Source of the DNA: Desulfobacterales bacterium
GTDB lineage: Bacteria; Desulfobacterota; Desulfobacteria; Desulfobacterales; G963662235
Length of the DNA: 64,000 nucleotides
NCBI GenBank assembly: GCA_963662235.1
Contig: OY759308.1
Location: 182,109-246,108 of the forward strand
Direction: 5' to 3'
Translations under genes and position numbers: made by a program
Part shown: piece after piece, positions 1 to 64,000 of the stretch
Position numbering within the stretch: position 1 is the first letter of the stretch
How the letters are laid out: the number at the start of each line of letters is the position of its first letter
Notes under the pieces: model-generated
The model's database searches: none
The model's input: the letters and a program-made list of their open reading frames with translations, nothing else
Told to the model about the DNA's origin: nothing

Positions 1-831
1 ATAAGAGAAGTGGAAGCTATTGTAAATGTAGTAAGATGTTTTGATGATGACGACATAGTTCACGTAGACAAAAAAATTGACCCTATAAACGACATAGAAA
101 TAATAGAAACAGAACTTGCTCTTGCCGATCTGGCCACCATTCTTAAAAAACAAGAGAATTTAAAAAAACAACTGAAATCTAAAAATAAAGAAATTTATGA
201 TAAAGCTAAATTTTTAGAGCCCATAATCAATAATTTAGAAAAAGTTTTATCGGACGGCAAACCTGCAAGCACTTTAGATTTAACTAAAAAAGAGAAAAAA
301 GCTTTATCCGACTTGCACCTTTTAACTCTGAAAAAAAAAATCTATTGCTGTAATGTAGATGAAGCTTCCTTAAAAAAAGAAAACGATTATGTAAGAAGTG
401 TAAAAGAGTACTCAAAAAAGACCGAAACAGATGTTATAACAGTTTGTGCAAAAATAGAAGCCGAGATTGCAACACTTGAAACAATAAAAGAGAGAGAATT
501 CTTTTTAAACGATTTAGGACTTAAAGAGTCTGCATTAAATATACTAATAAAAAAAGCTTATAAACTTCTTGATTTAAAAACCTTCTTTACAGCAGGACCA
601 AGTGAAGTAAGAGCTTGGACTTTTAAAAATGGCTATACAGCCCAAAATTGTAGCGGTGTTATACATACCGATTTTGAAAAAGGTTTCATCAAAGCTGAAG
701 TTTATCATTACGATACTCTTTTGAAATATGGCTCTGAACAAAAAGTTAAAGAGAGTGGAAACTTACGAATAGAAGGTAAAGAGTATTTAGTAAAAGATGG
801 AGATATCTTATTTTTTAGATTTAATGTATGA
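1..831 (+). CDS. ychF: Ribosome-binding ATPase YchF, C-terminal part (5' end lies outside the window)
   Basis: The reading frame is open from nt 1. The translation ...IREVEAIVNVVRCFDDDDIVHV...TAGPSEVRAWTFKNGYTAQNCSGVIHTDFEKGFIKAEV...RIEGKEYLVKDGDILFFRFNV matches the conserved YchF/OLA1 helical and TGS-like C-terminal regions. Confidence 0.9.
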   Translation: MREVEAIVNVVRCFDDDDIVHVDKKIDPINDIEIIETELALADLATILKKQENLKKQLKSKNKEIYDKAKFLEPIINNLEKVLSDGKPASTLDLTKKEKKALSDLHLLTLKKKIYCCNVDEASLKKENDYVRSVKEYSKKTETDVITVCAKIEAEIATLETIKEREFFLNDLGLKESALNILIKKAYKLLDLKTFFTAGPSEVRAWTFKNGYTAQNCSGVIHTDFEKGFIKAEVYHYDTLLKYGSEQKVKESGNLRIEGKEYLVKDGDILFFRFNV

Positions 832-2573
832 AATTAAAATTTTTAAATAAACAAACACTGTTCCTATTTTTTTTAACTATCCTCACTTTTGCTATCTATT
901 TCCAAGTAGTTAATTTCGATTTTCTAAGCTATGATGACCACACCTATATACTTGATAATGCTAATGTTAAATCTGGTTTTAACTTTAAATCTATAAAATG
1001 GGCATTCACAAAAAGTTATGCTGCAAACTGGCATCCCATAACTTGGTTAAGTCATACCCTTGACTATTTACTATTTAAAGAAAACGCAGGTTATCACCAT
1101 CTTGAAAACGTTTTTTTTCATATAATAAACTCTATTCTACTCTTCTTTGTTATGTTAAAAATTACACGGCGTTCTGGACAAAGTATGTTCATTACGCTCT
1201 TTTTTGCTATACATCCCATTCATGTCGAATCTGTAGCGTGGATAGCAGAACGCAAAGACCTTCTAAGTACACTCTTTGGTTTTGCATCAATATACTGTTA
1301 TCTAAACTACGGAAATACAAAAGAAAAAAAACACTACTTCTATTCATTTCTGTTTTTTGCACTAAGTCTTATGTGCAAATCTATGTTTGTAACCCTGCCC
1401 TTTGTGTTTTTGCTTCTTGATTTATGGCCTCTTAAAAGATTTACAAAATTAAAGGATAAAACTTTCTATACTTTAATAATTGAAAAAATACCTTTTTTTA
1501 CCCTCACTATTTTAATCTCCATAGTTATCTTTATTGCTCAAGTTGAAGGTAAAGCTGTAAAACCTATAGCCGAACTTCCAATAAGTTTAAGGTTTGCAAA
1601 TATGTTTTTCTCCTATGGCAATTATGTTCTAAAAATGGTTGTCCCTCATAATCTTGCTCTTATGACTCAAAACATAGATGTAAAATTCCTGCACCATAAA
1701 TTCATTGTTGAAGCTATTACAAAAACTCTTATTGCACTGAGTCTTATAGTTATCGTCTCTTGTTTTTGTATAAAAAAAATAAAAGAGAAACCTTACTATT
1801 TTGTTGGTTGGTTTTGGTTTTTAGGAACTCTTGTTCCTGTTATAGGATTGGTTCAAATTGGTGCACAAGGTATGGCAGATAGATATACATATTTCCCATC
1901 AATTGGCTTTTCTATTTTTTTTATAACTCTTTTAAATAATGTTTTTGTAAAAATAAAAAAGGAAAGGGTTTTAATTGCAATAGGTCTTATAACTGCTTTT
2001 ATCTTTACTATTCTAACGTACAAACAAATCGGCTATTGGGAAAATACCATTACAATTTTCACAAGAACTATAAAAATCGCTGAAACAGGTAAAAAAGGTT
2101 TTTTTGTAAGCCCTATTGTTCATAGAAGTATGGCGATTGCATATACAAAAGAGCAAAAATTCAAAGAGGCTCAAAGACATCTATGGGTATTATACTCTAA
2201 CGATAAAAAAGATTCTAATACTATATACAACATTGCTCTCATATCTTTAAAATTAAATGAATATGACGTTGCAGAAGATTTTTTCCTAAAAGGAATAAAT
2301 TTAAACAAAAATGATATTGGTGCTTATAATGGATTAGGCATAGTCTATTTAAAAAAAGGAGAGAGAGAAAAAGCTATAGAATATTTTAAAAAAGCTCTTG
2401 AGCTCGACCCAAATAATGTCAATTTCTATATCAATTTAGGTTCTACCCTTGCAAACCTTGGAAAGTATAGTGAAGCTATGGAATATTTTGAAAAGGCATT
2501 GGGCATTGAACCTTATAACCAAGCAGCTATGTATAGTTATCAAAAGATTTTAACTATAATCAAAAAAAAATAA
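828..2573 (+). CDS. Polytopic membrane protein with C-terminal TPR repeats (TMTC/PMT-like glycosyltransferase-fold family)
   Basis: 581-aa ORF whose ATG overlaps the ychF stop (ATGA). The first ~400 aa carry many hydrophobic segments. The C-terminus has TPR repeats (GAYNGLGIVYLKKGEREKAIEYFKKALELDPNN, YINLGSTLANLGKYSEAMEYFEKALGIEP). Confidence 0.6.
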   Translation: MKLKFLNKQTLFLFFLTILTFAIYFQVVNFDFLSYDDHTYILDNANVKSGFNFKSIKWAFTKSYAANWHPITWLSHTLDYLLFKENAGYHHLENVFFHIINSILLFFVMLKITRRSGQSMFITLFFAIHPIHVESVAWIAERKDLLSTLFGFASIYCYLNYGNTKEKKHYFYSFLFFALSLMCKSMFVTLPFVFLLLDLWPLKRFTKLKDKTFYTLIIEKIPFFTLTILISIVIFIAQVEGKAVKPIAELPISLRFANMFFSYGNYVLKMVVPHNLALMTQNIDVKFLHHKFIVEAITKTLIALSLIVIVSCFCIKKIKEKPYYFVGWFWFLGTLVPVIGLVQIGAQGMADRYTYFPSIGFSIFFITLLNNVFVKIKKERVLIAIGLITAFIFTILTYKQIGYWENTITIFTRTIKIAETGKKGFFVSPIVHRSMAIAYTKEQKFKEAQRHLWVLYSNDKKDSNTIYNIALISLKLNEYDVAEDFFLKGINLNKNDIGAYNGLGIVYLKKGEREKAIEYFKKALELDPNNVNFYINLGSTLANLGKYSEAMEYFEKALGIEPYNQAAMYSYQKILTIIKKK

Positions 2574-2590
2574 GACCTTTGCACATAATG
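2574..2590 (-). repeat. Solo MITE terminal repeat (End-B type) directly after the stop codon of the upstream gene
   Basis: GACCTTTGCACATAATGTTTTTT starts one base after the TAA at 2571-2573. It is identical to the reverse complement of the End-B terminus of the full MITE copies (AAAAACATTATGTGCAAAGGTCTC). Confidence 0.6.
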
Positions 2591-2608
2591 TTTTTTATGA
2601 GTGTGATT

Positions 2609-3172
2609 TTAAAATTGACTAATATTAGAAAAATGACTTGGAAAAACTGGTTGGGCAAAATAACAAATATATTCATTATCATTACCTCTTATACGCTTGT
2701 ATGTAAAAGTATGGATAACTATTAATGAACTGTTAAAATTATTGCTATAAAATAGAGACGATATATATTTTGTTTTTTTTGAACTACTTTTTTGGGTATG
2801 AATTTGACCAATCTTACTATCTTCTAAAATATAGAATAAACTATTAAACGAAATTTCGTCATCAGCTTTTTTATTTTTTTCTAAAGAGGTTATAAATTTA
2901 GAACCTAATTGTCTTATAGGGATTTCATTATTGACGAACCATTCTTTATTTTTGTCAAAATATTGTAAAAAAAAAGATTTATTAAACCCTAACAACTCCC
3001 ATTCTAATACCTTCTCTTCATCAGAATAGTCATATACATTTTGAGATATAATTTCATACTCTTCTTTTTTATACGTTACGAAATAGCCTATTTCTAATTG
3101 TTTAAGCCTATCTTCTCCGCAACTATCCCCAACATTGCTTGTAAGGAAAATTTCTGTATATTTTTTAAACAT
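2609..3172 (-). CDS. Hypothetical protein (weak resemblance to DUF4178-type proteins)
   Basis: 187-aa ORF convergent with the upstream gene. No diagnostic motif found. The EEYEIISQNVYDYSDEEKVLEWELLGFN segment recalls DUF4178, but this is not verified. Confidence 0.4.
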   Translation of the reverse strand: MFKKYTEIFLTSNVGDSCGEDRLKQLEIGYFVTYKKEEYEIISQNVYDYSDEEKVLEWELLGFNKSFFLQYFDKNKEWFVNNEIPIRQLGSKFITSLEKNKKADDEISFNSLFYILEDSKIGQIHTQKSSSKKTKYISSLFYSNNFNSSLIVIHTFTYKRIRGNDNEYICYFAQPVFPSHFSNISQF

Positions 3173-3374
3173 AATATTTTATAATCTATCTTATTTTGAT
3201 TATCTAATAAATTTTTTAATCTTTTTATTTTTTATATACATCAAAAAAATTCAACTTTTTTTTTCATTTAAAAGCAATAAATTTATGTTTTAAAAAAATA
3301 AACTTTCATATTTTTTTAAACGAACTTATAAAAAATATTTTATTTATAATGTTAAATTTAAAATAAAGGCAAAA

Positions 3375-4778
3375 ATGGACAATACTATAATAACACGTTT
3401 CCCGCCCAGCCCTACAGGTTATCTCCATATAGGAGGGGCAAGAACAGCAATTTTTAATTGGCTCTATGCAAGAAAAAACAATGGAAAATTAATTTTAAGA
3501 ATAGAAGATACAGATGTTGAACGCTCCACTGAAGAGTCTACAGACTCTATCTTAAAATCACTTGAGTGGCTTGGAATAGATTGGGACTCAGGACCTTTTT
3601 TTCAATCAAAACGACTTGATATTTATAAAGAATATATACAAAAACTTATAGATAATGGCCTTGCATACTACTGTTCTTGTTCAAGCGAAAGGCTTGAAGA
3701 GATAAGACAAAAAGCGATTTCAGAAAACAAAAAACCAAAATATGATGGGGAATGTAGAAATAAAAACCATAAATACAAAGAAGGTATGGTTGTAAGATTT
3801 AAAGCTCCAGCAATCGGAACAACATTAATTCAAGATGAAATAAAAGGTAATATCGAATTTAATAATGAAGAACTTGACGACTTTATCATAGAAAGAAGTA
3901 ACGGTATGCCTACATATAACTTAACTGTTGTTGTAGACGATATCACTATGGGCATAAATTTTGTCATAAGAGGCGATGACCATGTAAATAACACTCCGAA
4001 ACAAATTATGCTGTATGAAGCTTTTGGGGAGAAACTACCAAAATTTGCTCACGTACCAATGGTGCTTGGAGAAGATAAGACAAGATTAAGTAAAAGACAT
4101 GGTGCAGTATCTGTTTATGAATACAAAAAAATGGGGATTACTCCAGATGCAATGCTTAACTATCTTGTAAGGCTTGGATGGTCTTATGGAAATCAAGAGT
4201 TTTTTAACAGAGAAGAACTTATAGAAAAATTTACAATTAAAAATATAGGCAAGTCACCAAGTGTTTTTGATATGCAAAAACTTCTTGCTATCAACTTTGA
4301 ACATATCCAAAAAACTGACAATAAAGAGTTATCCAAACTTCTAAAACCTTTTTTAAAAGAAAAAAATATAGAGATATCAAACGATACAAAACTTTTAGAA
4401 GTAATAGATACAATAAAAAACAGAAGTAAAACGATAGTTGAAATGGCAGATAACTCCATCTGCTATTTTAAAGATATTAAAGAGTATGATGAAAAAGGGG
4501 AAAAGAAATTTTTTAAACCCACCAATTTAGAGCCCATCAAAAGCTTAAGAGATAATTTACAAAAACTTGAAGAGTTTAACAAAGAAGAGCTTCATACAAT
4601 TTTTGAAGGAGTTTTAAAACAGTTTGAAATAGGTTTCAGTAAATTAGCTCAACCAGTAAGACTTGCCCTTACTGGCACAACAAATGGACCAAGCATAACA
4701 GACATTATCTATATTTTAGGCAAAGAGACAACTACTCAAAGATTAGACAAAGTAATTAAAAAAATAGAAAATCTTTAG
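3375..4778 (+). CDS. gltX: Glutamate--tRNA ligase
   Basis: Class I aaRS motifs are present: HIGH-type PSPTGYLHIGGARTA and KMSKS-type RLSKRHG. The 467-aa length is typical of bacterial GltX. Confidence 0.95.
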   Translation: MDNTIITRFPPSPTGYLHIGGARTAIFNWLYARKNNGKLILRIEDTDVERSTEESTDSILKSLEWLGIDWDSGPFFQSKRLDIYKEYIQKLIDNGLAYYCSCSSERLEEIRQKAISENKKPKYDGECRNKNHKYKEGMVVRFKAPAIGTTLIQDEIKGNIEFNNEELDDFIIERSNGMPTYNLTVVVDDITMGINFVIRGDDHVNNTPKQIMLYEAFGEKLPKFAHVPMVLGEDKTRLSKRHGAVSVYEYKKMGITPDAMLNYLVRLGWSYGNQEFFNREELIEKFTIKNIGKSPSVFDMQKLLAINFEHIQKTDNKELSKLLKPFLKEKNIEISNDTKLLEVIDTIKNRSKTIVEMADNSICYFKDIKEYDEKGEKKFFKPTNLEPIKSLRDNLQKLEEFNKEELHTIFEGVLKQFEIGFSKLAQPVRLALTGTTNGPSITDIIYILGKETTTQRLDKVIKKIENL

Positions 4779-4798
4779 CCGTCTGTCCGTCCGTAGAG

Positions 4799-4854
4799 AC
4801 GCAAGATTTTGTGTCTCTACAAGATTTTGCATTTCTACAAGATTTTGCATTTCT
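4799..4854. repeat. Three tandem ~18-bp repeats downstream of gltX; the first unit is part of an 8-bp-stem hairpin
   Basis: ACGCAAGATTTTGTGTCTCT / ACAAGATTTTGCATTTCT / ACAAGATTTTGCATTTCT. GTAGAGAC (4793-4800) pairs with GTCTCTAC (4813-4820). Confidence 0.7.
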
Positions 4855-5118
4855 ACGGCATTTAATCAAACCAATATGAAATTACAATCTGGCGGTGTGC
4901 CCTACGTCATTTAAAAACTATGCACAAAAGTCTTAAAAAAATAATGTTGTTTTTATAGTTATTAATGTCTATTCTACAGGGTTCTTAAAGAAAGATTGGC
5001 AAAGGATATATTTTTATTAACAAAAAGAGAGCTTTAATAAGCTTTATTTAAAACTCTCGAAAACAGTTCAAAAAAGGACGCTTTTATTTTTAAGCGTTCA
5101 GGAAAAGAAAGAAGATTT

Positions 5119-6864
5119 ATGAAAGACGAAACAAAACAACTTACAATGGAAGAAGCTCTTGAAAAATGTGGTAACAATTTTAAAAAAATAGAAGAAGGTG
5201 GAGTAACACAAGGAGTCGTAGTTGCTATCAACAAAGACTCTGTGGTTGTTGATGTAGGTTACAAATCTGAAGGAGAAATTCCAAAAAACGAATTTAAGAA
5301 AAATAGTGACGGTCAAATAGAAGTCAAAATAGGCGACAATGTTGAAGTTATGGTAGAATATTGGGATGAAAGAGAAGAAATTGTCCATATCTCAAAAGAT
5401 AAAGCTGAAAAGATAAAAGCTTTAGAAGATTTAGAACAAAAATTTCAAGACGACGCCATAATAGAAGGTAAAGTAATAAACCGTATTAAAGGCGGTTTTT
5501 CTATAGACGTAAATGGCGTACAAGCCTTCCTTCCTGGTTCTCAAGTTGACTTAAAACCTGTTAAAAATATGAATGAAGTTGTAGGTCAAACTTATGAGTT
5601 TAAAATTCTAAAATTTAATCGTAAGAAAAATAATATCGTCCTTTCAAGAAGAGCAATATTAGAAGAAAAAAGAAATAGTATAAGAGAAAAAACACTTGCC
5701 ATAGCACATGAAGGCAAAGTTATGGAAGGTGTAGTTAAAAATATTACAGAATATGGAGTTTTTGTTGATATAGGCGGAATGGACGGGCTTCTTCATATCA
5801 CTGATATCTCTTGGGGTAGAATTAAAAATCCATCTGAAATATTTTCAGTTGGTGACAAAATTAACGTTAAAATACTTATATTTGATAAAGAGAAAGAGCG
5901 TGTTTCTCTCGGTATGAAACAACTTGTTGTAGACCCTTGGATAGAAATTAATGAAAAATATGAAAAAGATACAAAAGTTACAGGAAAAGTTGTTAGCATA
6001 ACTGATTATGGTGCATTCTTAGAGCTTGAAGAAGGAGTTGAAGGTTTAGTCCATATTTCAGAAATGTCGTGGACCAAAAAAATTCGTCACCCCTCCAATA
6101 TGCTTTCTATAGGCGATGCAGTAGAAGCAGTAATCCTTGATGTTCAAAAAGACGAGAGAAGAATTTCTCTTGGTTTAAAACAAGCTGTTCAAAATCCTTG
6201 GGAGCTTTTAAGCGAAAAATATCCTATCGGTACAATTATTGAGGGACAAATTAAAAATATAACAGACTTTGGTGTCTTTGTCGGTATAGATGATGATATA
6301 GATGGATTAGTTCACATTTCTGACCTTTCTTGGACAAAAAGAATTAAACATCCATCTGAACTCTATAAAAAAGGAGATATCGTACAAGCTGTAGTTCTTG
6401 ATGTTGATAAAGATAATGAGCGTTTTTCACTTGGTATAAAACAAAACCAAGAAGACCCTTGGTCAGGTGTTGAAGATAGATACCCTATAGGTACAGAAGT
6501 AGAAGGTAAAATAACTAATGTAACAGATTTTGGTATTTTCGTTGAACTTGAAGAGGGAATAGAAGGTTTAATTCATATATCTGAAGTGAGTGAAAAAAAG
6601 ATAGAAACTCCTGTTGGCAAATTTAATACAGGCGACACTATCCAAGCTCTTGTAATGAACATAAACTCTCAAGAAAAAAGAATTGGACTTTCAATTAAAC
6701 AGCTTGGATTAGAAACAGAGGAAGACGAAGAAGAGCCAAAACAAGATAAAAAAGAAGCAACAACAGAAGAGATAAAGGATGAAGTAAAAGAAGATACTCA
6801 AACAGAAGCAAAAGATGAAACAAAAGAAGTTGTTAACGAAGAAGAGACAAAAGAAGAAGAGTAG
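5119..6864 (+). CDS. rpsA: 30S ribosomal protein S1
   Basis: 581 aa with six consecutive S1 domains (repeated G.V..I..FG.FV.L..G..GL.HISE pattern) and an acidic, Lys/Glu-rich tail. Confidence 0.95.
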   Translation: MKDETKQLTMEEALEKCGNNFKKIEEGGVTQGVVVAINKDSVVVDVGYKSEGEIPKNEFKKNSDGQIEVKIGDNVEVMVEYWDEREEIVHISKDKAEKIKALEDLEQKFQDDAIIEGKVINRIKGGFSIDVNGVQAFLPGSQVDLKPVKNMNEVVGQTYEFKILKFNRKKNNIVLSRRAILEEKRNSIREKTLAIAHEGKVMEGVVKNITEYGVFVDIGGMDGLLHITDISWGRIKNPSEIFSVGDKINVKILIFDKEKERVSLGMKQLVVDPWIEINEKYEKDTKVTGKVVSITDYGAFLELEEGVEGLVHISEMSWTKKIRHPSNMLSIGDAVEAVILDVQKDERRISLGLKQAVQNPWELLSEKYPIGTIIEGQIKNITDFGVFVGIDDDIDGLVHISDLSWTKRIKHPSELYKKGDIVQAVVLDVDKDNERFSLGIKQNQEDPWSGVEDRYPIGTEVEGKITNVTDFGIFVELEEGIEGLIHISEVSEKKIETPVGKFNTGDTIQALVMNINSQEKRIGLSIKQLGLETEEDEEEPKQDKKEATTEEIKDEVKEDTQTEAKDETKEVVNEEETKEEE

Positions 6865-6875
6865 GCAATAAAAAA

Positions 6876-7766
6876 GTGTTTTCAAGAAAACATCCATATC
6901 TATTTTTTATATTAGTTTTTATTTCTATAACCTCTTTTTCATCTGCTTTAATGTTGTTTTTAGGCAACAATAAAAAAAAAGAGTTTATTAATAGCTCCGA
7001 AACTGTCGGTATAATTGAAATTAAAGGCATTATCGAAGATTCTAAAGAAGTTTTGGAGCTATTAAAAGAACTTAGAGAAAATAACAAAATTAAATCTATA
7101 CTGTTGCGTATAGAATCTCCAGGAGGTGCAGTCGGACCTTCTCAAGAAATTTATCAAGAAGTCCTTAAAACCAAAAAAAAGAAAAAAGTTATAGTCTCAT
7201 TTGGAACTATTGGAACATCAGGTGCTTACTATATTGCCTCTGCAGCGGATGGTATTATGGCTGTTCCCGGAACTGTAACTGGCAGTATCGGTGTTTTAAT
7301 GGTGTATAATAATTTTCAAGAATTATTAAGCAAGATAGGTTTAAGCACTAAAGTTATAAAAAGCGTACAATATAAAGATATAGGCTCTCCAAATCGCCAA
7401 ATGAGTGACGCTGAAAAAAAAATCTTACAAGACTTTGTTGAAAAACTTCATACCCAATTTATAAACGATATCGCATACGGTCGTAATATGGAGCTTCTTA
7501 AAGTACAAGAACTCGCAGATGGTAGAATATATACAGGAGAAGAGGCACGTGACCTTAAATTGATAGACAAATTGGGTAACTATCAAGATGCTATTGAATG
7601 GGCAGGACGAGTTGCAGGTATAAAAGGTAAAATAGACACTTACTATCCTCAAAAGAATCAAAGCTTTATGGAAAAAATCCTTGATATGAAAAGCTTAAGT
7701 AATATCTCTAAAGTTATATTCCATCCAAGTAGTTATGCTGCTTTTCTTTATGCTCCATCTCTATAG
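6876..7766 (+). CDS. sppA: Signal peptide peptidase SppA, 36K type (peptidase S49)
   Basis: GTG start and an N-terminal TM helix. S49 signatures are ESPGGAVGPSQEIYQEV and GTSGAYYIASAADGIMAVPGTVTGSIGV. Confidence 0.85.
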   Translation: MFSRKHPYLFFILVFISITSFSSALMLFLGNNKKKEFINSSETVGIIEIKGIIEDSKEVLELLKELRENNKIKSILLRIESPGGAVGPSQEIYQEVLKTKKKKKVIVSFGTIGTSGAYYIASAADGIMAVPGTVTGSIGVLMVYNNFQELLSKIGLSTKVIKSVQYKDIGSPNRQMSDAEKKILQDFVEKLHTQFINDIAYGRNMELLKVQELADGRIYTGEEARDLKLIDKLGNYQDAIEWAGRVAGIKGKIDTYYPQKNQSFMEKILDMKSLSNISKVIFHPSSYAAFLYAPSL

Positions 7767-7784
7767 AGACCTTTGCACATAATG
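7767..7784 (-). repeat. Solo MITE terminal repeat (End-B type) filling the sppA / next-gene junction
   Basis: AGACCTTTGCACATAATG begins right after the sppA TAG (7764-7766). Its ATG (7782-7784) is the most plausible start of the next CDS. Confidence 0.6.
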
Positions 7785-8729
7785 TTTTTAGATAAAATTT
7801 TTAAAAAAAAGAAACAGAATGTCTTTCCCAAAAAACTTCAAAACAAGATAGTCGCTATTTTAAAAGAGAAGAAAAATTGTAAAAGCAAAAGCGAAGAGAG
7901 AAATTACTTAGAAAATGCCGAAGAGATTTTTTCTGAAATAAGGCTTGCGTTTGATAAAAACAAAAACTCTTTAACAAATAGCGTTATAAACAAAATAGTA
8001 TTAGGCGAGTTCGATAAAGCAGAAAACATTTTAAACAAATCGATTGAAGAAAACGAAAAAAAAACAAACATAAAATTATACGATTTCTATAGATTAGCAC
8101 TCCTTAAAAAATTGGCGTTAGAGTATAAACAAAGCGAGGAATATTATACAAAAGCGTTAAAAATTGAATCTTCTGATACACTTATCCTAAAATCTTATGC
8201 TAACTTATTACTCTCTTACAAAAAACCCAAAACAGCACTTAAATTTTTACTCAAAGCCCTTAAAGAAGAAAAAATAAGGTTCGGAAATAAAAGCCCAATT
8301 ATAGCCGAAAGTTATAGTAAAATAGCTTACGCTTACACACTATTAGAACAAAAAGAAAAAATCTTTTTTTACCTTAAAGAAGCTCTTATTATAAATGAAA
8401 ATACATTTGGAAAGTTTCATATAAAAACAGGCGACTCTTTAAAAGCTATCGCTATGTTTTTTGCAAAATCAGAAGAAGGGAAAAAAAATGCTATTAAGTA
8501 TTTTGAACAAGCCCTTGATATTTACGAAAAAACCTATGGAGAAAAAAATCTTGAAACTGCCTATCTTATGCTCCATTTTGCAAACTTGCTTTACAATTTA
8601 GAAGAAAAAAAAAGTGCTTTAAACTATTTTGAAAAAAGCGAAAAAGTTTTTACAATTTTTTTCGGCCCAGACGACCCTACAACAAAGTATGCTGTATTTA
8701 AAAAAGAGTTAATAGATATGAAAAAATAA
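7782..8729 (+). CDS. TPR repeat protein
   Basis: The ORF track starts at TTG 7773, inside the repeat; I prefer the ATG at 7782 (MFLDKIFKKKK...). Multiple TPR-like helical repeats are present (YSKIAYAYTLLEQKEKIFFYLKEALIINE, AIKYFEQALDIYEKTYGEKNLETA). Confidence 0.6.
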   Translation: MFLDKIFKKKKQNVFPKKLQNKIVAILKEKKNCKSKSEERNYLENAEEIFSEIRLAFDKNKNSLTNSVINKIVLGEFDKAENILNKSIEENEKKTNIKLYDFYRLALLKKLALEYKQSEEYYTKALKIESSDTLILKSYANLLLSYKKPKTALKFLLKALKEEKIRFGNKSPIIAESYSKIAYAYTLLEQKEKIFFYLKEALIINENTFGKFHIKTGDSLKAIAMFFAKSEEGKKNAIKYFEQALDIYEKTYGEKNLETAYLMLHFANLLYNLEEKKSALNYFEKSEKVFTIFFGPDDPTTKYAVFKKELIDMKK

Positions 8730-8839
8730 AAGTTCTATTTCCTTTTACATTTTCAAAACAAACTCTAAAACCACCATATTAAATGATTTAAACCCCTTTT
8801 TTTACCGTCTTAATTTCTTCATTTAACTTATAAACTATG

Positions 8840-8856
8840 TTATGTGCAAAGGTTTA
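8840..8856 (+). repeat. Solo MITE terminal repeat (End-B type), inverted relative to the one at 7767
   Basis: TTATGTGCAAAGGTTT matches the End-B terminus. Together with 7767-7784 it brackets the TPR gene with inverted copies of the same terminus. Confidence 0.5.
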
Positions 8857-8951
8857 TAAAACTTATTTTTCTAAAGCTACTTGCCAAATAGCAAATCAAC
8901 ATTAAATTTTTAAAACGTACAAATAACTTTTTATTAAAAAAGGTAAAAAAA

Positions 8952-11492
8952 ATGGATATAAATAAATATACAATAAAAACAAAAGAGGCCTTAAACAAGG
9001 CTTCTCAAATAGCAATAGAAAATGAGAACCAAGAAATAACTTCTCTGCATCTACTTTATGCTATGCTTAATATAAAAGAGAGTATTGTTACTATCATATT
9101 AAAAAAAACAGAAACTAACTTAAATGAATTAATAGAAAATATAGAAAAAGATCTAAGTAAGCTCCCTAAAGTTAGTAACCATACAAACAACTATATCTCA
9201 TCAGAACTTGCTACCCTGCTTAATAAAGCAGAAAAAATAGCAAACGAGTTCAACGATGACTATGTAAGTTTAGAGCATATTTTTATTGCTATTCAAGACA
9301 ATGAAAAGTGTAAAAAATTTTTCTCATCTTTAAATAAAGACGATATCTTAAAAGCCATAAAAGATATAAGGGGAGATAAAAAAATAGATTCAGACAATCC
9401 AGAAGATAAAATGCAAGTTTTAGAAAAATATACTCGTAACATAACAGGTCTTGCTTTGCAGGGAAAACTTGACCCCGTTATCGGTAGAGATGAAGAGATA
9501 CGCCGTGCAATTCAGATTCTATCCCGTAGAAGAAAAAACAACCCTGTATTGATTGGCGAGCCGGGCGTAGGAAAAACAGCAATAGTTGAAGGCTTGGCAA
9601 AAAGAATTATAGATAGAGATGTGCCTGAAATTTTGCAAAACAAAAAAATTGTAGAGCTCGATATAGGGCTTCTTCTTGCAGGAGCTAAATTTAGAGGAGA
9701 GTTTGAAGAACGCTTAAAAAATCTTTTAAAAGAGGTGGAAAATTCAAACGGAAACATTATTCTTTTTATTGATGAACTGCATACAATAGTTGGAGCAGGA
9801 GCACAATCTGGTGAAGCTGATGCTTCTAATATGTTAAAACCTGCACTTGCAAGAGGCACTTTGCATTGTATCGGTGCTACTACCACAGAAGAGTATAAAA
9901 AATATATAGAAAAAGATGCCGCTCTTGAACGTCGTTTTCAGCCTGTTACGATAAAAGAGCCAAATATACAAGATACCATCTCAATCCTTAGAGGCATTAA
10001 GGAAAAGTACGAAATTCATCACGGTTTAGAAATTACTGATGACGCTTTAATTGCAGCAAGCAAACTTTCAAACAGATATATTCAAGATAGATTTTTGCCC
10101 GATAAAGCGATAGATTTGATAGATGAAGCGTGCTCTTCAATTAGAATGCAAATAGACTCTATGCCTCAAGAGATAGACGATTTGAAAAGAAAAATTGAAC
10201 AACTGGAAATAGAAAAACTCTCTTTTAAAAAAGAAAAAAATAACAAGAAGAAAGAGGCTGAAGAAGAAATAGCTAACTTAAAAGAGAAATATAACGTTCT
10301 TTTTTCAAAGTGGGAATTTGAAAAACAGCTTTTAGAAAATGTGAACATAATCTCAAATAAGATAGAAGACACAAAATCTCAAATAGCAATAGCTCAAAGA
10401 AGTGGCGACTTAAATTTGGTTGCAAAATTACAATATGGAACTCTTTATACTCTTCAAAAAGAACTTGAAGAGGCAAAAAAGAAATTGGCGCAAATTCCTG
10501 AAGATAAACAAATGTTACACAAAAGTGTAAATGAACAAGTTGTAGCGAGTATAGTTTCTAAATGGACAGGCATACCTCTTAATAGATTAGTACGTTCTGA
10601 AATGAGCAAGCTTATTAATATGGAAGAGATAATATCAAAAAAAGTTATAGGACAAAAAGAGGGAATTAAAGCTCTTGCAGATGCGATAAGACGTAATAGA
10701 AGCGGGATTTCTGATGCAAATAAACCTATAGGCTCATTTTTATTTTTAGGACCTACAGGCGTAGGAAAAACATATCTTGCTTCAACATTAGCCGATTTTC
10801 TTTTTAATAATAAAAAAGCCCTAAAACGATTTGATATGTCTGAATTTATGGAAAAACATTCTGTTGCAAGATTAATAGGTGCGCCTCCCGGTTATGTTGG
10901 ATATGAAGAAGGTGGAAAACTAACAGAACTTGTACGAAGAGCACCCTACTCTGTTCTTTTATTTGACGAAATTGAAAAAGCACATAGCGATGTTTTCAAT
11001 ATCTTCTTGCAAATTTTAGATGAAGGACGACTTACTGACGGCAAAGGCAGAACAGTAGATTTTAAAAATACAGTTATAATTTTAACCAGCAATATAGGTT
11101 CAGAAAAAATTTATGAGACTCAAAATTTAAACGACATTAAAGATGATATTTTAGAAGATATAAAAAAATATTTTAAACCAGAATTTATCAACAGATTAGA
11201 TGAAATAGTCCTTTTCCATAAACTAAATAAAGAAGAGATTAAAAAGATTGTAGAGCTTCAATTTGAAATTTTAAAAGAGAAGCTTAAAGAGAAAAACATT
11301 GCTGTTAAAATTACAGATAGTGCAATATCAAAACTTACAGAGGATGGGTTTGACCCTCAATTTGGTGCAAGACCCATAAAACGTACTATCCAAAAAAATA
11401 TAGAAAACCTCATTGCAAAAAAGTATCTTGAAGGTAAGATAAAAGATAAAATTAAAATAGATTTCAAAGACGAAAATTTTGTTATAGACTAA
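8952..11492 (+). CDS. clpB: ATP-dependent chaperone ClpB
   Basis: 846 aa with a Clp N-domain. It has two AAA+ modules ([15 protein letters not shown] with Walker B LFIDELH; [12 protein letters not shown] with [10 protein letters not shown]) separated by a long coiled-coil M-domain. Confidence 0.95.
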
Positions 11493-11500
11493 AATTATAA

Positions 11501-11680
11501 GACCTTTGCACATAGCTCTATTTTTTAATATTTTTGCGGTGCAGTAGTATTTGCATACGTCAAACCCAAAAATATTATAAAAGAGAGCGTTAGTTTTTAG
11601 TGTCATATATATATTATGAACAAGTTATTATTCTACTAAAAAACTGATATTTTTGACAAAAAAATTATGTGCAAAGGTCT
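11501..11680 (+). mobile_element. MITE, subfamily 1, full copy (180 bp)
   Basis: Terminal inverted repeats are GACCTTTGCACATAGC (left) and TTATGTGCAAAGGTCT (right). The internal hairpin is TAATATTTTTG / CAAAAATATTA around the conserved loop GGTGCAGTAGTATTTGCATACGTCAAAC. It lies between clpB and tRNA-Thr. Confidence 0.85.
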
Positions 11681-11693
11681 ACTTCATAAAACA

Positions 11694-11769
<76 letters not shown>

Positions 11770-11961
11770 ATATTAATAGATGTTTTAAGATTTTTTATAA
11801 ATAGTTTTTCGAATGAAAAATCACTACAAGTCACTACATTGTAAAATAACAGTAAATAAACTGATTTGTATCTAAAAAGAGATTTTGCCTTTTAATTTAC
11901 CTCTATTTGTTACAATTTTTTTCTTTGCATTTTCCCTTAAAAGATTTATTATTTGTTCATT

Positions 11962-12171
11962 ATGTTAATTAAAAACAACAAACAAAAAGACAGTTTGGCT
12001 AAATTTTTTTATGATTTAGCGAAGATAGTTGTTGCTATTTTAATCATAGGTCCTGTTACTAAATTGAGTACAGTTCCTGTTTTTTTAATTACAATAGGAA
12101 TAATAGCTTTATTGTTGTTTATTACAATTGCAATCATTTTAGATAATAAGGAGTATAACAAAGATGAATAG
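11962..12171 (+). CDS. Small membrane protein (69 aa), hypothetical
   Basis: ATG at 11962. Two hydrophobic helices (IVVAILIIGPV..., VFLITIGIIALLLFITIAIIL). It is followed by an overlapping 36-aa TM ORF at 12164-12274 with an AAGGAG Shine-Dalgarno sequence. Confidence 0.35.
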   Translation: MLIKNNKQKDSLAKFFYDLAKIVVAILIIGPVTKLSTVPVFLITIGIIALLLFITIAIILDNKEYNKDE

Positions 12172-12374
12172 TGCAACTATAGTCTTTTTATTTCTTTTAG
12201 GTTTTGGCATCATCAGTCTTATATTGGTTTTAACTGATAAAAACTTAAAAACACCAAAATCAAAAAAAACATAAAGATGACGATTTTATGCGGAACGGTT
12301 TGAAACCGTTTCCTGCATACCATTCAAAAACCACCTCAAAAACTATCTTTTTTGAATCTTTATTAAAAAAGGCA

Positions 12375-13241
12375 TTAAAGGCTCAAAAGAAGAAAAAGAC
12401 CTACTAATAAAATCAGAAGAGCTGATACTGTCTCTATTAAAACGTTTATATACAAAAAGCGTTTTGTTTTTTTAACAACTAAGGCTTTTCCCAAAAGAGC
12501 AAATGTCGAAACCAGACAAAGAGACAAAAACATTCCCAAACCTTGAAAAAACGCCGACAAGAACCCAAGCTTTATATAATTTATAGAGATTGCAAAAAGC
12601 ATTATAAGGATAACTCCTGTACAAGGAACTAAGCCTACCGAAAAAGCGGAATAGAGATATGTTTTATCTCTTTTATTTACTTTCTCTACATTTATCTCTT
12701 TTTTAAAAAATTTTAACACATTTTTTAAAAACAGAAACAGTCCAATAAGTGTAATGATAGAGTAACTTATAATTTTAAATTTACTACTTATATCTTCAAA
12801 AGAGCCTGTTATAGTAGTTTTTAAAATGAAATTTAAAAAAAGGATAATAAGAACAGAAAAAAAAATATGCGTAAAAGAGGTAATAGAAGTAAAAATAAGT
12901 GCTTCTTTAAAACTTCTTTTCTCTGCAAGCATAAAAGATAAAGTGAAGAATTTACCGTGTCCTGGCATAAGAGAGTGAAGAAAACCGTATAAAAAAGAGA
13001 CGCCGAGAAAGATTATTAAAAGGTTACTATTTTTTTTTGCTTTTATCTCTCTCATAAAAAACGAGAGTTTTTTATTAAGTTCATACTGATATATTACAAA
13101 CTTTTGAGAAAAAATAGTAGTGGATAAGAATTTATTTTCTTTTGTTTCGATTTTCTCTTTTGCTGTAAAAGGGTTAGCAAAAGCGTTGACTGCAATTAAC
13201 AAAACAACAAAAAACAGAACTTTTTTTGAATTTTTAAACAT
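12375..13241 (-). CDS. NicO/RcnA-like nickel/cobalt transporter permease (COG2215 type)
   Basis: Polytopic membrane protein carrying the family signature HSLMPGHGKF. It is paired with an upstream DUF1007 gene, as is usual for this family. Confidence 0.7.
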   Translation of the reverse strand: MFKNSKKVLFFVVLLIAVNAFANPFTAKEKIETKENKFLSTTIFSQKFVIYQYELNKKLSFFMREIKAKKNSNLLIIFLGVSFLYGFLHSLMPGHGKFFTLSFMLAEKRSFKEALIFTSITSFTHIFFSVLIILFLNFILKTTITGSFEDISSKFKIISYSIITLIGLFLFLKNVLKFFKKEINVEKVNKRDKTYLYSAFSVGLVPCTGVILIMLFAISINYIKLGFLSAFFQGLGMFLSLCLVSTFALLGKALVVKKTKRFLYINVLIETVSALLILLVGLFLLLSL

Positions 13242-13289
13242 TTTTGCTTAATTTAATTATAAAAACCGTCATACTAACTTTCTCATTTT

Positions 13290-13904
13290 TTATGGACGTT
13301 TCATCTCCAAAGTAGTCTCAACAGGGTTGATAGTCATAGCACCATATTTAAAATACTTTTTTTTGTTAACCTTTATCTCTTTTTTTATTTGAAACCCTTT
13401 TGCATTTTTTAAGAAAGTTCCCTTTTTCTTAGCATCAACTAATACAGCATAATAGGTTGGATCGTATTGAGAAAAAACGAACTTTTTTGGGGTTTTTATA
13501 ATGGCAACGTAACAAGGTATAAAGAAAGAGTATCTCACTTTTTTGTCTATAAGAAATGCTCTAAAATTTTTTATATACTGAACCTTAAAAGGTTTTTTAT
13601 CTATTTCAATATCGGTAAAATAGTTATAGTTTTTTAGATAATCAAAATAGTTTTTTTTTATCTCACTTTCCTCGTTCGCTTCAAACTTACCGTTCTTATT
13701 TATATCAAAATCTTCGCTTATCATAACAGAAGAGAACTCATCAAACTCCCAATTTACAAAAACTCCCTCAAGCCCTTTTTCATTAAAAACAAAAACAGTC
13801 TGCTTAGTAATAAACATATGAGGATGAGCACTTAGGTTCCGGGTAGTAAAAAAGAGAGAGACTAATATAAAAAAAACATTAAAATATTGAATAATTTTTT
13901 TCAT
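13290..13904 (-). CDS. DUF1007 periplasmic protein (partner of the NicO-like permease)
   Basis: A signal-peptide-like N-terminus is followed by AHPHMFITKQTVFVFNEKGLEGVFVNWEFDEFSS, the typical DUF1007 start. I prefer the ATG at 13904 (MKKIIQYF...) over 13925. Confidence 0.65.
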   Translation of the reverse strand: MKKIIQYFNVFFILVSLFFTTRNLSAHPHMFITKQTVFVFNEKGLEGVFVNWEFDEFSSVMISEDFDINKNGKFEANEESEIKKNYFDYLKNYNYFTDIEIDKKPFKVQYIKNFRAFLIDKKVRYSFFIPCYVAIIKTPKKFVFSQYDPTYYAVLVDAKKKGTFLKNAKGFQIKKEIKVNKKKYFKYGAMTINPVETTLEMKRP

Positions 13905-13962
13905 AAAATATCTCTTAAAACACATAGTGGAAAAAACTCTTTTCCCAAAAAAACGAACTGTT

Positions 13963-14541
13963 TTATTCTTGATTTTCTTCTATTATTTTTGCCATCCATT
14001 CAGGAATCCTTATTTCATCCTGTGGATAGAACTCCTTTACAAAGGGTTTTATATCAATAACGGGGCTTCCGTTCACAGCATCTAATCCACTTACATACAA
14101 AATGTTTTTCTCCCGTTTGTGCAGTTTTACAACAGTAACAAGAATAGGATTAGGACGCGCTGGGCTACATGTTGAAAAAATTCCAACATTGGGATTTTCT
14201 TTTCTCCCCATAGGATGCACTTTTGTTAAAAGTCGGCTTTTTTCAGGAACCTTGTTTGCCCAATACAAAATTGTAATATGGGAATATTTTTCAATGTCTT
14301 CAATAGTCTCAATCAACTCTTCATTAATAATGATTTCTGAAACTTCCTTGTGCATCTTACGAATATTTCGCCTGACATCATCAAGATCCCCCTTCATTTT
14401 TATACCGTCGTCTTCGGCACTTAGAAAAGGTTTTTTTATCTTATTTTTTATTGTGCCTACTGGTCGAAGCACTATTTGTGATAATTTTTTATTTTGTAAA
14501 GTAGTTACATCTTTTTTAGATTTTTCCAAATTTTCCTCCAT
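13963..14541 (-). CDS. TsaA/TrmO (YaeB) family SAM-dependent methyltransferase-like protein
   Basis: Family motifs are present: VGTIKNKIK..., HITILYWANK, GIFSTCSPARPNPILVTVVKL, GLDAVNGSPVIDIKPF. Confidence 0.75.
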   Translation of the reverse strand: MEENLEKSKKDVTTLQNKKLSQIVLRPVGTIKNKIKKPFLSAEDDGIKMKGDLDDVRRNIRKMHKEVSEIIINEELIETIEDIEKYSHITILYWANKVPEKSRLLTKVHPMGRKENPNVGIFSTCSPARPNPILVTVVKLHKREKNILYVSGLDAVNGSPVIDIKPFVKEFYPQDEIRIPEWMAKIIEENQE

Positions 14542-14592
14542 TAATTTTTGCTATTAGCAACAACATAGAGCTTATCAGAGCTTGACATTTAG

Positions 14593-14789
14593 GAGAGCTT
14601 TGCACAAGCGCATTTTTTAAGAATTTAAAACAAACAATGTTTTTTATTCTTAAGATTTTTTTAAGGGTAAATGCCCTAAAAAGCTTATTATACATAGCTT
14701 GCCTTCTTTTGCCCTTTTTTTTGGTTCGATGTATAAACATACTACTTTACCAAAAAAAAGAACAAAGTCAGGCATTGTTCAAAGCTCTC
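14593..14789 (-). mobile_element. MITE, subfamily 2, full copy (197 bp)
   Basis: Termini are GAGAGCTTTGCACAAGCGC (left) and GCATTGTTCAAAGCTCTC (right). On the minus strand the hairpin is CTTTTTTTTGG / CCAAAAAAAAG around the loop TAAAGTAGTATGTTTATACATCGAA. The flanks read tTTAGg / TTAGGc, a possible 5-bp TSD. The copy sits exactly at the AT-rich / GC-richer compositional boundary. Confidence 0.8.
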
Positions 14790-15914
14790 TTAGGCTAAAA
14801 TTTTGTTGCCCCTCTTAAGAATGCCGTTACCAGTAAATTCATAATAGGCTACATCTGGGGCACAACCCCGACAAAATTGTTGCCCATCGTATTCCACAAT
14901 TCTGTTTGCCATAACACTTTCACCACATTGGGCACAAATAATATTGTCTTCCATGCGGGCATATTCTGGAATAGATGTGTTTACTTCTTTGATAAAAAAT
15001 AGGCTCTCTGGCTTGATGTCGGTCATACGAAAAGCAACTTCTTGAGCAAGCTGAGAGAAACGGGCACGATTTTTTGGTGTGCGTTCTCCTTTTTTTACCA
15101 CCTTGGTAAACATCTTTTGAAATTCTGGGGAGATATCTTGCAGGCGTTCATTAAAATCGGGCTTAACAGCATAACGCACACCATTACCACTGCGGTCGGT
15201 CAAGGTGACAGCGGTTTTGCCATATTCTCGATAAATCAACGAATTGTTGCCAACTGTGCAACCGGTAACAAATTGAATACCATCCACAAAACAACTATTG
15301 ATTTCAACAATTGCCAGCAGCTCTTCCAAACCGTCCGAGATTTCGGAAATATGACTCATAGCATATGTGCCAGCCAACACTCCGATAGCAAGACCTGGAC
15401 AGTAATGCCCGTGTAATTGTCCAGCTTTTAAAAGCAAGGTTTTTATATCTTTGTGTCGTAAGTAGCGAACATATTCTCCGCGAGGATTGCTTTTCAGACG
15501 ATGCTCTTCGATTTTTTTCTGCTCTTCGGTATCCAAACTATTATTATACGGTTTGATATCAAGCACTGGTGTGCCGTCAATAGCATCCAACCCCTTTACT
15601 CGCAACTTACAACCATTTCTTTCCAACAGTTTGACCGTTGTCAGTCCCAAAGCACTCGGTCTTCGTGGACTGCAACACGCAAACACACCTTTTATTGTGC
15701 CGTTGTAGGTTTTCGGCTTCAATACCAATTCCGATGAAGATTGATGAAAATTAAAAATCACCTGAATATAAGGGTTTTCTTCAATACGATACAATCCTTC
15801 CTCAAATTCCTTATGAATGATGATGGTACTCTCCCATTTTCGCATTTCAAATGGATCAGTATGTTTCGTAAAGCGACTTTTGACAACTCCGATTTCTTGA
15901 ATGTGATATGTCAT
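14790..15914 (-). CDS. Fusion protein: TsaA/TrmO-like domain + FmdE-family domain + C-terminal Cys4 zinc ribbon
   Basis: The N-terminal part has IGVVKSRF..., GVFACCSPRRPSALGLTTVKL and GLDAIDGTPVLDIKPY. The C-terminal part has LHGHYCPGLAIGVLAG, FVDGIQFVTGCTVGN and CAQCGES...FCRGC. I prefer the ATG at 15914 (MTYHIQEIG); the longer ORF-track N-terminus overlaps the upstream gene. Confidence 0.75.
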   Translation of the reverse strand: MTYHIQEIGVVKSRFTKHTDPFEMRKWESTIIIHKEFEEGLYRIEENPYIQVIFNFHQSSSELVLKPKTYNGTIKGVFACCSPRRPSALGLTTVKLLERNGCKLRVKGLDAIDGTPVLDIKPYNNSLDTEEQKKIEEHRLKSNPRGEYVRYLRHKDIKTLLLKAGQLHGHYCPGLAIGVLAGTYAMSHISEISDGLEELLAIVEINSCFVDGIQFVTGCTVGNNSLIYREYGKTAVTLTDRSGNGVRYAVKPDFNERLQDISPEFQKMFTKVVKKGERTPKNRARFSQLAQEVAFRMTDIKPESLFFIKEVNTSIPEYARMEDNIICAQCGESVMANRIVEYDGQQFCRGCAPDVAYYEFTGNGILKRGNKILA

Positions 15915-15924
15915 ATTTTTCTCT

Positions 15925-16710
15925 TTATTCTGTAGGGATAATGATAGAATAACCGTGCAGTTCCTCGACTGCCACAGAAACATCATACACAGCAGAAATA
16001 ACTTCGGGCGTAACACATTTTCTATCTCCGGCTGCGAAAATCATACCGTCTTTTAAAAACACAAACTTGTCAGCATATCGCAAAGCCAAGTTAAGATCGT
16101 GCATAGTCATAATGGCAGACACTTCATGTCCCTGAACAATTTTTTTAATCAATGTTAAGATTTCAAGTTGATTTTTTAAATCTAAACTGCTGGTTGGTTC
16201 ATCTAATAATAATACTTCGGGCTGTTGAACCAAAGCCCTGGCAATATTGACTTTTTGCTGTTCACCTCCGCTCATCTCATCTAAATATTGTAGAGATAGT
16301 TGTTCCATATGCAAACTGTCAATAGCACCGTTCACAATTTTTAAATCTTGTTCTGATGTACGCCAAGTGATGTGCGGTCGCCGTCCCAACAAAATTGCAT
16401 CAAACACAGTTATGCGTCCCGGTTGAGTGCGTTGCGAAACATAGCCAATTTTGCGAGCAATCGACATTTGATCAAGTCCCAACACATCCACATTATCCAC
16501 CAAAACAGTTCCAATTTTTGGGCATAAAATAGCGTTCATACATTTAAGCAGTGTGGTTTTACCTACTCCGTTTGGACCTAAAATCGCCAGAAGTTCATGA
16601 TGATTTACAGAAAAATCTATCTCCTTAAGCACTGGTCGACTGCGATATTGAAATGTTACACCGTCCACCGTAAGCACTGCAAAATCTTTCATCTGTTCCT
16701 TATCTTGCAT
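15925..16710 (-). CDS. ABC transporter ATP-binding protein (FecE/FepC/BtuD type)
   Basis: Walker A GPNGVGKTT, signature MSGGEQQKV and Walker B LLLDEPTSSLD are present. It lies in an operon with a FecCD-type permease. Confidence 0.9.
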   Translation of the reverse strand: MQDKEQMKDFAVLTVDGVTFQYRSRPVLKEIDFSVNHHELLAILGPNGVGKTTLLKCMNAILCPKIGTVLVDNVDVLGLDQMSIARKIGYVSQRTQPGRITVFDAILLGRRPHITWRTSEQDLKIVNGAIDSLHMEQLSLQYLDEMSGGEQQKVNIARALVQQPEVLLLDEPTSSLDLKNQLEILTLIKKIVQGHEVSAIMTMHDLNLALRYADKFVFLKDGMIFAAGDRKCVTPEVISAVYDVSVAVEELHGYSIIIPTE

Positions 16711-16723
16711 TAATAATTGCCCC

Positions 16724-17794
16724 TTATCGCCGATAGCCCTTGATAATTAAATAAAGAAACACTGGTGCACCTAAAAACGATGTCAAAATCGCAACTGGTA
16801 GCACATTTGGGGCTAACAGAAGTCGTGCCACAGTGTCTGCGGCTAATAACAACAACCCCCCCAGCACACAACTTCCAGGAATCAAAAAACGGTGATCGTC
16901 ACCGATAAGCCGACGCACAGCATGAGGACACACCAATCCAACAAAACCTATAATGCCTAAAAATCCGATAATGCAAGCTGTAATTAGCGAAGCACAAAGC
17001 ATTCCTATCAGGCGAACTCGTTCAACCGGCACACCTAACCCTTTTGCTTGTTCATCTCCCACATCAATAGCATTGTAATTCCAACTATTCCATATAAAAT
17101 AGAGCGTCACAAGTGTAACTATTCCACTCATCACGCCTAATTCAAGCCAGCTTGTGCGAGCAGTATCGCCGAAAGTCCAAAAGACCATTGCAGCTAATTG
17201 ATTATCATCTGCAAAATATTGTAAAAACATAGTTCCAGCAGTAAACAAAGACCCTAAGGCGACCCCAGCCAATACCATCACTTCGGGCGATGCTTGCCTG
17301 TGTTTGGATATTAGCAAAATCACACCCATCGCCACTATACAAAATATGAACGCCATTAGTGTGGTTAGCGGTAGACTGGTCAGCGTAATCGCATCTGCAC
17401 CAGTGCTATGCATAGCTCCTGTTCCAAGCACCATTACGGAAAATGCCGCACCAAACGCCGCAGCTTGAGAAATGCCCAATGTAAATGGAGAACCAAGCGG
17501 ATTGCGCAGAATAGATTGCATCGACACGCCCGCCACCGATAATCCACAACCTGCAACAATTGCGGTAAGTGCCTGAGGCAACCTGATATTCCAAATTATA
17601 ATATCCCAGCGTTTCGACACACTTTGTCCAATCAAGGTTCTCGCCACATCCAACACAGGAATTCTAACCACGCCAAGAGACACCGATAGAATCAACATAA
17701 ATGTCAGCACCACCAGTCCTATAATAATATAAAGAACTTTTCGGCCAATATACTGCTGATATGCTGTTGGAATTTTTGTATGATCAAGGTGCAT
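16724..17794 (-). CDS. FecCD/BtuC family ABC transporter permease
   Basis: 356 aa, about 9-10 TM segments, with typical motifs RLPQALTAIVAGCGLSVAGVSMQSILRNPLGSPFTLGIS and VAILTSFLGAPVFLYLI. Confidence 0.9.
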   Translation of the reverse strand: MHLDHTKIPTAYQQYIGRKVLYIIIGLVVLTFMLILSVSLGVVRIPVLDVARTLIGQSVSKRWDIIIWNIRLPQALTAIVAGCGLSVAGVSMQSILRNPLGSPFTLGISQAAAFGAAFSVMVLGTGAMHSTGADAITLTSLPLTTLMAFIFCIVAMGVILLISKHRQASPEVMVLAGVALGSLFTAGTMFLQYFADDNQLAAMVFWTFGDTARTSWLELGVMSGIVTLVTLYFIWNSWNYNAIDVGDEQAKGLGVPVERVRLIGMLCASLITACIIGFLGIIGFVGLVCPHAVRRLIGDDHRFLIPGSCVLGGLLLLAADTVARLLLAPNVLPVAILTSFLGAPVFLYLIIKGYRR

Positions 17795-17798
17795 AAGG

Positions 17799-18950
17799 TT
17801 ACTTTGTTTCCACTACAATACGCTGAAATACCGTATTGTTAAACGCTTTGTTCATTTGTGCAAACACCGGTTTGCCCACAAGAAATTCATAGATTTCATC
17901 TGCCTTTATGGCTGGATCAATGTCCTGAAACTGTTTCGGATACAATTTTTTACCAATATAATAGGCATCAGCTAATATGGAACCAAAATTACGGGTGTAC
18001 CAATTATATGGCAAAACACCGTACACATTGTTAGATTTTACAGCTTTCAAAGATTGATATGCTGGATCGTTCTTTAGTTCGTAAATTGCCGTAGCCTTCG
18101 GGTCGGACTGTATAGTAGAAAGATCAACAAACAGCCGTTCTGGGTTCCATTCGATAATTTTCTCTTTGGCAACATCAGCATGCGACAAATTTGCATCACC
18201 CTTCGACGAATCGTACGCCACATTGGCAGCATTGGTAAAAAGAAACGGTGGATACAACGGTTCAGTAGATTGGAAACCATGCGGACCTTTCTTTGCAATA
18301 CCACCGACATAGCAGGAAATCTTGTCGGTCTCCGAAATAGAGCTGGTGCGATTTTGAAGCTCTTTAATGTGAGATTCAAAAAAGGCAATCAGTGCCTCAG
18401 CACGCTCCACTTTTCCCATCACGCGTCCCATAATTCTAAGCGATTGATACATCTGTTTTCGCCCACTACCTGCTAAATCGCCGTATTCCAAAACGATAAC
18501 GGGGATACCAGTTTTTTGTTGTAGCTCTTCCGGATTGTATCCCATTTTCCCATAAGTTTTAAAAATAACCTGAGGTTGTTGTTCAAGTCCAACAATTAAC
18601 TCTGGGTTATCAAACCCACGGAATTCACCAAACAACGGGTATGTTTTGAATTGTGGATTTGCCAAAGCATATGGACGGGCATCAAATTGAGTTTTCTTAG
18701 CTTCAATACTATCAACCGCAACAATGTGGTCTTGAGCCTGAAGGTAGGTAAGATATCGCAAACATCCAGGGCCAGAACAAATTACACGCTTCACTGAAAC
18801 TGGAACGGTTACATTCCGATTCCAACTATCTTCAATTGTTATAGTTTTATCATTTGCGAATGTTTTAACACAAAACAGGCAACTAAGACCTATCCAGATA
18901 CTCAAAACGATTCCACCAATATAACACACCTTCCCAAGTGGTTGTTTCAT
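17799..18950 (-). CDS. Periplasmic substrate-binding protein (class 8 SBP; iron-chelate or corrinoid type)
   Basis: N-terminal signal/TM segment, a RVICSGPG... start and overall FepB/BtuF-like length. It is the first gene of the ABC operon. Confidence 0.75.
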   Translation of the reverse strand: MKQPLGKVCYIGGIVLSIWIGLSCLFCVKTFANDKTITIEDSWNRNVTVPVSVKRVICSGPGCLRYLTYLQAQDHIVAVDSIEAKKTQFDARPYALANPQFKTYPLFGEFRGFDNPELIVGLEQQPQVIFKTYGKMGYNPEELQQKTGIPVIVLEYGDLAGSGRKQMYQSLRIMGRVMGKVERAEALIAFFESHIKELQNRTSSISETDKISCYVGGIAKKGPHGFQSTEPLYPPFLFTNAANVAYDSSKGDANLSHADVAKEKIIEWNPERLFVDLSTIQSDPKATAIYELKNDPAYQSLKAVKSNNVYGVLPYNWYTRNFGSILADAYYIGKKLYPKQFQDIDPAIKADEIYEFLVGKPVFAQMNKAFNNTVFQRIVVETK

Positions 18951-19189
18951 AGCTATCTCCTTTTCTTATTTTTTTCATATCACCTTATATAAGTGCTACT
19001 TTTGAACATTAAATAACAATAAAAATATTTTTTACAATTTAAATTGTTGTTATTATTGGTTTTGTGTCAAAACAAGGAATAACTTTTTAAAAAAAATGGT
19101 GTTTTAAAGGAAGAGAAAAGCGAATAGTTTTAGTGTTTTAGCTCGCTCCCAAGCTCTTAGAGACTGGAACACAATAGTTTTTACAAAAA

Positions 19190-19313
19190 TCCCAAAAACT
19201 CGCTCCCAAGCTCCTGCTTGGGAGCGTATATCTTCTGATAATGTGCGTTTTTTGTCTTGTATGCGTTCCCACAAGCGGGAGCTTGGGAACGAAGTTGGTA
19301 GGGCAAAAATTTT
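19190..19313 (+). repeat. REP-like repeat A (two GC-rich hairpins), direct repeat of 20948-21063
   Basis: Contains CGCTCCCAAGC-tcct-GCTTGGGAGCG and CGTTCCCACAAGC-ggga-GCTTGGGAACG. By eye it is roughly nine-tenths identical to copy B, in the same orientation. Confidence 0.8.
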
Positions 19314-19381
19314 ACTCGTCAAGGCTTTCTATTTTTAAGCACCAAAAATTAAATATTCTTTGAAAAAAACACTCACTCGCT

Positions 19382-20755
19382 TTATTTTTTTTGTTTTTTT
19401 AAATAATCGCTCCACCATAAGCCTTTGTATCTATCATTACATTTTTTTACTTCATAATTTGGTTCAAATAGTTTTGGATTTATATTTTTTAATTTTTCTT
19501 TTAATTCGGGGGCTAAGTTCTTTACATTCCAAAGAGAAAAAACTTTTGATAACTGCTCTGCTGTTAAGTTTTTTGCATTTTTTAAATTTGCCTTGCGAAA
19601 TAATGCATTTTCAAGATGAGATCCCAAAAGGTCTGCTTTTTCAAGATGAGCACAACCAAGGTCTGCATTTTCAAGATGAGCTCCCTCAAGGTTTGCATTT
19701 TCAAGATGAGCTCCCTCAAGGTTTGCATTTTCAAGATGAGCTTCCCAACAAAGGTCTGCATTTTCAAGATGAGCTTCCCGAAGGTCTGCATTTTCAAGAT
19801 GAGCTTCCCGAAGGTCTGCATTTTCAAGATGAGCTTCCCGAAGGTCTGCTTTTTCAAGATGAGCACAACCAAGGTCTGCATTTTCAAGATAAGCGAACAA
19901 AAGGTTTGCATTTTCAAGATGAGCTTCCCAACAAAGGTCTGCATTTTCAAGATGAGCTTCCCAACAAAGGTCTGCATTTTCAAGATGAGCTTCCCAACAA
20001 AGGTCTGCATTTTCAAGATGAGCTTCCCGAAGGTCTGCATTTTCAAGATGAGCTTCCCGAAGGTCTGCATTTTCAAGATGAGCTCCTTTTAAATCAAATC
20101 CATAAAGTTCTCCTACCTCTTTCCCTTTTATTACTTTGGTTTTTTGTGCCCAATCTTCAACAAGTTGTTTTAGTTGTTCTACTGCAGGTTCATATCTTAT
20201 ATTTTTAATTGGCAAAAAAGAAATTATTATCGAAAAAGGATTCCATATAGAAGGTTCATAAGGACAAAGCATATTTTGGACATCGTCAATTCTTGAAAAA
20301 GCAATTTTCATATCTTTTGAAATTTGTGCATAAATTGCATTCATTCTATTTTCAATTTTATCTGCTCTATTTTCATATCTATTTGAAGCAATACCGAAAA
20401 GGGCAACATAAATACCAACTAACCATAAAAAAAAAGTTGCAGGACGGCGATAAGTTGGGAGTTTTTCATCTTCATTTAAAGGCGGTTTTATTTTAGTCCA
20501 AATATAACGAACACCACTAAAATCCCAAACCAACCACTTCCTGTTTTCCCTTACTTTAATAAATTTTATGAATAAAAAAGGAAGTTTAATTATAAACCTG
20601 ATGAATAAAATAAGATATTTAATTGCAAACCTGATGAATAAAAAAGGAAGTTTAATTATAAACCAGATGAATAAAAAAGGGAATTCAATTATAAACAATA
20701 AGGATAGAGCAATGTTCTTAATAAAATCCTTTACAATTGAAAGCACCTTGTTCAT
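19382..20755 (-). CDS. Membrane-anchored pentapeptide-repeat protein
   Basis: 457 aa. The N-terminus has 11-aa hydrophobic repeats (FIIKLPFLFIR x4). The C-terminal half has A(D/N)LxX pentapeptides arranged as AHLENADLRE units. Confidence 0.85.
   Translation of the reverse strand: MNKVLSIVKDFIKNIALSLLFIIEFPFLFIWFIIKLPFLFIRFAIKYLILFIRFIIKLPFLFIKFIKVRENRKWLVWDFSGVRYIWTKIKPPLNEDEKLPTYRRPATFFLWLVGIYVALFGIASNRYENRADKIENRMNAIYAQISKDMKIAFSRIDDVQNMLCPYEPSIWNPFSIIISFLPIKNIRYEPAVEQLKQLVEDWAQKTKVIKGKEVGELYGFDLKGAHLENADLREAHLENADLREAHLENADLCWEAHLENADLCWEAHLENADLCWEAHLENANLLFAYLENADLGCAHLEKADLREAHLENADLREAHLENADLREAHLENADLCWEAHLENANLEGAHLENANLEGAHLENADLGCAHLEKADLLGSHLENALFRKANLKNAKNLTAEQLSKVFSLWNVKNLAPELKEKLKNINPKLFEPNYEVKKCNDRYKGLWWSDYLKKQKK
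19600..20085. repeat. Near-perfect 30/33-nt tandem repeats encoding the pentapeptide-repeat region
   Basis: GGTCTGCATTTTCAAGATGAGCTTCCCGAA and a 33-nt variant (..CCCAACAAA..) are iterated about 15 times with very few substitutions. Confidence 0.9.
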
Positions 20756-20947
20756 TTTTTATTCCTTTTTTTATTGTTTTTTATAGCTTTCTGCTTTGTC
20801 TCTTCTTGCCACTTTTAAACCATCAAATCAACACACTCTTTTTTTAGTTTATTCGTTCAATTCAGCCTTTTTATCAATATAATCTTCCAAAAAATCCCAA
20901 TCTTGTAGAGGTTGTGATATAATAATTTCCCCAAATAAACCAAAAAA

Positions 20948-21063
20948 CCCAAAAAGCTCGCTCCCAAGCTCCTGCTTGGGAGCGTATATCTTCTGATAGT
21001 GTGCGTTTTTTGTTTTGTATGCGTTCCCAAGCAGGAGCTTGGGAACGAAGTTGGTAGGGACAA
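20948..21063 (+). repeat. REP-like repeat B (two GC-rich hairpins), direct repeat of 19190-19313
   Basis: Contains CGCTCCCAAGC-tcct-GCTTGGGAGCG and CGTTCCCAAGC-agga-GCTTGGGAACG. Confidence 0.8.
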
Positions 21064-21121
21064 GAACTTGAAAACAAAATTGGGAGAGGGCAAAAGCTTG
21101 GGAACGAAATTAATTATTTAT

Positions 21122-21586
21122 AATCGTAGGGGCGTATTGCCATACGCCCTCTCAACAATGCAATCACCATCAAAAACAATTGGTGCAATTGTTCGTGGAT
21201 TTTAATCTGCTGTAACAAAACAGATAAATCACTTGATACAAACACTTAGTCAAAAATTGTGGTAACGCAATTATTATGAGAGCTTTGCACATAGCTCTAT
21301 TTTGTAATATTTTTGTGGTGAAGTAGTATATTAATACGTCGAACCCAAAAATATTACAAAAGAGAGCGTCAGTCTTTATAGGGTTTTTAGGAGCTTTTGT
21401 GAAATTATCAAAAGTTGATATTTTATTAAAAACTACTATTTTTTCATAAAAAAACATTATGTGCAAAGCTCTCTATTATGAACATATCATACGCAATGAA
21501 AAAATGAGCATGGGCGTATAGCAATACGCCCCTACGAAAAAACAAATTGTACGGAAATGATTGAATATTACAGGAAGACCTTTAGG
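21122..21586 (+). pseudogene. Decayed RayT-type (REP-associated Y1) transposase C-terminal relic, copy 1, interrupted by a MITE
   Basis: Translates as VGAYCHTP...SPSKTIGAIVRGF*SAVTKQINHLIQTLSQKLW*RNYYE | MITE | HIIRNEK, with in-frame TAA stops. It is bounded by GGGCGTAT-tgcc-ATACGCCC-type hairpins. Confidence 0.7.
21278..21473 (+). mobile_element. MITE, subfamily 1, full copy (196 bp) with 6-bp TSD TATTAT
   Basis: GAGAGCTTTGCACATAGC...CATTATGTGCAAAGCTCTC is flanked by TATTAT at 21272-21277 and 21474-21479. The paralogous uninterrupted site at 47911-47926 reads GCAATTATTATGAACAT. Confidence 0.95.
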
Positions 21587-21960
21587 AAAGGACTCTTTTA
21601 TTGAAGCAATAAAATGTATTTTAAACCTAAGGCTTAAACCACAAAAACCCAAACCTAAAAGGAAAAATAAGTAAGGTGTCCCCAGAATTCTCAGAATGTC
21701 CCACACTTCAAAATAAGATACTTTAGTGTTGAGACCCTGATTCTCTTTCGCCTATCGTCGAGCCCTCTTAATCTTCCTTAAAAGGGAGAGACAAAAATTT
21801 CTTTAGTTTCAAAGCTATTAGGTTTTAATGTATAATTTTTTTCATTCTTTTATAAGTATGCACAAATCTACGCAGGCTATTGGTGACGCATTTCAACTTA
21901 GCATTCTTTTATTAAAAATCATATGCTTGACATTTAATGCATACCGTTATAGTTGTGACT

Positions 21961-22236
21961 ATGATAAAAAATTTTAAATGCAAGCATACACAAGCCCTTT
22001 ATGAAGGAAATAGCCCAAAGCAATTTAGAACTTTTCAGGCACAAGCAGAACGCAAGCTCCAAATGCTTGACAGTGCAGTCGAATTGCTTGATTTACTGTC
22101 TCCACCCGGTAATCGATTTGAAAAATTAGGAGGCGACAGACATGGGCAATACAGCATAAGAATCAATAAACAATGGCGTGTGTGCTTTTCGTGGTCTGAT
22201 GAACCATATAATGTGGAGATAACAGACTATCATTAG
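21961..22236 (+). CDS. higB: HigB-type toxin (RelE/ParE superfamily killer protein)
   Basis: MIKNFKCKHTQALYEGNSPKQF...PPGNRFEKLGGDRHGQYSIRINKQWRVCFSW...NVEITDYH is the typical HigB (COG3549) pattern. The ATG at 21961 is preferred. Confidence 0.85.
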   Translation: MIKNFKCKHTQALYEGNSPKQFRTFQAQAERKLQMLDSAVELLDLLSPPGNRFEKLGGDRHGQYSIRINKQWRVCFSWSDEPYNVEITDYH

Positions 22237-22244
22237 GAGAAACT

Positions 22245-22544
22245 ATGAATAATGTGCGAGCAATCCATCCAGGAGAAATAATCAAAGAAGAGTATTTAAA
22301 ACCATTAAATATGAGTGCTAATGCTTTGGCTATTGCTTTACGCGTGCCGGCACCTCGGATTAATGATGTGATAAGACAAAAGAGAGGAATTAGTGTTGAT
22401 ACTGCCCTTAGATTGGCCAGGTACTTCAACACCACCCCACAATTTTGGATGAATCTGCAAATAAGTTATGACATCAAAATGGCCAAACAAAATGTGCTAA
22501 AAATAGAAAATGAAATTATTCCTTTACAAGCTATAACTGCTTGA
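22245..22544 (+). CDS. higA: HigA-type antitoxin (XRE-family HTH)
   Basis: IHPGEIIKEEYLKPLNMSANALAIALRVPAPRINDVIRQKRGISVDTALRLARYFNTTPQFWMNLQ is canonical HigA/VapI. It starts 8 nt after higB. Confidence 0.9.
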   Translation: MNNVRAIHPGEIIKEEYLKPLNMSANALAIALRVPAPRINDVIRQKRGISVDTALRLARYFNTTPQFWMNLQISYDIKMAKQNVLKIENEIIPLQAITA

Positions 22545-22667
22545 AAATGCAAGAGAAAATATTTTGGAAGACACCTTACTTAATTATTGGCAAAAAGATT
22601 TATATTTCAAATTATGTATAATTTTTTTGATTTTACTATTAAATCTAAACTTACATTTTTTTAAACC

Positions 22668-24116
22668 TCATAAAGAGAGGTTTTTTTTTACAGTTCTTCT
22701 GTCTAATTGAGTAATTTTGCTGACTTCTTCTATTGTTTTATGGCTTTGATATAAAATTTTGCAATATCTTGAAAGAAGCTCTTTGGCGGTTAAATTCTCT
22801 TTTTTAATGGCACTGCAAAACTTTTCCATTTCTCCATAAGAATTTTCAAAATTATCTCCTTTATATTCCCCTTTAAGCAAAATTCTATGCACGCATTGTT
22901 CAAGCTCTTTGACATTTCCATTCCATAAATAAAATTGACCAAGTTGTTCCTTTATCTTTTTTTTTAAGCTTTTTGTAAGTTCTTTATTATATTCAACGCC
23001 AAGTTTAGAAAGGATTGAAATGAGAAGCTCGTCCAATTCTTTTGGTTCTTCTTTAATTCTTTCTCTTAATGGAGGGATTGTAATAATATCGGAACTTAGA
23101 CGAGATAAAAATTCGTCTCTAAAAATTGTGTTTTTTTTGTCTGTGAACAAGCTGTTTTCTGTTGAGGCAATTATTCTGCCCTTAAAATGCTCTTTTTTTC
23201 TACTGCCGACAGGCAAGAATAATCTGTCTTGCAGGAGACTAACAATTTTCATTTGGACGGAAAAAGGGAGCCTCTCAATTTCGTCTAAAAAGATTGCGCC
23301 ATATTGGCTACATTTTTGAAGTACCCCTTCATATTTTTCTTTTTTATTTTCATATCCGAAAATCTCTTTCTCGATATCTTGTGTAGAAAACTCTGATAGA
23401 CTTAAGGCTATGAAAAGCTCATTAAAATTAGCCTGAAATTTTTTTGTTTTTATATCAAATGGAATAAAAGATGAGCTTCCCACAATTCTTGCTGCAAGGC
23501 TTTTTCCTGTGCCTCTTTCGCCTAACATTAAAGTTGAAAAATCTTGCATTTTATTAAGAAGATATTTTTCATATAATTCTATGTCATATGTAAAAACGCT
23601 GTCCCATAAATTTCTTCTTAATTTTTTCATAACATTGCTACTGCCAATGAGTTCTTTGTATATGAAAAAAAATGCTCTTCTCATTTGAAAAAAAAGAGCA
23701 AAATATTTAACAGCATCAATTTTGATGAACCCTTGTTTTTCTAAAAGCCCAATAGCTTCATCGGCAAAATCAACTGTTAGGTTTGTATTGTCTCTAAATT
23801 GCTTATAAATTAATGCATCAAATTTTTTTCTAAACAAAGTGAAGGCTTGAAAAAGCAGGGCATATTTGACCAAAACTTGGTCTTCTTCATCTTCATATAG
23901 AGTGAAATTGCTCCTTTTTTCCTGCTCAAGTTTTACAACTATTTTTTCAATTTCGTATCTGGCGGTTTCTATTCTTTCTACTCTTTTTGCATTCTTAGAA
24001 AGCTTTGATATTTGGCATTCTGTTTCAACAAGTTCATCTGTAAAAGGGTTTGTAAGGCTTGCTTTTTTTACAAGTTTTAAAAATGCTTTTTCTCTTACGC
24101 TTAATTTTATTGCCAT
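22668..24116 (-). CDS. AAA+ transcriptional regulator related to bacterial enhancer-binding proteins but lacking the GAFTGA loop; C-terminal Fis-type HTH
   Basis: Walker A GERGTGKSLAA, Walker B GAIFLDEIERL, arginine-finger region RIIAST and PPLRER are present. FGYENKKEKYEG replaces FGHEKGAFTGA. The C-terminus has TIEEVSKITQLDRRTVKKNL. The ATG at 24116 is preferred because the ORF-track start lies in a MITE fragment. Confidence 0.7.
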   Translation of the reverse strand: MAIKLSVREKAFLKLVKKASLTNPFTDELVETECQISKLSKNAKRVERIETARYEIEKIVVKLEQEKRSNFTLYEDEEDQVLVKYALLFQAFTLFRKKFDALIYKQFRDNTNLTVDFADEAIGLLEKQGFIKIDAVKYFALFFQMRRAFFFIYKELIGSSNVMKKLRRNLWDSVFTYDIELYEKYLLNKMQDFSTLMLGERGTGKSLAARIVGSSSFIPFDIKTKKFQANFNELFIALSLSEFSTQDIEKEIFGYENKKEKYEGVLQKCSQYGAIFLDEIERLPFSVQMKIVSLLQDRLFLPVGSRKKEHFKGRIIASTENSLFTDKKNTIFRDEFLSRLSSDIITIPPLRERIKEEPKELDELLISILSKLGVEYNKELTKSLKKKIKEQLGQFYLWNGNVKELEQCVHRILLKGEYKGDNFENSYGEMEKFCSAIKKENLTAKELLSRYCKILYQSHKTIEEVSKITQLDRRTVKKNLSL

Positions 24117-24145
24117 AATTAGAAAGTTTCCTTGTTCACAAAATC

Positions 24146-24215
24146 GAGAGTTTTGCACAAACGCTAATTTTTTAAAAATTTTACGATAATTGAAACTTTG
24201 AATTTAAAAAATCAA
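24146..24215 (-). repeat. MITE subfamily-2 end fragment (End-B' only)
   Basis: GAGAGTTTTGCACAAACGCTAATTTTTTAAAAATTT...AACTTTGAA aligns with the reverse complement of the right end of the 42016-42211 copy (GAGACCTTTGAACAAACGCTAATTTTTAAAAAATTT...AACTTTGAA). Confidence 0.6.
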
Positions 24216-24314
24216 AGAATCATTTTTTTTAAAAAAACACTTAGATTTAAAGGCTTGTCCTCTTTTGCCCATTTTTCAAGTTCGAAGTATTAATATACAT
24301 CTTTACCCAGTCTA

Positions 24315-27300
24315 TCATAATTTTATAGAATATTTTTTGTCTATTTTGGAGATTTTAATCATTTCAAAATTGTCTATTTCAATAAATACATTACCTGACT
24401 TGTCGGTCAAAATAAGTTTGTAGGTGTTTGTGTTTTCATTATCAGACATTTTTTCAGTTATACAAAAATATTCTTCATTTTTTTTTGGATAGCTATAAAA
24501 TTTCATATTTGCAATTTTTAAGGGAAGAACTAACATATCGGTTTTTAAAAATTCAAATATTCCGCCTGTTTGGAACATTGCATCAACTATTACCACATTG
24601 CTTAAAAATTTTGGTTCTTTTTCATTCTTAAAAAACTCTTTATCCGATTTATCCATAATTTTACTGATTAAAAGTTTGCCGTCATAATGAGAAATTTCTT
24701 CTATTGTTTTAAAAAGCCCCTCCATAAAAAGGCGTTTTGGGTGGTAAATTAAAGATGCCAGATTATCATTAATTTGAAGTTTATTAAATTCAGGTAACGC
24801 TATTTTTTTAGAAGGAAGTTTATTGTTGTCAAAATAAAAAGAACCTTCATAGTGAAGTGTTTCGTTGAATATTTTTTTCTTTTGAAAAAACGAAGTTATT
24901 TTACACTTGCATAAATTATCGTTTAAAACTGCTTCAATCTCTATTTCTTTATCTTTTTCTTTTAAGATTTTAATGCCGTAAGGAATTGAAAAATCAGAGA
25001 CAGCAACAAGCTTTTTGTTTTTTGAATTTAAAAGATAGAAAGCTGCTTCTGCCATTGCCTCTATTCCTGTTGCTCCTAAAAAAATCGGGATATCATCTTT
25101 GCTGTGATCTTTTAGAAACAAGTCATAAGACAAAGAAAGCTTTCTTTTAAATTTTGCTTTGTTTTCATCTATAAAGCTTATTTTATCTAAAAATGGCATT
25201 AGTTTTTCTTGTGCAAGCAACCTGTTTATATCAAATTCATAATCTATCCCTGTAAAAACAGCTTCTATATTATCATCTAAAAGGTCGTCTAAAAAAAACT
25301 TTATTCCATCTTTTGGCTCTAAAAAACTTATTTTCTTTTCTTTGAGAACATATTCAACACTCGATTTTGTTGCCATTCCTATTTTGTTCCATGCTGTCCA
25401 GTCATAAATTTTATATTGTTTTGAAGGGTTTAATGAGGCTTCTTTTTGAACAATTTTACCAAGCATATCGTTTGCAGAAGTATAATCGGTTTGTCCTTCG
25501 TTTCCGAACTTTGCGGTTACAGAAGAAAAAGCGATGAAAAATCTATAATTAGCAAAACTCTTTAAAAGATTAAAAGCTCCCAAAATTTTGGTATCAAAAA
25601 CCTTCGAAAAAGAATCTAACTCTTTTTTTTCTATAAAATTACTCTCCTCTACTCCTGCCGCATGAATTATACCGTCTATGTTTTTTATATCGCTTGCAAA
25701 CTCATCTAACTGTTTTGCATCAATAACAGAAACAGGCTTGTAAATAGTGTCTATATTAAGGCTTCTTAACTCTTCTATATTTTTCTTAACTTCTCTTGCT
25801 CTTTTTATTTTTGCAGCTTGTCTGCTTGCTTCAACAGGTTTCATATTTGGGTTTTCTTGCATTACAAATGAGATAAGTTTGTCATCTTTTATGTTTTGCA
25901 ATTCTTTTTTTTCTTCTATATTACTTCTTCCCAGAATTATAAATTTTGTTTTATATTCTTTGCCAATGTTTTTTAATATCTCAAAGGTTATTCCACTTCC
26001 TCCTCCAGTTACTAAAATCGTATCATTTTGTTTTATAATATTTGTGTTTTCTTGGATTTTGCTTTCCTCAAGTTTTAATACAAATCTTTGTCCGTCTTTA
26101 TAAGCTACTTCAAGCTCATTTGTTTCTGTTTGAATTTCATTAATAAATAAATTGATTGTTTTTTCTACATTTGAGCTGTTTGCAAAATCTACCATTTTAC
26201 AAGAAGTGTTTTTAAATTCCTTATTAATGCTTTTAAGCATTCCGCTTATTCCAGCAAAAACAGGATTAATATCGATGTTTTTTTCAATATATGGAATAAC
26301 AACAGAGTTAAAAGCACAAGATGCTATGATGCCATCTTCTTTATTTATAGAATTTTGCAAAGTTTTGACGATGAGAAAAAAAGACTTTATTGCCTTTGAA
26401 AGCTTAATTGGATTTTGTGTTTTTTCAAAATAGTAATTGATGGGAGCAAAGTGTATAAAACCGTCTATATTGCTGTTTTTTATTTTTTGAAGTTCTTCTT
26501 GGATATTATTTTTATTTTCAAAAAGCTCAAAATTGTTTTTCCCTATTTCAATTATATTTGCATCTGTTTTCTTTGCAAACTCATCAGCAAAACCATAATT
26601 GTCAAAACTTACAAGCAATGTCTTATTCTTTAGTGTTTTTGTTTTGCCTTCTAATTTTTTTGTTACAGGCTTAATCAAAAATCTTTTTACATTCTTTTGC
26701 GTATCTGTTTGTGCTCTTTCATCTTCTTTTTGTTGTGTGTTGGCTATTTTCTCTTGTTTCTCTGAAGTCTCGTTTAAGATAAAATTGGTAAGTTTTTTTA
26801 TTGTGTTAAGTTCAACTAACTTTAAATCTTCTGGGACTTTAAAATTGAATTTTTCTGCAATTTCTCCAAAGATTTCAACTTGCTTAATTGAATCAATTCC
26901 CAAATCTGCTTCCATATCCAAATCATCTTCAAGCATATCAGTTTCATAGCCTGTTTGTTTTGCAATAATTTGCTTTATTGTTTCAATTTGATTTTCATCT
27001 GCTTTTAGAGTTGTTGTATCTTTTTTTTGCTCTACTTCTTTTGGTTCATTTGATGTTAGTGTTTGTGTTGATGAGGTTTTAGCTATTATAAAATCGGTTA
27101 GTTTTTTTATTGTGTTAAGTTCAACTAACTTTAAATCTTCTGGAACTTTAAAATTGAATTTTTCTGCAATTTCTCCAAAAATTTCAACTTGCTTAATTGA
27201 ATCAATTCCCAAATCTGCTTCCATATCCAAATCGTCTTCAAGCATATCAGTTTCATAACCTGTTTGCTTTGCAATAATTTGCTTTATTGTTTCAATTTGA

Positions 27301-30300
27301 TTTCCGCTATTTTCTGAAGTTGTTGCTATCTTATTTTCTTGCTTGGTTTCTTTTTGTGTATTTGTTTTTTCATCACAATCTTCTTTTGAAATTTTACTGC
27401 CGTGAGCTTCAACGCACAATGCGTTATTTGTTATTGTTAAAACAGGTCCTTGACTACCTGAAATATTTTGCAACCATTTATAATAGACATTGTTATTTTG
27501 GATGGTTCCATTTTCAAGTTTTTTTAACATTAGAAAAGCAAAGTGAGAGCCAAAGCCTGCTGCTGTGTGAATGCCATATTCAAAGTCATCATACAGTTTT
27601 TTGTTTAGGCATAAATCTTTAAAATTATCTTCAATATTGATTAAATTTGCAATTGGAGGAATTTGCCCTTTTTGCAAAGCCTTAACAAGAACAGCGTCTT
27701 CAATTCCTGCCCCCAATGTGTGTCCTGTGTAGCCTTTGGTGTTTGCAATGGCTATTTGAGGATAATGATTTGGAAAAGCTTTTCTTAATGCATTTATCTC
27801 AGCATCTGCAGAACCTCCACGCTTTGGAGTGTAGGTTTCATGGGACATAAAAATTAGTTTTTTTGTGTAATAATCTTTATTTAGGTTATGGTTTTTTTCC
27901 ACTCTCTTAACGAATTTCTCCATTTGCACAGCCAAATGATTTACATCTATGTTGAAAGTGTGAAATCCGCTATTGCCAAGATATGAACCAAGTATTTCTG
28001 CCTGACCATTTAATCCTCTTTTTCTAAGGCACTCTTCTTTTTCTATAACAAGCCCAACTGCTCCTGCTCCAAGTATTGTTCCGTTTCTTTCTGCATCAAA
28101 AGGCTTTGCGGCTTCTTCGACTTCTTTTTTGATAGTTGCAGCTCCAAGCGATAAAAATGCAGAGCCAACCCATTGATTTTGAATGGAAGAAGTTACATTG
28201 TCCCCCCCAATAATTATAACTCTTTCACATCTTCCACATCGTATCCAATCGTTTGCTACTCCTATTGCTTGAGTTGTTGAAGCACAAGCTCCATTTAAAA
28301 GAATATTCGGACCTTGTGCTTTTATAAACCTTGCAAGATGAGCAGAGCCTAAAGGGCACATATTTGCTGCAAAATTTCTGTCAAACTGATACGAAGGATA
28401 TTCTTTGTTTCTTTCTTTAACTTTAAAAAACCAATTTGTGATTTGCTTTTTAATATTACTATCTTTAACCGATTCCATTAAATGATAATAAATATTTTCA
28501 AACTCTTCATATGGCTCTACATAGAACTTGTGATAATAAAATCTGTTCATCTCACCCATAACAGTTTCATTATTTGGAAAAGCAGAGCTGACAATTACAC
28601 CTGTTTTACCTTGCATTTCTTTTGGAAGAGCAAAACCCTCTGGAATTTGTTTTCCTAAAGAGGTTTGTTTGTAGTTCATAACAAGAGGAATGTTTGCATC
28701 TTTTAATGCTTCAATTCCTGCAGCAACAGCAAGTGCCATTGCACTGTCATATTTAAACTCAACGCCATATTCGTCATTTAAATCAAAAAAACCTAATTGC
28801 CCTGCAAGTTGGATAACATCTTCTTGATTTTCTATTTCAACAAATCTGGCATTGCCATCGGCTTGTTTAAAAAGTCTGTTTATCTTCTTTTCTGTTATTT
28901 TCTTTTTGTCGTCTTCTGAAATTGGTTCTATGAAGTTTGTGCCGTTTAATATCTTTTCAAAATTATCACTTGAAAAAACCTTTCTTGCTTTTCCAGGAAG
29001 ACCTATTGAAACACCCGAGATGACAATTTTGCCATCATAAAAATTATATTTTTCCATAGAGGCAAGAGCATCTTCTTTTTTGTGCTGTATGAACTCTTTA
29101 TATAAAACTTTATCTAACACTTCTTGATTTTGTTTTTTAAAATCTTCAAAAGCATGGCTCTTGATATATTTTTCATCTTTATCAAAAGAGAGTGTTTCTT
29201 TTTTTTCTTCAAAAGGGGTTTTGTGTATTTTATCTATATAGTTTAAAAAGTTATCAAAGCTTTTTAACTGACCAACTTTAACATCAACTGCAGGTATAGA
29301 ATCGTAATATGCTATATTGATATCTTTGAGAAGGGTTCCAAGAAGTTTATTTGGTCCAATTTCTAAAAAAAGACTTTTTTGAGCTTCATAAACATATTCT
29401 ATGCTTTTTATAAATTCCACAGGTGAGGCTATTTGTTTTGAGAGCAATTCTTTTACTTTTTTTATATCATTTGGATATGGTTTCCCTGTGACATTTGATA
29501 TGATTTTTGAATAATTTGCCGTGTTACTAAAAATATAATCATCAAGGTGTTGCTTCATTTTAAAAGCAGCATCATCAAAAAGATTAGAGTGAAATGCACC
29601 AGAGAGTTTAAGTTTTATAAAAGGTTTTTTTATCGATTTTAAAAAGTTGCAAAATTTGTCAATATTTTCTTTAGTTCCTGATATTGCTGTTTGTTTTTTA
29701 CTGTTTTTGTTTGCGATAAAAACTTCGATTGAGCTTTGTCTTATTAGTTTTTCGCTTTGTCTTTCATCAACAAACAGAACCATTATTTTGCCTTGTGTTT
29801 TGCTTGTGCACTCTTTCATTAAATCTGCTCGTTTTAAAACAAGAGACATAGAAGATTCAAAATCAAGTATGCCATTACAAAAAAGTGCTGTGTATTCTCC
29901 TATGCTATGACCTACAAAATAGTTTGGAATAATATTTTTAGTTTGCCTTAAATGCTCATAAATAGAAGCACTTGATAAAAATATTGAAGGTTGGGTATTT
30001 TCGGTAAGATTTATTTCATTATTGTCAGAAAACATTAAATCTAAAAGAGAATATCCTCGTGATTTTTTAAAAATCTCTTCGCCTTTATCCATTGTTGTGC
30101 GAATCAAAGGATATTCTTTATATAATTCTTGCATCATATAGGCAGATTGAGCTCCTTGCCCAGACAGTAAAATAATGATGTTAGATTTTGTGTGGTTTTG
30201 GTTTTTTGCAATATAAGGCTCGGTTGAAACTGCTTTTTTGGTTTTATCAAAATCTATTGTTTTTTGAAGAATAGGAGAAAAGATTTCTTCTTCTTGATTG

Positions 30301-33300
30301 TCTTTTTGCTCATTTTTTTTGCTTAGAAAGGCAGACATACTTCCTAAAACCATATGTCCGTGATTGCCACCAATTCCATTCACATTGCTTGCTAAATAAA
30401 AATTGTCTTCTATCTTTTTTAAATTTGGATTTGCTTTTAAAATAGAATTTTTTTCTACGATGGAGTTCTCTTTCGAATATGCAAAGTTTGGCAAAATAGC
30501 TTTATTCTTTGTCATAAGAAGTAATTTGTTTAGAACAACAGCAGGATTGGCCGCTTTAAAATATGCAAATTGTGATTTTGTGTTGCCGAAAAAAATGTCG
30601 TTTGGAAAACTTGTTTCAATTGCTTGTTTTTCGACTAAATCAAATAATGGGTTAGATACTCCAAAAACATCAATATATTTTATCTCATTTTTTTTTATAT
30701 TTATTTTTTCGTAACAAGTTTCAATTGCTTTGCTATATGCTTCTTCAGAAGGAGATAAAAGATGCTTTGGGACACTTGAAGAAAAAGAGATACCTTTTAT
30801 TTCACCAATGATATCAAGATTGTTTTCGCAAGCTTTTTTATAAGTTGTTAAAATTTGAACAGCAGCACCTTCTCCCATAACATATCCTTCTGCTCTTTTA
30901 TCAAAAAAATAGTTGTCGTGCGTACTCAAAAGAGAAAGCCTTTTAAAAGCTATAATAACAGCAGGATATAAATTTGCATCAACTCCTCCTGTTATTGCAA
31001 AATCGAGCTGTTTTGTTTTAAGGTTTTCCATGGCTGTTTCAAAAGCAAAGGATGAAGAAGCACAAGAAGCATCTATAACAAAATTTTTGCCATTACAGTT
31101 AAAAAAATTGGCAACTCTTCCAGATACAAGATTTGATAAAAGACCTGTTGTTGTGTCTTCGGTGGTTGGTGAAAATCTTTTTTTAAGATTTGTAAGAAGC
31201 TTGTCTGCTATAATGTTTTTGTTTTCGGCATCAAATTCTTTTATAAATTTTTCTATAAGAGGAAGCCTAACTCTTAAAATATTTTCCGATTGATGTGTCC
31301 CTGATATTGTTCCAAATATAACTCCAATATTATTTCCATATCCAAAAAAATCTTCCATTTTTGCTTGGGATATTGCCTCAGATGTTGCATCAAGTGCAAA
31401 TTTTTGTGCATTGTCTATAAACTTTGCAGTAAATGGTGGAATTTTATATTTTGTGTTATTAAATTTATAATCGTCTATAATTCCTGCTTTGATATTTGGA
31501 ATGTGATATCCAGAAAGTTTATCTTCTTTTGCATAATAGTCGTTATGGAATTTGGAAGAAGGCATTGTATCTGATATTGATGTTTTGCCACTTTTTAGCT
31601 TTTCCCAAAAATCAGAAGAATTTTTCACATTTGGTAAAAGAGTTCCCATTCCAACAGCAACAATTCTGTCTTCATTAAAATCGTAAGATAAATCATTAAA
31701 AATTTGTCTTCTTGTTTTTTTATAAGCATCGGTAAATTCTTCAATAATTGAATGATAGTTAATTCCACCAAAACCATATGAGCTTATTGCAGATGCAAGA
31801 GGCATGTTTTTATTCCATTCTTTTGCTTCTTCAATAATATAGAAGGGAGAATCTTGTAAGTTATGGCTTCTGCTTAATTCTTCAAAAAGACCATTTGGAG
31901 GGAGTGTTTTATTTTTTATTGCAAGGATTGCTTTTATAAGCCCTGCCATGCCAGCCCCACCAAGAAGATGCCCTATTTGTGACTTTATTGAACTTATTCC
32001 GATTTTATTATTTGATTGATTGTAAACAGCTTTAAGGGCTTCAATTTCTGTTATATCTCCCATAATTGTTGAAGTTCCGTGTGCTTCAATAAAATCAATA
32101 TTGTTTAAATCAAAATCGTCTCTTAAATTTTTGATACATCGTTTAAGAGCAAGAACTTGCCCATTTTGGTTTGGTGCAGCTATGGCTTTCCCTTTTCCAT
32201 CAGAGCTTGCACCTAATGCTTTTATTAAAGCATAAATTTTATCTTTGTCTCTTATGGCATCTTTTGCCCTTTTTAAGATAACAACTCCAGCTCCTTCTCC
32301 CATCACAAAACCACTTGCTCTTTTGTCAAAGGGGTATGAGCCTATGTTTGATAATGCTCCAAGTTTGCAAAAACCAACAAAGGGCTCTGGAGCAAGATGA
32401 GAATTGACTCCTCCAATAATTGCCAAATCGCTTTTCCCCGATAAGAGTTCTTTTATTCCACAATCTAAAGCTGCAAAGCTTGTTGCACAAGCTGCATCAA
32501 CTGTGTAGTTTATGCCTTCTGCTCCTAAGTGATGAGCAATTCTGCTTGCTTCTATGTTTAGTGCAACAGTATGAACAGCTTCATATTTTGAACCATCTGA
32601 AAATTTTTCTTTTAAATAGTTTTTCAATTCTTTCTTTTTTTCATCACTTAAAGATTGAAACTCGTCTATTTGGTCTAAATAATACAAGATTTCAGGATAG
32701 CTATATTTGAAATGCAAATTGTTGTTTGTTTCATTGCCAAGGCAGCTTGCAACGATAACAGAGGTGTTTTTTCTTAATTTTTTTTTAAGTTTTGTGTCTT
32801 TTTCAATTATCTTTGCATCAAGTGCTGCTTGGAGGGCTGCTTCTAAAACTAATTGTTGGCTTCTTGAAAGATTTTTTCCTTTATTTTCTTCATAGCCATA
32901 TTTTTTCTCGTCAAATGTAAAAACATTATCTTTTATTACGCCTGCAAGAGAGGTGTAGGTTTTGTCTTCTTTTTTTTTATCTTCATCATAAAAAAGGTGA
33001 AAGTTGCAAAAACGCTCACTGTTATCGTGATTTATATCTATAATTGAATATTTTTTATTTACTATGTTGTTCCAAAAGGCTTCTTTGTCTTTTGCATCTG
33101 GATAAATGCACCCAATTCCAACTATTGCTATTTCATCATTTATGATATTTTTTTCATTCGTAAGAGCTTCTAACGAATTTAGATTTTTGTGAAGGGATTC
33201 TTTGTTGTCAAAATAGTTTTGATGAAGCTCTTTTATAGGCACTGTATAATCTGAAAAAACAACAGAATCGCCTGCCATAAAGTTGCCTTTTTCAAATTGT

Positions 33301-35213
33301 TCTTTTTCGTTAAATTGCTTTAATTCTTTAAAAACATTGTTTTCAAAAATAGGCTGAAATCCTTTTGAGGCAATAAGTAGTGCCCCAATGTTGTCTTGTT
33401 CAAATTCTTTTTTCCTTTTGCCCAAGTCTATGTTGTTTCTGATTCTGTCGTTTTCTCTTTTTAATATATTTTGAGTAAAAGGTGTTTTTATAACTCTTGA
33501 GGGCAAACCAACAGAACTTCCGATTAAAGAAGTTTCTTTGTTTTCTAAAACAACTTTTTGATAAACTGGTTTTATGGCAAGAGATTCTAATATCTCTTTG
33601 GTTGCAAGATAGGCTGTGCCAACTTGAATTCCTATTTTAAAACCTTTTTCATAAAGAAAGGCACTCATTCCGCTTATGAAAAAAGAGGCTGATTTGGTAG
33701 ATATTCCTCCTGCAAAAATAAGAGTGCTTCTGTTAGGGGTTATTTGATTTTCTAAAATTGTTTCAATTGCAAGCTCCCATAGTGTGAAGCTGCTTAATGC
33801 TCCAATATGACCGCCTGCTTCTTTTCCTTCAAATATGAAATTTGTACACTCGTTTTTTACAGCATTTTTCAAAAATGATGGAGTTGGTGTGTGTAGATAG
33901 GTTTTAGTTCCAAGCTCTTCTAATTTTTTTACATTGGCAGGAGAGCCTGCTGCAAAGAGAGCAAAGGGGACTTTGTGTTTTTTTATTATTTTGATATGGC
34001 TTTCTAAAGTTGGATTTAAGGCTTCGATTCCTATCATACCTGCACCAAAAGATTTTAACTTTTCTTCGTTTTTACCTTCTGTAATAATTTTATCTGCCAA
34101 ATTTGAAGGCAAGTTTCCTAATGCAAAGAAAGGCAAAGCTCCATTTTCAAAAACAGATAAGGCAAAATTTGCATTATCGCTTATATTTGCCATAGGTCCT
34201 TGAATGAGTGGGTATTTTGTTTTGTGCTCTTTTGCCAGCGTGCTATTTTCTTGCAACGGGTCAAAATCGTCTATTAGTGCTAATTTTTCGCAAGTTTCGC
34301 TAAATAGATAATGGACTATATCTTTTAGCTTTTTTGATTTTTTTACAAAATGTTTTGCAAAAACAGCATCTTGTCCAAGATAGAAAAGGGATTGCAGGGG
34401 TTCTGTGGAATTATCATTTAATTTTTTTATATTTGATTTTATAACTTCATAAAAAGCATTTTTTGCATCAGGATTGCCAATTAGTTCTAATTCTTTGAGT
34501 TTAAGCTCTTTTGTGATTTTTGTTCCGGGCTTTGAAAAAAATCTGTAATTATACCCAAGGTTTTGTCCTAAAACTTCTGTGTTGTTGTCTTCTAAGTTTT
34601 CGATTAATTTTTTAAAATTTGAAGATAAAGGAGCTTCGTCTGCAAGAAAAAATTGAGAATCTAAAACAATTCCGCTTGCACCACTTGCAAAAATTCCTGC
34701 TGTTGTATGAATGCCAACTCCGCCTTGAACAAAAATTGGAAGTTTTGTTTTTTCTAAATAAGTTTGCATTAGCACAAAAGAAGAAAGACCAGCGCCCCTT
34801 CCTCCTGCCTCACTCCCTTTTATGATAAGAGCGTTTGGAGATATTTTGCCTAACTTTTTTTCAATTTCAATATCAATGGTTTCAATGAAAAAAGGATTTT
34901 TTATGTTTGCATCATCAAATCGCTCGATATCCTCTAATGAATCATAATAAAAAATTATGGCATCTAAATTTCTTATATTTTTTTCTTTTAAAAAATTTAT
35001 AACCTCTTTTTCTTTAAAATTTAATCTTAATCCAAAAAGATGATTTGCGTTTGAAAGCTTTGTAATTGTTTCTGTAATTTCATCACTATCTAAAAACTCA
35101 CAATCTAAAACAGGCAGTAAACCTGCATCATCAATGGCTCTAAAATATTTTTCATCAAAACAAAATGATAAACAAATTGCAGGTAATTTTGAATTTATCA
35201 CTCTTTTAAACAT
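24315..35213 (-). CDS. Single-polypeptide PUFA-synthase-like (secondary-lipid) type I FAS/PKS megasynthase: ER'-ER-KS-KS*(His-less)-AT-KS-ACP-ACP-KR-DH
   Basis: 3632 aa. Positions below were counted on the translation.
- NMO/PfaD-like domains: aa ~1-310 (IKGSEAGGRG, VQGGVGI) and aa ~333-560 (YPLIQGPMA, FEGKEAGGH, FAGGIS).
- KS1, aa ~693-1160: DAACATS (C909), EAHGTST, SQIGHLLG.
- KS2, aa ~1183-1625: DASCASS (C1384), but DVFGVSN and KSQFAYF replace the two His motifs.
- AT, aa ~1678-1965: GQGAQ, GHSIGE, GAFHS.
- KS3, aa ~2062-2565: GACAST, SHETYTP, GYTGHTLG.
- ACPs: serines in DLGIDSI at S2672 and S2775.
- KR, aa ~3063-3285: VTGGGSGIT, YTSAN.
- PKS-type DH, aa ~3340-3632: LKDHSKDDIPIFLG, DAMFQ. 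Confidence 0.85.
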   Translation of the reverse strand: MFKRVINSKLPAICLSFCFDEKYFRAIDDAGLLPVLDCEFLDSDEITETITKLSNANHLFGLRLNFKEKEVINFLKEKNIRNLDAIIFYYDSLEDIERFDDANIKNPFFIETIDIEIEKKLGKISPNALIIKGSEAGGRGAGLSSFVLMQTYLEKTKLPIFVQGGVGIHTTAGIFASGASGIVLDSQFFLADEAPLSSNFKKLIENLEDNNTEVLGQNLGYNYRFFSKPGTKITKELKLKELELIGNPDAKNAFYEVIKSNIKKLNDNSTEPLQSLFYLGQDAVFAKHFVKKSKKLKDIVHYLFSETCEKLALIDDFDPLQENSTLAKEHKTKYPLIQGPMANISDNANFALSVFENGALPFFALGNLPSNLADKIITEGKNEEKLKSFGAGMIGIEALNPTLESHIKIIKKHKVPFALFAAGSPANVKKLEELGTKTYLHTPTPSFLKNAVKNECTNFIFEGKEAGGHIGALSSFTLWELAIETILENQITPNRSTLIFAGGISTKSASFFISGMSAFLYEKGFKIGIQVGTAYLATKEILESLAIKPVYQKVVLENKETSLIGSSVGLPSRVIKTPFTQNILKRENDRIRNNIDLGKRKKEFEQDNIGALLIASKGFQPIFENNVFKELKQFNEKEQFEKGNFMAGDSVVFSDYTVPIKELHQNYFDNKESLHKNLNSLEALTNEKNIINDEIAIVGIGCIYPDAKDKEAFWNNIVNKKYSIIDINHDNSERFCNFHLFYDEDKKKEDKTYTSLAGVIKDNVFTFDEKKYGYEENKGKNLSRSQQLVLEAALQAALDAKIIEKDTKLKKKLRKNTSVIVASCLGNETNNNLHFKYSYPEILYYLDQIDEFQSLSDEKKKELKNYLKEKFSDGSKYEAVHTVALNIEASRIAHHLGAEGINYTVDAACATSFAALDCGIKELLSGKSDLAIIGGVNSHLAPEPFVGFCKLGALSNIGSYPFDKRASGFVMGEGAGVVILKRAKDAIRDKDKIYALIKALGASSDGKGKAIAAPNQNGQVLALKRCIKNLRDDFDLNNIDFIEAHGTSTIMGDITEIEALKAVYNQSNNKIGISSIKSQIGHLLGGAGMAGLIKAILAIKNKTLPPNGLFEELSRSHNLQDSPFYIIEEAKEWNKNMPLASAISSYGFGGINYHSIIEEFTDAYKKTRRQIFNDLSYDFNEDRIVAVGMGTLLPNVKNSSDFWEKLKSGKTSISDTMPSSKFHNDYYAKEDKLSGYHIPNIKAGIIDDYKFNNTKYKIPPFTAKFIDNAQKFALDATSEAISQAKMEDFFGYGNNIGVIFGTISGTHQSENILRVRLPLIEKFIKEFDAENKNIIADKLLTNLKKRFSPTTEDTTTGLLSNLVSGRVANFFNCNGKNFVIDASCASSSFAFETAMENLKTKQLDFAITGGVDANLYPAVIIAFKRLSLLSTHDNYFFDKRAEGYVMGEGAAVQILTTYKKACENNLDIIGEIKGISFSSSVPKHLLSPSEEAYSKAIETCYEKINIKKNEIKYIDVFGVSNPLFDLVEKQAIETSFPNDIFFGNTKSQFAYFKAANPAVVLNKLLLMTKNKAILPNFAYSKENSIVEKNSILKANPNLKKIEDNFYLASNVNGIGGNHGHMVLGSMSAFLSKKNEQKDNQEEEIFSPILQKTIDFDKTKKAVSTEPYIAKNQNHTKSNIIILLSGQGAQSAYMMQELYKEYPLIRTTMDKGEEIFKKSRGYSLLDLMFSDNNEINLTENTQPSIFLSSASIYEHLRQTKNIIPNYFVGHSIGEYTALFCNGILDFESSMSLVLKRADLMKECTSKTQGKIMVLFVDERQSEKLIRQSSIEVFIANKNSKKQTAISGTKENIDKFCNFLKSIKKPFIKLKLSGAFHSNLFDDAAFKMKQHLDDYIFSNTANYSKIISNVTGKPYPNDIKKVKELLSKQIASPVEFIKSIEYVYEAQKSLFLEIGPNKLLGTLLKDINIAYYDSIPAVDVKVGQLKSFDNFLNYIDKIHKTPFEEKKETLSFDKDEKYIKSHAFEDFKKQNQEVLDKVLYKEFIQHKKEDALASMEKYNFYDGKIVISGVSIGLPGKARKVFSSDNFEKILNGTNFIEPISEDDKKKITEKKINRLFKQADGNARFVEIENQEDVIQLAGQLGFFDLNDEYGVEFKYDSAMALAVAAGIEALKDANIPLVMNYKQTSLGKQIPEGFALPKEMQGKTGVIVSSAFPNNETVMGEMNRFYYHKFYVEPYEEFENIYYHLMESVKDSNIKKQITNWFFKVKERNKEYPSYQFDRNFAANMCPLGSAHLARFIKAQGPNILLNGACASTTQAIGVANDWIRCGRCERVIIIGGDNVTSSIQNQWVGSAFLSLGAATIKKEVEEAAKPFDAERNGTILGAGAVGLVIEKEECLRKRGLNGQAEILGSYLGNSGFHTFNIDVNHLAVQMEKFVKRVEKNHNLNKDYYTKKLIFMSHETYTPKRGGSADAEINALRKAFPNHYPQIAIANTKGYTGHTLGAGIEDAVLVKALQKGQIPPIANLINIEDNFKDLCLNKKLYDDFEYGIHTAAGFGSHFAFLMLKKLENGTIQNNNVYYKWLQNISGSQGPVLTITNNALCVEAHGSKISKEDCDEKTNTQKETKQENKIATTSENSGNQIETIKQIIAKQTGYETDMLEDDLDMEADLGIDSIKQVEIFGEIAEKFNFKVPEDLKLVELNTIKKLTDFIIAKTSSTQTLTSNEPKEVEQKKDTTTLKADENQIETIKQIIAKQTGYETDMLEDDLDMEADLGIDSIKQVEIFGEIAEKFNFKVPEDLKLVELNTIKKLTNFILNETSEKQEKIANTQQKEDERAQTDTQKNVKRFLIKPVTKKLEGKTKTLKNKTLLVSFDNYGFADEFAKKTDANIIEIGKNNFELFENKNNIQEELQKIKNSNIDGFIHFAPINYYFEKTQNPIKLSKAIKSFFLIVKTLQNSINKEDGIIASCAFNSVVIPYIEKNIDINPVFAGISGMLKSINKEFKNTSCKMVDFANSSNVEKTINLFINEIQTETNELEVAYKDGQRFVLKLEESKIQENTNIIKQNDTILVTGGGSGITFEILKNIGKEYKTKFIILGRSNIEEKKELQNIKDDKLISFVMQENPNMKPVEASRQAAKIKRAREVKKNIEELRSLNIDTIYKPVSVIDAKQLDEFASDIKNIDGIIHAAGVEESNFIEKKELDSFSKVFDTKILGAFNLLKSFANYRFFIAFSSVTAKFGNEGQTDYTSANDMLGKIVQKEASLNPSKQYKIYDWTAWNKIGMATKSSVEYVLKEKKISFLEPKDGIKFFLDDLLDDNIEAVFTGIDYEFDINRLLAQEKLMPFLDKISFIDENKAKFKRKLSLSYDLFLKDHSKDDIPIFLGATGIEAMAEAAFYLLNSKNKKLVAVSDFSIPYGIKILKEKDKEIEIEAVLNDNLCKCKITSFFQKKKIFNETLHYEGSFYFDNNKLPSKKIALPEFNKLQINDNLASLIYHPKRLFMEGLFKTIEEISHYDGKLLISKIMDKSDKEFFKNEKEPKFLSNVVIVDAMFQTGGIFEFLKTDMLVLPLKIANMKFYSYPKKNEEYFCITEKMSDNENTNTYKLILTDKSGNVFIEIDNFEMIKISKIDKKYSIKL
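26787..27303. repeat. Tandem duplication (309-bp period) encoding the two ACP domains
   Basis: 26787-26995 and 27096-27303 are nearly identical at the nucleotide level. The linkers between them differ. Confidence 0.9.
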
Positions 35214-35429
35214 AATCTTTTGTCCTTATAGTTTTAATTTATTTGCGTAGCTTCTTGCACGCCTATATTGCTTTGTTATTAAAGCAATAAAAATGCACTA
35301 ATCATTTTATGCAAGGTAAGATATTCATTTTTTGTACATTGGTCAAGATTTTTCATAAATGGCTTTTTTAATGGAGGATATAGCGATTGTAGAAAATATG
35401 TTCTTTGAAAAATATAAAGGTAAATTTGA

Positions 35430-35479
35430 AATGGAATTATCTGATAAGATCAAAAAGGGCAAAGAGAGGACTTGACCCC
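35430..35479 (+). mobile_element. Right-end fragment (50 bp) of the IS-like element, abutting the truncated recombinase gene
   Basis: AATGGAATTATCTGATAAGATCAAAAAGGGCAAAGAGAGGACTTGACCCC aligns with 40895-40953, including the terminal repeat. Confidence 0.75.
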
Positions 35480-35886
35480 ATTTATTGATTCTGAAAGAAT
35501 GGTAATAAATATAAAGGGTGCAAAGGGCATGAAAGATAGAATATCTTTGCTTTCGAAGCATTTGCTTGAATTATTACGAAATTACTTCAAAGCATATAAA
35601 CCTAAAAAATATCTCTTTGAAGGTCAAAATGGAGGTAAATATTTGCCAACCAGTGTGGCAAATATTTTAAAGAAAGCGGTACTGAAAGCTGGAATCTGTA
35701 AAACCGTGACTACCACATATGCTACGCCACAGTTTTGCAACTCATCTTCTTGAACAAGGCACTGATTTAAGATATATTCAGGATTTGTTGGGGCATAATA
35801 GTTCAAAAACGACTGAAATTTATACTCATGTATCAAAAAAGGCAATTGATAAGATTAGAAACCCAGTCAATGATTTTTTTGATTGA
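35480..35886 (+). pseudogene. Tyrosine recombinase (XerC/D-like), 5'-truncated and frameshifted C-terminal fragment
   Basis: ...IDSERMVINIKGAKGMKDRISLLSKHLLELLRNYFKAYKPKKYLFEGQNGGKYLPTSVANILKKAVLKAGI.KTVT / frameshift near 35710 / [56 protein letters not shown]. The catalytic-region motifs KDR, H.LRH, LLGH and IYTHV are present. Confidence 0.85.
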
Positions 35887-35980
35887 GGAGATCAAAATGA
35901 TAAAAGAAAAATATATACAATTGTGCTTAGCCCGCCAGTTTGGAGAAATAAACACAATAGAGTTTACACAATCGTTAGCG
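35887..35980 (+). other. attI-like junction, copy 1, ending in core site GTTAGCG (35974-35980)
   Basis: This 94-bp segment follows the recombinase stop and is duplicated at 42278-42371. Strong similarity between the copies falls off just past the GTTAG core. Confidence 0.6.
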
Positions 35981-36047
35981 CCAAGTATAGAAAAAACCGT
36001 GCAACAGTAAATAATAATTGAACCAATATCAGGTAATAAATAAACAA

Positions 36048-39000
36048 ATGAATATAGAATGGAATACATTACGAGCATTTAACGGCGATGTTAAAAATGG
36101 ATTTGAAGAACTTGTTTGTCAATTAGCAAGAGCAGAACAAATTTTAAACAAATCTAAATTCATTAGAGTTGCTGCACCTGACGGTGGAGTTGAAGCGTAT
36201 TGTATCCTTTCTGATAATACAGAATATGGTTGGCAAGCCAAGTTTTTTGCGTCAATGGGCGATTCACAATGGACGCAACTTGATAAATCATTTAAAACAG
36301 CCTTTGCAAAGCACCCTGATTTGGTTAAGTATTACATCTGTATTCCATTAGATAGACAAGATCCGAGAATAACAATTACAAAGGGAAACCGTAAAGGGCA
36401 ACAAGTGAATCACTTTATGGATAAGTGGAACGCGAAAGTAACAGAATGGGAAGCATTTTCAAAATCAAACAACAGAACTATTGAATTTGAATTTTGGGGT
36501 AATTCAGAAATCTTTGAACGCTTAAGCAAAAAAGAAAACGAAGGGAAACTTTACTATTGGTTTGGCAAGGAAGAATTTTCTGATGAATGGTTCAAACAAA
36601 AACTTGATGAGAATATTAAAAATCTTGACAAACGCTACACCCCTGAACTGAATTTTGATTTACCTATTGCCAAGATATTTGACGGAATTAGCAGAGATAC
36701 TTATTTCAACGACCAATTCAATTCATATTTTGATGATTTACTTAGGCATTTTAGAAAAGCTGTTACTCATATTAAAAAAGCAAAGGTAAAAAACTATATT
36801 GATAAAATCAATTCAATAGTCACAACATTCAGACAACAATGTGAGCAAATTGATTTTGCTGAAATAAGTATTATTGACAATATTGGTTTGATATCACTGT
36901 TAGAAAGTGTCAGGAAAATTATTAACGATTTAATTCAAAAATTATATGAAATTGATTTCGCACTCAAAAAAGAAAAGAAAGAAAAAAGTAAATACGAAAG
37001 CGATACAAATAAATTTGGTTGGGATATAGAGCATTTCAGAAAATTGAATAGTTCAATTTATGAGTTTATTAATTTTCTAAATAGCACAACGGTTCTTTTG
37101 TCAAATAACCCTTTTATGCTTTTAACAGGGGAAGCAGGAATTGGAAAATCACATTTACTTGCTGATGTTGCAGTAAAAAGAAATAAACGAAATCAATTCT
37201 CAATTTTATTGCTTGGTCAACATTTCACAGAGGAAGAACCTTGGAGTCAAATCAAAAAACAACTTCAATTAAATTGTGAAAGAGATACATTTCTTTCTTC
37301 GCTAAATGCAAAAGCTGAAACAACACAGAGCAGAATTTTAATTCTGATAGATGCAATAAATGAAGGAAAGGGAAAAGAGTTGTGGAAAAATTATATTGCA
37401 GGTTTCATTACCGCAGTAAAAAAATTTCCAAACATAGGTGTGGTTTTTAGTATTAGAACTTCTTATGAAAAACTTTTAATTCCTAATCCCTTAAAGGAAA
37501 AGGATGAAATTTTAAAAGTCATTCATTATGGTTTCTCATACCACGAATACGAAGCATCAAAACGTTTTTTTGAAAATTTTGGTATTAAACAACCAAGTAT
37601 TCCTTTGCTTCACCCTGAGTTTTCCAATCCGCTATTCCTAAAATTATTTTGCGAGGGATTAAGTAAAAAAGGATTGCACGTAATACCTGACGGTTACGAG
37701 GGCATTTCTACCGTCCTTAATTTTTATCTTGAAGCTATTAACAATACAGTTTCGGAAAAACACAAATTGCCTGAAAACTTAAATCTTACTCAAAAAGTTG
37801 TAAAAAAAATCGCAAGTCAAATTGCTGATACTGATAATACTTACATAAAGTTTGATAATGCGTATAGTACTGTTACTCAATTTGCCAAAGACAACTCAAT
37901 TACCGAACCTGCTCAATTTTTTGAGGATTTAATACGGGAAGGACTTCTTACTCAAAACGTGTATTGGGAAAAAGGTGGAAATCCTTTTAACGGTGTGTAT
38001 ATTTCGTATGAAAGATTCAGTGACCATTTGGTTTGTGCTTACTTGTTGGAAAATCATTTTGACAAAAAGAATCCAACAAGCTCTTTTGCTGTCGGTAATA
38101 AACTACATAGATTGCTTGAAGACCAATATAAATCATATTACAACAAAGGTATTATTGAGGCTCTTTCAATTCAATTACCTGAATTGGCAAACATAGAACT
38201 ATTTGAAGCTGCACCTCACGCAAAGGAATTTAAAATTGTGGCACAGGCATTTGTTGAAAGCATTATTTGGAGAAAAAAAGAAACAATCAATGAGAAACTA
38301 AAAGATTACATAAATGAAGTCGTAATTCAAAAACACGACTTGCATGATGATTTTATTAGCACAATTCTTTTAATTACATCACAGCCGAAACACTATTTCA
38401 ATAGCGATTTCCTTCACAATCATTTGATGAAATTCAGTATGCCTGATAGAGATTCTTGGTGGACACCTTTTATTCATCATCAATACCCAAGCTATTCAGA
38501 TGAAATCACATCTATTCAACGAATGATTGATTGGGCTTGGACAGATGATAAACGAGAGAATATTTCTGACGAATCAATTCGCTTAATGTGTCAAACTTTG
38601 TTTTGGTTTACAACAAGCACCAACAGGGCGTTAAGGGATTCTACAACAAAAGCAATAATTTGTCTTTTAGAAGAACGAATAAGCGTTTTGATACAACTCA
38701 TTAAAACATTTGAACAGGTTAATGACCCTTATGTTTTGCAACGAGTATTTGCGGTTGCGTTTGGTTGTGCTGTTAGAACGAGCAAAACTGAATCTTTAAA
38801 AGAATTAGGAAACTGCATTTATGAATCGGTTTTCAATACGAAAAAAGTAATTCCTGACATTTTGTTAAGGGATTACGCAAGAGGAATTGTTGACTACGCA
38901 GTTTTCAAAGGTATCAAGTTTGAGTTTAATTTAAAGAAAATAAAACCTCCTTTCAAAAGCGATTTGCCAACTTCATTTCCAAGTAATGAAGATATTGAGA

Positions 39001-40316
39001 AGTACGAATATGACTATAAAGCAAAAGAATTCAAAGATTATTATTGGAGTTTGAATTCAATTATTAGTTCTATGAAAACAAATGTCGGAGGTCAGATGTA
39101 TGGTGATTTTGGTAGATATACATTTGAAAGTGCCTTTGATGGTTGGAGAGTGAACGCACAGCTATTAAGCAATTTGGCAGTAAAATGGATTGTTGAGAAA
39201 TATGGCTATGATGTAGAAAAACATGGAAAGTTCGATAGAAAGATTCCATGTGATGGAAGACATTCTCATATGACAGAACGAATTGGGAAAAAATATCAAT
39301 GGATTGCTTTTTATGAATTGCTTGCAAGAGTTTCAGACAACATTCCGTTTTATGAATATTCATATAGCCAAAATGCAAAGCCTGTTGACTATAAAGGACC
39401 TTGGGAGCCGTATGTTAGAGATATTGACCCAACAATTACAATAAAAGGAAATCTTGAAAATAAAAATGAAAAATTTTGGTGGAATCTTGTTGATTACAAC
39501 AATTGGAACCTTCCAAACAAAGAATGGATTTTCAAAACTGATGACTTACCAAATCCTTTGGGTATGATAAGTGTGTTTGACAAAGACGGTATTGAATGGT
39601 TGGTACTTGAAATTCTCAAATCATGGACAGAACCTGCAGACATCGGAGAAGATAAATATGAAAATCCGCATAAAGATTTATGGTATCAAATTAAAAGTTA
39701 TATAACTAATAAAAAAGACCATAAAAAAATTTTGAAGTGGTCAAAAGAAAAAAACTTTATGGGGCGTTGGATGCCAGAATCGACAAATAGGTATCAAATG
39801 TTTAGCAGAGAATATTATTGGTCAGCAGCTAATGAAACATTTAGAGACCCTTATTATAGTGGTGAAAGTTGGTCTAAAATTCACGACAACGAAACACATC
39901 AATTAATTGGCAAAGTTGCCGTAACAACCATTGATTATTTGTGGGAAGAAGAATTTGACGCTTCAAAAGAATCTACGATTAGTTTTTACAAACCCACAGA
40001 AATTCTTTTTAATCTTCTTGATTTACAATATTCAAAAATTGAAGGTCAACTTTTGAATAAAGATGGACAAATGATTTGCTTTGACCCTTGTGCAACATAC
40101 CCAACACATTCGTGCCTTGTGGTAAGAAAAAACGACTTGGTTCAAAAATTAGAAGACAATAACTTGAATATTTTTTGGACTGTCTTAGGCGAAAAACTAA
40201 TTATTGGTGGAGACCATTCAAAACGTAACGAATGGATAGGGCGATTAAATATTTCAGGAGTTATACATTACGAAAAAGAATTACTAAAACATATTCCATA
40301 TTATATTGAAATATGA
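36048..40316 (+). CDS. Avs-like antiviral STAND NTPase with N-terminal Mrr-like PD-(D/E)XK nuclease domain (cassette 1)
   Basis: 1422 aa counted from the ATG at 36048. The N-terminal FEELVCQLARAE...VAAPDGGVEAYC...GWQAKFF fits the Mrr-cat pattern D..(Q/E)xK. The P-loop is LLTGEAGIGKSHLLAD (nt 37128-37151) and Walker B is ILILIDAINEG. A ~900-aa C-terminal region carries no recognisable repeats and is the putative sensor. Confidence 0.65.
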   Translation: MNIEWNTLRAFNGDVKNGFEELVCQLARAEQILNKSKFIRVAAPDGGVEAYCILSDNTEYGWQAKFFASMGDSQWTQLDKSFKTAFAKHPDLVKYYICIPLDRQDPRITITKGNRKGQQVNHFMDKWNAKVTEWEAFSKSNNRTIEFEFWGNSEIFERLSKKENEGKLYYWFGKEEFSDEWFKQKLDENIKNLDKRYTPELNFDLPIAKIFDGISRDTYFNDQFNSYFDDLLRHFRKAVTHIKKAKVKNYIDKINSIVTTFRQQCEQIDFAEISIIDNIGLISLLESVRKIINDLIQKLYEIDFALKKEKKEKSKYESDTNKFGWDIEHFRKLNSSIYEFINFLNSTTVLLSNNPFMLLTGEAGIGKSHLLADVAVKRNKRNQFSILLLGQHFTEEEPWSQIKKQLQLNCERDTFLSSLNAKAETTQSRILILIDAINEGKGKELWKNYIAGFITAVKKFPNIGVVFSIRTSYEKLLIPNPLKEKDEILKVIHYGFSYHEYEASKRFFENFGIKQPSIPLLHPEFSNPLFLKLFCEGLSKKGLHVIPDGYEGISTVLNFYLEAINNTVSEKHKLPENLNLTQKVVKKIASQIADTDNTYIKFDNAYSTVTQFAKDNSITEPAQFFEDLIREGLLTQNVYWEKGGNPFNGVYISYERFSDHLVCAYLLENHFDKKNPTSSFAVGNKLHRLLEDQYKSYYNKGIIEALSIQLPELANIELFEAAPHAKEFKIVAQAFVESIIWRKKETINEKLKDYINEVVIQKHDLHDDFISTILLITSQPKHYFNSDFLHNHLMKFSMPDRDSWWTPFIHHQYPSYSDEITSIQRMIDWAWTDDKRENISDESIRLMCQTLFWFTTSTNRALRDSTTKAIICLLEERISVLIQLIKTFEQVNDPYVLQRVFAVAFGCAVRTSKTESLKELGNCIYESVFNTKKVIPDILLRDYARGIVDYAVFKGIKFEFNLKKIKPPFKSDLPTSFPSNEDIEKYEYDYKAKEFKDYYWSLNSIISSMKTNVGGQMYGDFGRYTFESAFDGWRVNAQLLSNLAVKWIVEKYGYDVEKHGKFDRKIPCDGRHSHMTERIGKKYQWIAFYELLARVSDNIPFYEYSYSQNAKPVDYKGPWEPYVRDIDPTITIKGNLENKNEKFWWNLVDYNNWNLPNKEWIFKTDDLPNPLGMISVFDKDGIEWLVLEILKSWTEPADIGEDKYENPHKDLWYQIKSYITNKKDHKKILKWSKEKNFMGRWMPESTNRYQMFSREYYWSAANETFRDPYYSGESWSKIHDNETHQLIGKVAVTTIDYLWEEEFDASKESTISFYKPTEILFNLLDLQYSKIEGQLLNKDGQMICFDPCATYPTHSCLVVRKNDLVQKLEDNNLNIFWTVLGEKLIIGGDHSKRNEWIGRLNISGVIHYEKELLKHIPYYIEI

Positions 40317-40328
40317 AAGAAAACCAGG

Positions 40329-40459
40329 CGGTAACATCGTATATAAAACATTTGGCAGTCAGTGGGTTATTGAGCTTTCTACTCCGTATCAAAAGTACTT
40401 GTAATTTGACATGAAAGTGTTTCTAAATGCCAAACATTTCATATACGTAACCGTTAGAG
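40329..40459 (+). other. attC-like site of cassette 1 (131 bp)
   Basis: Layout:
- inverse core CGGTAAC (40329-35), then a 3-nt spacer;
- L'' GTATATAAAACATTTGGCA;
- L' TGCCAAACATTTCATATAC (40428-46);
- spacer GTAACC;
- core GTTAGAG (40453-59).
GGCGgTAAC is the reverse complement (one mismatch) of the cassette start GTTAgCGCC at 35974. Confidence 0.75.
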
Positions 40460-40466
40460 AAAAAAC

Positions 40467-40953
40467 AAATAAAGGGGTCAAGTCCTCTCTTGGCTCTTTA
40501 ACTGTTTTTTAATAAAAAATGACATGTCCAGACCATTAAGAATACAATATCCAGATGCATAGTATCACGTAATGAATCGTGGTAGATGAGGTGAAAAGAT
40601 ATTTTTGTCACCGGATGATTTTGAAGATATTCCTGAAACCAAAAACCTTGCACCGGATACTGATAAAATAATATACCATGTATGTAAAGCATACAATGTT
40701 GAAGAATCTATGCTGTATATATCCCGGAGAGGTTGCTTTAATGAACCAAGAAATGTCTGTATCTATTTAGTAAGATATTTAAGGGGTGATACTTTAAAGG
40801 AAACCGGAGTGCTTTTTGGAATTAAAAAACATAGCACTGTCAGCAGTATAATAGATAGGGTCAAGCTTAATATAAAATCCAGTCAAAAATTTAAAAAACG
40901 GATAATGGAATTATCTGATAAGATCAAAAAGGGTCAAGAGAGGACTTGACCTC
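40467..40953 (+). mobile_element. IS-like element, internally deleted non-autonomous copy with decayed Y1-HUH/DnaA_C-like transposase
   Basis: ~20-bp TIRs: GGGGTCAAGTCCTCTCTTGGC (40474-) and CAAGAGAGGACTTGACCTC (-40953). The ORF remnant 40524-40949 reads MSRPLRIQYPDA*YHVMNRGR*GEKIFLS. It is then fused directly to the C-terminal DnaA_C-like HTH part (...RNVCIYLVRYLRGDTLKETGVLFGIKKHSTVSSIIDRV...). Confidence 0.8.
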
Positions 40954-41063
40954 TTCAATTACAAATCATTTCAGCGGACAGCTAATGCTCGCCACTGGAT
41001 TTCACGTCATATGGGAATAAAAATATAGATTGACGATGCCTCCTATTTGTCTTATGTTTAATT

Positions 41064-41348
41064 ATGAAAATATTCAAATGGAATTCAGAAAAAAACGAAA
41101 TTCTTGCAACTAATAGAGGAATTACGTTTGATGAAATAGTTCAAAGAATAAAATCTGGAGCTAAAGTAATCGAAACAGATCATCCAAATAAAGAGAAATA
41201 TCCAAATCAAAAAATAATGATTGTCGATGTGGATGGATATGCTTACTTAGTTCCTTTTGTGATTGATGGTGATGAATACTTTCTTAAAACAATCATTCCT
41301 AGCAGGAAAGCAACAAAGAAATATCTTGAAGGTAAAAATAATGGATAA
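41064..41348 (+). CDS. brnT: BrnT-family toxin (DUF497)
   Basis: FKWNSEKNEILATNRGITFDEIV...YLVPFVIDGDEYFLKTIIPSRKATKKY matches the BrnT pattern (F.WD..KN...HGI.F.E ... RIISAR.AT..E...Y). Confidence 0.75.
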   Translation: MKIFKWNSEKNEILATNRGITFDEIVQRIKSGAKVIETDHPNKEKYPNQKIMIVDVDGYAYLVPFVIDGDEYFLKTIIPSRKATKKYLEGKNNG

Positions 41349-41622
41349 AAAACATAATAAAATAATTCTTGACGATTATGAACAGGAAATACTGGAAGCA
41401 TATGAAAACGGTAAGCTTAGTCCATCGAAATCAGAAACAGACTTTAAGACTATTGCCCAAAATACATTAAAAAAGAATCGAAAAATTAATATAAGAATTT
41501 CAGAAAATGACCTTTCGGCATTACAAAGGAAAGCTGCCAGAGAGGGAATTCCGTATCAAACTTTAATTGGTAGTATACTTCACAAATACGCAAGTGGATA
41601 TATTAAAGAAACTGTTTTTTAA
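41341..41622 (+). CDS. brnA: BrnA-like antitoxin (RHH/CopG-type C-terminus)
   Basis: The ATG at 41341 overlaps the brnT stop. ...KKNRKINIRISENDLSALQRKAAREGIPYQTLIGSILHKYASG is typical of BrnA-type antitoxins. Confidence 0.7.
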   Translation: MDKKHNKIILDDYEQEILEAYENGKLSPSKSETDFKTIAQNTLKKNRKINIRISENDLSALQRKAAREGIPYQTLIGSILHKYASGYIKETVF

Positions 41623-41646
41623 CCAAAAGAGATATAATTAACATTA
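41617..41646 (+). other. Truncated attC-like site of the brnTA cassette (inverse core TTTTAAC overlapping the stop), cut by the next IS copy
   Basis: TTTTAAC (41617-23) versus the expected CTCTAAC, the complement of the cassette-start core GTTAGAG at 40453. Only ~30 nt remain before the IS left end at 41647. Confidence 0.45.
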
Positions 41647-42015
41647 AAATAAAGGGGTCAAGTCCTCTCTTGGCTCTTTAGCTGTTTTTTAATAAAAAAT
41701 GATATGTCCAGACCATTAAGAATACAATATCCAGATGCCTGGTATCATGTAATAAATCGTGGTAGACGAGGTGAAAAGATATTTTTGTCAAAGGAAGATT
41801 ATCAATCTTTTATTATTCTTCTTAAAGAGCTTAACGAAGTATATAATGTTAAAATAGTAGCTTATTGCCTCATGGAAAACCATTACCACCTCCTGATAAA
41901 AACACCTGATGCAAATCTTTCCAGGGCAATGAGACATTTAAATGGTGTCTACACACAGCGATATAATAAACGTCACAATTATGATGGGCAGCTTTTTAGA
42001 GGGCGTTATAAATCT
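41647..42015 (+). pseudogene. IS-like element left part with the N-terminal half of the Y1-HUH transposase, truncated by a MITE
   Basis: The left TIR GGGGTCAAGTCCTCTCTTGGC is at 41654. The ORF from 41704 reads MSRPLRIQYPDAWYHVINRGRRGEKIF...CLMENHYHLLIKTPDANLSRAMRHLNGVYTQRYNKRHNYDGQLFRGRYKS (HUH motif HYH). It ends at the MITE boundary at 42016. Confidence 0.8.
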
Positions 42016-42211
42016 GAGACCTTTGAACAATGTCATTTTTGTTCAATTTGAGGGTAAAGTAGTATATTAATACTTCAAGCCCGAAAATCGGGCAAAACAT
42101 GGCAAGCCTTTTAATATAAGCTTTTTAAAAGAAAAAGTAATGTTTTGTTTTTAAAGTTCAAAGTTCAAATTTAACAAATTTTTTAAAAATTAGCGTTTGT
42201 TCAAAGGTCTC
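42016..42211 (+). mobile_element. MITE, subfamily 2, full copy (196 bp) at a rearrangement junction (no TSD)
   Basis: GAGACCTTTGAACAATG...GCGTTTGTTCAAAGGTCTC. The left flank is transposase coding sequence (aaatct). The right flank is the recombinase 3' end (atactc). Confidence 0.8.
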
Positions 42212-42371
42212 ATACTCATGTATCAAAAAAAGGCAATTGATAAGATTAGAAACCCAGTCGATGATTTTTTTGATTGAGGAGATCAAAATGATAAAAGAAA
42301 AATATATACAATTGTGCTTAGCCCACCAGTTTGGAGGAATAAACACAATAGAGGTTACACAATCGTTAGGG
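42212..42371 (+). pseudogene. Second copy of the recombinase 3' end (last ~20 codons, frameshifted) plus attI-like junction ending in core GTTAGGG (42365-42371)
   Basis: ATACTCATGTATCAAAAAAAGGCAATTGATAAGATTAGAAACCCAGTCGATGATTTTTTTGATTGA... aligns with 35822-35980. Strong similarity falls off just past the GTTAG core. Confidence 0.75.
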
Positions 42372-42414
42372 GCAAGGCAAGGAGCTGCATACAAGAAATG
42401 GGAAACTTACTATA

Positions 42415-45096
42415 ATGGAATATATAAGAAAAAATATTGAACGTAAAATTAACTTTCATGAGTACAATAATAATCAGGAAGAGTTAAAGGTTCTTTATCA
42501 AGCCTATTTAGAGTATTTGATGATATACACTCTTGGATATTTGTGGAATAAGAACTTTTCTATTTGTGATTCTGAAACAAAATCCTACATATTAGACATT
42601 ATACAAAGACCTTCTATTGGTGATATTGAAATGGCTTGTAGGAAATTGGATGTGAATAAAGAAATTTTTAAAAATAGAGCTCTATCTCGTAGGTTCTCGA
42701 AATATCCTCAACTAAGAAATGAAAAAATAGGACATGGATATGTTTTCTCTGACTCTTCTTCTGAATTTGTAGGAGAGTTAAAAGAGTTTTGTGAAAACAT
42801 AAAAAATTCTGAACATACAATTTTTAAAGAGGATATTGATATAATAAAGGTGCTGAAACAGGAGAATGGTGCTTATAAAGGAATTACCTATAAGTCTGAT
42901 GGGTCTGATTATTACCCATGGAGTTTCCCTGTTGGTTCAAAAAAATTTGAAATAGGTGATATATATGGATATCATTCGAATTGTAAATATTTTAAGATAT
43001 CTCCTTTTGTAGAAATCCAAAATGAAAGTGAGTATTACACTTTTAGCTCAATATATGAACCACTATCTGGAAAATGTAAATACAACCGACTATTAAAAAG
43101 TGGAGTAGAATTTTTTGAGAATATTGAGTTCTGCAATTTGGATATTGAATCCGATAATGTAAAAAGAAAAACCAAGAATGGAACAATAATTAGTTTATTT
43201 CAGAAAAACTATACAAAATTTATAGAAACTTCCATTAAAAATAAAGTACTCGACTTTTTATTAAAATCCAAGCATTCGGTTACAGCTACAGTTTGGGGAC
43301 ATGGAGGTGTCGGGAAAACCGCAACAATTCAAAAAATATGTGATGAATTAGGTGCTGGCAATAATCGATATTTTGACTATATAATATTTACGACAGCTAA
43401 GGATAGATTCTACAACTATTTAACAGGTAATATTGAAGAATTAAACGAAAGGATTAACTCATGTGAAGAGTTGATTAAGTCAATTAATCAGGTAATTGTG
43501 AATGAGCCTGTCTTGAATATTGATAATATTACAGGCTTTCAACAAAAAATGTTGGTTATAATAGATGACTTTGAGACATTTGACGATGATGAAAAGTTGA
43601 AAATAGCTGATTTTATCAGAAAACTTGATGCATCAAAACACAAAGTACTAATTACAACAAGAGCAAATATTGTAATAGGTGAGGAAATTAAAACAAACGA
43701 ATTATCTTCTGATGAAACTTCACTGTTTTTAAAACAGGTATTTGCAAATGAGCTTGAAGAGCAAATATCAATAAAACGACATATTGAAGTTTTAGGAAAA
43801 CCCGAAATTAAAGATAAAGTACATTGGTTAACCAGTGGTAGACCTTTGTTTATATATCAATTGGCCTTTATTATTGCTCAAAAAGGTAATGTTGAAGACG
43901 CTTTGGAATTTGATATTAAAAAGTCTGATAATGCAATTGAGTTTCTATATGGAAGAATCTACAATTATTTATCAGATTTGGCAAAAGATATTTTTGTTGC
44001 CATAAGCTTGTTAGTAACAGAAAATGATTTGAGTAATGTGATAAAAAAATTATCCTACATACTAAATATTGAAGGAAATCAAGATGCTTTTGATAGTGCA
44101 ATAAGTGAATTAGTTAAATTGAAAATACTTGAAGTTAAAGAGGATAATTTCTTTTACATATATTCCAAAGAAATCCTTACTATCATGTCCCTGATGTATA
44201 ATAAAAGACCTGATAGTTTTAAAGGGAATTGTAATAGACGTCTCTTGCAAATCAGCAGAGATAAAAAGTTAGATAACGAACAAGCTCTATTGCAGTTTGC
44301 AAATACAAATCGTTATTCAAAGAATGAAGAAGAAGTTGTTAGTTCATATAAACAAATTTTGAATCGGGGAAATGCCCCAAAAAAAGTAAGACTACAGGCG
44401 ATTTTAAACTTAACGGCTTATCTCGTAATTGACCGTGGCAAAAGAGATTCTGCATTAAATATTTTAGAAGAATATTTTTCAAAATTCAATGATAAAGGAC
44501 AATATATCAAAATGATAGCCACATATTATTGGGCTAATGCTTCAGATGACCATAAGGAAAAATCGATTAAAATTTTAGGTGATTTTCTTTCTTCTCATCG
44601 TAACCTAAACGTTGATATAAATCTTGAACTATTAGGATTGCTTCTTACTTATAAAACGATTTTTGCTATTTCTAAGAAAGAAAGATTAAAAGATAGTTTG
44701 CATTATGATGAGATTTCGGGAACAGATTTTTCTAAGGCAAACGAGGCTTTAAAACAAGATTATAGGAATATTATTAAGTATCACGGTTGGCCTCTTTTTA
44801 ATTTTGTTGATTCTATTGATTTTAGTTCAATTTCTTCTGGTTCTAGACAAAATATTGTTACAGGTTTTTATCAGTTTTCAGAACTTTTTACAAGACTTGG
44901 AGATTATAAAAATGCAGCAAAAATTTGCGTATTTGCAATTGATAAATTCCCTGATAATTTTCAGAAGTTATTTCGAGCTAAATTAGGTCGTATTAAAAGT
45001 TTTAACTATAAACCATATGACAAACCTAAATCAAAAGAGATGTCTGATTTTGGTTTAATACTATCTAATGCAATTAATAAAAAGCCCAGCCCCTAA
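42415..45096 (+). CDS. STAND (NB-ARC-like) NTPase with an unassigned ~280-aa N-terminal domain and a helical-repeat C-terminus (cassette 3)
   Basis: 893 aa. Walker A is VWGHGGVGKTATIQKI (nt 43297-43320) and Walker B is MLVIIDDFETFDD. The C-terminal ~350 aa look helical/TPR-like. The N-terminus contains LRNEKIGHG (R-x5-H). Confidence 0.65.
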   Translation: MEYIRKNIERKINFHEYNNNQEELKVLYQAYLEYLMIYTLGYLWNKNFSICDSETKSYILDIIQRPSIGDIEMACRKLDVNKEIFKNRALSRRFSKYPQLRNEKIGHGYVFSDSSSEFVGELKEFCENIKNSEHTIFKEDIDIIKVLKQENGAYKGITYKSDGSDYYPWSFPVGSKKFEIGDIYGYHSNCKYFKISPFVEIQNESEYYTFSSIYEPLSGKCKYNRLLKSGVEFFENIEFCNLDIESDNVKRKTKNGTIISLFQKNYTKFIETSIKNKVLDFLLKSKHSVTATVWGHGGVGKTATIQKICDELGAGNNRYFDYIIFTTAKDRFYNYLTGNIEELNERINSCEELIKSINQVIVNEPVLNIDNITGFQQKMLVIIDDFETFDDDEKLKIADFIRKLDASKHKVLITTRANIVIGEEIKTNELSSDETSLFLKQVFANELEEQISIKRHIEVLGKPEIKDKVHWLTSGRPLFIYQLAFIIAQKGNVEDALEFDIKKSDNAIEFLYGRIYNYLSDLAKDIFVAISLLVTENDLSNVIKKLSYILNIEGNQDAFDSAISELVKLKILEVKEDNFFYIYSKEILTIMSLMYNKRPDSFKGNCNRRLLQISRDKKLDNEQALLQFANTNRYSKNEEEVVSSYKQILNRGNAPKKVRLQAILNLTAYLVIDRGKRDSALNILEEYFSKFNDKGQYIKMIATYYWANASDDHKEKSIKILGDFLSSHRNLNVDINLELLGLLLTYKTIFAISKKERLKDSLHYDEISGTDFSKANEALKQDYRNIIKYHGWPLFNFVDSIDFSSISSGSRQNIVTGFYQFSELFTRLGDYKNAAKICVFAIDKFPDNFQKLFRAKLGRIKSFNYKPYDKPKSKEMSDFGLILSNAINKKPSP

Positions 45097-45222
45097 CACT
45101 TTGTATAAGTAATGGCAGGCAAAGTGCTACATATCAAAATTTGTAGCCCGCTCAAACTGCGTGGCGGTTTGACAGGAAAGTACCACGCAATCTGCTACTA
45201 CTCATACAATTTACCGTTGGGC
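45091..45222 (+). other. attC-like site of cassette 3 (132 bp)
   Basis: Layout:
- inverse core CCCTAAC (45091-97), overlapping the TAA stop, then spacer ACT;
- L'' TTGTATAAGTA;
- L' TACTCATACAA;
- spacer TTTACC;
- core GTTGGGC (45216-22).
GCCCCTAAC is the exact reverse complement of the cassette start GTTAGGGGC at 42365. Confidence 0.8.
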
Positions 45223-45254
45223 ACAAGCAAAAAAACATACTGCAAAATTAGAGC

Positions 45255-46535
45255 ATGAGTGAATTTGACAATATAAAAATAGATGAGCTTCGTAAGGAGA
45301 TTCGGACATTTAATAATGATGAAAATGTACATAGATTAGAAAACTATTACAATTCCAAATCATTACCTGAGATTATGGGTTCGAGTAGAAAAGAATTAGC
45401 TCATAGCAATTTTCTTGCATGGATACTAAACAATGACGAAAGCCACATGCTTCGAGAGTATCCACTCAAGAAATTCTTAGAATTATTGGTTCTTTATAGT
45501 AAAGAAAAACAATTAAAGGCTTACAAAGAACTGTATGACTCAATTATTGTCTCTGACTTTGAATTAGAGAAGACTTTTATTGAAACAGAAAGAGCAATAA
45601 AAGGAGTTGGAAGACTTGATATTTATATTGAAACATCAATAAAATATGAAGATAAACGAAAATTGGTAAGATTAATAGTTGAAAATAAAGTTGGTACAAA
45701 AGAACATAGCGACCAAACTACAAAGTATTATGACTATTATGAAAAAATCAAGAAACAGCAGGATGAAATTAATATTTATGTGTTTCTTACACCTATTTCA
45801 AGTTTAGATTTAATGGAACTTGAAGAACCAGAATGCAGTTGCAAGGAATATATTCAAGTTAATTATCAATCAATCGTAGACTTTTTATTAGAACCTACAC
45901 TTCAAAAAAACATAACAGACAAGACAAAATTTATTATTACAGAATATCTTCAATCTTTAAGCCAGCCGACATTGGATAAAGAAGATGAAGAATATAAACA
46001 AGGATTAATTATGGCTTTAGGCACAGACGAAAGAAATCTCTTGACAAAATTTTGGGATAAAAATCAGAAATTAATACTTGCAGCGCTCTATGCAATTAGT
46101 TCTGATCCTGAACAGGATAAAGACACTAGAGATAGTGCTTCAAATGCTATTGGGAACCTATCTAATTCAGGGAAAAATAAAAGCTTATGTTCTATAAAAT
46201 TTAATGGAGTTGTCGAGGCTGAAAAGATTAAGAAATCTGATATTGGATTTTCAACAATAATGATTCTTGAAAAGAAAAAGCTGATTAATGATGAATCAAT
46301 TGAATTTCTAAAAAATGATAAATCATGTAGTTTCCGATTATTAAAATCAGCAGAAGAGATAACTGAAGGAGAAATAAAATATCGTAGATATAGACATAAC
46401 GAAGAACCCGAGTTGATTTACAATGATATTGGATATTATGTTGCAAGGAATTGGGGGACAAATAATATTGATAAGTTTATTAAAAACATGAAAGATAAAT
46501 TTAAGGAGCTTGAATATATTATACATGAAGAATAA
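45255..46535 (+). CDS. PD-(D/E)XK nuclease superfamily protein (cassette 4)
   Basis: ELAHSNFLAWILNNDESH and GRLDIYIE...LIVENKVGTKEHSDQTTKYY give a D...E-x-K motif. The C-terminal ~130 aa are unassigned. Confidence 0.65.
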   Translation: MSEFDNIKIDELRKEIRTFNNDENVHRLENYYNSKSLPEIMGSSRKELAHSNFLAWILNNDESHMLREYPLKKFLELLVLYSKEKQLKAYKELYDSIIVSDFELEKTFIETERAIKGVGRLDIYIETSIKYEDKRKLVRLIVENKVGTKEHSDQTTKYYDYYEKIKKQQDEINIYVFLTPISSLDLMELEEPECSCKEYIQVNYQSIVDFLLEPTLQKNITDKTKFIITEYLQSLSQPTLDKEDEEYKQGLIMALGTDERNLLTKFWDKNQKLILAALYAISSDPEQDKDTRDSASNAIGNLSNSGKNKSLCSIKFNGVVEAEKIKKSDIGFSTIMILEKKKLINDESIEFLKNDKSCSFRLLKSAEEITEGEIKYRRYRHNEEPELIYNDIGYYVARNWGTNNIDKFIKNMKDKFKELEYIIHEE

Positions 46536-46542
46536 TGCCAGT

Positions 46543-46673
46543 GCCCAACACGCAATAAAAAACATAGGGTGGAAAGTGCTAAATTTGAACGACATAACAT
46601 TTAAGAAACGGTTTGGTAACTTGATAGATAAGTGCTTCGAAGCGTCTTCCGTTTCTTATTGCCACCGTTAGTT
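46543..46673 (+). other. attC-like site of cassette 4 (131 bp)
   Basis: Layout:
- inverse core GCCCAAC (46543-49), then spacer ACG;
- L'' CAATAAAAAAC;
- L' GTTTCTTATTG;
- spacer CCACC;
- core GTTAGTT (46667-73).
GTGCCCAAC is the exact reverse complement of the cassette start GTTGGGCAC at 45216. Confidence 0.8.
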
Positions 46674-46694
46674 GTTATTAAAAAAACCGAACCA

Positions 46695-47579
46695 ATGGAA
46701 CAACATTTTAATTCTTCTGAATACATTAAGCATTTAGCAAATGAATTAATTAGGAATTTTGCTTTTTCAAGATCGGCAACAACACCTGTTTTAGTTGGTA
46801 GTGCCAGAGAAAAAGAAGTAATAAGAAAATTAGAATTATTACTACCAAAATCTATAGGGATTGGCTCTGGGTGTATAATTGATAGTTTTGGGAAAACCAG
46901 TAAACAGATGGATATAGTTTTATTTGAAAAAGATTTATGCCCAGTTTTTTGTATTAATGAATCCTCTGAAACCACATATTATCCGTGCGAAGGGGTTATT
47001 GCTGCTGGAGAGGTTAAAAGTAGCCTGAATTCAAAAGAATTAACAAATATATTTAATAAGGCTCAATCTGTTAAAGAATTAAAGCGGTTTACTGAGCTTG
47101 AGAAAAGTGATTTGTCAGGTTCAGGTTATTATGCATTCAGAAAATATGGAAATAGAACTAGTTTTGCAGGTGCTCCATCGGAAGATTACGACCAAGTTAA
47201 TAAATATACAGACCAAATTTTTTGTTTTGCTCTTTGTGGAGACCTGGAAATAACTGTTGAAACTCTTTCTGAAAAATATGAAAATGAACTAAAGAGAATC
47301 AATTTTATTAATGAGGTTAATCTAATCTCAATTTTGAATTATGGATTGATATTTTATTACAATGAAAAGGATAATACAATTAAAAATAATCTTAAAGATG
47401 GAGACTCCTTTTTTATAACTGGTAAACGTGAAAATAACTTTGAATTCCTTTTGTCTGCTTTACATAATGCAATTAATGATGGGAGAACGGTAAATATTAG
47501 AGCATATAACAGATACATTTCATTAAGCAATAGTGTTTCATTAATTGGTGGAATTAGAAAAAAAATTAACAACAGCTAA
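46695..47579 (+). CDS. DUF6602-like protein with a PD-(D/E)XK-type motif (cassette 5)
   Basis: The ATG at 46695 is preferred (MEQHFNSSEY...). GSAREKEVIRKLELLLPKSIGIGSGCIIDSFGKTSKQMDIVLFEKD...CEGVIAAGEVKSSL gives D...E-V-K. The family assignment is from memory and was not searched. Confidence 0.5.
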   Translation: MEQHFNSSEYIKHLANELIRNFAFSRSATTPVLVGSAREKEVIRKLELLLPKSIGIGSGCIIDSFGKTSKQMDIVLFEKDLCPVFCINESSETTYYPCEGVIAAGEVKSSLNSKELTNIFNKAQSVKELKRFTELEKSDLSGSGYYAFRKYGNRTSFAGAPSEDYDQVNKYTDQIFCFALCGDLEITVETLSEKYENELKRINFINEVNLISILNYGLIFYYNEKDNTIKNNLKDGDSFFITGKRENNFEFLLSALHNAINDGRTVNIRAYNRYISLSNSVSLIGGIRKKINNS

Positions 47580-47703
47580 CAGTGCATATATTTATTGGGG
47601 GTTGAATCGCTAATTTCAAAGTAATTACACTAAATTAGCTCCTTAACGTGGGATAAAGAATTGCTTCGAAATCCCCCAACAAAACATATGCTTAACGTTA
47701 GAG
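47574..47703 (+). other. attC-like site of cassette 5 (130 bp)
   Basis: Layout:
- inverse core AGCTAAC (47574-80), overlapping the TAA stop, then spacer AGT;
- L'' GCATATATTTATTGGGGG;
- L' CCCCCAACAAAACATATGC;
- spacer TTAAC;
- core GTTAGAG (47697-703).
AACAgCTAAC is the reverse complement (one mismatch) of the cassette start GTTAGtTGTT at 46667. Confidence 0.75.
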
Positions 47704-47731
47704 AAATAAAGGGGTCGAGTCCTCTCTTGAC
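47704..47731 (+). mobile_element. Left-end fragment of the IS-like element, immediately after the attC core site
   Basis: AAATAAAGGGGTCGAGTCCTCTCTTGAC matches the left ends at 40467 and 41647. Similarity is lost after ~28 nt. Confidence 0.65.
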
Positions 47732-47763
47732 TCAAAGTCGTACAAACATAGTACAAAATCGTA

Positions 47764-48027
47764 AATCGTAGGGGCGTATTGCCATACGCCCTCTCAACAA
47801 TGCAATCACCATCAAAAACAATTGGTGCAGTTTGTTCGTGGATTTTAATCTACTGTAACAAAACAGATAAATCAATTGATACAAACACTCAGTCAAAAAT
47901 TGTGGTAACGCAATTATTATGAACATATCATACGCAATGAAAAAATGAGCATGGGCGTATAGCAATACGCCCCTACGAAAAAACAAATTGTACGGAAATG
48001 ATTGAATATTGCAGGAAGACCTTTAGG
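47764..48027 (+). pseudogene. Decayed RayT-type transposase relic, copy 2 (uninterrupted; empty site for the 21278 MITE)
   Basis: Collinear with 21122-21277 plus 21480-21586. It shares the same in-frame TAA stops and carries one extra frameshift. It is bounded by the same GGGCGTAT..ATACGCCC hairpins. Confidence 0.7.
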
Positions 48028-48114
48028 GGCTGATAGAATTTCTTAGTGCGAATAATATTGCCCAATAGTAAAAAAAATTATTTCGTTATTTTGCAATCTT
48101 TAAAGAGACACTTA

Positions 48115-48156
48115 CTTCTCAAAAAAAAAGCCGTATTTTTAAAAAAATACGGCTTT
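48115..48156 (-). terminator. Rho-independent terminator after sdhB
   Basis: On the minus strand, AGCCGTATTTTT-tt-AAAAATACGGCT (48129-48154) is followed by a run of about 10 T. Confidence 0.8.
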
Positions 48157-48177
48157 GTAAAAAAAAATTAAAAAATA

Positions 48178-48942
48178 TTATTCAACGCTTGAAGCAAAAC
48201 TTGCCTTTATAAATTCTCGATTTAGTCTTGCAATGTGTGCAATTGGAATTTCTTTAGGGCATTCTGCTTCGCACTCAGTTTCGTTAGTACAATTTCCAAA
48301 GCCACAAGCATCATGTGCTCTTAGCATATTGATTGCTCTTTTTGCAGCCTCTGGTCTTCCTTGAGGAAGAAGTGCCAATTGAGAAACTTTTGCTGATGTA
48401 AAAAGCATAGCTGAAGCGTTAGGGCAAGATGCAACACAAGCACCACATCCGATACATTGAGCAGCATCCATAGCAAGATCAGCGTTTTCTTTTGGGATAA
48501 GAATAGCATTAGCATCTTGTGCTCCACCAGTATTTGCTGAAACATAACCACCTGCTTGTATAATTTTATCAAGCGCACCTCTATCGACTGCTAAATCTTT
48601 TAAAACAGGGAAAGCTTTTGCCCTCCAAGGTTCTATTACTATTGTGTCTCCATCTTTAAAACGTCTCATATGGAGCTGACACAAAGTTGTACCTTTATCA
48701 GAACCATGCGCTCTACCATTAACCATAACGCCACACATACCACATATACCTTCACGGCAGTCATTATCAAAAGCTATTGGGTCTTTGCCTTCAAGAGCTA
48801 ACTCTTCATTTACAACATCAAGCATTTCGAGAAAACTCATATCGGTTGAAATATTTTTTGCCTGATATGTTTCCAAAGCTCCTTTAGCTTTACTATTTTG
48901 TTGTCGCCAAACTTTGAGCGTTAAATTGATAGTCTTTTCCAT
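48178..48942 (-). CDS. sdhB: Succinate dehydrogenase/fumarate reductase iron-sulfur subunit
   Basis: Cys clusters are [22 protein letters not shown] and [12 protein letters not shown]. It overlaps the sdhA stop. Confidence 0.9.
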
Positions 48943-50861
48943 TATTTATAACTCCTTTGTGTTAGTTTGACATTTTCAAATTTTAAAGACTCTTTGTTCA
49001 TCTCTGGAGCCTTGCCATAACCTTTGTAGCCCCAAGCCGCTACATAACAGAAATTTTCATCATCTCTTCTTGCTTCACCTTCATCAGTTTGAAAATCGGT
49101 GTTAAAATGTCCACCGCAAGATTCTTGACGATTTAGAGCATCAACTACCATAAGTTCACCAAATTCAAGAAAATCTGCAACTCTACCAGCTTTTTCAAGG
49201 TTTTGATTAAACTCATCAGCAACACCTGTAACTTTAACATTTTGCCAAAACTCTTCTCTTAGGTTTGCTATCATACCTTGAGCTTTTTTAAGACCTTCAT
49301 TGTTTCTTGCCATTCCGCAATAATCCCACATAATATGGCCAAGAGTTTTATGAAAATCGTCAACAGTTCTTTTACCATTAATGCCCATAAGTTTTTTAAC
49401 TCTATCATCTGTATCTTTTAATGCTTCTTTACATTCTGCAGAATCTTCTGGGACTTTCTTTAGATTTGTACTCTCTTGTGCAAGATAACCTCCGATTGTG
49501 TATGGAATAACAAAATAACCGTCAGCCAAACCTTGCATAAGAGCACTTGCTCCAAGTCTATTTGCACCATGGTCAGAAAAGTTTGCTTCCCCAAGAACAA
49601 AAAGCCCTGGAAGATTACTCATAAGGTTATAATCTACCCAAAGTCCACCCATTGTATAGTGAACAGCAGGATATATCATCATAGGTGTTTTGTAAGGATC
49701 TTGGTCAACTATTTTTTCATACATTTGGAAAAGGTTACCATATTTTTGTCTGATAACATCTTCACCATCTCTTTGAATTGCGTCTTTAAAATCGAGATAA
49801 ACAGCCAAACCAGTTGAACCAACACCTTTTCCTGCATCGCATTGCTCTTTTGCATTTCTTGATGCAACGTCTCTTGGAACAAGATTTCCAAAGCTTGGAT
49901 ATTTTTCTTCCAAATAGTAAAATCTTTCAGATTCTGGAATATCTTCAGGACGTCTTTTGTCTCCTGGTTCTTTTGGAACCCAAACTCTTCCATCATTTCT
50001 TAAACTTTCACTCATAAGTGTAAGCTTAGATTGATAGTCACCATGAACAGGGATACAAGTTGGATGAATTTGAGTAAAACAAGGATTAGCAAAGAATGCC
50101 CCTTTTTTATAAGCAGAATAAGCAGCAGAAACATTAGAGCCCATTGCATTTGTTGAAAGGAAAAATACATTTCCATAACCACCAGTTGCAAGAACAACTG
50201 CATCTGCTGTATGTGTTTCAAGTTCGCCGTTGATAAGGTTTCTAACAACAATACCTCTTGCTTTGCCATCAACAACAATTAAATTAAGCATATCTCTTCT
50301 TGGAAGCATTGTAACTTTCTTTTCTGCAACTTGTCTTGAAAGAGCAGAATATGCACCAAGAAGGAGCTGTTGCCCCGTTTGTCCTCTTGCATAAAAAGTT
50401 CTTGAGACCTGTGCACCACCAAAACTTCTATTTGCAAGAAGTCCGCCGTAATCTCTTGCAAAAGGAACACCTTGAGCAACACATTGGTCTATAATGTTTA
50501 CACTCTCTTCTGCAAGTCTGTGAACATTTGCTTCTCTTGCTCTAAAGTCGCCACCTTTGACTGTGTCGTAAAAAAGTCTATGAACACTGTCACCATCATT
50601 TTGATAGTTTTTGGCAGCATTGATTCCGCCTTGAGCTGCAATACTGTGTGCCCTTCTTGGAGAATCTTGAATACAAAAACATTTTACATTGTATCCAAGC
50701 TCTGCCATAGAAGCAGCAGCAGCTCCACCGCCAAGACCAGAACCTACAACTATAATATTATATTTTCTTTTGTTAGCTGGATTAACCAACTTTAAATCAA
50801 ATTTATACTTTGACCACTTATCGGCCAGAGCTCCCTCTGGGACTCTTCCATCAAGTTCCAT
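48942..50861 (-). CDS. sdhA: Succinate dehydrogenase/fumarate reductase flavoprotein subunit
   Basis: FAD-binding [12 protein letters not shown], then [14 protein letters not shown] and [10 protein letters not shown]. At 639 aa it is the long form that pairs with b558-type anchors. Confidence 0.9.
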
Positions 50862-50873
50862 ATTTTTATCTCC

Positions 50874-51512
50874 TTAAAATTTAATTAATATTGGAAGGAA
50901 ACCAAAACCAACAGCAACTATAAAACTAAACAATAAACCTAACGTTTTTATCGTAGGCATATATTTAGGGTGGTTTGCCCCAAAAGTTTGAAAAGCACTC
51001 CAAAAACCGTGACTTACATGAATTGCAACAACTACTATCGCTGCAACATATGTCCATTTGAAAACAGGATTAGTAAAATAACGCGATACGATATCTGCAA
51101 TTGTATTAACATCTGTTTTTTCAACAAAATGGAAATTTAAAAGATGAAGAACTATAAACCCTAAAATCAAGATACCTGTATAAGGCATAGTTTTTGAGCC
51201 TATACTACTTCCACCTGCACTTTTATTAACTGCATATCTTTTTGACCTTGCTCCAAGATTTTGGAAAAAAAGAGTAAGACCAATAAGAACATGAATAATA
51301 AAAAGGGAAAGAAGAACAATTTCAGCAACGGTAATAACAGGACCGAGAGCGTGAAGATGCTCAGCATAAGCATTAAACAAATCTTTCCCTCCATAAATTG
51401 TAAGATTTCCTATTAAATGAGCAACAAGGAATCCACAAAAACTAAGTCCTGTAAGTGCCATAAGAAGCTTCTTTCCTATTGACGAAGAAAAAGTTTTAAG
51501 CAACCAGTTCAT
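50874..51512 (-). CDS. sdhC: Succinate dehydrogenase cytochrome b (b558-type, 5-TM) anchor subunit
   Basis: 212 aa with five hydrophobic helices carrying conserved His residues (VAHLIGN, IIHVLIG, VLHLLNFH, AIHVSHG). Confidence 0.8.
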   Translation of the reverse strand: MNWLLKTFSSSIGKKLLMALTGLSFCGFLVAHLIGNLTIYGGKDLFNAYAEHLHALGPVITVAEIVLLSLFIIHVLIGLTLFFQNLGARSKRYAVNKSAGGSSIGSKTMPYTGILILGFIVLHLLNFHFVEKTDVNTIADIVSRYFTNPVFKWTYVAAIVVVAIHVSHGFWSAFQTFGANHPKYMPTIKTLGLLFSFIVAVGFGFLPILIKF

Positions 51513-51576
51513 TTTTTATAACTCCTTAAATTTTAGTTTAAAAATAGATTGAAAAGTAGTCTCTTTTTTTCAATGT

Positions 51577-52458
51577 TTAACCGAGTCCAGCAAAAGCTTC
51601 CTTACAAACATCACCTAAAACAGCAAGATTGTCTGCAACTGAAATTCCATTTTGCTTCATTGCTTCAACTTTTGATTGTCCTGTTCCGCTACTACCACTT
51701 ATAATTGCACCTGCGTGTCCCATTCTTTTACCTGGAGGAGCTGTTAAACCTGCTATAAATCCAACAACAGGTTTATTAACATTTGCTTTAATGTATTCTG
51801 CAGCTTCTTCTTCTGCGTTTCCGCCAATTTCACCAATCATAACAATACCTTTTGTGTCAGGATCATCTTTAAATTGGGAAAGGCAATCTATAAAGTTTGT
51901 TCCATTTACAGGGTCGCCACCAATTCCGATACAAGTTGTTTGACCTAATCCAATTGAAGTTAAAGCGTGAACTGCTTCATAAGTTAATGTCCCAGAGCGA
52001 GAAACAACACCAATAGGCCCACCTGGTTTATGGATTGGTCCTGGCATAATGCCTATTTTGCACTCACCTGGAGTTATAATTCCAGGACAATTAGGACCTA
52101 TAAGACGAGAAGATTTTCCCTTCATATAGTTTTTAACTGTCATCATATCCATCACAGGAATACCTTCTGTGATTGCTACAATCATTGGAATTTCAGCATC
52201 AACTGCTTCCATAATTGCATCTGCACAAAATGGAGGAGGAACGAAAACCATTGTGGCATTAGCGCCTGTTTTTTTAACAGCATCTTCAACTGTGTTAAAA
52301 ACAGGGATTCCGTCCATATTTTGACCACCTTTACCGGGAGTGACTCCTGCGACAACATTTGTTCCATAAGCGACACATTGTCTTGTATGAAACTGCCCTT
52401 CAGAGCCTGTGATGCCTTGAACAAGCAGTTTTGTATCTTTATTTATAAATATACTCAC
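51577..52458 (-). CDS. sucD: Succinyl-CoA synthetase alpha subunit
   Basis: [22 protein letters not shown] and GHAGAII (phosphohistidine loop). Confidence 0.95.
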
Positions 52459-52476
52459 TTTTATCTATCTCCTTAT

Positions 52477-53640
52477 TTAAACAAGTTTGGCAACTTTGCT
52501 TGTTGCATCTTTAAGCGTTTCTGCATTAATAATATCTATGCCAGAGTTTGCTAAAATCTCTTTACCTTTTTCAACATTGGTGCCTTCCATTCTGATAACA
52601 AGAGGAACAGAAAGACCAATCTTTTGTGCAGCTTCAACAACACCATTTGCAAGTGTATCGCATCTTAAGATTCCGCCAAAAATATTTATTAAGATAGCTT
52701 TTACATTTTTATCACTTAAAATAATTTGAAAACCATTTGCTATCATTTCTGCATTTGCTCCGCCTCCAACATCCAAAAAGTTAGCTGGTCTTGCTCCTGC
52801 AAACTTAATTGCATCCATTGTCGCCATAGCGAGCCCTGCACCATTTACCATACTTCCAACATTTCCGCCGCCACCGAGATTGATATAATTTAAACCATAT
52901 TTAGAAGCTTCTCTTTCAAGAGGGTCTTCTTCATCTAAATCTCTATATTCAAGAACGTCTTTATGTCGATATAAAGAGTTGCTATCAACATCAACTTTTG
53001 CATCAAGAGCAACAACTTTATCTTCACCAACATAAACAAGAGGATTGATTTCCACCATAGAGCAGTCATATTTTGAAAACATATTGTATAGATTTTTAAC
53101 GAGTCCACTAAGTGCTTTCTTATACTCTTTAGGGACATTAAGTCCTGATGCAAGAGCGTTTAGATGATATGCTCTAATTCCAACGTTTGGGTCTATATAA
53201 ACTTTTATTATTTTTTCTGGAGTTTTTTCAGCAACTTCTTCAATGTCCATCCCACCTTCTTCAGAAGCCATAATAATATTTTTAGCAGTGGCTCTGTCAG
53301 GCAAAATACTAAGATAAAGCTCTTTTCTAATATCCAAACCCTCTTCTATCAAAAGTTTTTGGACAAGCTTGCCTTCAGGTCCTGTCTGTTTTGTCACAAG
53401 CGTCATACCAAGTATTTCATCGATATACTTTTTTGCATCTTCTTTGGTCTTAGCAACTTTAACTCCGCCGCCTTTCCCTCTTCCACCTGCGTGAATTTGG
53501 GCTTTCACAACGACAGGAAAGCTTCCGAGAGCATCTACATTCTGAATTGCTTCTTCTGCAGTAAAAGCAACTTTCCCCTCAGGCACAGGGACATTGGCAG
53601 CTCTAAAAAGCTCTTTTGCCTGATATTCATGTACTTTCAT
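52477..53640 (-). CDS. sucC: Succinyl-CoA synthetase beta subunit
   Basis: [12 protein letters not shown] start at 53640. The ORF-track extension to 53721 runs into the MITE. ATP-grasp motifs are present, plus [20 protein letters not shown]. Confidence 0.95.
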
Positions 53641-53706
53641 ATAATCTCTCCTTAATAAAAAATAAAATTTGAAAATCGTAAATATAAAGTTAAATTTTAT
53701 ACTATT

Positions 53707-53855
53707 GAGACCTTTGCACATAATATTTTTTACAAAAAAATTTACAAAAGCCTATAAAGACTTACGCTCTCTTTTACTTTTGTTTTGGGTTCGACGTATA
53801 AAAATACTACTTCACCACAAAACAAAAGCAAAATAAAGCTATGTGCAAAGGTCTC
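53707..53855 (-). mobile_element. MITE, subfamily 1, short full copy (149 bp) with 6-bp TSD ACTATT
   Basis: GAGACCTTTGCACATAAT...CTATGTGCAAAGGTCTC is flanked by ACTATT at 53701-06 and 53856-61. The hairpin stem is CTTTTGTTTTG / CAAAACAAAAG. Confidence 0.9.
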
Positions 53856-53883
53856 ACTATTATAATAAGTATAAAAAATTTTC

Positions 53884-55044
53884 TTATTTTTTCTTATCTT
53901 TCAAAACTTCATTCGCTATAACTATTTTTTGGACTTCACTCGTACCTTCATAAATTGTAAAAATACGGCAATCTCTATAAAGTCTTTCAACTTTATAATC
54001 TTTACTAAAACCATACCCTCCATGTATTTGAATAGCTTTTCCGCAAATTTCACTTGCAAGTTCTGAAGCGTATAATTTTGCCATTGAAGCCTCTTTTGCA
54101 CAAGGCACACCTCGATCTTTCATTGAGGCGGCATTTAAAATCAAAAGTCTTGCTGCTTCAAGTTTTACAGCCATTTCTGAAATCATAAATCTCAAGCCTT
54201 GAAACTTAGCTATCGGCATTTTAAATTGCTGTCTCTGTTTTGCATACTTAACTGCCTCATCAAACGCAGCAAGAGCAACACCATAAGATTGAGAAGCGAT
54301 ACCAATTCTTCCATCCTCAAGCCCACTCATAGCAACTTTAAAACCTTCTCCTTCTTTGCCAAGAAGCGTAGAAGCAGGAACTTTACAATTATCAAAAATC
54401 AAATCGGTAGTATCTGATGCTCTTAGTCCCATCTTATCTTCTATATTACCAACGCTAAACCCTTTAAAATCTTTAGTAAGTAGAAAAGCAGTCATCCCTT
54501 TGTGACCTGCATTCATATCTGTTTTTGCAATTACTATAAAAACCCCAGATGTAAGCCCACCAGTTATAAATCTTTTTGTACCATTTAAGATATAGTTATC
54601 GCCTTCTTTTTTTGCAGTCATCGACATACCAGCAGGGTCAGAACCAGCCTCAGGTTCTGTTAAAGCAAAAGAAGCAATAACTTCTCCTCTTGCCATAGGC
54701 TTTAAGTATTTCTCTTTTTGTTCATCGGTTCCAAATTTTTTAATTGCTCCACAACCTATTGAGTTATGAACTGACATAATAACAGCCGTTGAAGCACAAG
54801 AGTATGCAATTTCAGATAGTGCAAGAGCATAGCTTACTGTCCCCATCTCTTCACCATCATACTCTTCTGGAACAAGCATACCAAGAAGCCCTAACTCTCC
54901 CATTTTTTTGAGTATATCTTTGGGATACTCTTTATTTTTATCTCTCTCAGCAGCAGAATCTTCAAGCTCTTTTCTTGCAAATTCTTTTGCCATTTTTTGT
55001 ATCATAAGTTGTTCTTTTGTTAGTTGGAATGACATTTTTTTCAC
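53884..55044 (-). CDS. Acyl-CoA dehydrogenase (short/medium-chain, butyryl-CoA dehydrogenase-like)
   Basis: 386 aa with ACAD motifs ALTEPEAGSD and QIHGGYGFSKDYKVERLYRDCRIFTIYEGTSE. Confidence 0.9.
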   Translation of the reverse strand: MKKMSFQLTKEQLMIQKMAKEFARKELEDSAAERDKNKEYPKDILKKMGELGLLGMLVPEEYDGEEMGTVSYALALSEIAYSCASTAVIMSVHNSIGCGAIKKFGTDEQKEKYLKPMARGEVIASFALTEPEAGSDPAGMSMTAKKEGDNYILNGTKRFITGGLTSGVFIVIAKTDMNAGHKGMTAFLLTKDFKGFSVGNIEDKMGLRASDTTDLIFDNCKVPASTLLGKEGEGFKVAMSGLEDGRIGIASQSYGVALAAFDEAVKYAKQRQQFKMPIAKFQGLRFMISEMAVKLEAARLLILNAASMKDRGVPCAKEASMAKLYASELASEICGKAIQIHGGYGFSKDYKVERLYRDCRIFTIYEGTSEVQKIVIANEVLKDKKK

Positions 55045-55070
55045 CTTATAAGATTTTAATTTTTAATTTT

Positions 55071-55925
55071 TTACTTATAGTCATAAAAACCTTTGCCAGT
55101 TTTTCTTCCAAGCCAACCTGCTTCAACATATTTTTTCAAAAGAGGGCATGGTCTATATTTTGAATCTTTAAAGCCATCATATAAAACTTCCATAATAGCA
55201 AGGCAGGTATCAAGCCCTATTAAATCTGCAAGAGTAAGAGGTCCCATAGGATGGTTCATACCAAGTTTCATAACTGTATCTATATCTTCTTTTGTACCAA
55301 CACTATGATAAAGAGCAAAAACAGCTTCGTTTATCATTGGCATAAGTATTCTATTTGAGATAAATCCCGGAAAGTCGTTTGAAAAGGCAGGAGTTTTGTT
55401 AAACTTTTTACTTAGCTCCCAAGTTGTATTAAAAGTTTCATCACTTGTTGCAATTCCTCGTATAACCTCAACAAGTTGCATTAGAGGAACAGGATTCATA
55501 AAGTGCATCCCAATAATTTTTTCTGGTCTTTTTGTTTTAGAAGCTATTGTACCGATTGGTATCGAGGAGGTATTTGTGGATAAGATAGTGGTTTCTTTAC
55601 AAATTTCGTCAAGATCTTCAAAGATTTTAAACTTTATTTTCTCTACTTCACTTGCAGCTTCAACAACAAAATCTACTTCTTCCATATCAGCAAGAGAGGT
55701 CGTAATTTTAATTCTTTCTAAAGCTTCGTCTTTTTCTTGCTCTGTGATTTTCCCTTTTTCAGCAAATTTAGAAAGACTTTTTTTGATAGTTTCAAAGCCT
55801 CTTTCTACAAACTCATCTTTTATGTCACACATAACAACTTTAAGTTTACCATTGAAACTTGCTACCTGAGCAATACCATTGCCCATTTGACCTGCACCCA
55901 CTACACCGAATGTTTGAATAGTCAT
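55071..55925 (-). CDS. hbd: 3-hydroxybutyryl-CoA dehydrogenase
   Basis: Rossmann motif [12 protein letters not shown], plus [17 protein letters not shown] and [11 protein letters not shown]. Confidence 0.9.
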
Positions 55926-55953
55926 AGCTTAATTCTCCTTAAACTTAAGGTTT

Positions 55954-56068
55954 GAGAACTTTGCACGAACGCATTGTTTTTTCTTCTTAAGAATTTTCTT
56001 AAGGGAAAATACCATAGAAAGCTTTCTATTTATAATTCGCCTTCTTTTGCCCTCTTTTTAGATTCAAG
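55954..56068 (-). repeat. MITE subfamily-2 half copy (End-B' half), abutting the next MITE
   Basis: GAGAACTTTGCACGAACGCATTGTTTTTT...GCCTTCTTTTGCCCTC aligns with 14593-14712 and stops where the copy at 56069 begins. Confidence 0.7.
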
Positions 56069-56264
56069 AAGACCTTTGCACATAGCTCTATTTTGCTTTT
56101 GTTTTGTGGTGAAGTAGTATTTTTATACGTCGAACCCAAAACAAAAGTAAAAGAGAGCGTCAGTCTTTATAAAAATTTTATAGCTTTGGGCAAAATTGCC
56201 AAAAGTTAATGTTTTACTAAAAACTACTATTTTCTTCATAAAAAATATTATGTGCAAAGGTCTC
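56069..56264 (+). mobile_element. MITE, subfamily 1, full copy (196 bp)
   Basis: AAGACCTTTGCACATAGCTC...ATTATGTGCAAAGGTCTC. The hairpin stem is CTTTTGTTTTG / CAAAACAAAAG with the conserved loop GGTGAAGTAGTATTTTTATACGTCGAACC. Confidence 0.9.
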
Positions 56265-56275
56265 ACAAAGATATT

Positions 56276-56402
56276 CTAAGTGCAAAGATCTTAAAAACTT
56301 ATAAATACTAATGTTCTTTTTTACAAGATTTTTGGCTTTAATATATAAAAATATTACTAAAACACAAAAATCTTACAAAATTTAAACTGTGTGCAAAGGC
56401 CT
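56276..56402 (-). repeat. Degenerate MITE material: one solo terminus (56276-56292) plus an End-A+hairpin partial copy (to 56402)
   Basis: Both CTAAGTGCAAAGATCTT and CTGTGTGCAAAGGCCT read in the same direction. On the minus strand the partial copy shows GGCCTTTGCACACAG...AAGATTTTTG-loop-CAAAAATCTT. Confidence 0.55.
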
Positions 56403-56418
56403 TAAGTAGCATCTCTTT

Positions 56419-56958
56419 TTACTGCTTATAATTTTTTGCAGCATTATACCCTTCTTCCAGTGCTTTAAAATTAATTTCCTGCTTAGAAGCTGGGATTCTA
56501 TTTGATAGAGCCTTTTTCATAGAACTTAAGGAAACAAGGTTATTACAAAAATAACATATAGCACCAAGAGCTACCACATTAGCTGTTATTTTTAAGCCCG
56601 TTACTTCTTCCGCTATTTTTGTAAAAGGTATTTTTATAGTATTTGTTGTTGGGAAATCTTTAACATAAAATGAATCTACAAGCAAAATCCCCTCTTTTTT
56701 TAAATCTATATAATATGAATCACAAGCGTCCTGACTCATAGCAAGCAAAAGATCGAGGTGAATAGCTTTAGGATAATCGATTTCTTCATCACTTATAACA
56801 ACTTCTGCTTTACTTTTACCGCCTCTTGCTTCTGGTCCATAACTTTGTGTTTGAACAGCTTTTTTGCCCCCATATATTCCTACTGCCTCAGCAAGCAAAA
56901 CACCAGCTAAGATAAGTCCCTGCCCGCCAAATCCAGACAATCTAATTTCATAACGCAT
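56419..56958 (-). CDS. korC: 2-oxoacid:ferredoxin oxidoreductase gamma subunit (Kor-type)
   Basis: IRLSGFGGQGLILAGVLLAEA...SYGPEARGG is typical of OFOR gamma subunits. It is the last gene of a delta-alpha-beta-gamma operon. Confidence 0.85.
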   Translation of the reverse strand: MRYEIRLSGFGGQGLILAGVLLAEAVGIYGGKKAVQTQSYGPEARGGKSKAEVVISDEEIDYPKAIHLDLLLAMSQDACDSYYIDLKKEGILLVDSFYVKDFPTTNTIKIPFTKIAEEVTGLKITANVVALGAICYFCNNLVSLSSMKKALSNRIPASKQEINFKALEEGYNAAKNYKQ

Positions 56959-57009
56959 TTTTATTTTAATCCTTATTAAAAAATTAAATTTTTTCTCAAA
57001 AAATTTAAG

Positions 57010-57858
57010 CTAAACTTTTTTAGCAGCATTTTGTCTTATTGTCTCATATTGTTCGACAAAATTTGGAAGTTTCTCATCTCTTAAAACACCTATAGAAAAC
57101 TTACCTTCCATCTCTTTTTCTGTCATTTTTTCAGCTTTTTCAATTCTTACACCATTCTCTTTATATTTTTTCAACATAGCGATATGGTCGCCTCTCTTAT
57201 TTAGTTTACCAAATTGTGTATGGCATTGTGTAAGAACCTCAACAACAGAAAAACCACTGTTTTCAAAAGCTTTTTGAATTAAATTGGTCAGCATAGCAGC
57301 ATGATAAGTTGTCCCTCTTGCAACAAAACCTGCACCTGCTGTTATTGCAAGTTCAGAAATTTTAAAAGGTTGTTCAATATGAGAATATGGTGCTGTTGTA
57401 GCATAAGAATTTTTAGGCGTTGCAGGAGAATATTGACCTCCAGTCATTCCATATATACTGTTATTCATTATAACCATTGTAATATCTATATTTCTTCTTG
57501 CAGCATGAATAAAATGGTTGCCTCCAATTGCGAGAGCATCACCATCTCCACTTACAACAATCACTTTCAACTTGCTGTTGGCAAGTTTAATACCTGTTGC
57601 AAAAGTAAGAGCTCTTCCGTGAAGAGAGTGAAGTGTGTTAAAATCTAAATAGACTGGCATACGGCTGGAACAACCTATTCCTGATACCATAACCACTTCA
57701 TCTTTTTTATATTCAAGGGCGTGAATAGCACGAACAATAGCACTTAAAACTATACCATGTCCACAACCGGGACACCACATATGTGGAAATTTTTTACTGT
57801 GTCTTAAATATTCGTGTACAATATGTGTTGAATGTTTTAATACATTAGCTTTCATCAT
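57010..57858 (-). CDS. korB: 2-oxoacid:ferredoxin oxidoreductase beta subunit (TPP-binding)
   Basis: WCPGCGHG, GIGCSSR and GDGDALAIGGNHFIHAARRNIDI (TPP motif). Confidence 0.9.
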   Translation of the reverse strand: MMKANVLKHSTHIVHEYLRHSKKFPHMWCPGCGHGIVLSAIVRAIHALEYKKDEVVMVSGIGCSSRMPVYLDFNTLHSLHGRALTFATGIKLANSKLKVIVVSGDGDALAIGGNHFIHAARRNIDITMVIMNNSIYGMTGGQYSPATPKNSYATTAPYSHIEQPFKISELAITAGAGFVARGTTYHAAMLTNLIQKAFENSGFSVVEVLTQCHTQFGKLNKRGDHIAMLKKYKENGVRIEKAEKMTEKEMEGKFSIGVLRDEKLPNFVEQYETIRQNAAKKV

Positions 57859-59015
57859 TACGACCTCCGTATAGCATTTAAAATTTCTGTTGGAGTTATC
57901 ACATTACCGTCATATCTATTAACCTTTTTTAAAGTAGTATAGTTTTTGTTAACTCTATCTACTTCACCGGCAATCTGTCCAAAATTCATCTCAGGAACAA
58001 AAGTAAATTTACTCTTTCTCAAAACTTCTATAACCTCTTTTCCAGGGAAAGGGAAAAGCGTTACAAGTTGCAAAACACCAACTTTGATTCCAATTTCTCT
58101 TGCCATTCTTGCCGCACTTATTGCAGATCTCGTGATAGAGCCATAAACAATAATAGAGATATCTGCATCGTCCATCATATACTCTTTAACGATTTGAATA
58201 TTTTGCTTAGCACGATTTATTTTTCTAAAAATTCTCTCGTTAAAGCTTATAACTTCATTTGGCTTACTTGTTGGGAAACCATAGGCGTCATGAGTCAAAC
58301 CAGTTACATGATATCTATAACCTTCTCCAAAAGGTGACATAGGAGGAACTCCACTTGAGTTATCTTCATAAGGTTTATACCATTCTGGAGGCATTTTGGG
58401 TTTTACTCTATTAAATACCGTATATTCAGATTTGTTTGGGATAGTAAAAACCTCTCTCGTATGCGAAACGATTTCGTCCGATAAGATTATAACAGGCGTT
58501 CTATATTTTTCAGAAAAATTAAAAGCAGTGATTGTGTATCTAAAACATTCTTCAACATTAGCTACAGCAAGAACAATGATTGGGTGATCTCCATGAGTAC
58601 CCCACCTTGCCTGCATAACATCACTTTGTGATGGTGCAGTTGCAATACCAGTACTTGGACCAGCTCTCATAACATTAACAACAACAGTTGGAACTTCCGC
58701 CATACAAGCAAAACCTATTGCCTCTTGCTTAAGAGAAAAACCTGGACCACTTGTTGCTGTCATAGATTTTACACCTGCAAGAGAGGCACCTGTTATAGCT
58801 CCCATACTGGCTATTTCATCTTCCATTTGAATAAATGTACCACCTATCTTAGGGAGCTCAGTTGCCATCGCTTCTGCTATCTCTGTTGCTGGAGTAATAG
58901 GATAACCTGCAAAGAACCTACAACCTGCAGCAATTGCTCCTTCTGCTATTGCTTGGTTCCCTTGTATTAAAACAGGTTTAGCTTCTTCTTGGTTTTTAAT
59001 TGTTTTTGCAGCCAA
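57858..59015 (-). CDS. korA: 2-oxoacid:ferredoxin oxidoreductase alpha subunit
   Basis: GNQAIAEGAIAAGCRFFAGYPITPATEI, SMTATSGPGFSL. Confidence 0.9.
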   Translation of the reverse strand: MAAKTIKNQEEAKPVLIQGNQAIAEGAIAAGCRFFAGYPITPATEIAEAMATELPKIGGTFIQMEDEIASMGAITGASLAGVKSMTATSGPGFSLKQEAIGFACMAEVPTVVVNVMRAGPSTGIATAPSQSDVMQARWGTHGDHPIIVLAVANVEECFRYTITAFNFSEKYRTPVIILSDEIVSHTREVFTIPNKSEYTVFNRVKPKMPPEWYKPYEDNSSGVPPMSPFGEGYRYHVTGLTHDAYGFPTSKPNEVISFNERIFRKINRAKQNIQIVKEYMMDDADISIIVYGSITRSAISAARMAREIGIKVGVLQLVTLFPFPGKEVIEVLRKSKFTFVPEMNFGQIAGEVDRVNKNYTTLKKVNRYDGNVITPTEILNAIRRS

Positions 59016-59018
59016 TTT

Positions 59019-59303
59019 CTATTCCTCCTCTTTTTCTTTAATTTCAATAGCATAATCTGGACATCTCAATTCACATTGTCCGCATCCGATACAAGCATCT
59101 GGGTTAAGTGCCGTTAATTTTTGATTTTCATCAAAACCAAGTACTTCGTTAGGACAAAAAGAGACACAAATTCCACATTGCTTACACCAAATATTATAAA
59201 TAAAAATTTCAAACCTCTTTTTTTTCTTAGGGGGAATGATTTTTGTATCTTGATTCGTTTTCTTAGAAGTACTTTCCTTTTTAACATTCTTTATTTTTTT
59301 CAA
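59019..59303 (-). CDS. korD: 2-oxoacid:ferredoxin oxidoreductase delta subunit (2x[4Fe-4S] ferredoxin)
   Basis: CKQCGICVSFCP and CIGCGQCELRCP. Confidence 0.85.
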   Translation of the reverse strand: MKKIKNVKKESTSKKTNQDTKIIPPKKKKRFEIFIYNIWCKQCGICVSFCPNEVLGFDENQKLTALNPDACIGCGQCELRCPDYAIEIKEKEEE

Positions 59304-59414
59304 TTTTAATTCCTTTTAATTTTAGTTTAAAAGTTATTCTTAAAAAATAATACCCAAACCTTTTTAATTAATTAGAAAGTAAAAAGACACATCAATTTTC
59401 TAATTAAAACAAGA

Positions 59415-59554
59415 TTTTAATACACGAAAAAGAGAGCGTTAGTCTTTATAAAACTTTAGAGGTTTTTCGCCTTTCGGCGAACCCCCTTAATCCCCCTTTA
59501 AAGGGGAAAATGGTAAAAAAAATCTCACGAAAAAACATTATGTGCAAAGCTCTC
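59415..59554 (+). repeat. MITE subfamily-1 partial copy (5'-truncated, right end intact)
   Basis: ...AAAGAGAGCGTTAGTCTTTATAAAACTTTAGAGGTTTTTCGCCTTTCGGCGAACCCCCTTAATCCCCCTTTAAAGGGG...ACATTATGTGCAAAGCTCTC is collinear with the 3' two-thirds of the 59589 copy. Confidence 0.7.
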
Positions 59555-59588
59555 GAAAAAATATAAAATTTAACTGCAATACGTTATT

Positions 59589-59796
59589 GAGAGCTTTGCA
59601 CATAGCTCTATTTTGTAATATTTTTGTGGTGAAGTAGTATATTAATACGTCGAACCCAAAAATATTACAAAAGAGAGCGTCAGTCTTTATAAAGCTTTAG
59701 AGGTTTTTCGCCTTTCGGCGAACCCCCCTTAATCCCCCTTTAAAGGGGAAAATGGTAAAAAAAATCTCACGAAAAAACATTATGTGCAAAGCTCTC
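59589..59796 (+). mobile_element. MITE, subfamily 1, full copy (208 bp) with 6-bp TSD GTTATT
   Basis: GAGAGCTTTGCACATAGC...CATTATGTGCAAAGCTCTC is flanked by GTTATT at 59583-88 and 59797-802. A further solo End-B (CATTATGTGCAAAAGTCTT) follows at ~59817-59838. Confidence 0.95.
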
Positions 59797-60039
59797 GTTA
59801 TTGTTTTTTATAAAAAACATTATGTGCAAAAGTCTTATTAACTAAACATTATATCAAGGATTTCTAATAATTCGGGTGGGTAATAACAAGTAGGTTTTTT
59901 TTTTTCAAGGAATACAATAGAAGATTAAAAAAAAGGGGATATTAAAGAGATAACAAAACAATTTAAACCTTATTCAATATAAATTATTTTGTTTTTTAAG
60001 GAATTTGTGAGGTAAAAAAATTATTTTACAGGATAATAA

Positions 60040-60477
60040 TTATTTTACAGGATAATAATAGAGGTCTCTATCTTCTGGATTTGCATTTATAAACTGAACA
60101 GCTTCTAATTTTTTAGTATTAACAACAATAGGGCTTAAAAGATTTGCAGTTATAGTTTTTTCTTTTTCTTTTTCTTTAATGTTAATAACTACATAAACTT
60201 CTAAGTCTTCTTTATCTTCTTTGTCCCAATTCATATCTTTAATCAAAAGATCAAGATCTACTTTATAATCGTTTTTAAAAATATATGGGCTCATTACAAT
60301 AAGTGCAATTTCAGGGATTTCAATACTTTGAAACCAACAAAAAGGTTTAATATCTTCTCTATCTAAAATTACATATTGATTATAACCACTGAAGCCAGGA
60401 AGACCTTTAGGCATAGTAATTATATTTTTTTCATCAATTTCTATTTCGCCAAACTTTTTTGTGTTAATTTTTTTCAT
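60040..60477 (-). CDS. fliW: Flagellar assembly factor FliW
   Basis: FGEIEIDEKNIITMPKGLPGF...YVILD...F.WFQS pattern. It lies adjacent to csrA. Confidence 0.85.
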   Translation of the reverse strand: MKKINTKKFGEIEIDEKNIITMPKGLPGFSGYNQYVILDREDIKPFCWFQSIEIPEIALIVMSPYIFKNDYKVDLDLLIKDMNWDKEDKEDLEVYVVINIKEKEKEKTITANLLSPIVVNTKKLEAVQFINANPEDRDLYYYPVK

Positions 60478-60495
60478 TGTATAACTACCATAAAT

Positions 60496-60732
60496 TTATT
60501 TTTTATTATTTTTTCCCCATAATTGAACAAATTCTTCAATATTTCCATATTTTCTTGAAGAAAGCAAGTTTTCTCTTACTGTATTATCATACACCTCTTT
60601 TCTTAAAATCAAGATGTCTTTTGGTGCATCAATGCCAATAGTTATGTTGTTTTTCTTTATATCTAAAACTGTTAAAACTATATTTTCACCAATTTTTATT
60701 TTCTCATTTAGTTTTCTAGTTAGTATAAGCAT
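60496..60732 (-). CDS. csrA: Carbon storage regulator CsrA (flagellar-type)
   Basis: MLILTRKLNEKIKIGENIVLTVLDIKKNNITIGIDAPKDILILRKEV. Confidence 0.9.
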   Translation of the reverse strand: MLILTRKLNEKIKIGENIVLTVLDIKKNNITIGIDAPKDILILRKEVYDNTVRENLLSSRKYGNIEEFVQLWGKNNKK

Positions 60733-60796
60733 ACATATCCTTACAAATATCTGAATTCATATCGCCTTGACATATCCTTCAAAAAATTAATTTTTA

Positions 60797-62794
60797 CTAA
60801 AGATAATCCAGAAGACTTAAATTCATAACTTTAACTGTAGCACTAAGTGCTGCTTGATAAGCAGTATCTAACTGCTCTAATTTTAAATACGCCTCAGTAG
60901 CATCTGTGTCTTCAAGGTCTGAACGTTGCGTTTCAACATAAAGTTCAGTTTTGCTCAAAAACGCTTCTCTTCTTTCCACATTATTGTATCTATAACCAAA
61001 TTCCGCAACAACACTATTAACATGGTCAAAATGCATTTCGAATCTGGCAAAAAGTTTAGAAATAGCTTCTGTATCCTCATTATTCATTGCATCCTTAAGA
61101 GCAAAAAGAGAATCAAACATAGTAACACTTATTTTGTTATCGCTTTTAATTGTGCCCATAGAAACATCGCCAGATGTATAACCAAGTGTTGCACCAAGAT
61201 TTTGACCAGTCCCGCCCTCTGCTTTTGACCTATTTTGTCCTGTACCCCATAAAAAATCGAGCTTAGAAAGAGTGTTGCCATTTTCTTTCATAACATATGT
61301 AGAAGAATTTTTATCATAAATAATACTGTAATCGATTGAATTGCCACTCGTTTTTGAAACTTTTTCCATTTCTATTTCGATAGCAAGAGCTAGTTCATCA
61401 CTCGTATATTGTCCTGCTGGGACTGAAATAGTTAAATCTTTTGTCGTACCTGATGAATTAGTTTCTCTAAAATCAAGCTTATTATTTGTAGTATTTAATG
61501 TTATTCGATTAGTACTATCTCGATAAGTTACTTTTGTCCCTAAAAGAGAGTGACTTACATCATCAAAAGTTGTATCAAATCCTAAATCGCTCCCTATAGA
61601 AGTATCCGATTTTGCTTTATCGATATGAAAAGAGACGGCATCACCTGCATCTGCTGCTTCATTTAAATGTATCTCAATTTCTGAACTTCCAGATCCATCA
61701 ATATTTATGTAAATATTTTTACTATCTCCTGTAATATTGTCAGAAGTTATTTCATAACCTGAAGAGTCCACTAATTTCCATTCATAAGATTCTGTACCAC
61801 TTATTTGAGTCCATTCAAGCTTAAAAGGGTTTTTAGTAATTGTCTCTTTTGTTGAAGTAGTTAAATTACTATTATCATTAACTGTAACATTGACATTGTT
61901 TACATTAATGCCTTGCGTAGTAACATCTGTAACCCTACCTTCATAACCACTTTTCCATAAAAAAGAACAGTTTAAAAGGTCTTTGGTTTTACCATCATCT
62001 TGTATAGTTATCTTACCATCGGTAGCGTTATAAGAGACATCATAAGTAACTCCATAACCATTTTCTTTTGAAGCTGCATCAAGAGCTTTTTTTATTTCAG
62101 AAACAATATCTGCAGGTTTATATTGACCATCAGGTATTGTTGCAGTTATAAATTTGTCGGCATTGGGTCCTGTACCTTTTGTCTCTTTAAAAACAATTGT
62201 ATCATTAACACCAAGTGCTACATTAATTTTTTCATTTTCAAAAACTCCACTTCCAGTTTTACTTAAGCCCATAGAAGTCAGATCATCAAGTTTAAGCTGA
62301 AATTCGTTAGAATTACCATTATAAGTTATTTTAGTAGGATTACTTATATTATCTTTAAGAAAAGCTTTTTTATTAGTGTCTGTGCCTGAAAATATATAAT
62401 TGCCATCAACTGTTGAGTTAGAGAGTGTAAAAATTTCTTCCATTAAGCTTTCTACTTCTATCGCCATAGGCCCATATTCAGTTGAAGTCAAATGCCCGTT
62501 AATAGCTTGATTACATAAACTTTTTACCTCTTCTAATGTATTCTCAACTTGAGTTAAAGCGTTCTCCCCTTCTGAAAGCCATCTTTTCCCTAAAGTTAAA
62601 TTCGCATTATATTGCTCTATTCCTATTAAAGTTGATTTTAAATCAAAGATTTCTGTAGTATCTGAAGGATTATCTGCAAGACTATTTATTTTCTTTCCTG
62701 TAGCAATAGAATAGTTTACCTCATAACGCTCTGATGAAATTCTATTTAAATCTTTATTGGCTGTTTTAAAAAAACTTAAACTCGTAATTCTCAT
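60797..62794 (-). CDS. flgL: Flagellar hook-associated protein 3 (FlgL), long form with a large central insertion
   Basis: Flagellin-like N-terminus (MRITSLSFFKTANKDLNRIS...LADNPSD) and C-terminus (...EAYLKLEQLDTAYQAALSATVKVMNLSLLDYL) enclose a ~350-aa Thr/Asn/Gly-rich middle region. Confidence 0.8.
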   Translation of the reverse strand: MRITSLSFFKTANKDLNRISSERYEVNYSIATGKKINSLADNPSDTTEIFDLKSTLIGIEQYNANLTLGKRWLSEGENALTQVENTLEEVKSLCNQAINGHLTSTEYGPMAIEVESLMEEIFTLSNSTVDGNYIFSGTDTNKKAFLKDNISNPTKITYNGNSNEFQLKLDDLTSMGLSKTGSGVFENEKINVALGVNDTIVFKETKGTGPNADKFITATIPDGQYKPADIVSEIKKALDAASKENGYGVTYDVSYNATDGKITIQDDGKTKDLLNCSFLWKSGYEGRVTDVTTQGINVNNVNVTVNDNSNLTTSTKETITKNPFKLEWTQISGTESYEWKLVDSSGYEITSDNITGDSKNIYINIDGSGSSEIEIHLNEAADAGDAVSFHIDKAKSDTSIGSDLGFDTTFDDVSHSLLGTKVTYRDSTNRITLNTTNNKLDFRETNSSGTTKDLTISVPAGQYTSDELALAIEIEMEKVSKTSGNSIDYSIIYDKNSSTYVMKENGNTLSKLDFLWGTGQNRSKAEGGTGQNLGATLGYTSGDVSMGTIKSDNKISVTMFDSLFALKDAMNNEDTEAISKLFARFEMHFDHVNSVVAEFGYRYNNVERREAFLSKTELYVETQRSDLEDTDATEAYLKLEQLDTAYQAALSATVKVMNLSLLDYL

Positions 62795-62813
62795 TTTTTT
62801 TACCTTTTATGTT

Positions 62814-62838
62814 GAGACCTTTGCACATAGCTCTATTT
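62814..62838 (+). repeat. Solo MITE terminal repeat (End-A type) in the flgK-flgL junction
   Basis: GAGACCTTTGCACATAGCTCTATTT matches the first 25 nt of End-A. The flgK TAG stop (62833-35, minus strand) and its last Lys codon lie inside it. Confidence 0.65.
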
Positions 62839-64000
62839 CATATTTAAAAGAGTTGACAACATCTCATCTACAGTCACTATAACTTTTGAAGCTGCTGACC
62901 AAGCTTGTTGAAATTTTATAAGGTCTATCATTTCTTCATCTGACGAAACACTGGAGAAAGAATCTCTTCTTGTAACAAGTCCCTCTAACATAGATTCATT
63001 AAAACTTTTTGAATTTTCAAGAGTTTGATATTTTGTACCAAAATCAGAAATAAAACTATAATAATAAGAATCAAGGGTTTCTTCACTATAGTTACAAACC
63101 ATTTCACCATCAGAATTTATGCTCCATCTTGCAATTGTCGCTTCAGCATCTTTTAAATCGGATATTTTTACTGCATTTTGGCTATCACCCTTTCCAAATG
63201 AACCATCTGAGTAAAGAACTCCTGCATTAATATATTTAACTTCCTTAAGAGTTGTATTAACATTTACATCTTTAATATTTTCTCCAGTAAAAAAAGTATT
63301 GATACCTAAAGTAGCCAAAAGTCCGTTATCATAAGTATCACCTGAATCAAAAGCAAAATAGGTGTTACTACCATCTGTAGGTACAAAAGACATCTTATTA
63401 TCTACTGTAGTCGCCTGCATATTAACACCTGCTGCTTTTGCAACAGCATTAAATCTTTTTTGAAAAGATTGAAACGTCCAGTGCCAATCTTGTTCTCTTT
63501 CAAGTGTTGGATTGCCAGACGTATCTGTAGTTATTGTAAAACTGTCTCCATTATAAACTTGTGCGGCATCAAGAAAAATTGACATACCTTCAAACTCTGC
63601 AAGAACAGTTTTAAGAGGGTCAAGTTTATTCCCCTCAAGAGTTATACTGCCGCTTCTTGCACCATTTTCCCACTCTACCGTAATATCATCTTTACCAATT
63701 GTTCCATTTGAAATTATTTTAAAATTGTAGCTACTTGAAACGACATTCGCTTTGCCTTTAGTATATATATTTAAATTGATAGGTTTACCCATATCGTTTG
63801 TTTGAAGGCTAAAAGTGTTTCCTGCGATAAGCGTTCCATAACCGACATCAAAACTTATTGTACTATTGTTCCCACAATTTACAGTCATATTCCCTGAATC
63901 AGTTATTGTAAATTTACCACTTTTCCCTGCATATGAACCATCAGTATTTATAGCTCTCCAACTTATTGTGGCAGGTGATACCACAATTTTTTTTGCTATT
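62833..64000 (-). CDS. flgK: Flagellar hook-associated protein 1 (FlgK), C-terminal part (5' end lies outside the window)
   Basis: The frame is open to the window edge. The C-terminus ...SVSSDEEMIDLIKFQQAWSAASKVIVTVDEMLSTLLNMK is the conserved FlgK C-terminal helix. Confidence 0.85.
   Translation of the reverse strand, partial: IAKKIVVSPATISWRAINTDGSYAGKSGKFTITDSGNMTVNCGNNSTISFDVGYGTLIAGNTFSLQTNDMGKPINLNIYTKGKANVVSSSYNFKIISNGTIGKDDITVEWENGARSGSITLEGNKLDPLKTVLAEFEGMSIFLDAAQVYNGDSFTITTDTSGNPTLEREQDWHWTFQSFQKRFNAVAKAAGVNMQATTVDNKMSFVPTDGSNTYFAFDSGDTYDNGLLATLGINTFFTGENIKDVNVNTTLKEVKYINAGVLYSDGSFGKGDSQNAVKISDLKDAEATIARWSINSDGEMVCNYSEETLDSYYYSFISDFGTKYQTLENSKSFNESMLEGLVTRRDSFSSVSSDEEMIDLIKFQQAWSAASKVIVTVDEMLSTLLNMK

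Follow-up and report, generated by a model that had tools for sequence, protein, structure and literature searches.

A recently active MITE family with IS5-like termini and a covarying left-arm hairpin in a Desulfobacterales-like genome

We describe a MITE family that consists of two subfamilies and is recently active in a 64-kb stretch of bacterial DNA (hereafter, the window). At 150-280 bp and without coding capacity, the MITE derives from a DDE insertion sequence, of which it keeps only the two transposase-recognized ends; on inserting, it duplicates 6 bp of AT-rich target and in some cases 4-5 bp. It is probably a non-autonomous DDE element mobilized in trans by an IS5-family transposase. 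All the hallmarks of a MITE that could be tested are present: small size, lack of coding capacity, 16-nt terminal inverted repeats (TIRs), 6-bp target-site duplications (TSDs), many dispersed copies, and exact filled/empty sites. Its only feature beyond the ordinary is a covarying hairpin in the left arm.

The window has a G+C content of ~31% and carries housekeeping and flagellar genes (gltX, rpsA, clpB, sdhAB, sucCD, 2-oxoacid:ferredoxin oxidoreductase, flgL, fliW) as well as a gene for a 3632-aa polyketide-synthase-like protein. One protein, SdhA, is ~80% identical to proteins of Desulfobacterales genomes. For comparison between strains we used a close relative, ENA ERZ21862600 contig_2 (1.6 Mb), from which three stretches totaling ~57 kb cover most of the window's synteny; the aligned DNA is 94-99% identical, mostly 97-98%.

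The 16-nt terminus GAGACCTTTGCACATA has 23 matches in the window (both strands, at most 3 mismatches), compared with 0.44 +/- 0.73 in dinucleotide-preserving shuffles. Its 16-nt consensus begins GAGA(C/G)CTTTG(C/A)ACA..., and the two ends pair in every full copy. Extraction and BLAST confirmed the seven full copies of 149-208 bp counted in the initial annotation, the first of which starts at 11499 rather than 11501, and likewise the partial copies (n = 4), now delimited as listed below, and the short solo ends (n = 5). At the reported copy, the region reads TATTAT-GAGAGCTTTGCACATA...TATGTGCAAAGCTCTC-TATTAT, with GAGAGC and not GAGACC as had been given. Altogether, MITE sequence amounts to ~2.0 kb, or 3.2% of the window, with about one locus per 4 kb; when the relative is included, copy sizes range from 149 to 281 bp. 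The copies in the window are as follows.

21278..21473 (196 bp), + strand: reported MITE copy, subfamily 1; TIR-L 21278-21293 (GAGAGCTTTGCACATA), TIR-R 21458-21473
21272..21277, unstranded: left TSD TATTAT of the reported copy; right TSD copy at 21474-21479
11499..11681 (183 bp), + strand: subfamily-1 copy of greater age, located between clpB and a tRNA gene; ends degenerate (AAGACC / TAGACC), no TSD; also in the relative
14593..14789 (197 bp), - strand: subfamily-2 copy, window only, at the stop codon of an FmdE/TrmO-domain gene; TSD of 4-5 bp (TTAG(G))
42016..42211 (196 bp), + strand: subfamily-2 copy without TSD, at the junction of a truncated Y1_Tnp ORF and the 3' end of a tyrosine-recombinase gene
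53707..53855 (149 bp), - strand: subfamily-1 copy with an internal deletion; TSD ACTATT; also in the relative
56069..56264 (196 bp), + strand: subfamily-1 copy without TSD, adjoining the partial subfamily-2 copy 55954-56065 and the partial reverse copy 56283-56403
59589..59796, + strand: 208-bp variant with an extra GC-rich hairpin segment; TSD GTTATT; in a cluster that includes a partial copy (59428-59554) and an end fragment (59797-59836)
24146..24308, - strand: partial subfamily-2 copy from which the TIR-L end, on the hairpin side, has been lost
55954-56065, 56283-56403 and 59428-59554: the other partial copies
2572..2610, + strand: solo right-end fragment, like the solo ends at 7766-7802, 8830-8856 and 62814-62838
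59797-59836: end fragment, also counted as a solo end

All of these copies lie in intergenic DNA or within dead mobile-element sequence. ORFs running through them are spurious only, and a six-frame HMM search of the copies detected no similarity to IS5-type transposases. As a separate observation, one MITE remnant supplies a called start codon and one insertion falls exactly at a stop codon. An alignment of all distinct copies bears out the earlier division into two subfamilies with a common TIR: the TIRs and a block ~15-95 nt from the left end are present in both. The reported copy has a near-identical counterpart (99.5%) elsewhere in the relative (L109 4367-4563).

Three perfect 6-bp duplications had been noted in the window, and a base-by-base check verified them as TATTAT, ACTATT, and GTTATT (three of the seven full copies). 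Since the empirical rate of a 6-bp flank match at such spacing is 4-6e-4 per site in this window, the probability of at least three TSDs in seven copies by chance is ~3e-9, and the three are therefore not a chance outcome. The doubt that copies might generally lack TSDs was examined on 12 independent full copies from the window and the relative (~120 kb). A perfect 6-bp TSD flanks six of them (TATTAT, ACTATT, GTTATT, AAAGTT, TTTCTT, and GTTATT, the last from subfamily 2); another is flanked by a 5/6 match, and yet another by 4-5 bp. The four window copies without a clean 6-bp TSD can each be accounted for: the ends of 11499 are degenerate, 56069 is nested in what appears to be a cluster of fragments, 14593 is flanked by only 4-5 bp, and 42016 sits at a rearrangement junction. 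The flanks of 42016 mark that junction: to its left is a Y1_Tnp ORF that the copy truncates (41704-42015; E 2e-14), and directly to its right is the 3' end of a tyrosine-recombinase gene, a sequence repeated at 35835-35900. A 5-bp TSD plus an element-borne T would be as compatible with the sequence as a 6-bp TSD; however, such a parse is asymmetric, and the subfamily-2 copy gives it no support.

Comparison with the one relative strain uncovered five insertion differences at orthologous or near-orthologous sites in ~50 kb; at four of these the relative alone carries the copy, and at one the window does. Three sites that are empty in the window and filled in the relative are these.

8738..8744, unstranded: unoccupied in the window; filled in the relative by a 196-bp copy, TSD TTTCTT
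13923..13928, unstranded: CATAGT, unoccupied in the window; filled in the relative by a copy between CATAGT and (C)ATACT
48085..48090, unstranded: GTTATT, unoccupied in the window; filled in the relative by a subfamily-2 copy of 281 bp, with GTTATT perfectly duplicated

Near 13930, the two strains also differ by a separate ~60-bp indel. A TATTAT site in a transposase relic (relic B, below) is empty in the window and filled in the relative with the 208-bp variant and a TATTAT duplication. Conversely, the window copy at 14593-14789 is absent from the relative, where the empty site reads GATATTTAGGCTAAAA; this comparison fixes the right end of the copy at 14789 and shows that 4-5 bp were duplicated at the stop codon of the upstream gene. 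A further copy in the relative, beyond the range of the window, carries the TSD AAAGTT and shares 99.5% identity with the reported copy. In every case, the boundaries of the extra DNA fall on, or at most 1 base from, GAGA...TCTC, so the units are not pieces of a larger repeat with other ends; that idea, put forward earlier as a possible refutation, fails at the empty sites. The copies at 11499, 21278, 24146, 53707, 55954, 56069, and 59428-59836 are common to both strains and hence older. Both subfamilies have gained copies since the divergence of two strains that are 97-98% identical, which backs the initial description of the family as active-looking.

Beyond its ends, each copy folds an ~80-nt stem-loop in the left arm, composed of a short outer stem, a 16-19-bp A/T-rich stem, and an apical part. 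In the reported copy it is laid out as follows.

21292..21372, + strand: left-arm stem-loop of the reported MITE; GCTCT/AGAGC outer stem, 16-bp A/T stem, apex GGTGAAGTAGTAT-ATTA-ATACGTCGAACC

The apex is nearly invariant across both subfamilies, GGT(G/A)AAGTAGTAT-NTTN-ATACNTC(G/A)A(A/G)CC, and contains a purine-rich internal loop. The long stem occurs as several variants, in each of which pairing is kept (GTAATATTTTTG/CAAAAATATTAC, GCTTTTGTTTTG/CAAAACAAAAGY, GTAAGATTTTTG/CAAAAATCTTGT, and GTTCTTTTTTTTGGT/ACCAAAAAAAAGGGC). RNAalifold, applied to a 10-sequence alignment, predicted a structure of 27 pairs. Compensatory changes on both sides affect 12 of these pairs, compared with 5.9 in shuffles, a covariation drawn from only four to five independent stem variants. 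Paired cells make up 94.4% of this structure versus 84.0% in shuffles; for both quantities, 0 of 500 shuffles reach the observed value, and structures slid by 1-3 columns attain only 40-61% pairing. The aligned copies show a maintained fold, and a single-stranded RNA or DNA signal could be what it provides. Read along the strand that runs from TIR-L to TIR-R, stem mismatches are predominantly G-U (~15 G-U cells versus ~4 A-C cells), a bias hinting that selection acts on a single-stranded RNA or on top-strand DNA.

These observations raise the possibility that the hairpin is the functional core of the family and persists by acting for the host or the element, for example as a site where transcripts are stabilized or processed, as a small RNA, or as single-strand DNA that signals for transposition. 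Such a role would be compatible with mobilization in trans by an IS5-type transposase, and we regard it as unlikely, if worth weighing. The compensatory stem changes, the near-invariant apex across two subfamilies, and the G-U mismatches on one strand speak for it, as does the orientation of the copies, 8 of 11 scorable ones being co-directional with neighboring genes, although the 8:3 bias is not significant. Against it, template switching in a quasi-palindrome can yield multi-base compensatory changes in one step, the count of independent stem variants is small, and no Rfam family reaches its gathering score in the MITE, where only generic hairpin (miRNA precursor) models appear below threshold; across the whole window, a tRNA is the only Rfam match to pass. 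A covariance model of the hairpin matches only inside MITE copies, and the core motif has 0 matches in JGI metagenomes. We also considered the hairpin as a leader structure inherited from a parent IS. The leader regions of 15 full-length IS5-type relatives (below) contain no comparable hairpin, with z-scores near 0, so descent from the sampled relatives does not explain it. The boldest reading, which we consider unlikely, is that the left-arm stem-loop would be a functional single-stranded RNA/DNA module spread through the genome by the MITE; it might serve as a protein-binding or processing signal on neighboring transcripts, or as a structure that the transposition machinery needs besides the TIRs.

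The initial annotation held that no element in the window encodes a matching transposase, and our searches agree: the larger window ORFs scanned against Pfam and NCBIfam include no DDE transposase, and a six-frame HMM search that covered the window (64 kb) together with ~57 kb from the relative revealed no IS5-type transposase, and no IS5-type coding remnant in the window. Nor did any longer autonomous element with the same ends turn up in the ~120 kb of window and relative. Inverted termini at 7766...8856 around a TPR gene were rejected as an autonomous or passenger element (the ORF encodes only the TPR protein, and the pair has no TSD), and a further locus, L030, which has two matches, was set aside as a coding tandem repeat.

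The 6-bp AT-rich TSD had been suggested as a guide to the transposase superfamily; it did not point to a family, and the terminal repeat did. A genome-contig scan with the 15-mer AGASCTTTGCACATA gave, among the matches listed, mostly chance hits, with neither the source genome nor a parent element among them, and one lead, the same terminus at contig ends beside IS5-type transposase genes. Three Flavobacteriales genomes have this terminus, over 15-17 nt, at a distance of 40-60 nt upstream of the start of an IS5-type transposase; in a Flavobacteriales MAG and an uncultured Flavobacteriaceae genome, it is located at contig ends. The ORF after the terminus begins MSYK..MSFASYDV.RRTSKNKFFKEI..LI.W and matches the IS5-family transposase of the Capnocytophaga canimorsus plasmid pCC7, in which the element has the ends GAGACCTGTGCACGATA / GAGTCCTTTGCAAGACC and a 5-bp duplication, CTAAT. 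A profile search returned 1262 relatives with PF05598 (DUF772) and PF01609 (DDE_Tnp_1), and the three transposases tested against the IS5-family model NF033581 all score above its cutoff. Full-length relatives from contigs and metagenome loci measure 1.27-1.35 kb and have inverted ends, GAGACCTTTGCA(C/A)... and GAGACCTTTGCAC.../...TGCAAAGGTCTC; the MITE terminus is identical over 13-17 nt to the ends flanking IS5-type transposase genes. In the literature, the TIRs of ISPg1 (GAGACCATTGCA) and ISNme1 (GAGACCTTTGCAAAA) are both assigned to the IS5 family, and the same terminus is given for the MITEs BrickBuilt and MITEPgRS (Klein et al. 2015, PMC4596501 Table 2); MITE464 has ISPg1 TIRs (Naito et al. 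2008, PMC2575886). From the ends beside IS5-type transposases and the published TIRs together, we infer that the terminal repeat of the MITE family is an IS5-family terminus.

A transposase of another family that makes 6-bp TSDs (ISNCY/ISDol1-like, IS1634-like, or IS481-like) might instead move the MITE, with the IS5-like terminus convergent or distantly related. What favors this reading is the TSD, which is 5 bp in all five readable full-length relatives (GTCTC, CTAAT, ATTCC, TACAT, and AGAGT) and regularly 6 bp in the MITE, together with the host, related by SdhA similarity to the Desulfobacterales, the order from which ISDol1, an element with 6-7-bp repeats, comes. TSD length among IS5 subgroups, however, varies from 2 to 9 bp, and we therefore take 6 versus 5 bp to set the MITE apart from the relatives sampled here without refuting the IS5 assignment; its actual parent may be an element unlike these 5-bp ones. 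Given also that the 13-17 identical terminal nt flank IS5-type transposase genes in several genomes and that PMC4596501 places the repeat in the IS5 family, we consider a transposase of another family improbable.

Beyond the terminal 13-17 nt, the MITE does not align with the IS5-type relatives, which are distant and from other phyla. Among the best 120 of the 1262 IS5-type matches, none comes from the 2,133,799-bp source contig or from the relative's 1,604,105-bp contig, and a protein search with the N-terminal peptide of the transposase with the closest TIR gave 3 matches only, all of them from other genomes. Plasmids searched by BLASTN with the MITE yielded no match, and a TIR scan of viral contigs yielded 6 singletons, 0 of them beside a transposase; no relatives of the IS5-type transposase P0031 were found in viral contigs. 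A supposed likeness of the MITE core to the start-codon region of the P0031 transposase received no support from alignment.

The reported copy interrupts a relic of a RayT-like (REP-associated Y1) transposase gene, which has a paralogue in the window.

21122..21586, + strand: RayT-like relic A, split by the MITE, with GGGGCGTATTGCCATACGCCC-type hairpins at its borders
47764..48027, + strand: paralogous relic B, with an uninterrupted, empty TATTAT site at 47915-47920

With its two stop codons repaired, the relic matches the REP-associated tyrosine transposase model NF047646 at E 1.5e-7, below the curated cutoff, and Y1_Tnp weakly. Positions 21122-21277 plus 21474-21586 are 97-99% identical to 47764-48027, with an offset shift of 202 bp (196 + 6), and relic B reads GCAAT-TATTAT-GAACAT at 47910-47926. 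The pair had been presented as proof of insertion. The TATTAT duplication and the exact filled/empty pair hold up and prove insertion or excision; in addition, relic and MITE have been copied together as one block. In the relative, the same TATTAT is filled in all three relic copies (the relic A orthologue, a copy duplicated with the MITE, and an sdhB-adjacent copy with the 208-bp variant), which means that the insertion events are not all independent; the site may be a hot spot, or the variants may stem from conversion between copies. The copy duplicated with the MITE is a 527-bp relic-plus-MITE block that is 96.6% identical to window positions 21122-21648, and this identity across relic and MITE together indicates duplication of the block as one unit. 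Because the empty relic B is closer to the relative's duplicated copy (96-98%) than to its sdhB-adjacent copy (92-93%) and sits at the edge of a variable island, we do not count relic B in the two strains as a clean orthologous pair.

Taken by themselves, the duplicated 527-bp block, the one TATTAT site filled in three relic copies, and the position of copy 42016 at a rearrangement junction would fit a family that spreads mainly as parts of larger repeats, by duplication, recombination, or gene conversion, and not by transposition of a 196-bp unit. Most copies, however, have unrelated flanks and their own TSDs, and the relative's insertions at window positions 8744, 13930, and 48085 each add a TIR-bounded unit and a short duplication, as does the window insertion at 14593; we regard such spread as the main mode as very improbable. 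We give almost no credence to a REP/REPIN-type element moved by the RayT-like Y1 transposase of the nearby relics, since, although Y1-transposase relics and a truncated Y1_Tnp ORF lie beside or around copies, these genes are targets disrupted by the element rather than partners, and the reading is contradicted by the clean TSDs and DDE-type TIRs, REP/REPIN elements not being known to have a TIR-plus-TSD anatomy and conserving the stem, not the loop, whereas here the stem varies and the loop is conserved.

Under IS5-type mobilization in trans, our preferred reading, a transposase supplied in trans would bind both MITE ends, excise or copy the element, and insert it via staggered cuts 6 bp apart. 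To judge by the terminal repeat, the supplier would be an IS5-family transposase of the NF033581 type (DUF772 + DDE_Tnp_1), with ISPg1/IS1126 and ISNme1 as known relatives. Copies would then come to rest in intergenic DNA or dead mobile-element relics, and some would decay to solo ends or be used as recombination junctions.

The MITE family is a live source of genome variation, and it breaks short-read assemblies of the organism; a 2.3-kb Logan contig appears to end at repeat positions of the window. Recognizing the family should improve assembly, annotation, and strain typing of a little-known low-GC Desulfobacterales-like lineage. It leaves the current understanding of transposons unchanged, being an ordinary kind of element with an unusually well-conserved hairpin, and that hairpin is a minor but experimentally accessible clue to the features, other than inverted repeats, that a bacterial MITE requires.

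By its ends, the family is best placed with the IS5-family elements, like several published bacterial MITEs. The closest parallels are MITEPgRS (MITE464) and BrickBuilt of Porphyromonas gingivalis, both non-autonomous and partnered with ISPg1 (IS1126); they have the same 12-nt terminus GAGACCTTTGCA / TGCAAAGGTCTC (PMC4596501 Table 2; PMC2575886). They too are non-coding and intergenic, number in the tens of copies, vary in presence between strains, and are tied to rearrangements. Their interiors, however, are unrelated to those of our family and carry tandem repeats or a minisatellite, their host phylum is Bacteroidota rather than that of a Desulfobacterales-like organism, and a covarying hairpin, present here, is not among their described features. 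BrickBuilt TSDs are variable or absent, at 2-5 bp (PMC4596501), whereas those of the MITE here are regularly 6 bp. For the ATR MITEs of Neisseria meningitidis, the proposed parent is ISNme1 (IS5 family), the TIR of which, GAGACCTTTGCAAAA, has the same first 12 nt (PMC4596501). In the account cited in PMC4596501, ATR elements are likewise AT-rich and small, with a parent assigned from TIR identity alone; as far as that published description goes, and by it only, they are set apart by the sequence beyond the TIR, the TSD, and the host.

Full-length IS5 elements of the NF033581 type (the P0031-encoding element and the IS of C. canimorsus pCC7) have the same inverted ends, GAGACCTTTGCAC..., but are 1.27-1.35 kb long, encode a transposase of 347-374 aa, make a 5-bp TSD, lack a leader hairpin, and bear no interior similarity to the MITE. 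Correia/NEMIS, ERIC, and RUP are also small TIR elements; upon co-transcription they fold into long hairpins, which can affect expression or the stability of the mRNA. They fold mainly by pairing of their two ends, and Correia duplicates TA. The MITE described here differs from all three in its TIRs and TSDs and in having a separate left-arm stem-loop with a conserved apex.

Among subfamily-1 insertions of the MITE that carry target-site duplications (TSDs), in the window and in a closely related strain (ENA ERZ21862600 contig_2; hereafter, the relative), all six duplications have a final T when read in the orientation of the element. This regularity suggests that target preference is linked to element orientation or that the terminal base is ambiguous.

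Subfamily-1 TSDs and their positions
TSDs, element orientation: TATTAT, AATAGT, GTTATT, AACTTT, TTTCTT, CATAGT
Positions: window 21272, 53701, 59583; relative (stretch L109) 4361, 15911, 21303

An internal GC-rich segment, CGCCTTTCGGCGAACCCCCCTTAATCCCCCTTTAAAGGGG (window 59669-59763 and 59428-59522), distinguishes the 208-bp MITE variant from the 196-bp variant, and a related motif is also found outside MITEs at window ~21745-21800. The segment may be a small palindromic element in its own right, nested within the MITE.

Some solo termini, i.e., lone end fragments of the MITE, overlap the ends of genes. Two genes, ending at 2573 and 7766, have stop codons that share sequence with the first bases of such termini, and the start codon called in the relative for a TPR gene (window 7782-8729) sits within the terminus at 7766-7802 (CACATA-ATG). 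With another terminus in inverted orientation at 8830-8856, this gene is enclosed on both sides, with no TSD around the pair (7766-7802 / 8830-8856).

The site of the subfamily-2 MITE at 42016 looks like a MITE-mediated rearrangement junction. This copy truncates a Y1_Tnp (IS200-like/RayT-like) ORF, and the 3' end of a tyrosine-recombinase gene follows it directly; ~150 bp of tyrosine-recombinase 3'-end sequence recurs with 96% identity ahead of a 1432-aa ORF at 36018.

Features at and related to the 42016 site
41704-42051, plus strand: truncated Y1_Tnp ORF
42212-42280: tyrosine-recombinase gene 3' end
35835-35985: recurrence of the tyrosine-recombinase 3'-end sequence

A second dispersed repeat family, whose hairpin units include CTCCCAAGCTCCTGCTTGGGAG and GTTCCCAAGCGGGAGCTTGGGAAC, occurs at window 19185-19303 and 20943-21059 and at L109 11628-11787. 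In the gltX-rpsA interval, the relative has a ~550-bp block of this family; the window carries another short repeat there (GTAGAGACGCAAGATTTTG...). Repeat number also differs between the two strains in a minus-strand gene for a pentapeptide-repeat protein (19382-20755), which contains 30-nt tandem repeats and, at its 5' end, a 33-nt tandem array (window 19514-20114 and 20561-20725).

A ~930-bp segment (window 21716-22648) coding for a HigB-like toxin and a HigA-like antitoxin, identified by eye from translations, is present in the window only; the 97-98% identical relative has ~150 bp of unrelated sequence there. Between a polyketide-synthase-like gene and sdhB lies a variable island, probably a defence island with relics of the RayT transposase as its borders. 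The window version (42415-47579) encodes NB-ARC/NACHT, PDDEXK_4 and DUF6602 proteins, whereas that of the relative (stretch L110, 13745-18272) encodes a TIR-domain protein, BrnT/CopG-like toxin-antitoxin genes and DnaA_C-HTH proteins.

Follow-up and report, generated by a model that had tools for sequence, protein, structure and literature searches.

The ERIC elements of enterobacteria are MITEs that lie in spacers, are co-transcribed, and form a long RNA helix affecting the mRNA. In Correia elements, a long helix mediates RNase III binding or cutting or a change in mRNA stability, and these elements can also carry promoters and IHF sites (PMC2649163). For bcr1, which is transcribed, the RNA structure is upheld by compensatory base-pair changes (PMC3184786).

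Here, we describe a ~196-bp MITE family in a window (the whole 64-kb stretch of DNA analyzed, ~31% GC) from an uncultured bacterium. Like bcr1 of the Bacillus cereus group, a MITE-like element of ~155 bp, it is a small noncoding dispersed element with target duplications, and like the Correia elements of Neisseria (CREE) and ERIC, its copies are placed in short intergenic spacers. Adjoining one end of the element, named End-A, lies an irregular hairpin with substitutions that are correlated between the two arms of its stem.

A MITE family with inverted repeats and target duplications

The family is bounded by a 15-bp terminal inverted repeat (TIR), GAGA(G/C)CTTTGCACA(T/A), for which a scan of the window returned 24 matches at ≤3 mismatches against 2 expected and which is perfect at 21278/21473 and 59589/59796. 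Both ends are present in seven copies of 149-208 bp and one diverged copy of 126 bp within the 64 kb. Truncated copies and solo ends also occur, and the density here is ~1 copy per 6 kb. Three of the seven full copies are flanked by perfect 6-bp target duplications (TATTAT, ACTATT, and GTTATT), for which we estimate a chance match at ~6e-4 per copy, and a fourth copy is flanked by the 4-bp duplication TTAG. The TIRs and the flanking 6-bp duplications therefore identify a TIR/TSD-type MITE family. Terminal inverted repeats and target duplication are accompanied by small multicopy units without coding capacity, in which all reading frames are interrupted or not conserved between copies. Two subfamilies have the TIRs and the hairpin module in common and little else that can be aligned. 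Eight copies keep the internal hairpin adjoining End-A, and the occurrence of near-identical hairpin pairs implies recent spread. The copies and their parts are located as follows.

21278..21473, + strand: full MITE copy, 196 bp, End-A to End-B
21278..21292, + strand: End-A TIR, GAGAGCTTTGCACAT
21459..21473, - strand: End-B TIR, perfect complement of End-A
21272-21277 and 21474-21479: TATTAT target duplication of the 21278 copy
21294..21367, + strand: complete internal hairpin of the 21278 copy, from folding and RNAalifold
21320..21342, + strand: conserved core of the 21278 copy
59604..59683, + strand: hairpin of copy 59589-59796, identical to the 21278 hairpin; target duplication GTTATT
56084..56163, + strand: hairpin of copy 56069-56264; B-type stem CTTTTGTTTTG/CAAAACAAAAG
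53761..53840, - strand: hairpin of short copy 53707-53855; B-type stem; target duplication ACTATT
11514..11593, + strand: hairpin of copy 11499-11681, between the clpB stop codon and tRNA-Thr
56308..56388, - strand: hairpin of the diverged 126-bp copy (~56278-56403)
14696..14774, - strand: hairpin of subfamily-2 copy 14593-14789; T8/A8 stem, no bulge
42031..42108, + strand: hairpin of subfamily-2 copy 42016-42211; register-shifted stem, tandem G·A
24264..24318, - strand: half hairpin (core and 3' arm) of truncated subfamily-2 copy 24146-24318

The 21278 copy sits within a degenerate C-terminal remnant of an IS200-like (Y1) transposase (W(stop)RNYY/EHIIRNE), copy 42016-42211 truncates a Y1_Tnp ORF, and End-A of copy 14593-14789 abuts the stop codon of the upstream gene. 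The two degenerate IS200-like (Y1_Tnp) genes, 41704-42051 (+) and ~20900-21560 (+), are each disrupted by a MITE rather than flanking one. The former is cut after ...GRYKS and has a DnaA_C-type HTH fragment nearby (40605-40949); the latter is split at NYY/EHIIRNE and carries in-frame TAA stops in place of expected Q/K codons. These Y1 genes were rejected as a source of mobilization, since the MITE splits both of them and the family possesses TIRs and target duplications. No transposase with the TIRs of the MITE was found among the genes of the 64-kb window. An AGTAGT motif shared at End-B was dropped from consideration because subfamily 2 does not conserve it, and an apparently precise deletion of the hairpin at 62814 is probably a chance match within the end of a flagellar gene.

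Several copies are clustered or nested. Between the genes for the POR gamma-subunit and 3-hydroxyacyl-CoA dehydrogenase, three copies occupy 55954-56403: copy 56069-56264 interrupts a subfamily-2 copy (55954-...) within its hairpin core, and beside them lies the diverged copy of 126 bp. The adjacent copies 59400-59554 and 59589-59796 have in common a distinct central module, GC-rich and containing two small hairpins (TTCGCC-TTTC-GGCGAA and CCCCCTTTAAAGGGG), and truncation of the former copy falls precisely at the 3' foot of its End-A hairpin. In its End-B half, the family seems to be built of modules and to be rich in hairpins as well. At 7766-8856, two facing End-B-type TIRs flank a 318-aa TPR-repeat ORF (7773-8729) and lack a clear target duplication; this pair may represent either two solo ends or a composite element with cargo.

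Genes in the window include gltX, rpsA, clpB, tRNA-Thr, and those for succinyl-CoA synthetase, pyruvate:ferredoxin oxidoreductase, and flagellar functions. A giant 3,632-aa ORF at 24315-35213 (-), with its stop codon abutted by a truncated MITE, stands back to back with a 1,432-aa ORF at 36018-40316 (+), for which no Pfam match was found at E ≤ 1e-5. The segment 42415-47579 (+), in which genes for a PD-(D/E)XK nuclease and a DUF6602 protein come after that of a STAND NTPase (NB-ARC/NACHT, 893 aa), may be a defense island, and toxin-antitoxin pairs occur near it (BrnT/CopG, 41064-41622; HigB/HTH, 21937-22544).

Exact-pattern scans of genome, metagenome, and viral contig collections returned no MITE copy, nor did blastn against plasmids, and a six-frame concatenated translation of three copies had no match in a set of 5.8 billion proteins. 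The closest ClpB relatives show 66% identity (1.5-Mb genomes), followed by Cloacimonadota at ~61%; in one of the 66% relatives, the 22 kb read (42% GC) held no MITE copy. The 2.3-kb Logan contig SRR34447573_87 from the same organism (window ~2572-4880) ends inside a MITE TIR. MITE repeats break short-read assemblies of this genome.

Architecture of the hairpin and covariation of its stem

The preliminary description of this DNA had placed a hairpin at 21304-21357, and these coordinates are exact: the stretch reads GTAATATTTTTG-TGGTGAAGTAGTATATTAATACGTCGAACC-CAAAAATATTAC. Every stem that it tabulated is present in the window as written. The 10-12-bp stem that it proposed is indeed paired, but its length was understated, the helix comprising 5+16+3 bp (21294-21319 with 21343-21367). 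In the 21278 copy, an outer helix of 5 bp (21294-21298 with 21363-21367) and an A·G mismatch are followed by a main helix of 16 bp (21300-21315 with 21346-21361), a bulged T at 21316, and GGT/ACC (21317-21319 with 21343-21345). The outer stem is thus a 24-bp helix with a 1x1 mismatch and a bulged T, and the irregular hairpin measures ~75 nt overall. What had been taken for an unpaired loop consists instead of GGU/ACC, a 6x5 noncanonical core with GAAGTA (21320-21325) opposite GTCGA (21338-21342), a 4-bp helix GTAT/ATAC (GUAU/AUAC; 21326-21329 with 21334-21337), and a variable apical tetraloop (21330-21333) that reads ATTA, TTTT, GTTT, or TTGC between copies. Nor is this ~30-nt segment invariant as claimed: it is exact in four copies, in two tetraloop variants, and the others differ at 3-10 positions. 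The stem of the 42016 copy, which had appeared weak, pairs with its 5' arm displaced by one register, at a folding energy of -24.6 kcal/mol.

Compared with shuffled sequences, the hairpins fold with z-scores of -4.8 to -7.6, that of 42016 having z = -2.95. The loop pattern has five matches in the window at ≤3 mismatches, with 0 expected. A covariance model built from the copies found the eight full hairpins and the half copy 24264-24318, and no other match in the window.

Both the sequence and the structure of the core are conserved, with ~86% identity between subfamilies as counted by hand from the copy sequences. It can be read as the stacked noncanonical pairs G·A, A·G, A·C, G·U, and U·G, a reading based on core pairing in the diverged copy, on variation at core pair 33/47, and on the register-shifted fold of 42016. 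In the diverged copy (56308-56388), the core has turned Watson-Crick paired at four of its five positions, the fifth (32/48) remaining G·T. Across the copies, pair 33/47 is found as U·G, U-A, A-U, and one U·U, with A-U in the half hairpin 24264-24318 and U·G or U-A in other copies. Over its full length, the diverged hairpin is unlike the A-type at 28% of positions (hand count on the alignment), yet it has kept 27/27 pairs.

RNAalifold, suggested as a check in the preliminary description, recovered the hairpin structure unaided. In an alignment of the seven distinct hairpins, two rows of which were registered by hand, 95.8% of 189 pair cells are canonical or G·U. This value fell to 83.7% upon shuffling within columns (0/500 shuffles reached the real value) and to 37-61% when the arms were slid by 1-3 columns. 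Both sides have changed with pairing kept at 11/27 pairs (1-5 in controls). A MAFFT-only alignment of five copies with no hand editing gave 99.3% paired cells versus 37-65% in slid controls and contained nine double-change pairs.

A/T low complexity is as pronounced in the slid controls as in the real stems. We also applied a null model in which the stem substitutions of each lineage were reassigned at random among stem positions with the matching original base, keeping base composition and substitution spectrum. Broken pairs numbered 8 with 30.8 expected, and double-kept pairs 17 with 3.6 expected (P<5e-5); lineages B, D, and C were each significant alone. This null being rejected, the substitutions are therefore pair-correlated, as judged from seven distinct sequences of ~6 lineages in one 64-kb window by tests that are not tree-aware. 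Compensatory changes, as expected of a conserved RNA structure, thus exceed a null that keeps composition. The slid controls and the model preserving composition and spectrum both speak to the concern that A/T runs might account for the covariation, and the latter also to the GC-to-AT bias of this genome.

Strand, setting, and possible roles of the hairpin

In 7/7 distinct copies, the strand running from End-A to End-B folds better than its complement, by 1.0-12.1 kcal/mol under RNA and 1.0-4.7 kcal/mol under DNA parameters, and it holds 13 G·U cells versus 2 A·C. G·T is the least harmful mismatch in DNA hairpins too, and part of the G·U excess could stem from C-to-T bias linked to transcription. 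For 8/10 copies, a proportion not significant alone, the neighboring genes are read in the End-A to End-B sense. Along the window, five copies point in the plus and five in the minus direction, and thus a replication-direction bias of the kind seen with single-strand transposons is not apparent. Five co-oriented copies start 0-28 nt past, or overlap, the upstream stop codon, and one occupies almost the whole spacer from clpB to tRNA-Thr; overall, most copies lie 0-28 nt past a stop codon or in short intergenic spacers, in sense orientation. Each of these lines is weak alone; the pattern of strand and position suits read-through mRNA better than replication-linked single-strand DNA.

We favor, with a probability of roughly 40%, the reading that the hairpin acts as part of putative co-transcribed RNA, after the manner of Correia, ERIC, and bcr1 elements. 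It is encoded immediately inward of End-A in a TIR/TSD-type MITE, and because most copies lie in sense orientation after stop codons or in short spacers, transcripts entering from End-A would contain it. The RNA is predicted to fold into the 24-bp helix, with the conserved noncanonical core atop and a small capped helix. The 24-bp helix might serve as a substrate for double-strand-specific processing of the RNase III type or as a protective or insulating structure, and we infer that RNase III or another factor acts on the hairpin. By way of the co-transcribed element, the hairpin may tune the stability or processing of the flanking mRNA, and it might have the same role in the leader of the parent insertion sequence. 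If the hairpin acts in RNA, it represents a mobile cis-regulatory module in a poorly known, MITE-dense lineage, with copies often situated just after stop codons in operons, and transposon spread would once again be seen to shape mRNA processing. More elaborate versions strike us as quite improbable: the core might be a docking site for a protein or RNase, the MITE spreading a post-transcriptional module into operon spacers and uniting unrelated genes (clpB, suc, POR, and fatty-acid genes) in one regulon, or a TIR/TSD transposon might in addition need a strand-specific DNA hairpin. We know of no description of the latter hybrid for DDE elements.

The preliminary description had concluded that structure, not sequence, is under selection. 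Preservation of stem structure over sequence stands, given the double changes at 11 of 27 pairs; the step from there to selection is tentative. All covariation lies between element lineages and not between orthologous insertions, so that the constraint acts on lineages still spreading and tolerated, which argues for an element-level rather than a host role. It is documented that perfect stems can arise and persist by template switching, through compensatory changes of several bases (PMC8794818), and a palindrome devoid of any selected function could accordingly stay complementary through intrastrand template switching or quasi-palindrome correction, mimicking compensatory change. The A-type and B-type stems fit this explanation, differing by one contiguous 6-bp block (columns 14-19 with 60-65, five adjacent pairs swapped) that could be a single templated event; outside it, the 81-nt modules differ only at two tetraloop positions. 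In the diverged copy, some double changes are C-to-T and G-to-A on opposite arms, and such GC-to-AT double changes are favored by the mutation bias of the genome; the clearer bias-independent swaps are few, namely 17/62, 18/61, 24/55, and 33/47 plus the block. However, copying from arm to arm would erase both the G·U wobbles, which last in most lineages with 13 G·U against 2 A·C, and the noncomplementary core, which is kept between paired segments. The four swaps at 17/62, 18/61, 24/55, and 33/47 are isolated single-pair changes in separate lineages, and the core of the diverged copy became paired via point changes leaving a wobble and a bulge, not via a copied arm. We infer that pairing is kept by selection rather than by templated mutation, whose sufficiency we regard as doubtful. 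With a block swap alongside isolated pair swaps, the family is a compact test case for distinguishing the two.

It is unlikely, in our view, that the hairpin is a DNA-level cis element, extruded from the top strand as a hairpin or cruciform near End-A, with a transposase or host architectural protein reading the core and the stem being structural only. Selection for mobility would leave covariation between propagating lineages, no internal segment other than the core is conserved between subfamilies, and the top strand is favored under DNA parameters in 7/7 copies. Moreover, copy 24146 breaks inside the hairpin, copy 59400 at its 3' foot, and copy 56069 is inserted in the hairpin core of 55954; these truncations and the nested insertion suggest that the palindrome is fragile as DNA. 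Set against this, a cut-and-paste DDE mechanism, which to our knowledge does not need hairpins, is indicated by the perfect 15-bp TIRs and the 6-bp duplications, the motif is present at one end only, and orientation follows transcription in 8/10 copies. Less likely again is a leftover of the 5' leader of the parent insertion sequence, where the hairpin may, for example, have limited transposase read-through or controlled the mRNA, now carried as baggage by the MITE and conserved through recent derivation from diverged autonomous elements. Its position directly inside one TIR, where the leaders of insertion sequences sit, and the recent spread implied by near-identical hairpin pairs agree with this origin, as does an AGGAG-N5-GTG mini-ORF 3' of the hairpin in the 21278 copy, on whose strand the G·U asymmetry falls. 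The codons of this mini-ORF show three synonymous and three conservative changes relative to a B-type copy; however, start and frame are lost in that copy, and a transposase remnant is a weak interpretation because the mini-ORF is not kept in B-type copies. In addition, no transposase with the ends of the MITE occurs within the window, and baggage would not retain 27/27 pairs at 28% divergence, as hairpin 56308-56388 does. Least probable, in our judgment, is that the core is a double-stranded DNA signal, either an outward promoter (TTG-N15/16-TAGTAT) or a protein-binding site, spread upstream of genes, with the inverted repeat secondary. TTG (columns 11-13) and TAGTAT (33-38) are nearly invariant and 15-16 nt apart, a gene starts 13-450 nt downstream of most co-oriented copies, and Correia elements create promoters and bind IHF (PMC2649163). 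A consensus scan, however, made no promoter call here, each hexamer matching a general consensus at only 3-4/6 positions, and this explanation leaves the covariation of 11 pairs and the pairing at 33/47 unaccounted for.

Comparison with known RNA classes and mobile elements

No Rfam family reached its gathering threshold on the hairpin, and only tRNA-Thr passed in the window; the match that the preliminary description had proposed to seek with the loop was likewise not found. Relaxed Rfam matches on the hairpin are generic models of miRNA precursors at 15-20 bits, against thresholds of 54-211. An intrinsic terminator was rejected because a U-tract is absent, the letters next to the hairpin reading AAAAGAGAGC downstream on the top strand and AAAATAGAGC downstream on the bottom one, and a terminator scan found just a weak TIR-proximal site in A-type ends. 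By eye, several structured motifs could also be dismissed: a tRNA-like fold or reverse-strand T-arm, for want of a T-stem; a k-turn, given 4 extra nt on the nonbulged strand; the sarcin-ricin AGUA/GAA motif, given the partner strand GUC, and not GAC/GAA, beside the helix; and hammerhead or hairpin ribozymes, given that there is no three-way junction and the shared GUAUAUUA falls in the variable tetraloop.

Elements that act as single-stranded DNA resemble the hairpin in part. PATEs (derived from IS200/IS605) and REP/REPIN elements (Y1/HUH) likewise have an imperfect, bulged hairpin whose structure is recognized on one DNA strand. However, they are without TIRs and target duplications and have subterminal hairpins at both ends, and identity with them was rejected because the MITE has TIRs and 6-bp duplications, with a hairpin at one end only. 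The attC sites of integrons share the conservation of structure over sequence, extrahelical bases, and a strand-specific hairpin. Unlike attC sites, the MITE is not accompanied by a cassette array or an integrase, has TIRs and a target duplication as its borders, and shows no R''/R' boxes (RYYYAAC/GTTRRRY) by eye.

Among elements known as RNA, bcr1 has a 5-bp duplication and a cruciform-like fold of the whole element, belongs to another host lineage, and has no sequence relationship to the MITE described here, in which, by contrast, a single asymmetric hairpin with a conserved noncanonical core stands beside one TIR in elements that may be transcribed. In CREE, with a consensus that we take to comprise 26-bp TIRs and a TA duplication, the helix is made by the TIRs themselves, whereas the family described here combines 15-bp TIRs and a 6-bp duplication with an internal conserved helix on which RNase III may act. 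Identity with Correia elements was rejected, as TIR sequence and length and the size of the duplication differ.

Follow-up and report, generated by a model that had tools for sequence, protein, structure and literature searches.

What a bacterium would build with a single polypeptide that resembles several PUFA synthase proteins joined end to end, and which part of its lipid supply such a protein would serve, are the questions raised by one gene in a 64,000-nucleotide (64-kb) stretch of DNA from a Desulfobacterales bacterium, hereafter called the window. The gene, at 24315-35213 on the minus strand, is a single unbroken open reading frame (ORF) in the ORF list and translation, begins with ATG and encodes 3632 amino acids plus a stop codon. 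Domain calling with Pfam on the full protein and on nine segments, supplemented with NCBIfam models, yields the series ER'-ER-KS-KS*-AT-KS-ACP-ACP-KR-DH. A preliminary description of the locus had proposed the same ORF and order, including the three KS domains, and had read the protein as one polypeptide in which ER, a KS/CLF-like pair and AT are joined to a PfaA-like module (KS-ACP-KR-DH), all of which the domain calls bear out. Judged from its sequence, the product of the gene is probably a type I fatty-acyl synthase, intact, iterative and fully reducing, of the single-chain kind listed as Type S, which would supply membrane acyl chains and possibly serve as the main fatty acid synthase (FAS) of its host, the physiological role being less certain than the identity of the enzyme.

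The reading frame and its family

The fusion is not confined to this genome: in a one-genome-per-species collection, 173 stretches encode a relative, mostly from Desulfobacterales with some from Spirochaetota, and the fusion is the norm among them. The scan of this collection used a pattern derived from an alignment (peptide patterns from the window protein alone matched no relative), and the database search for relatives took the ER'-ER segment as query. A very large proportion of the retrieved Desulfobacula and Desulfobacteraceae genomes carry the synthase, and wherever the contig permits, the relatives are unbroken ORFs of ~3,570-3,720 amino acids. Moreover, the domain order has been tabulated before. 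Shulse and Allen (2011; PMC3098273), who defined secondary lipid synthase types by KS phylogeny, listed the synthase of Desulfobacterium (Desulforapulum) autotrophicum HRM2 (YP_002604438) as Type S, with the order ER-KS-CLF-AT-KS-ACP3-KR. The published order on one polypeptide, ER-KS-CLF-AT-KS-ACPn-KR, is matched by the window synthase, which on the evidence of its domains belongs to the family listed as a Type S secondary lipid synthase. Two features depart from that entry: the 2011 table has one ER and no DH, whereas the window protein and its relatives carry both ER modules and a C-terminal PKS-type DH. Beyond that paper, we found no literature on the Desulfobacula/Desulfobacterium synthase.

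It could be asked whether the long ORF joins what are separate pfa genes, either through an assembly or frameshift artefact or as a decaying pseudogene, particularly as two loci from long-read metagenomes (L001 and L002) show the region as several called genes. The check for such an artefact, which the preliminary description had named as a possible refutation, found none. An ortholog 98% identical to the window synthase lies on a 1.6-Mb contig, ERZ21862600 contig_2, of a second, independent assembly as the same ORF, with a dN/dS of 0.15, and differs from it by exactly one ACP repeat; about 45 further genomes hold unbroken ORFs of at least 3,300 amino acids, nearly all above 3,570; and Desulfoluna has the only member that ends after the ACPs, at 3108 amino acids. 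The catalytic motifs of KS1, AT, KS3, KR, DH and ER are all intact, being kept in an alignment of the window synthase with 49 homologs, and every domain is under purifying selection (dN/dS 0.04-0.20 against the 98%-identical relative). The chance that the ORF is an artefact or a pseudogene is negligible. The losses in ER' and KS2 described below would be designed features and not decay, because they are equally universal in the family.

In a neighbour-joining tree of the full-length alignment (a simple distance tree of full-length proteins, distinct from the KS tree of Shulse and Allen), the window protein falls inside a clade with the ortholog from a D. autotrophicum metagenome-assembled genome (L079; 47% identity over the full length) and other Desulfobacterales. 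The ribosomal protein S1 of the window is 62-68% identical to relatives from Desulfobacterales. The idea that a Cloacimonadota-like host had acquired the synthase by horizontal transfer, which came from a ClpB whose best named matches are Cloacimonadota at ~60% identity, was dropped because S1 points to Desulfobacterales and the synthase nests within Desulfobacterales diversity. The host is most simply seen as a divergent, low-GC, Desulfobacterales-like lineage.

Reductase, ketosynthase and carrier domains

The N-terminus carries two reductase modules, ER' (aa 1-320; 34254..35213, on the minus strand as are all domains below) and ER (aa 321-690; 33144..34253). They had been described as PfaD-type, a label that has to give way to FabK-type: the FabK model TIGR03151 is the sole NCBIfam match for the two modules (85 bits for ER and 52.7 bits for ER', both far under the equivalog cut-off of 453.1), and the top Foldseek matches of ER are FabK structures, with a target-normalised TM-score of 0.81-0.84 against 0.41-0.48 to PfaD (6lkc, 4z9r). 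The AF2 model of ER' (pLDDT 88) reaches a Foldseek TM-score of 0.75-0.81 to FabK, and ER' covers positions 29-300 of the 307 in the FabK model. FabK (PDB 7l00, 2z6i, 5gvh) is the best sequence and fold match of both modules; it is itself a free-standing enzyme of type II FAS, whereas the window modules are duplicated and fused into a megasynthase. The NMO-like Pfam family matches ER at 56 bits (aa ~400-590) and ER' weakly, at 38.9 bits with the best stretch at aa 119-262. That the first of these NMO-like modules is the more divergent, as had been remarked, agrees with the two FabK scores.

Motifs I and III of FMN-dependent ER domains have been defined in earlier work, according to which ER domains work as dimers and thraustochytrid PUFA synthase systems have two ER barrels each (PMC13311796). 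ER, a FabK-type FMN enoyl reductase, keeps both FabK hallmarks, namely the xPMxG-like motif I (QGPM341ANIS) and motif III with the catalytic His (EAGGH469), whereas ER' keeps the FabK TIM-barrel fold only: motif I is missing and Arg139 stands at the position of the catalytic His. The loss of motif I and the change of the catalytic His to Lys or Arg are found in 50 of 50 aligned members. The model of the ER'-ER didomain is compact (pLDDT 85, pTM 0.90). ER' is probably a structural, catalytically dead partner of ER; it is viewed as a pseudo-partner because motif I and the catalytic His are missing in every member, and most likely as a built-in dimer partner because FabK, PfaD and thraustochytrid ER domains act as dimers. 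Its dN/dS is 0.20, and its invariant residues, which include D37, E39, R63, E135, Q150, Q187 and R224, could reflect a residual or different activity.

A different activity is also at the core of an alternative in which the product would fall short of full saturation. ER' (or DH) would then be a FabX- or FabA-like dehydrogenase/isomerase making cis-monounsaturated chains anaerobically, from which the 10-methyl and cyclopropyl fatty acids that typify Desulfobacter relatives would be derived. Such a role would suit the purifying selection on ER', its many invariant polar residues and its retained GG and G..G loops, as well as the presence among the fold matches of Helicobacter FabX, an NMO/FabK-family flavoenzyme, and the reported lack of fabA and fabZ in HRM2 (PMC3098273). 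However, ER' is closer to FabK than to FabX (Foldseek TM-score 0.52-0.59), it has neither an invariant Cys for an Fe-S cluster nor an invariant His, its FMN-contacting motif I is destroyed, and DH is an ordinary PKS-type double hotdog. Given the better fit to FabK, a FabX-like role for ER' is judged very unlikely, and its role as the dimer partner of ER is preferred.

Among the ketosynthases, KS1 (aa 691-1175; 31689..33143) is canonical, with Pfam matches of 177.8 and 110.1 bits (aa 693-1107; PfaA model positions 8-468) and with Cys909, His1045 and His1082, motifs that the alignment finds kept family-wide. KS2, the KS* of the series (aa 1176-1660; 30234..31688), matches the N- and C-terminal KS families of Pfam (aa ~1182-1578), has a dN/dS of 0.11 and would be a CLF-like or non-elongating KS: Cys1384 is present, and alignments to PKS KS domains place Phe1517 and Tyr1551 at the positions of the two His, a pattern found in 50 of 50 members. 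KS1-KS2 aligns collinearly with the PfaC KS-CLF didomain structure 6riw, in an order that resembles the KS and CLF of Pfa-type PUFA synthases (PfaA/B/C/D; thraustochytrid OrfA/B/C). To our knowledge, Pfa CLFs lack the active-site Cys, and in this KS2, which has the Cys and neither His, is unlike them. KS3 (aa 2011-2620; 27354..29183) is a divergent, FabF-like ketosynthase (FabF model 131 bits; weak Pfam match of 50.9 bits, aa ~2285-2535), in which alignment to FabF 1j3n makes an intact triad visible (Cys2310, His2458 in SHETYTP, and His2498); its motif SHET[YF]TPxxGGSA is kept across the family.

The AT (aa 1661-2010; 29184..30233) is malonyl-type, with GHS1770IG, Arg1795 and GAFH1875 kept in the family alignment, and scores 118.8 bits with Acyl_transf_1 (aa 1683-1961) and 215 bits with the FabD model (E 1.4e-63). 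KR (aa 2851-3310, structural subdomain included; 25284..26663) is matched at 91.2 bits (aa 3065-3261; PfaA model positions 1811-2226), and its NADPH motif TGGGSGIT and Tyr3244 are kept in the family. DH (aa 3311-3632; 24318..25283) is a PKS-type double hotdog (PS-DH 24.7 bits, PKS_DH_N 17.8 bits, aa ~3346-3623) with His3370 and D3544xxxQ, motifs kept in relatives whose sequence extends that far. The absence of a FabA-type DH, claimed earlier, is confirmed: FabA, MaoC and thioesterase families have no Pfam match in the window synthase even at E <= 1, no hotdog match besides the C-terminal PS-DH appears at this threshold, and the unassigned stretches are all too short for a tandem FabA-type DH pair.

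The KS...ACPn-KR-DH unit matches the PfaA model, and the window protein shares with Pfa-type PUFA synthases an NMO-family ER, in two barrels as in thraustochytrids (PMC13311796). The term PUFA-synthase-like is apt as a statement of resemblance and fails as one of membership, the score with the PfaA model TIGR02813 being 757 bits, below the cut-off of 1010.1. Unlike Pfa-type synthases, the window protein holds everything in one chain, with one of its two ER barrels predicted to be catalytically dead, an ER of the FabK type in place of the trans-acting PfaD type, and only two ACPs; the tandem FabA-type DH pair of PfaC is missing, and the synthase would therefore introduce no cis double bonds. 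The ER-KS-MAT-ACP-KR secondary lipid synthases (for example those of Azotobacter and Parvularcula in the table of Shulse and Allen) likewise have an N-terminal NMO-type ER fused to KS; many proteins of 2,200-3,000 amino acids match ER' along its entire barrel at 26-35% identity, and their ACP motif LGIDSIKRVE is Ser-type, as in the window. They differ in that ER and KS are each present once and the KS-CLF-AT insert is missing, and they are ~1,000 amino acids shorter.

The two tandem ACPs (26664..27353) are called by Pfam as PP-binding domains at aa 2641-2709 and, in the next copy 103 amino acids downstream, at aa ~2744-2812. They form a 309-nt (103-aa) direct repeat of 85% DNA identity (copies at 26695-26994 and 27004-27303), which is absent from the Tandem Repeats Finder output and was found by a separate repeat search. 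The motif LGIDSIKQVE is present twice, with the attachment residues Ser2672 (codon 27198-27200) and Ser2775 (codon 26889-26891), in keeping with the G-x-D-S-[LI] attachment motif of the phosphopantetheine carrier domain (PF00550). LGIDSIK is common to Pfa-type PUFA synthases and the window protein. In contrast, the attachment position is Thr in 142 of 142 ACPs from 48 relatives, and further Type S-like representatives also lack Ser there. The number of ACPs across the family is 1 to 6, with a single copy in one relative (L083) and four, with Thr, in the D. autotrophicum ortholog, compared with two, with Ser, in the window. A literature search for Thr-linked phosphopantetheine found no report.

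The regulator and the neighbouring genes

Directly downstream of the synthase lies an NtrC-family AAA+ regulator (22668..24116, minus strand), whose start is probably the ATG at 24116, the mechanical ORF reaching 24158. It matches Sigma54_activat (PF00158, E 4.9e-22) and, in the PDB, the cores of NtrC1, FleQ and PspF, sigma-54 enhancer-binding proteins with which it has the AAA+ core in common, and it is an ortholog, at 39-45% full-length identity, of the sigma-54 activator beside the synthase in 53 other loci. While GAFTGA or GSFTGA is present in 53 of 53 orthologs, the window regulator reads YENKK-----EKYEG, a deletion of five residues that removes this loop. Its dN/dS of 0.012 against the 98%-identical relative indicates strong purifying selection. 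It resembles the GAFTGA-less members of the family, such as TyrR and R. capsulatus NtrC, which no longer act through sigma-54.

Within 330 nt upstream of the synthase, the pattern TGGCA[CT]-N5-TTG occurs in 66 of 77 relatives, as against 0.16% of shuffled sequences. This relaxed pattern was used after an intergenic alignment, in which the -12 element of the Desulfobacula clade is TTG[A/T]; the strict consensus TGGCA[CT]-N5-TTGC[AT] fits only 14 of 65 loci. No sigma-54 -24/-12 promoter was found in the non-coding region upstream of the window synthase (35214..35470, minus strand), where a weak sigma-70-like match lies at 35346-35318. The GAFTGA loop and the -24/-12 promoter of the relatives are both missing in the window, whose copy is atypical in these two features and in its Ser ACPs; no other lineage found here combines Ser-type ACPs with the absence of the sigma-54 circuit. 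Upstream palindromic sites are conserved in Desulfobacula loci; a search for these palindromes in the window gave one match with two mismatches (35301-35313), which is not above chance. Spirochaete synthase loci carry TetR regulators.

The genes next to the synthase in relatives include a PlsC-type acyltransferase, which directly follows the regulator in 30 related loci and not in the window, and an Sfp-type PPTase, which adjoins the synthase in 8. A fused acetyl-CoA carboxylase (ACC) follows the synthase in L001, and a carboxyltransferase lies 22 nt upstream of it in L084. In HRM2, a PPTase gene (YP_002604439) follows the Type S synthase (PMC3098273), whereas the window has none in 64 kb: the other ORFs scanned across the window have no match to PPTase or thioesterase families, and tblastn with a relative's PPTase gave no match within it. 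The earlier statement that no thioesterase or PPTase is nearby is right for the 64-kb window only; the relatives often have a PPTase next to the synthase. A tblastn search of the window and the retrieved flanks of relatives gave no match to FabZ, FabA or AcpP.

Predicted product and physiological role

The intact motifs suggest a cycle in which the malonyl-type AT would load malonyl units onto the two ACPs and Claisen condensations would be carried out by KS1, which would form a KS/CLF-type didomain with the His-less KS2, and by the FabF-like KS3. KS1 and KS3 probably cover different chain-length ranges, in the way assumed for the two KS of PUFA synthases. Each beta-keto group would be fully reduced by KR, the PKS-type DH and the FabK-type FMN reductase ER, with ER' at its side, and since the reduction would be complete, the product would be a saturated acyl-ACP. 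A separate acyltransferase would probably take the chain over, which would allow release without a thioesterase. Because the malonyl-type AT, KR, PKS-type DH and ER are intact and no FabA-type DH is present, saturated acyl chains are predicted, in line with the earlier expectation of a saturated, hydroxy or otherwise unusual long-chain lipid rather than a PUFA, and the synthase is predicted to encode every step for building them in one protein. Against this reading, monounsaturated, cyclopropyl and 10-methyl chains occur among Desulfobacter-type lipids and depend on a cis double bond, for which the domain set of the synthase offers no obvious source.

A role in membrane lipid synthesis is supported by the linkage to PlsC, PPTase and ACC genes in relatives, genes that are absent from the window. 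Less probable, and still to be taken seriously, is that the same enzyme makes a specialised, conditional 'secondary' lipid, for example a precursor of envelope, storage or ether lipids, or else a 3-hydroxy chain or one of very great length, and that bulk membrane fatty acids come from a normal FAS II. The synthase is, after all, related to the secondary lipid synthases, its ACP number of 1 to 6 is as in throughput-tuned Pfa systems, and the spirochaete loci have their TetR regulators. Further, the palindromic upstream sites and, in most relatives, the dedicated sigma-54 activator and conserved promoter fit this reading, the latter two suggesting conditional expression, which would be unusual for a housekeeping FAS. 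However, its parts are FAS II-like (FabK-type ER, FabF-like KS3, FabD-like AT), a PlsC-type acyltransferase and ACC linkage fit bulk lipid synthesis, and the synthase is found in so large a share of the Desulfobacula and Desulfobacteraceae genomes. HRM2, moreover, was reported without fabA and fabZ by authors who raised the possibility of Type S being its core FAS (PMC3098273). We favour the reading in which the synthase provides acyl chains for membranes and may be the main FAS.

A wider proposal, rather unlikely when taken as a whole, would make the family an unrecognised bacterial single-chain type I FAS in which parts of the FAS II type (FabK, FabF, FabD) are set on the scaffold of a PUFA synthase and a built-in dead ER acts as dimer partner. 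In Desulfobacteraceae and some spirochaetes it would be the main FAS, and nearly all members would carry the acyl chain on phosphopantetheine attached to Thr, with the window enzyme as a natural Ser-type, sigma-54-uncoupled variant. If Desulfobacteraceae did indeed obtain their fatty acids mainly from the synthase, a major group of marine sulfate reducers would depart from the textbook FAS II, and the reading of sulfate-reducer lipid biomarkers and isotope signatures would be affected. The compact natural design, in which one chain with a pseudo-ER and a His-less KS forms a complete synthase for saturated chains, could also inform the engineering of PUFA and PKS synthases. For such studies, the window member should be the easiest to express with standard PPTases, because it has Ser-type ACPs and no sigma-54 circuit, and it would offer an internal control with which the Thr-type ACPs of the relatives can be compared.

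A single-chain synthase of the Type S family

The synthase is encoded by one ORF of the minus strand, which runs from its ATG start at 35213 to 24315 and specifies 3632 aa, as is evident from the ORF list and the translation. Pfam searches with the whole protein and nine segments, with which NCBIfam is concordant, yield the order NMO-NMO-KS-KS-AT-KS-ACP-ACP-KR-DH and bear out the single-ORF megasynthase and domain order of the preliminary description. The absence of a FabA-type DH, also claimed there, is upheld, since no FabA, MaoC or thioesterase model of Pfam matched the synthase even at E <= 1. Two Pfam-blank stretches correspond to the extended N-terminal half of the third ketosynthase domain (KS3) and to the KR structural subdomain, which matches positions 1811-2226 of the NCBIfam PfaA model.

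An assembly or frameshift artefact could be rejected. A second assembly carries, on a 1.6-Mb contig, an ortholog with 98% identity across 2737 ungapped residues, and the dN/dS between the two is 0.15 overall and 0.04-0.20 per domain. Relatives on sufficiently long contigs also have one uninterrupted ORF of about 3,570-3,720 aa, the five complete ones measuring 3572-3676 aa. The identical protein is on record with a 2.13-Mb contig as its source, and the gene does not differ in G+C (28-33%) from its surroundings. At two long-read metagenome loci the synthase is split into several called genes, likely by frameshift errors; the Desulfoluna synthase stops after three ACPs (3108 aa), so that KR-DH is probably encoded there by a gene of its own.

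A database search with the segment spanning both NMO-like modules (ER' and ER) returned 43 proteins with up to 49% identity; most named matches are tagged 'partial' and nearly all come from Desulfobacula, Desulfobacteraceae, Desulfotignum, Desulfosarcina or Desulfamplus MAGs. Scanning one genome per species with patterns derived from the ER' alignment revealed 173 stretches encoding a relative; none matched at 100%, so the window genome is not one of the species representatives scanned. The 80 loci retained are mostly from Desulfobacterales, together with several Spirochaetota and one 'Bacteroidales' MAG, and their carriers include Desulfoluna limicola, D. spongiiphila, the Olavius Delta4 symbiont and a MAG of Desulforapulum (formerly Desulfobacterium) autotrophicum. 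The domain order in a Leptospirales MAG is identical to that of the window synthase. Against 1.84 billion representatives, ER' matched 18 clusters at E <= 1e-30, whose full-length members span 3,529-4,041 aa, and beyond these a broader set of 2,200-3,600-aa proteins that carry an NMO-type module at the N-terminus.

Shulse and Allen (2011) described 'Type S' as present in one genome only, that of D. autotrophicum HRM2, where their supplementary table lists YP_002604438 as 'ER-KS-CLF-AT-KS-ACP3-KR', followed by a PPTase gene; HRM2 is stated to be without fabA and fabZ, and the authors proposed Type S as a possible core fatty acid synthase of that strain (PMC3098273). No later work on the Type S synthase was found in the literature searched. 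The window synthase falls in the same family: in a distance tree it nests within Type S on a long branch, closest to a Desulfobacterales MAG protein (L013, 52.6% identity), and it is a new, atypical member. The single-chain fusion is no oddity of the window genome but the norm of a known family. The overall interpretation offered earlier was largely right; three points needed correction, namely the ER type, the fusion as a family-wide norm and the linkage of PPTase and lipid genes to the synthase in relatives.

Catalytic residues, the ER pair and the probable product

Catalytic residues were surveyed, with checked numbering, in an alignment of the window protein and 49 near-full-length relatives. 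Intact are the ER (QGPM341AN in motif I and EAGGH469 in motif III, as defined in PMC13311796), KS1 (C909, H1045, H1082), the malonyl-type AT (GHS1770IG, R1795, GAFH1875; FabD model E 1.4e-63), KS3 (C2310, H2458, H2498), the KR (TGGGSGIT, Y3244) and the DH (H3370, D3544xxxQ). A motif specific to the family, SHET[YF]TPxxGGSA, is found in KS3, which aligns with FabF, not with PKS KS domains. ER', on the other hand, has lost its catalytic His (to K/R) and motif I in every member, and KS2 retains Cys1384 but has both His replaced (F1517, Y1551), again in every member. The universality of these losses, together with purifying selection on both domains (dN/dS against the 98% ortholog of 0.20 for ER' and 0.11 for KS2), argues that they are designed features rather than decay.

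The ER modules had been described as PfaD-type; they are instead FabK-type. The sole NCBIfam match of either is the FabK model TIGR03151, and their solved relatives by sequence are FabK enzymes. An AlphaFold model of ER'-ER is compact and confident (pLDDT 85.4, pTM 0.90); its best fold matches are to FabK (target-normalised TM-score 0.81-0.84), with FabX (about 0.64), trans-AT PKS ER domains (0.47-0.52) and PfaD (0.41-0.48) behind. ER' modelled alone (pLDDT 88.3) forms a complete FabK-like barrel with a TM-score of 0.75-0.81 to FabK. The two modules share just 29% identity across 125 aa, and their duplication is therefore old. ER domains of FAS, PKS and Pfa systems act as dimers, and the two ER domains of thraustochytrids form a heterodimer (PMC13311796); by analogy, the simplest reading would make ER' a permanent inactive dimer partner of ER.

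The KS1-KS2 pair is collinear with the solved PfaC KS-CLF didomain (6riw, E 2.8e-56). Judged from its residues, KS2 could probably be acylated but could not decarboxylate malonyl-ACP, and it may partner KS1 in the manner of a CLF or serve as a transfer or holding site. In the mechanism proposed, which is read from motifs throughout, the malonyl-type AT, two competent KS domains, the KR, a PKS-type DH and the FabK-type ER would run each cycle. Given this domain set and the lack of a FabA-type DH, each cycle should end saturated, and a saturated acyl chain is the most probable product. As the synthase has no thioesterase domain, chain release would have to depend on a separate enzyme.

Threonine and serine at the ACP attachment position

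The number of ACPs per protein varies from one to six across the family. The two window ACPs form a direct repeat of 309 nt with 85% DNA identity (26695-27303), and the 98% ortholog (L083) has one copy, its protein being shorter by 103 aa, exactly one repeat. Across the other 48 members aligned, all 142 ACPs have Thr at the canonical attachment position, within LG[IV]DTVKQVE (for example, L079 aa 2604-2925 and L050 aa 2663-2768, from survey loci L003-L082). Only the window protein and L083 have Ser (LGIDSIKQVE, codon TCA; window codons 26889-26891 and 27198-27200, minus strand). Among 50%-identity representatives, Thr is the residue in Type S-like proteins of full length (about 3,000-4,000 aa), whereas the shorter ER-KS-MAT-ACP-KR synthases have the usual LGIDSIKRVE, the motif not being found in some; the window motif resembles the latter. 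In E. coli, the S36T variant of ACP reportedly can neither be modified nor function (PMC3340395), which implies either a dedicated PPTase accepting Thr or something else going on; no report of Thr-linked phosphopantetheine was found in the literature searched. The Thr feature belongs to the relatives, and the window enzyme constitutes their natural Ser-type counterpart.

Regulation and genomic surroundings

An NtrC-family activator of roughly 496 aa adjoins the synthase in 53 fetched loci, almost always divergent and upstream, with full-length identity of 39-45% to the window protein 22668-24158 and with GAFTGA or GSFTGA in all 53. Of 77 loci, 66 have a -24/-12 element, TGGCA[CT]-N5-TTG, no more than 330 nt upstream of the synthase, compared with 0.16% of shuffled sequences. 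In the Desulfobacula clade, this element is preceded at a distance of about 100 nt by two invariant palindromes, TGTRCAATTTTGTACA and TGCATAAAATGCA, as in the activator-synthase intergenic region of L034 (9780-10010), with its invariant TGGCAC-N5-TTG, and in L040, L043, L046, L052, L058, L061, L064, L065, L067, L070 and L073. The palindromes are probably activator-binding sites and TGGCAC-N5-TTG a predicted sigma-54 promoter.

The window regulator (22668-24116, minus strand) is encoded downstream of the synthase and in the same orientation, and no terminator is predicted between the two. A 5-residue deletion removes GAFTGA, the sigma-54 contact loop kept in all 53 orthologs, and no -24/-12 element was found upstream of the window synthase. 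The regulator is identical to that of the 98% relative at 481 of 482 residues (dN/dS 0.012) and has probably been rewired rather than lost. Its N-terminal ~195 residues matched no Pfam family and no solved structure. HigB-like toxin and HTH_3 antitoxin-like genes (99 aa each; 21937-22544, plus strand) lie just downstream.

A PlsC-type acyltransferase directly follows the activator in 30 loci, and an Sfp-type PPTase adjoins the synthase in 8, chiefly spirochaete-type loci without activator, where TetR genes also occur. For relatives, the neighbouring genes argue for a lipid role; atypically, no PlsC, PPTase or acetyl-CoA carboxylase gene was found around the window copy within the 64 kb. The earlier statement that no PPTase is nearby thus holds for the window but not for relatives.

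On a JGI metagenome contig (L001), directly downstream of the synthase genes (at 21023-22607), biotin carboxylase, BCCP and carboxyltransferase are fused in a very large acetyl-CoA carboxylase of 1958 aa. A MAG contig (L084, 8408-12675) has an ER'-ER-KS gene fragment (31% identity) whose protein's NCBI name ends '[Candidatus Thor…', with a carboxyltransferase (ACCA) gene 22 nt upstream and biotin-protein ligase, thiolase, acyl-CoA dehydrogenase and ETF genes in the vicinity; it represents either a bacterial-type fatty-acyl synthase in an archaeon or an error of binning.

Taxonomic signals in the window conflict: ClpB (8952-11492, plus strand) has its best named matches in Candidatus Cloacimonadota (~60%), its closest relatives overall, at 63-66%, lying on ~1.55-Mb contigs, and ribosomal protein S1 (5119-6864, plus strand) in Desulfobacterales (62-68%; Desulfobotulus, Desulfocicer, Desulfatiferula). 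Horizontal transfer was considered and dropped on the strength of S1 and of the nesting of the synthase within Desulfobacterales diversity. The metabolic and flagellar genes are consistent with a Desulfobacterota-like anaerobe, and the host is regarded as a Desulfobacterales-like lineage that is divergent and low in GC (about 30%).

A variable island (35472-47579, plus strand) separates the synthase from the frd/suc genes and contains a tyrosine-recombinase fragment (35472-35753), a NACHT-like NTPase of 1432 aa (36018-40316), an NB-ARC/NACHT protein (42415-45096), a PD-(D/E)XK nuclease (45255-46535) and a DUF6602 protein (46632-47579). At this position the 98% relative has a TIR-domain protein, two DnaA C-terminal-domain (Bac_DnaA_C) proteins and a BrnT/CopG toxin-antitoxin pair. 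The segment 14001-20000 has a G+C content of 38-42%, clearly above the ~30% background, and carries an ABC iron-type transporter (15925-18950), a pentapeptide-repeat protein (19382-20755) and two TrmO-domain genes (13963-16016), one of which has FmdE and a zinc finger as fusion partners.

Follow-up and report, generated by a model that had tools for sequence, protein, structure and literature searches.

A putative integron-type integrase family lacking the I2 insertion, represented by a decayed platform in a Desulfobacterales bacterium

Analysis of a 64,000 nt stretch of a Desulfobacterales genome (hereafter, the window) revealed a truncated tyrosine recombinase gene, designated remnant A, at the head of an array of gene cassettes; this remnant is probably the dead integrase gene of an integron-like platform with a "reverse" orientation. 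Comparisons with its relatives indicate that remnant A is a member of a widespread family of integron-type integrases without the extra domain, I2, of canonical IntI proteins. The initial annotation of the window had left two alternatives, either that a recombinase other than IntI serviced the array or that the true intI gene had been lost and the fragment was a bystander; the comparative evidence presented here supports the former and disfavours the latter. We found no earlier description of this family in the searchable literature.

Results

The recombinase remnant at the head of the array

Remnant A occupies positions 35,483–35,886 of the forward strand and comprises the C-terminal ca. 134 residues of a tyrosine recombinase of 278 aa. 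It had been annotated as a 5′-truncated, frameshifted piece (35,480–35,886), and this is what we found: a single extra base at about position 35,712 causes a +1 frameshift, with ...DSERMVINIKGAKGMKDR...KTVT in one reading frame and PHMLRHSF... in the next. The fragment matches the Pfam domain Phage_integrase (PF00589; E = 9.5e-28) and still contains the catalytic residues K, H, R, H, and Y; the truncation has removed the N-terminal ca. 140 residues, and with them the core-binding domain and the first catalytic Arg. Scored on its own, remnant A reaches 128 bits with the XerA model and 110 bits with TIGR02249, the latter over its last 72 residues only, and shows 63–90% identity to its homologs in searches with the fragment as the query. 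A six-frame motif scan of the 64 kb retrieved no second HxLRH, LLGH, or YTH signature, in agreement with the earlier view that this is the sole tyrosine recombinase sequence of the island. Also as first described, its stop codon (TGA, 35,884–35,886) is 88 nt upstream of the first core site, GTTAGCG (35,974–35,980), and it shares its strand with every cassette ORF, i.e., it has the "reverse integron" orientation. The previous label, XerC/D type, is best replaced by XerA/IntI-like in view of the HMM and structure matches.

The platform is present twice

As anticipated in the initial annotation, the last 65 nt of the gene plus the 88-nt junction occur again at 42,212–42,371, as part of a direct repeat (D2, 35,822–35,985 versus 42,212–42,376; 96% identity). 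Similarity between copies A and B starts on the left at ATACTCATGTATC and is lost just past GTTAG, and the analysis of this repeat shows no larger, unrelated repeat containing the junction. Remnant B (42,213–42,277, forward strand; stop codon at 42,275–42,277) consists of the last ca. 21 codons of the gene and aligns with copy A. Downstream of each remnant, and on its strand, lies an attI-like site: site A (35,887–35,976) contains imperfect inverted repeats and ACACAAT repeats, with a putative crossover point between G35974 and T35975, and site B (42,278–42,367), with the putative crossover between G42365 and T42366, differs from copy A at one of 29 nt. Site A is common to seven loci through the sequence ...ACACAAnCGTT, with divergence thereafter. 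The window thus contains two platforms, or one that was duplicated, heading four cassettes in all.

Cassettes and attC sites of the window

The cargo of the four cassettes, all on the forward strand, comprises three matches to anti-phage defence genes and an NB-ARC/NACHT ATPase. Cassette 1 (35,975–40,459) carries an Avs2 anti-phage gene (36,048–40,316; 1427 bits with the NCBIfam Avs2 model and 1614 bits with that from PADLOC) and closes with attC1 (40,329–40,459), whose bottom strand folds as a hairpin and which scores 92.8 bits with our attC covariance model, the site itself being part of the training set. Next to platform B, the NB-ARC/NACHT cassette (42,366–45,222) encodes an ATPase of 893 aa (42,415–45,096; Pfam NB-ARC, 4e-11, and NACHT, 5.5e-07) and ends in attC2 (45,091–45,222; 82.7 bits, z-score of the bottom-strand hairpin −2.4). 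It is followed by a PD-(D/E)XK cassette (45,217–46,673), with a gene (45,255–46,535) matching the defence candidate PDC-S26 and attC3 (46,543–46,673; 73 bits), and by a NucC-like cassette (46,668–47,703), with a gene for a PD-DExK/DUF6602 protein (46,695–47,579) and attC4 (47,574–47,703; 80.1 bits, hairpin z-score −3.4). Long hairpin folds were predicted for three of the four attC sites, all but attC3, for which the single-sequence fold of 46,534–46,676 had a z-score of −0.01 and no long hairpin.

All four cassettes begin with a sequence complementary to the R″ box of their own attC site. The cassette start at attI-like site A, GTTAGCGCC, is complementary to the R″ box of attC1, GGCGGTAAC, in eight of nine positions, and that at site B, GTTAGGGGC, to the R″ box of attC2, GCCCCTAAC, in all nine; likewise, the starts of the PD-(D/E)XK cassette (GTTGGGCAC versus R″ box GTGCCCAAC) and of the NucC-like cassette (GTTAGTTGTTAT versus R″ box ACAACAGCTAAC) match in 9/9 and 10/12 positions, respectively. 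A search with Rfam, which does not include an attC family, found nothing in the island and only a tRNA in the window.

An IS200-like element and a MITE-like insertion delimit the remnants

On its left, remnant A abuts an IS200-like element at the right end of the latter. Only the 3′ part of the element remains here (35,359–35,482, forward strand): the final 38 codons of the gene for a Y1_Tnp plus DnaA_C transposase, and the right-end hairpin at 35,461–35,482. This end is part of a direct repeat (D5, 35,430–35,486 versus 40,904–40,960; 89% identity), and the IS200-like end motif occurs five times in the window, with zero occurrences expected. A second, internally deleted copy (40,467–40,960, forward strand) has both end hairpins, repeats D1, D4, and I6, and a Bac_DnaA_C match; its left end is 7 nt past the GTTAGAG of attC1. 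A third piece (41,647–42,014, forward strand) is a 5′ part, including the left-end hairpin, repeat D1, and codons 1 to about 104 of the Y1_Tnp gene (E = 2e-14), and ends at a MITE-like insertion of 198 bp (42,015–42,212, with no strand assigned). This insertion is bounded by perfect 16-bp terminal inverted repeats, TGAGACCTTTGAACAA, with exact copies at 42,015–42,030 and 42,197–42,212, forms the left boundary of remnant B, and has 16 related copies in the window versus 1.3 expected. Between the second and third IS200-like pieces there is a BrnT/BrnA-like toxin-antitoxin pair (41,064–41,622, forward strand; Pfam BrnT_toxin and CopG/BrnA antitoxin), in whose interval the attC model found no match. 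The right end of the array is marked by an isolated IS200-like left-end hairpin (47,704–47,733, forward strand), with repeat D4 and the end motif, directly 3′ of the GTTAGAG of attC4.

Intact homologs precede attI-like sites in diverse phyla

A search with a chimeric full-length consensus retrieved abundant intact homologs of ca. 278 aa, which the initial annotation had proposed to look for, from many phyla and at 74–84% identity. Searches with the fragment alone listed only proteins of 104–234 aa, which raised the idea of a mini-recombinase family; the abundance of intact 278-aa proteins among the matches to the full-length consensus showed that this idea had arisen from the ranking of the matches, and we dropped it. 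Among the matches listed from scans of genomes and metagenomes, most are 50–64% identical, and relatives above 70% are under-sampled, with loci L001–L006 as their representatives. In 33 intact members the catalytic residues R134, the hairpin lysine K159/K162, H223, R226, H249, and Y258 are invariant (numbering as in P0226, an intact family member from the complete genome CP063375.1 of Deferribacteraceae bacterium V6Fe1).

The linkage of gene and attI-like site is systematic. The intact gene is immediately upstream of the site, on the same strand, with attI ca. 30–210 nt after the stop codon, and similarity among loci ends at G|TT in the seven close loci, in two Ekhidna genomes, and in dozens of loci from Bacteroidota. 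Identical attI sites in the two Ekhidna genomes are followed by different arrays, and both the window and locus L002 contain platforms in tandem. Additionally, several contigs terminate precisely at the GTT of attI, and there is a contig break at this site in 48 of the 164 loci listed, suggesting heterogeneity within populations.

The family lacks the insertion typical of IntI

The short interval between conserved motifs that had been noticed in the fragment is real, with 58 residues from KDR to HMLRH versus some 42 more in IntI1, and is shared by the family, since this spacing is 58–59 residues in 92 of the 94 relatives listed. In blastp alignments against IntI1, ca. 42 gap positions coincide with the segment ALPDALERKYP...RRHHM, and residues 207–244 of the chain of VchIntIA (PDB 2a3v) have no counterpart in the family alignment. 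Likewise, in an AlphaFold model with a mean pLDDT of 83.9, the strands at 188–197 lead to the helix at 200–213 with no other helix in between. As judged from alignments and predicted structure, the family is therefore without the ca. 35–40-residue I2 helix near patch III.

Model scores agree with this. With TIGR02249, 13 intact members (four close homologs and nine array-heading proteins from Bacteroidota) scored 192–228 bits against a cut-off of 265, and their matches are split into two segments with profile positions ca. 180–241 unmatched, whereas the IntI1 control scored 506 bits in a single stretch; the family is also below the threshold of NF011946. Conversely, the XerA model NF040815 (cut-off 220 bits) was passed by the four close homologs (226–245 bits) and by seven of the nine members from Bacteroidota (range 206–245 bits), and XerA was also the best structure match with Foldseek (E = 7e-17, 34% identity). 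The C-terminal tail HV.K....[IV]R[NS]P[IL]D is common to the family and IntI1. A genuine intI just outside the locus had been envisaged initially; no IntI-type signature (RRHH...HxLRH) was found in the loci of relatives examined, 1.7 Mb of listed loci in total, or in the 64-kb window.

attC arrays downstream of the relatives

Intact homologs are adjacent to attC arrays, as seen both by cassette chaining and with a covariance model. Starting at the GTT of attI, one or more cassettes could be chained in 42 of the 87 loci listed, 100 cassettes in total; in the two control searches, chains were obtained for 4 and 11 loci and were never longer than a single cassette. The covariance model, trained on sites downstream of family genes, gave 158 matches in 51 of the 164 loci listed, every one of them downstream of the recombinase gene and on its strand, from a search space of 962 kb upstream and 529 kb downstream; there is some circularity in the matches from the 25 training loci, because the training sites came from downstream of the same genes, and 26 of the 51 matching loci are outside the training set. 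With no attC-model match upstream of any recombinase gene, the idea that the integrase gene is itself carried as a cassette found no support. Where 1 kb or more of downstream sequence was available, about 40% of the listed loci had zero matches to the model; these may have shorter attC classes or contain relatives with another role. Arrays are also found in cultured bacteria, with at least ten cassettes within the 10 kb retrieved from Winogradskyella epiphytica (Flavobacteriaceae; strain CECT 7945). Complete genomes with arrays include CP063375.1, the Ekhidna chromosomes OZ252014 and OZ244926, and the Prolixibacteraceae chromosome OY759982. A simple scan for AAC...GTT arm complementarity proved entirely unspecific in DNA so rich in AT, and chaining and the covariance model were used instead.

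The attC sites are imperfect hairpins with an unpaired central spacer. All 54 aligned sites have the AAC of R″ (...AAC) and the GTT of R′ (GTT...), and compensatory changes support 15 of the 18 predicted pairs. This structure comes from the folding of a 54-site alignment; RNAalifold produced no structure from six hand-picked sites, whose MAFFT alignment was poor. Unpaired positions are mostly 1 × 1 oppositions instead of one-sided bulges. Three top-strand A·C oppositions, which are G·T wobbles on the bottom strand, are kept in 54/54, 51/54, and 31/54 sites, and because of these conserved G·T positions the bottom strand is the more stable fold in 46 of the 54 sites (Wilcoxon p = 1.5e-6). This asymmetry fits with the recombination of a folded single strand, as would be expected if attC were used in that form.

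Discussion

The platforms described here resemble integrons in that a recombinase gene adjoins an attI site followed by co-oriented cassettes, each closed by an imperfect-hairpin attC (R″, ...AAC; R′, GTT...) with an unpaired central spacer, a putative G|TT crossover, and a cassette start complementary to its own R″ box. The reading of the gene towards the cassettes is as in the inverted-integrase integrons of Treponema and other Spirochaetota (PMC4889954, PMC9668308), and the cargo of anti-phage defence genes and toxin-antitoxin pairs is as in sedentary integrons (bioRxiv 10.1101/2024.07.02.601686). They differ from integrons in that the integrases of ca. 278 aa have no I2/patch III insertion of ca. 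40 residues and fail TIGR02249 and NF011946, in the conserved A·C (top) or G·T (bottom) and 1 × 1 oppositions of the predicted attC fold, and in their hosts, which are mostly Bacteroidota among the relatives listed. The I2 helix of canonical IntI has been held necessary for cassette capture and single-strand recombination (Messier and Roy, 2001; MacDonald, 2006; both as cited in PMC7790495), and PF00589 proteins without intI_Cterm beside attC sites are taken as not being IntI (Cury et al., 2016; PMC4889954). The window would also fit the definition of a CALIN, a category of IntegronFinder, having four attC sites and no intI_Cterm protein; however, CALINs are read as degraded integrons that lack IntI, whereas here the remnant of a cognate, non-IntI integrase is still attached, with intact versions elsewhere.

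Archaeal XerA and Xer dimer resolvases (NF040815; PDB 5hxy, 4a8e) share with the family their two-domain architecture and length, and are its best HMM and structure matches. Nevertheless, the gene in the window is a duplicated pseudogene and not a housekeeping gene, the family is highly similar across phyla, and its genes precede a variable cassette array (attC matches in 51 of the 164 listed loci) and not dif. There is a precedent for recombination between a hairpin and a double-stranded site by a Xer protein without I2, namely that of XerC with the folded single-stranded genome of the CTX phage, an IMEX (discussed in PMC7790495); this system, however, uses the host XerCD and dif to integrate one whole phage genome, with no cassette array, dedicated integrase, or attI.

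From these comparisons we infer that the recombinase catalyses attI × attC recombination and that attC participates as a folded single strand. An intact recombinase of ca. 278 aa, with a Xer-like architecture, six catalytic residues, and no I2, and encoded just upstream of its own attI, would act on that attI as double-stranded DNA and on an attC hairpin as a folded bottom strand, recombining the two with the crossover at G|TT. In the window, copy A would have lost its 5′ ca. 140 codons at the end of the IS200-like element and later suffered the +1 frameshift, and copy B would have been cut to 21 codons at the MITE boundary; because both copies are inactive, the array would be frozen, barring an intact copy acting in trans.

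Other explanations have to be weighed against this one. A canonical IntI with I2, now lost or located elsewhere, could have built the array, the Xer-like gene being a mere neighbour, as would be natural under the standard view of the I2 insertion as the defining mark of integron integrases (PMC4889954, PMC7790495) and with a copy in the window that, being a pseudogene, implies that the upkeep of the array is independent of it. We consider this quite improbable. Dozens of unrelated genomes have the same family in the same position and orientation, beside a conserved site whose similarity stops at G|TT; the 158 attC matches without exception lie downstream of the gene and on its strand; and the IntI signature is absent from the listed loci (1.7 Mb) and the window. 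The enzyme could also move or resolve the whole island as double-stranded DNA, in the manner of IMEX, instead of single cassettes; the passing of the XerA model, the tandem platforms in the window and L002, which could reflect the tandem integration of whole elements, and the 74–84% identity across phyla, implying that the platform itself is mobile, are all in line with this possibility. Yet variation starts exactly at the G|TT of attI and proceeds cassette by cassette, each start being complementary to its own R″ box, and the far end of the arrays has no second attI-like site, making whole-island mobility unlikely.

It is also conceivable that the family consists of one-time IntI genes, now deprived of I2 and of activity, and that the arrays are relics. 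The 110 bits reached against TIGR02249 by the last 72 residues of remnant A, the IntI-like tail also present in IntI1, and the numerous truncated copies would agree with such a fossil origin, but the invariant catalytic residues and strong purifying conservation of 33 intact members, the differing arrays of close relatives with identical attI sites, and the contig breaks at attI, with the population heterogeneity that they suggest, all point to the contrary, so that we deem it most improbable. We favour, with some reserve, the reading of these platforms as a second widespread class of integrons, whose integrase never had I2 or has since got rid of it and whose attC sites are marked by bottom-strand G·T wobbles instead of the classical extrahelical bases. 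This class would be abundant in Bacteroidota and present also in Deferribacterota, Cloacimonadota, Desulfobacterota, and candidate phyla, with integrases that are missed by current finders and arrays that are, at best, called CALINs.

If correct, this reading would challenge the definition of integrons: the I2 insertion, held to have enabled single-strand cassette capture, both defines their integrases and guides the searches for them. Integrases without I2 that are associated with attI and attC arrays would represent either an intermediate between Xer and IntI, a "lack of intermediates" having been remarked in the field (PMC7790495), or an independent solution, and in either case natural proteins would make the need for I2 open to experiment. 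Integrons would also have a wider distribution than is now known, since almost none have been reported in Bacteroidota (PMC9024848), a phylum that, including its cultured Flavobacteriaceae, is at present regarded as nearly free of them. Finally, mobile anti-phage defence cassettes would have an additional reservoir in these arrays, exemplified in the window by Avs2, the NACHT ATPase, the PDC-S26 candidate, and the NucC-like nuclease.

A recombinase remnant and its duplicated junction

The window carries at 35483-35886, on the forward strand, the C-terminal ~134 residues of a tyrosine recombinase (copy A), matched by Pfam Phage_integrase with E = 9.5e-28. Its core-binding domain is missing, as is the first of the catalytic residues (Arg), and those that follow (hairpin Lys, His, Arg, His and Tyr) are retained; an extra base at ~35712 moves its translation into the next frame. 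A six-frame scan of the whole 64-kb window found no other recombinase signature. From the stop codon (35884-35886) to GTTAGCG (35974-35980) the distance is 88 nt, and the gene is on the strand of every cassette ORF. The region 35822-35985 is repeated at 42212-42376 with 96% identity (6 differences in ~165 positions), from a left edge inside the IYTHVS codons to a right edge just past GTTAG; this copy B retains the last ~21 codons (42213-42277). The initial annotation had described a sole, 5'-truncated and frameshifted recombinase fragment, transcribed towards the cassettes, ending 88 nt before the first core site and with its 3' end and junction duplicated; because coordinates, frames, scan, strand and repeat all check out, every part of that observation is confirmed.

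The array contains four forward-strand attC sites (40329-40459, 45091-45222, 46543-46673 and 47574-47703), each with a YAAC box at the 5' side and a GTT box at the 3' side, spaced ~131 nt. Single-sequence folding predicted a long imperfect hairpin for three of them, and none at 46534-46676 (z-score -0.01). Each cassette opens with bases that are reverse-complementary to the R'' box closing it, which is an integron signature: GTTAGCGCC with GGCGGTAAC (8/9 complementary), GTTAGGGGC with GCCCCTAAC (9/9), GTTGGGCAC with GTGCCCAAC (9/9) and GTTAGTTGTTAT with ACAACAGCTAAC (10/12). This complementarity shows that both junction copies are genuine insertion points, with crossover at G|TT. Since each copy has its own first cassette with a matching R'' box, junctions A and B are two functional-type attI sites and not a portion of a larger repeat, the outcome that the initial annotation had named as refuting. 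They would derive either from a segmental duplication or from the arrival of a second platform (integrase gene plus attI-like site). One of the close loci, L002, also has a second integrase remnant mid-array, more divergent and with its own attI-like sequence, and therefore tandem platforms recur.

The cargo is mostly anti-phage defence, with an Avs2 gene (NCBIfam, 1427 bits; PADLOC, 1614 bits), a NB-ARC/NACHT ATPase without a PADLOC match, a PDC-S26 candidate and a NucC-like PD-DExK protein. Outside the island, the strongest AAC...GTT hairpin candidate in a crude scan (19194-19300, score 38) did not match the attC covariance model described below.

Intact homologues lack the IntI-specific insertion

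When the query was the fragment alone, the homologues listed were all short, whereas a chimeric full-length consensus retrieved more than 100 intact proteins of ~278 aa, with 74-84% identity to that consensus, from lineages including Deferribacteraceae, Cloacimonetes, Desulfuromonas, the FCB group and Patescibacteria. Residues R134, K159/K162, H223, R226, H249 and Y258 were invariant in 33 aligned members (numbering of P0226, an intact member from Deferribacteraceae bacterium V6Fe1, CP063375.1). A wider sample added at least 160 relatives with 49-77% identity, mostly Bacteroidota among the matches listed. Three loci contain two paralogous family recombinases each, in tandem or opposite orientation and 43-46% identical to P0226 (L097, 1343-3168; L151, 5817-8003; L144, 366-3772).

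The integron-integrase model TIGR02249 scored 205-223 bits against the four close homologues, below its cut-off of 265; the match was split in two stretches, leaving profile positions ~177-241 unmatched. Nine Bacteroidota members heading arrays gave the same picture at 192-228 bits, whereas the IntI1 control gave 506 bits in a single stretch. Conversely, the close homologues passed the XerA model NF040815 (226-245 bits, cut-off 220), as did seven of the nine Bacteroidota members. Alignment with VchIntIA (PDB 2a3v) left out chain residues 207-244, and blastp against IntI1 opened ~42 gap positions at ALPDALERKYP...RRHHM. The shortened interval noticed in the fragment recurs in the family, with 58-59 residues from GxKGxKxR to HxLRH in 92 of 94 relatives, and the RRHH...HxLRH signature was absent from 1.7 Mb of relative loci. 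An AlphaFold model (mean pLDDT 83.9) had no helix at the position of I2, the IntI-specific insertion of ~40 residues; its best PDB matches were XerA 5hxy (34% identity), VchIntIA 2a3v (28%) and XerA 4a8e, with XerD and XerH ranking below. By the feature that defines IntI, as judged from sequence and modelled structure, the family is thus not IntI. We place it between XerA and IntI; with IntI1 it has a C-terminal motif in common, HV.K....[IV]R[NS]P[IL]D.

The family heads attC arrays

We looked for cassette chains by searching from the GTT past the recombinase stop for the reverse complement of GTT+7, then for the next GTT with complementary arms, and iterating. Of 87 loci, 42 had one cassette or more, 20 had two or more and 10 had three or more, totalling 100 cassettes with a maximum of 12 per locus; of the two control transformations, one left 4 single links and the other 11, and neither produced a chain. 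An alignment of 54 attC sites of ~131 nt (A5) yielded a consensus structure made up of R stem, unpaired spacer and L stems, supported by compensatory changes in 15 of 18 pairs. The derived covariance model detected 158 sites at E <= 1e-3, spread over 51 loci of which 26 had not contributed to its training. All 158 were downstream of the recombinase stop and on the recombinase strand, in a search of both strands that covered more sequence upstream (962 kb) than downstream (529 kb). These comparisons show the family at the head of attC arrays; the adjacency of intact homologues to such arrays, proposed earlier as a check, supports the reading that a non-IntI recombinase serviced the array in the window.

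The attI-like sites are also conserved. In the six close loci L001-L006, ~90 nt 3' of the stop are conserved through ...ACACAAnCGTT and diverge thereafter; in the complete genome among them (L003), the first cassette begins with GTTGTGGTG and closes with CACCACAAC in the attC site. In most relatives of the wider sample an inverted repeat precedes, by no more than a few bases, a GTT 30-210 nt past the stop, with divergence beyond, and several contigs terminate exactly at that GTT. Two Ekhidna genomes are near-identical up to the GTT (one mismatch in the last 58 nt) and unrelated beyond. Among 164 loci, the contig stops no more than 300 nt past the gene in 48 and no more than 300 nt ahead of it in 6, an excess such as a hypervariable region would produce.

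A short ORF (MIKEKYIQLCLARQFGG INTIEFTQS...), with a GGAG ribosome-binding site, starts ~10 nt past the integrase stop and crosses the attI crossover into the first cassette (window 35896-36010 and 42287-42440; L002, L003, L004 and L006), recalling ORF-11 of class 1 attI1. Its ATG is missing in L001 and L005, and there was no sign of coding constraint in these junctions.

Strand asymmetry of the attC sites

All 54 attC sites have AACA at one end and CGTT at the other. The fold contains three conserved top-strand A.C oppositions, present in 54, 51 and 31 of the 54 sites, and each becomes a G.T wobble on the bottom strand; such oppositions were noted at A5 columns 8/158, 17/145 and 22/139 and at position 11 of the R''/R' flanks. 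The bottom strand therefore folds more stably, in 46 of 54 sites and by a mean of 1.96 kcal/mol (p = 1.5e-6). Nothing would favour keeping such asymmetry in a purely double-stranded site. The pattern is consistent with what integrons do, recombining a bottom strand that has folded, but the marks would differ from one-sided extrahelical bases. In IntI, the I2 helix reads the extrahelical bases, and these unusual marks would cohere with an enzyme devoid of that helix. XerC integrates folded CTX phage DNA, so that an enzyme without I2 can use a hairpin substrate (discussed in PMC7790495).

Decay of the locus

At its 5' end, copy A meets the right-end hairpin of an IS200-like element with a Y1_Tnp plus DnaA_C transposase. 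Other forward-strand pieces of this element are an internally deleted copy (40467-40960), a 5' part (41647-42014) and an isolated end (47704-47733). A MITE-like element of 198 bp with perfect 16-bp terminal inverted repeats (42015-42212) forms the left edge of copy B and also truncates the IS200-like transposase. It belongs to a dispersed repeat with terminal motif (T)GAGACCTTTG(C/A)ACA(T/A), with 16 ends in the window versus 1.3 expected (others at 2571, 7765, 11498, 14592/14775, 21277, 53706/53841, 55953/56250, 59588 and 62813); several are inverted pairs 130-300 bp apart and most are intergenic. As copy A abuts an IS200-like end and copy B a MITE, the locus is a decayed pair of platforms, or a single duplicated one, scrambled by two kinds of small element.

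At two different attC sites, the GTTAGAG R' box is followed after 0-7 nt by the IS200-like left-end hairpin (40460-40496 and 47704-47733); the element would target the 3' side of attC, or else attC x attC recombination may have copied one junction. A parallel to the IS200-like ends of the window is a REP-like hairpin in L002, CAGTCCTGCAGAGGCTGAGCCCCTGCAGGAC, which lies where each of the two integrase remnants is truncated 5' and again past the last attC (7990-8050, 11600-11640 and 15020-15060). L001 contains two IS110-family transposase genes (609-1700 and 8096-9187), upstream of a frameshifted integrase gene in a cassette-like region; the IS1111-attC group of the IS110 family targets attC sites.

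At the right border of the array, a REP-like inverted repeat (47751-47993) includes a sequence of at least 93 nt (~47870-47993) shared with ~21430-21530, with an identical 31-residue minus-strand translation. Four metagenome contigs (L166-L169) with a gene identical to 48178-48942 all stop 140-270 nt past it, on the array side, at this border repeat. At the left end, 130 nt from the island, starts a putative polyketide/PUFA-synthase-like multidomain ORF of 3632 aa (24315-35213, reverse strand; domains assigned by eye from the translation).

Relation to described integrons

In Cury et al. (2016), 'intermediate' recombinases numbered only four, none with three or more attC sites, and such proteins were judged not to be IntI (PMC4889954). 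IntegronFinder 2 reported Bacteroidetes as nearly devoid of integrons (PMC9024848). Smyshlyaev et al. (2021) described the insertion only as 'not fully conserved' in an 'integron-like' subgroup (PMC8138268), while Escudero et al. (2020) stressed the missing intermediates (PMC7790495). We found no description of an integrase family without I2 in the freely accessible full-text literature. The system in the window itself is a dead remnant, and it points to a large, apparently undescribed family of integron-like elements with an integrase that lacks I2.
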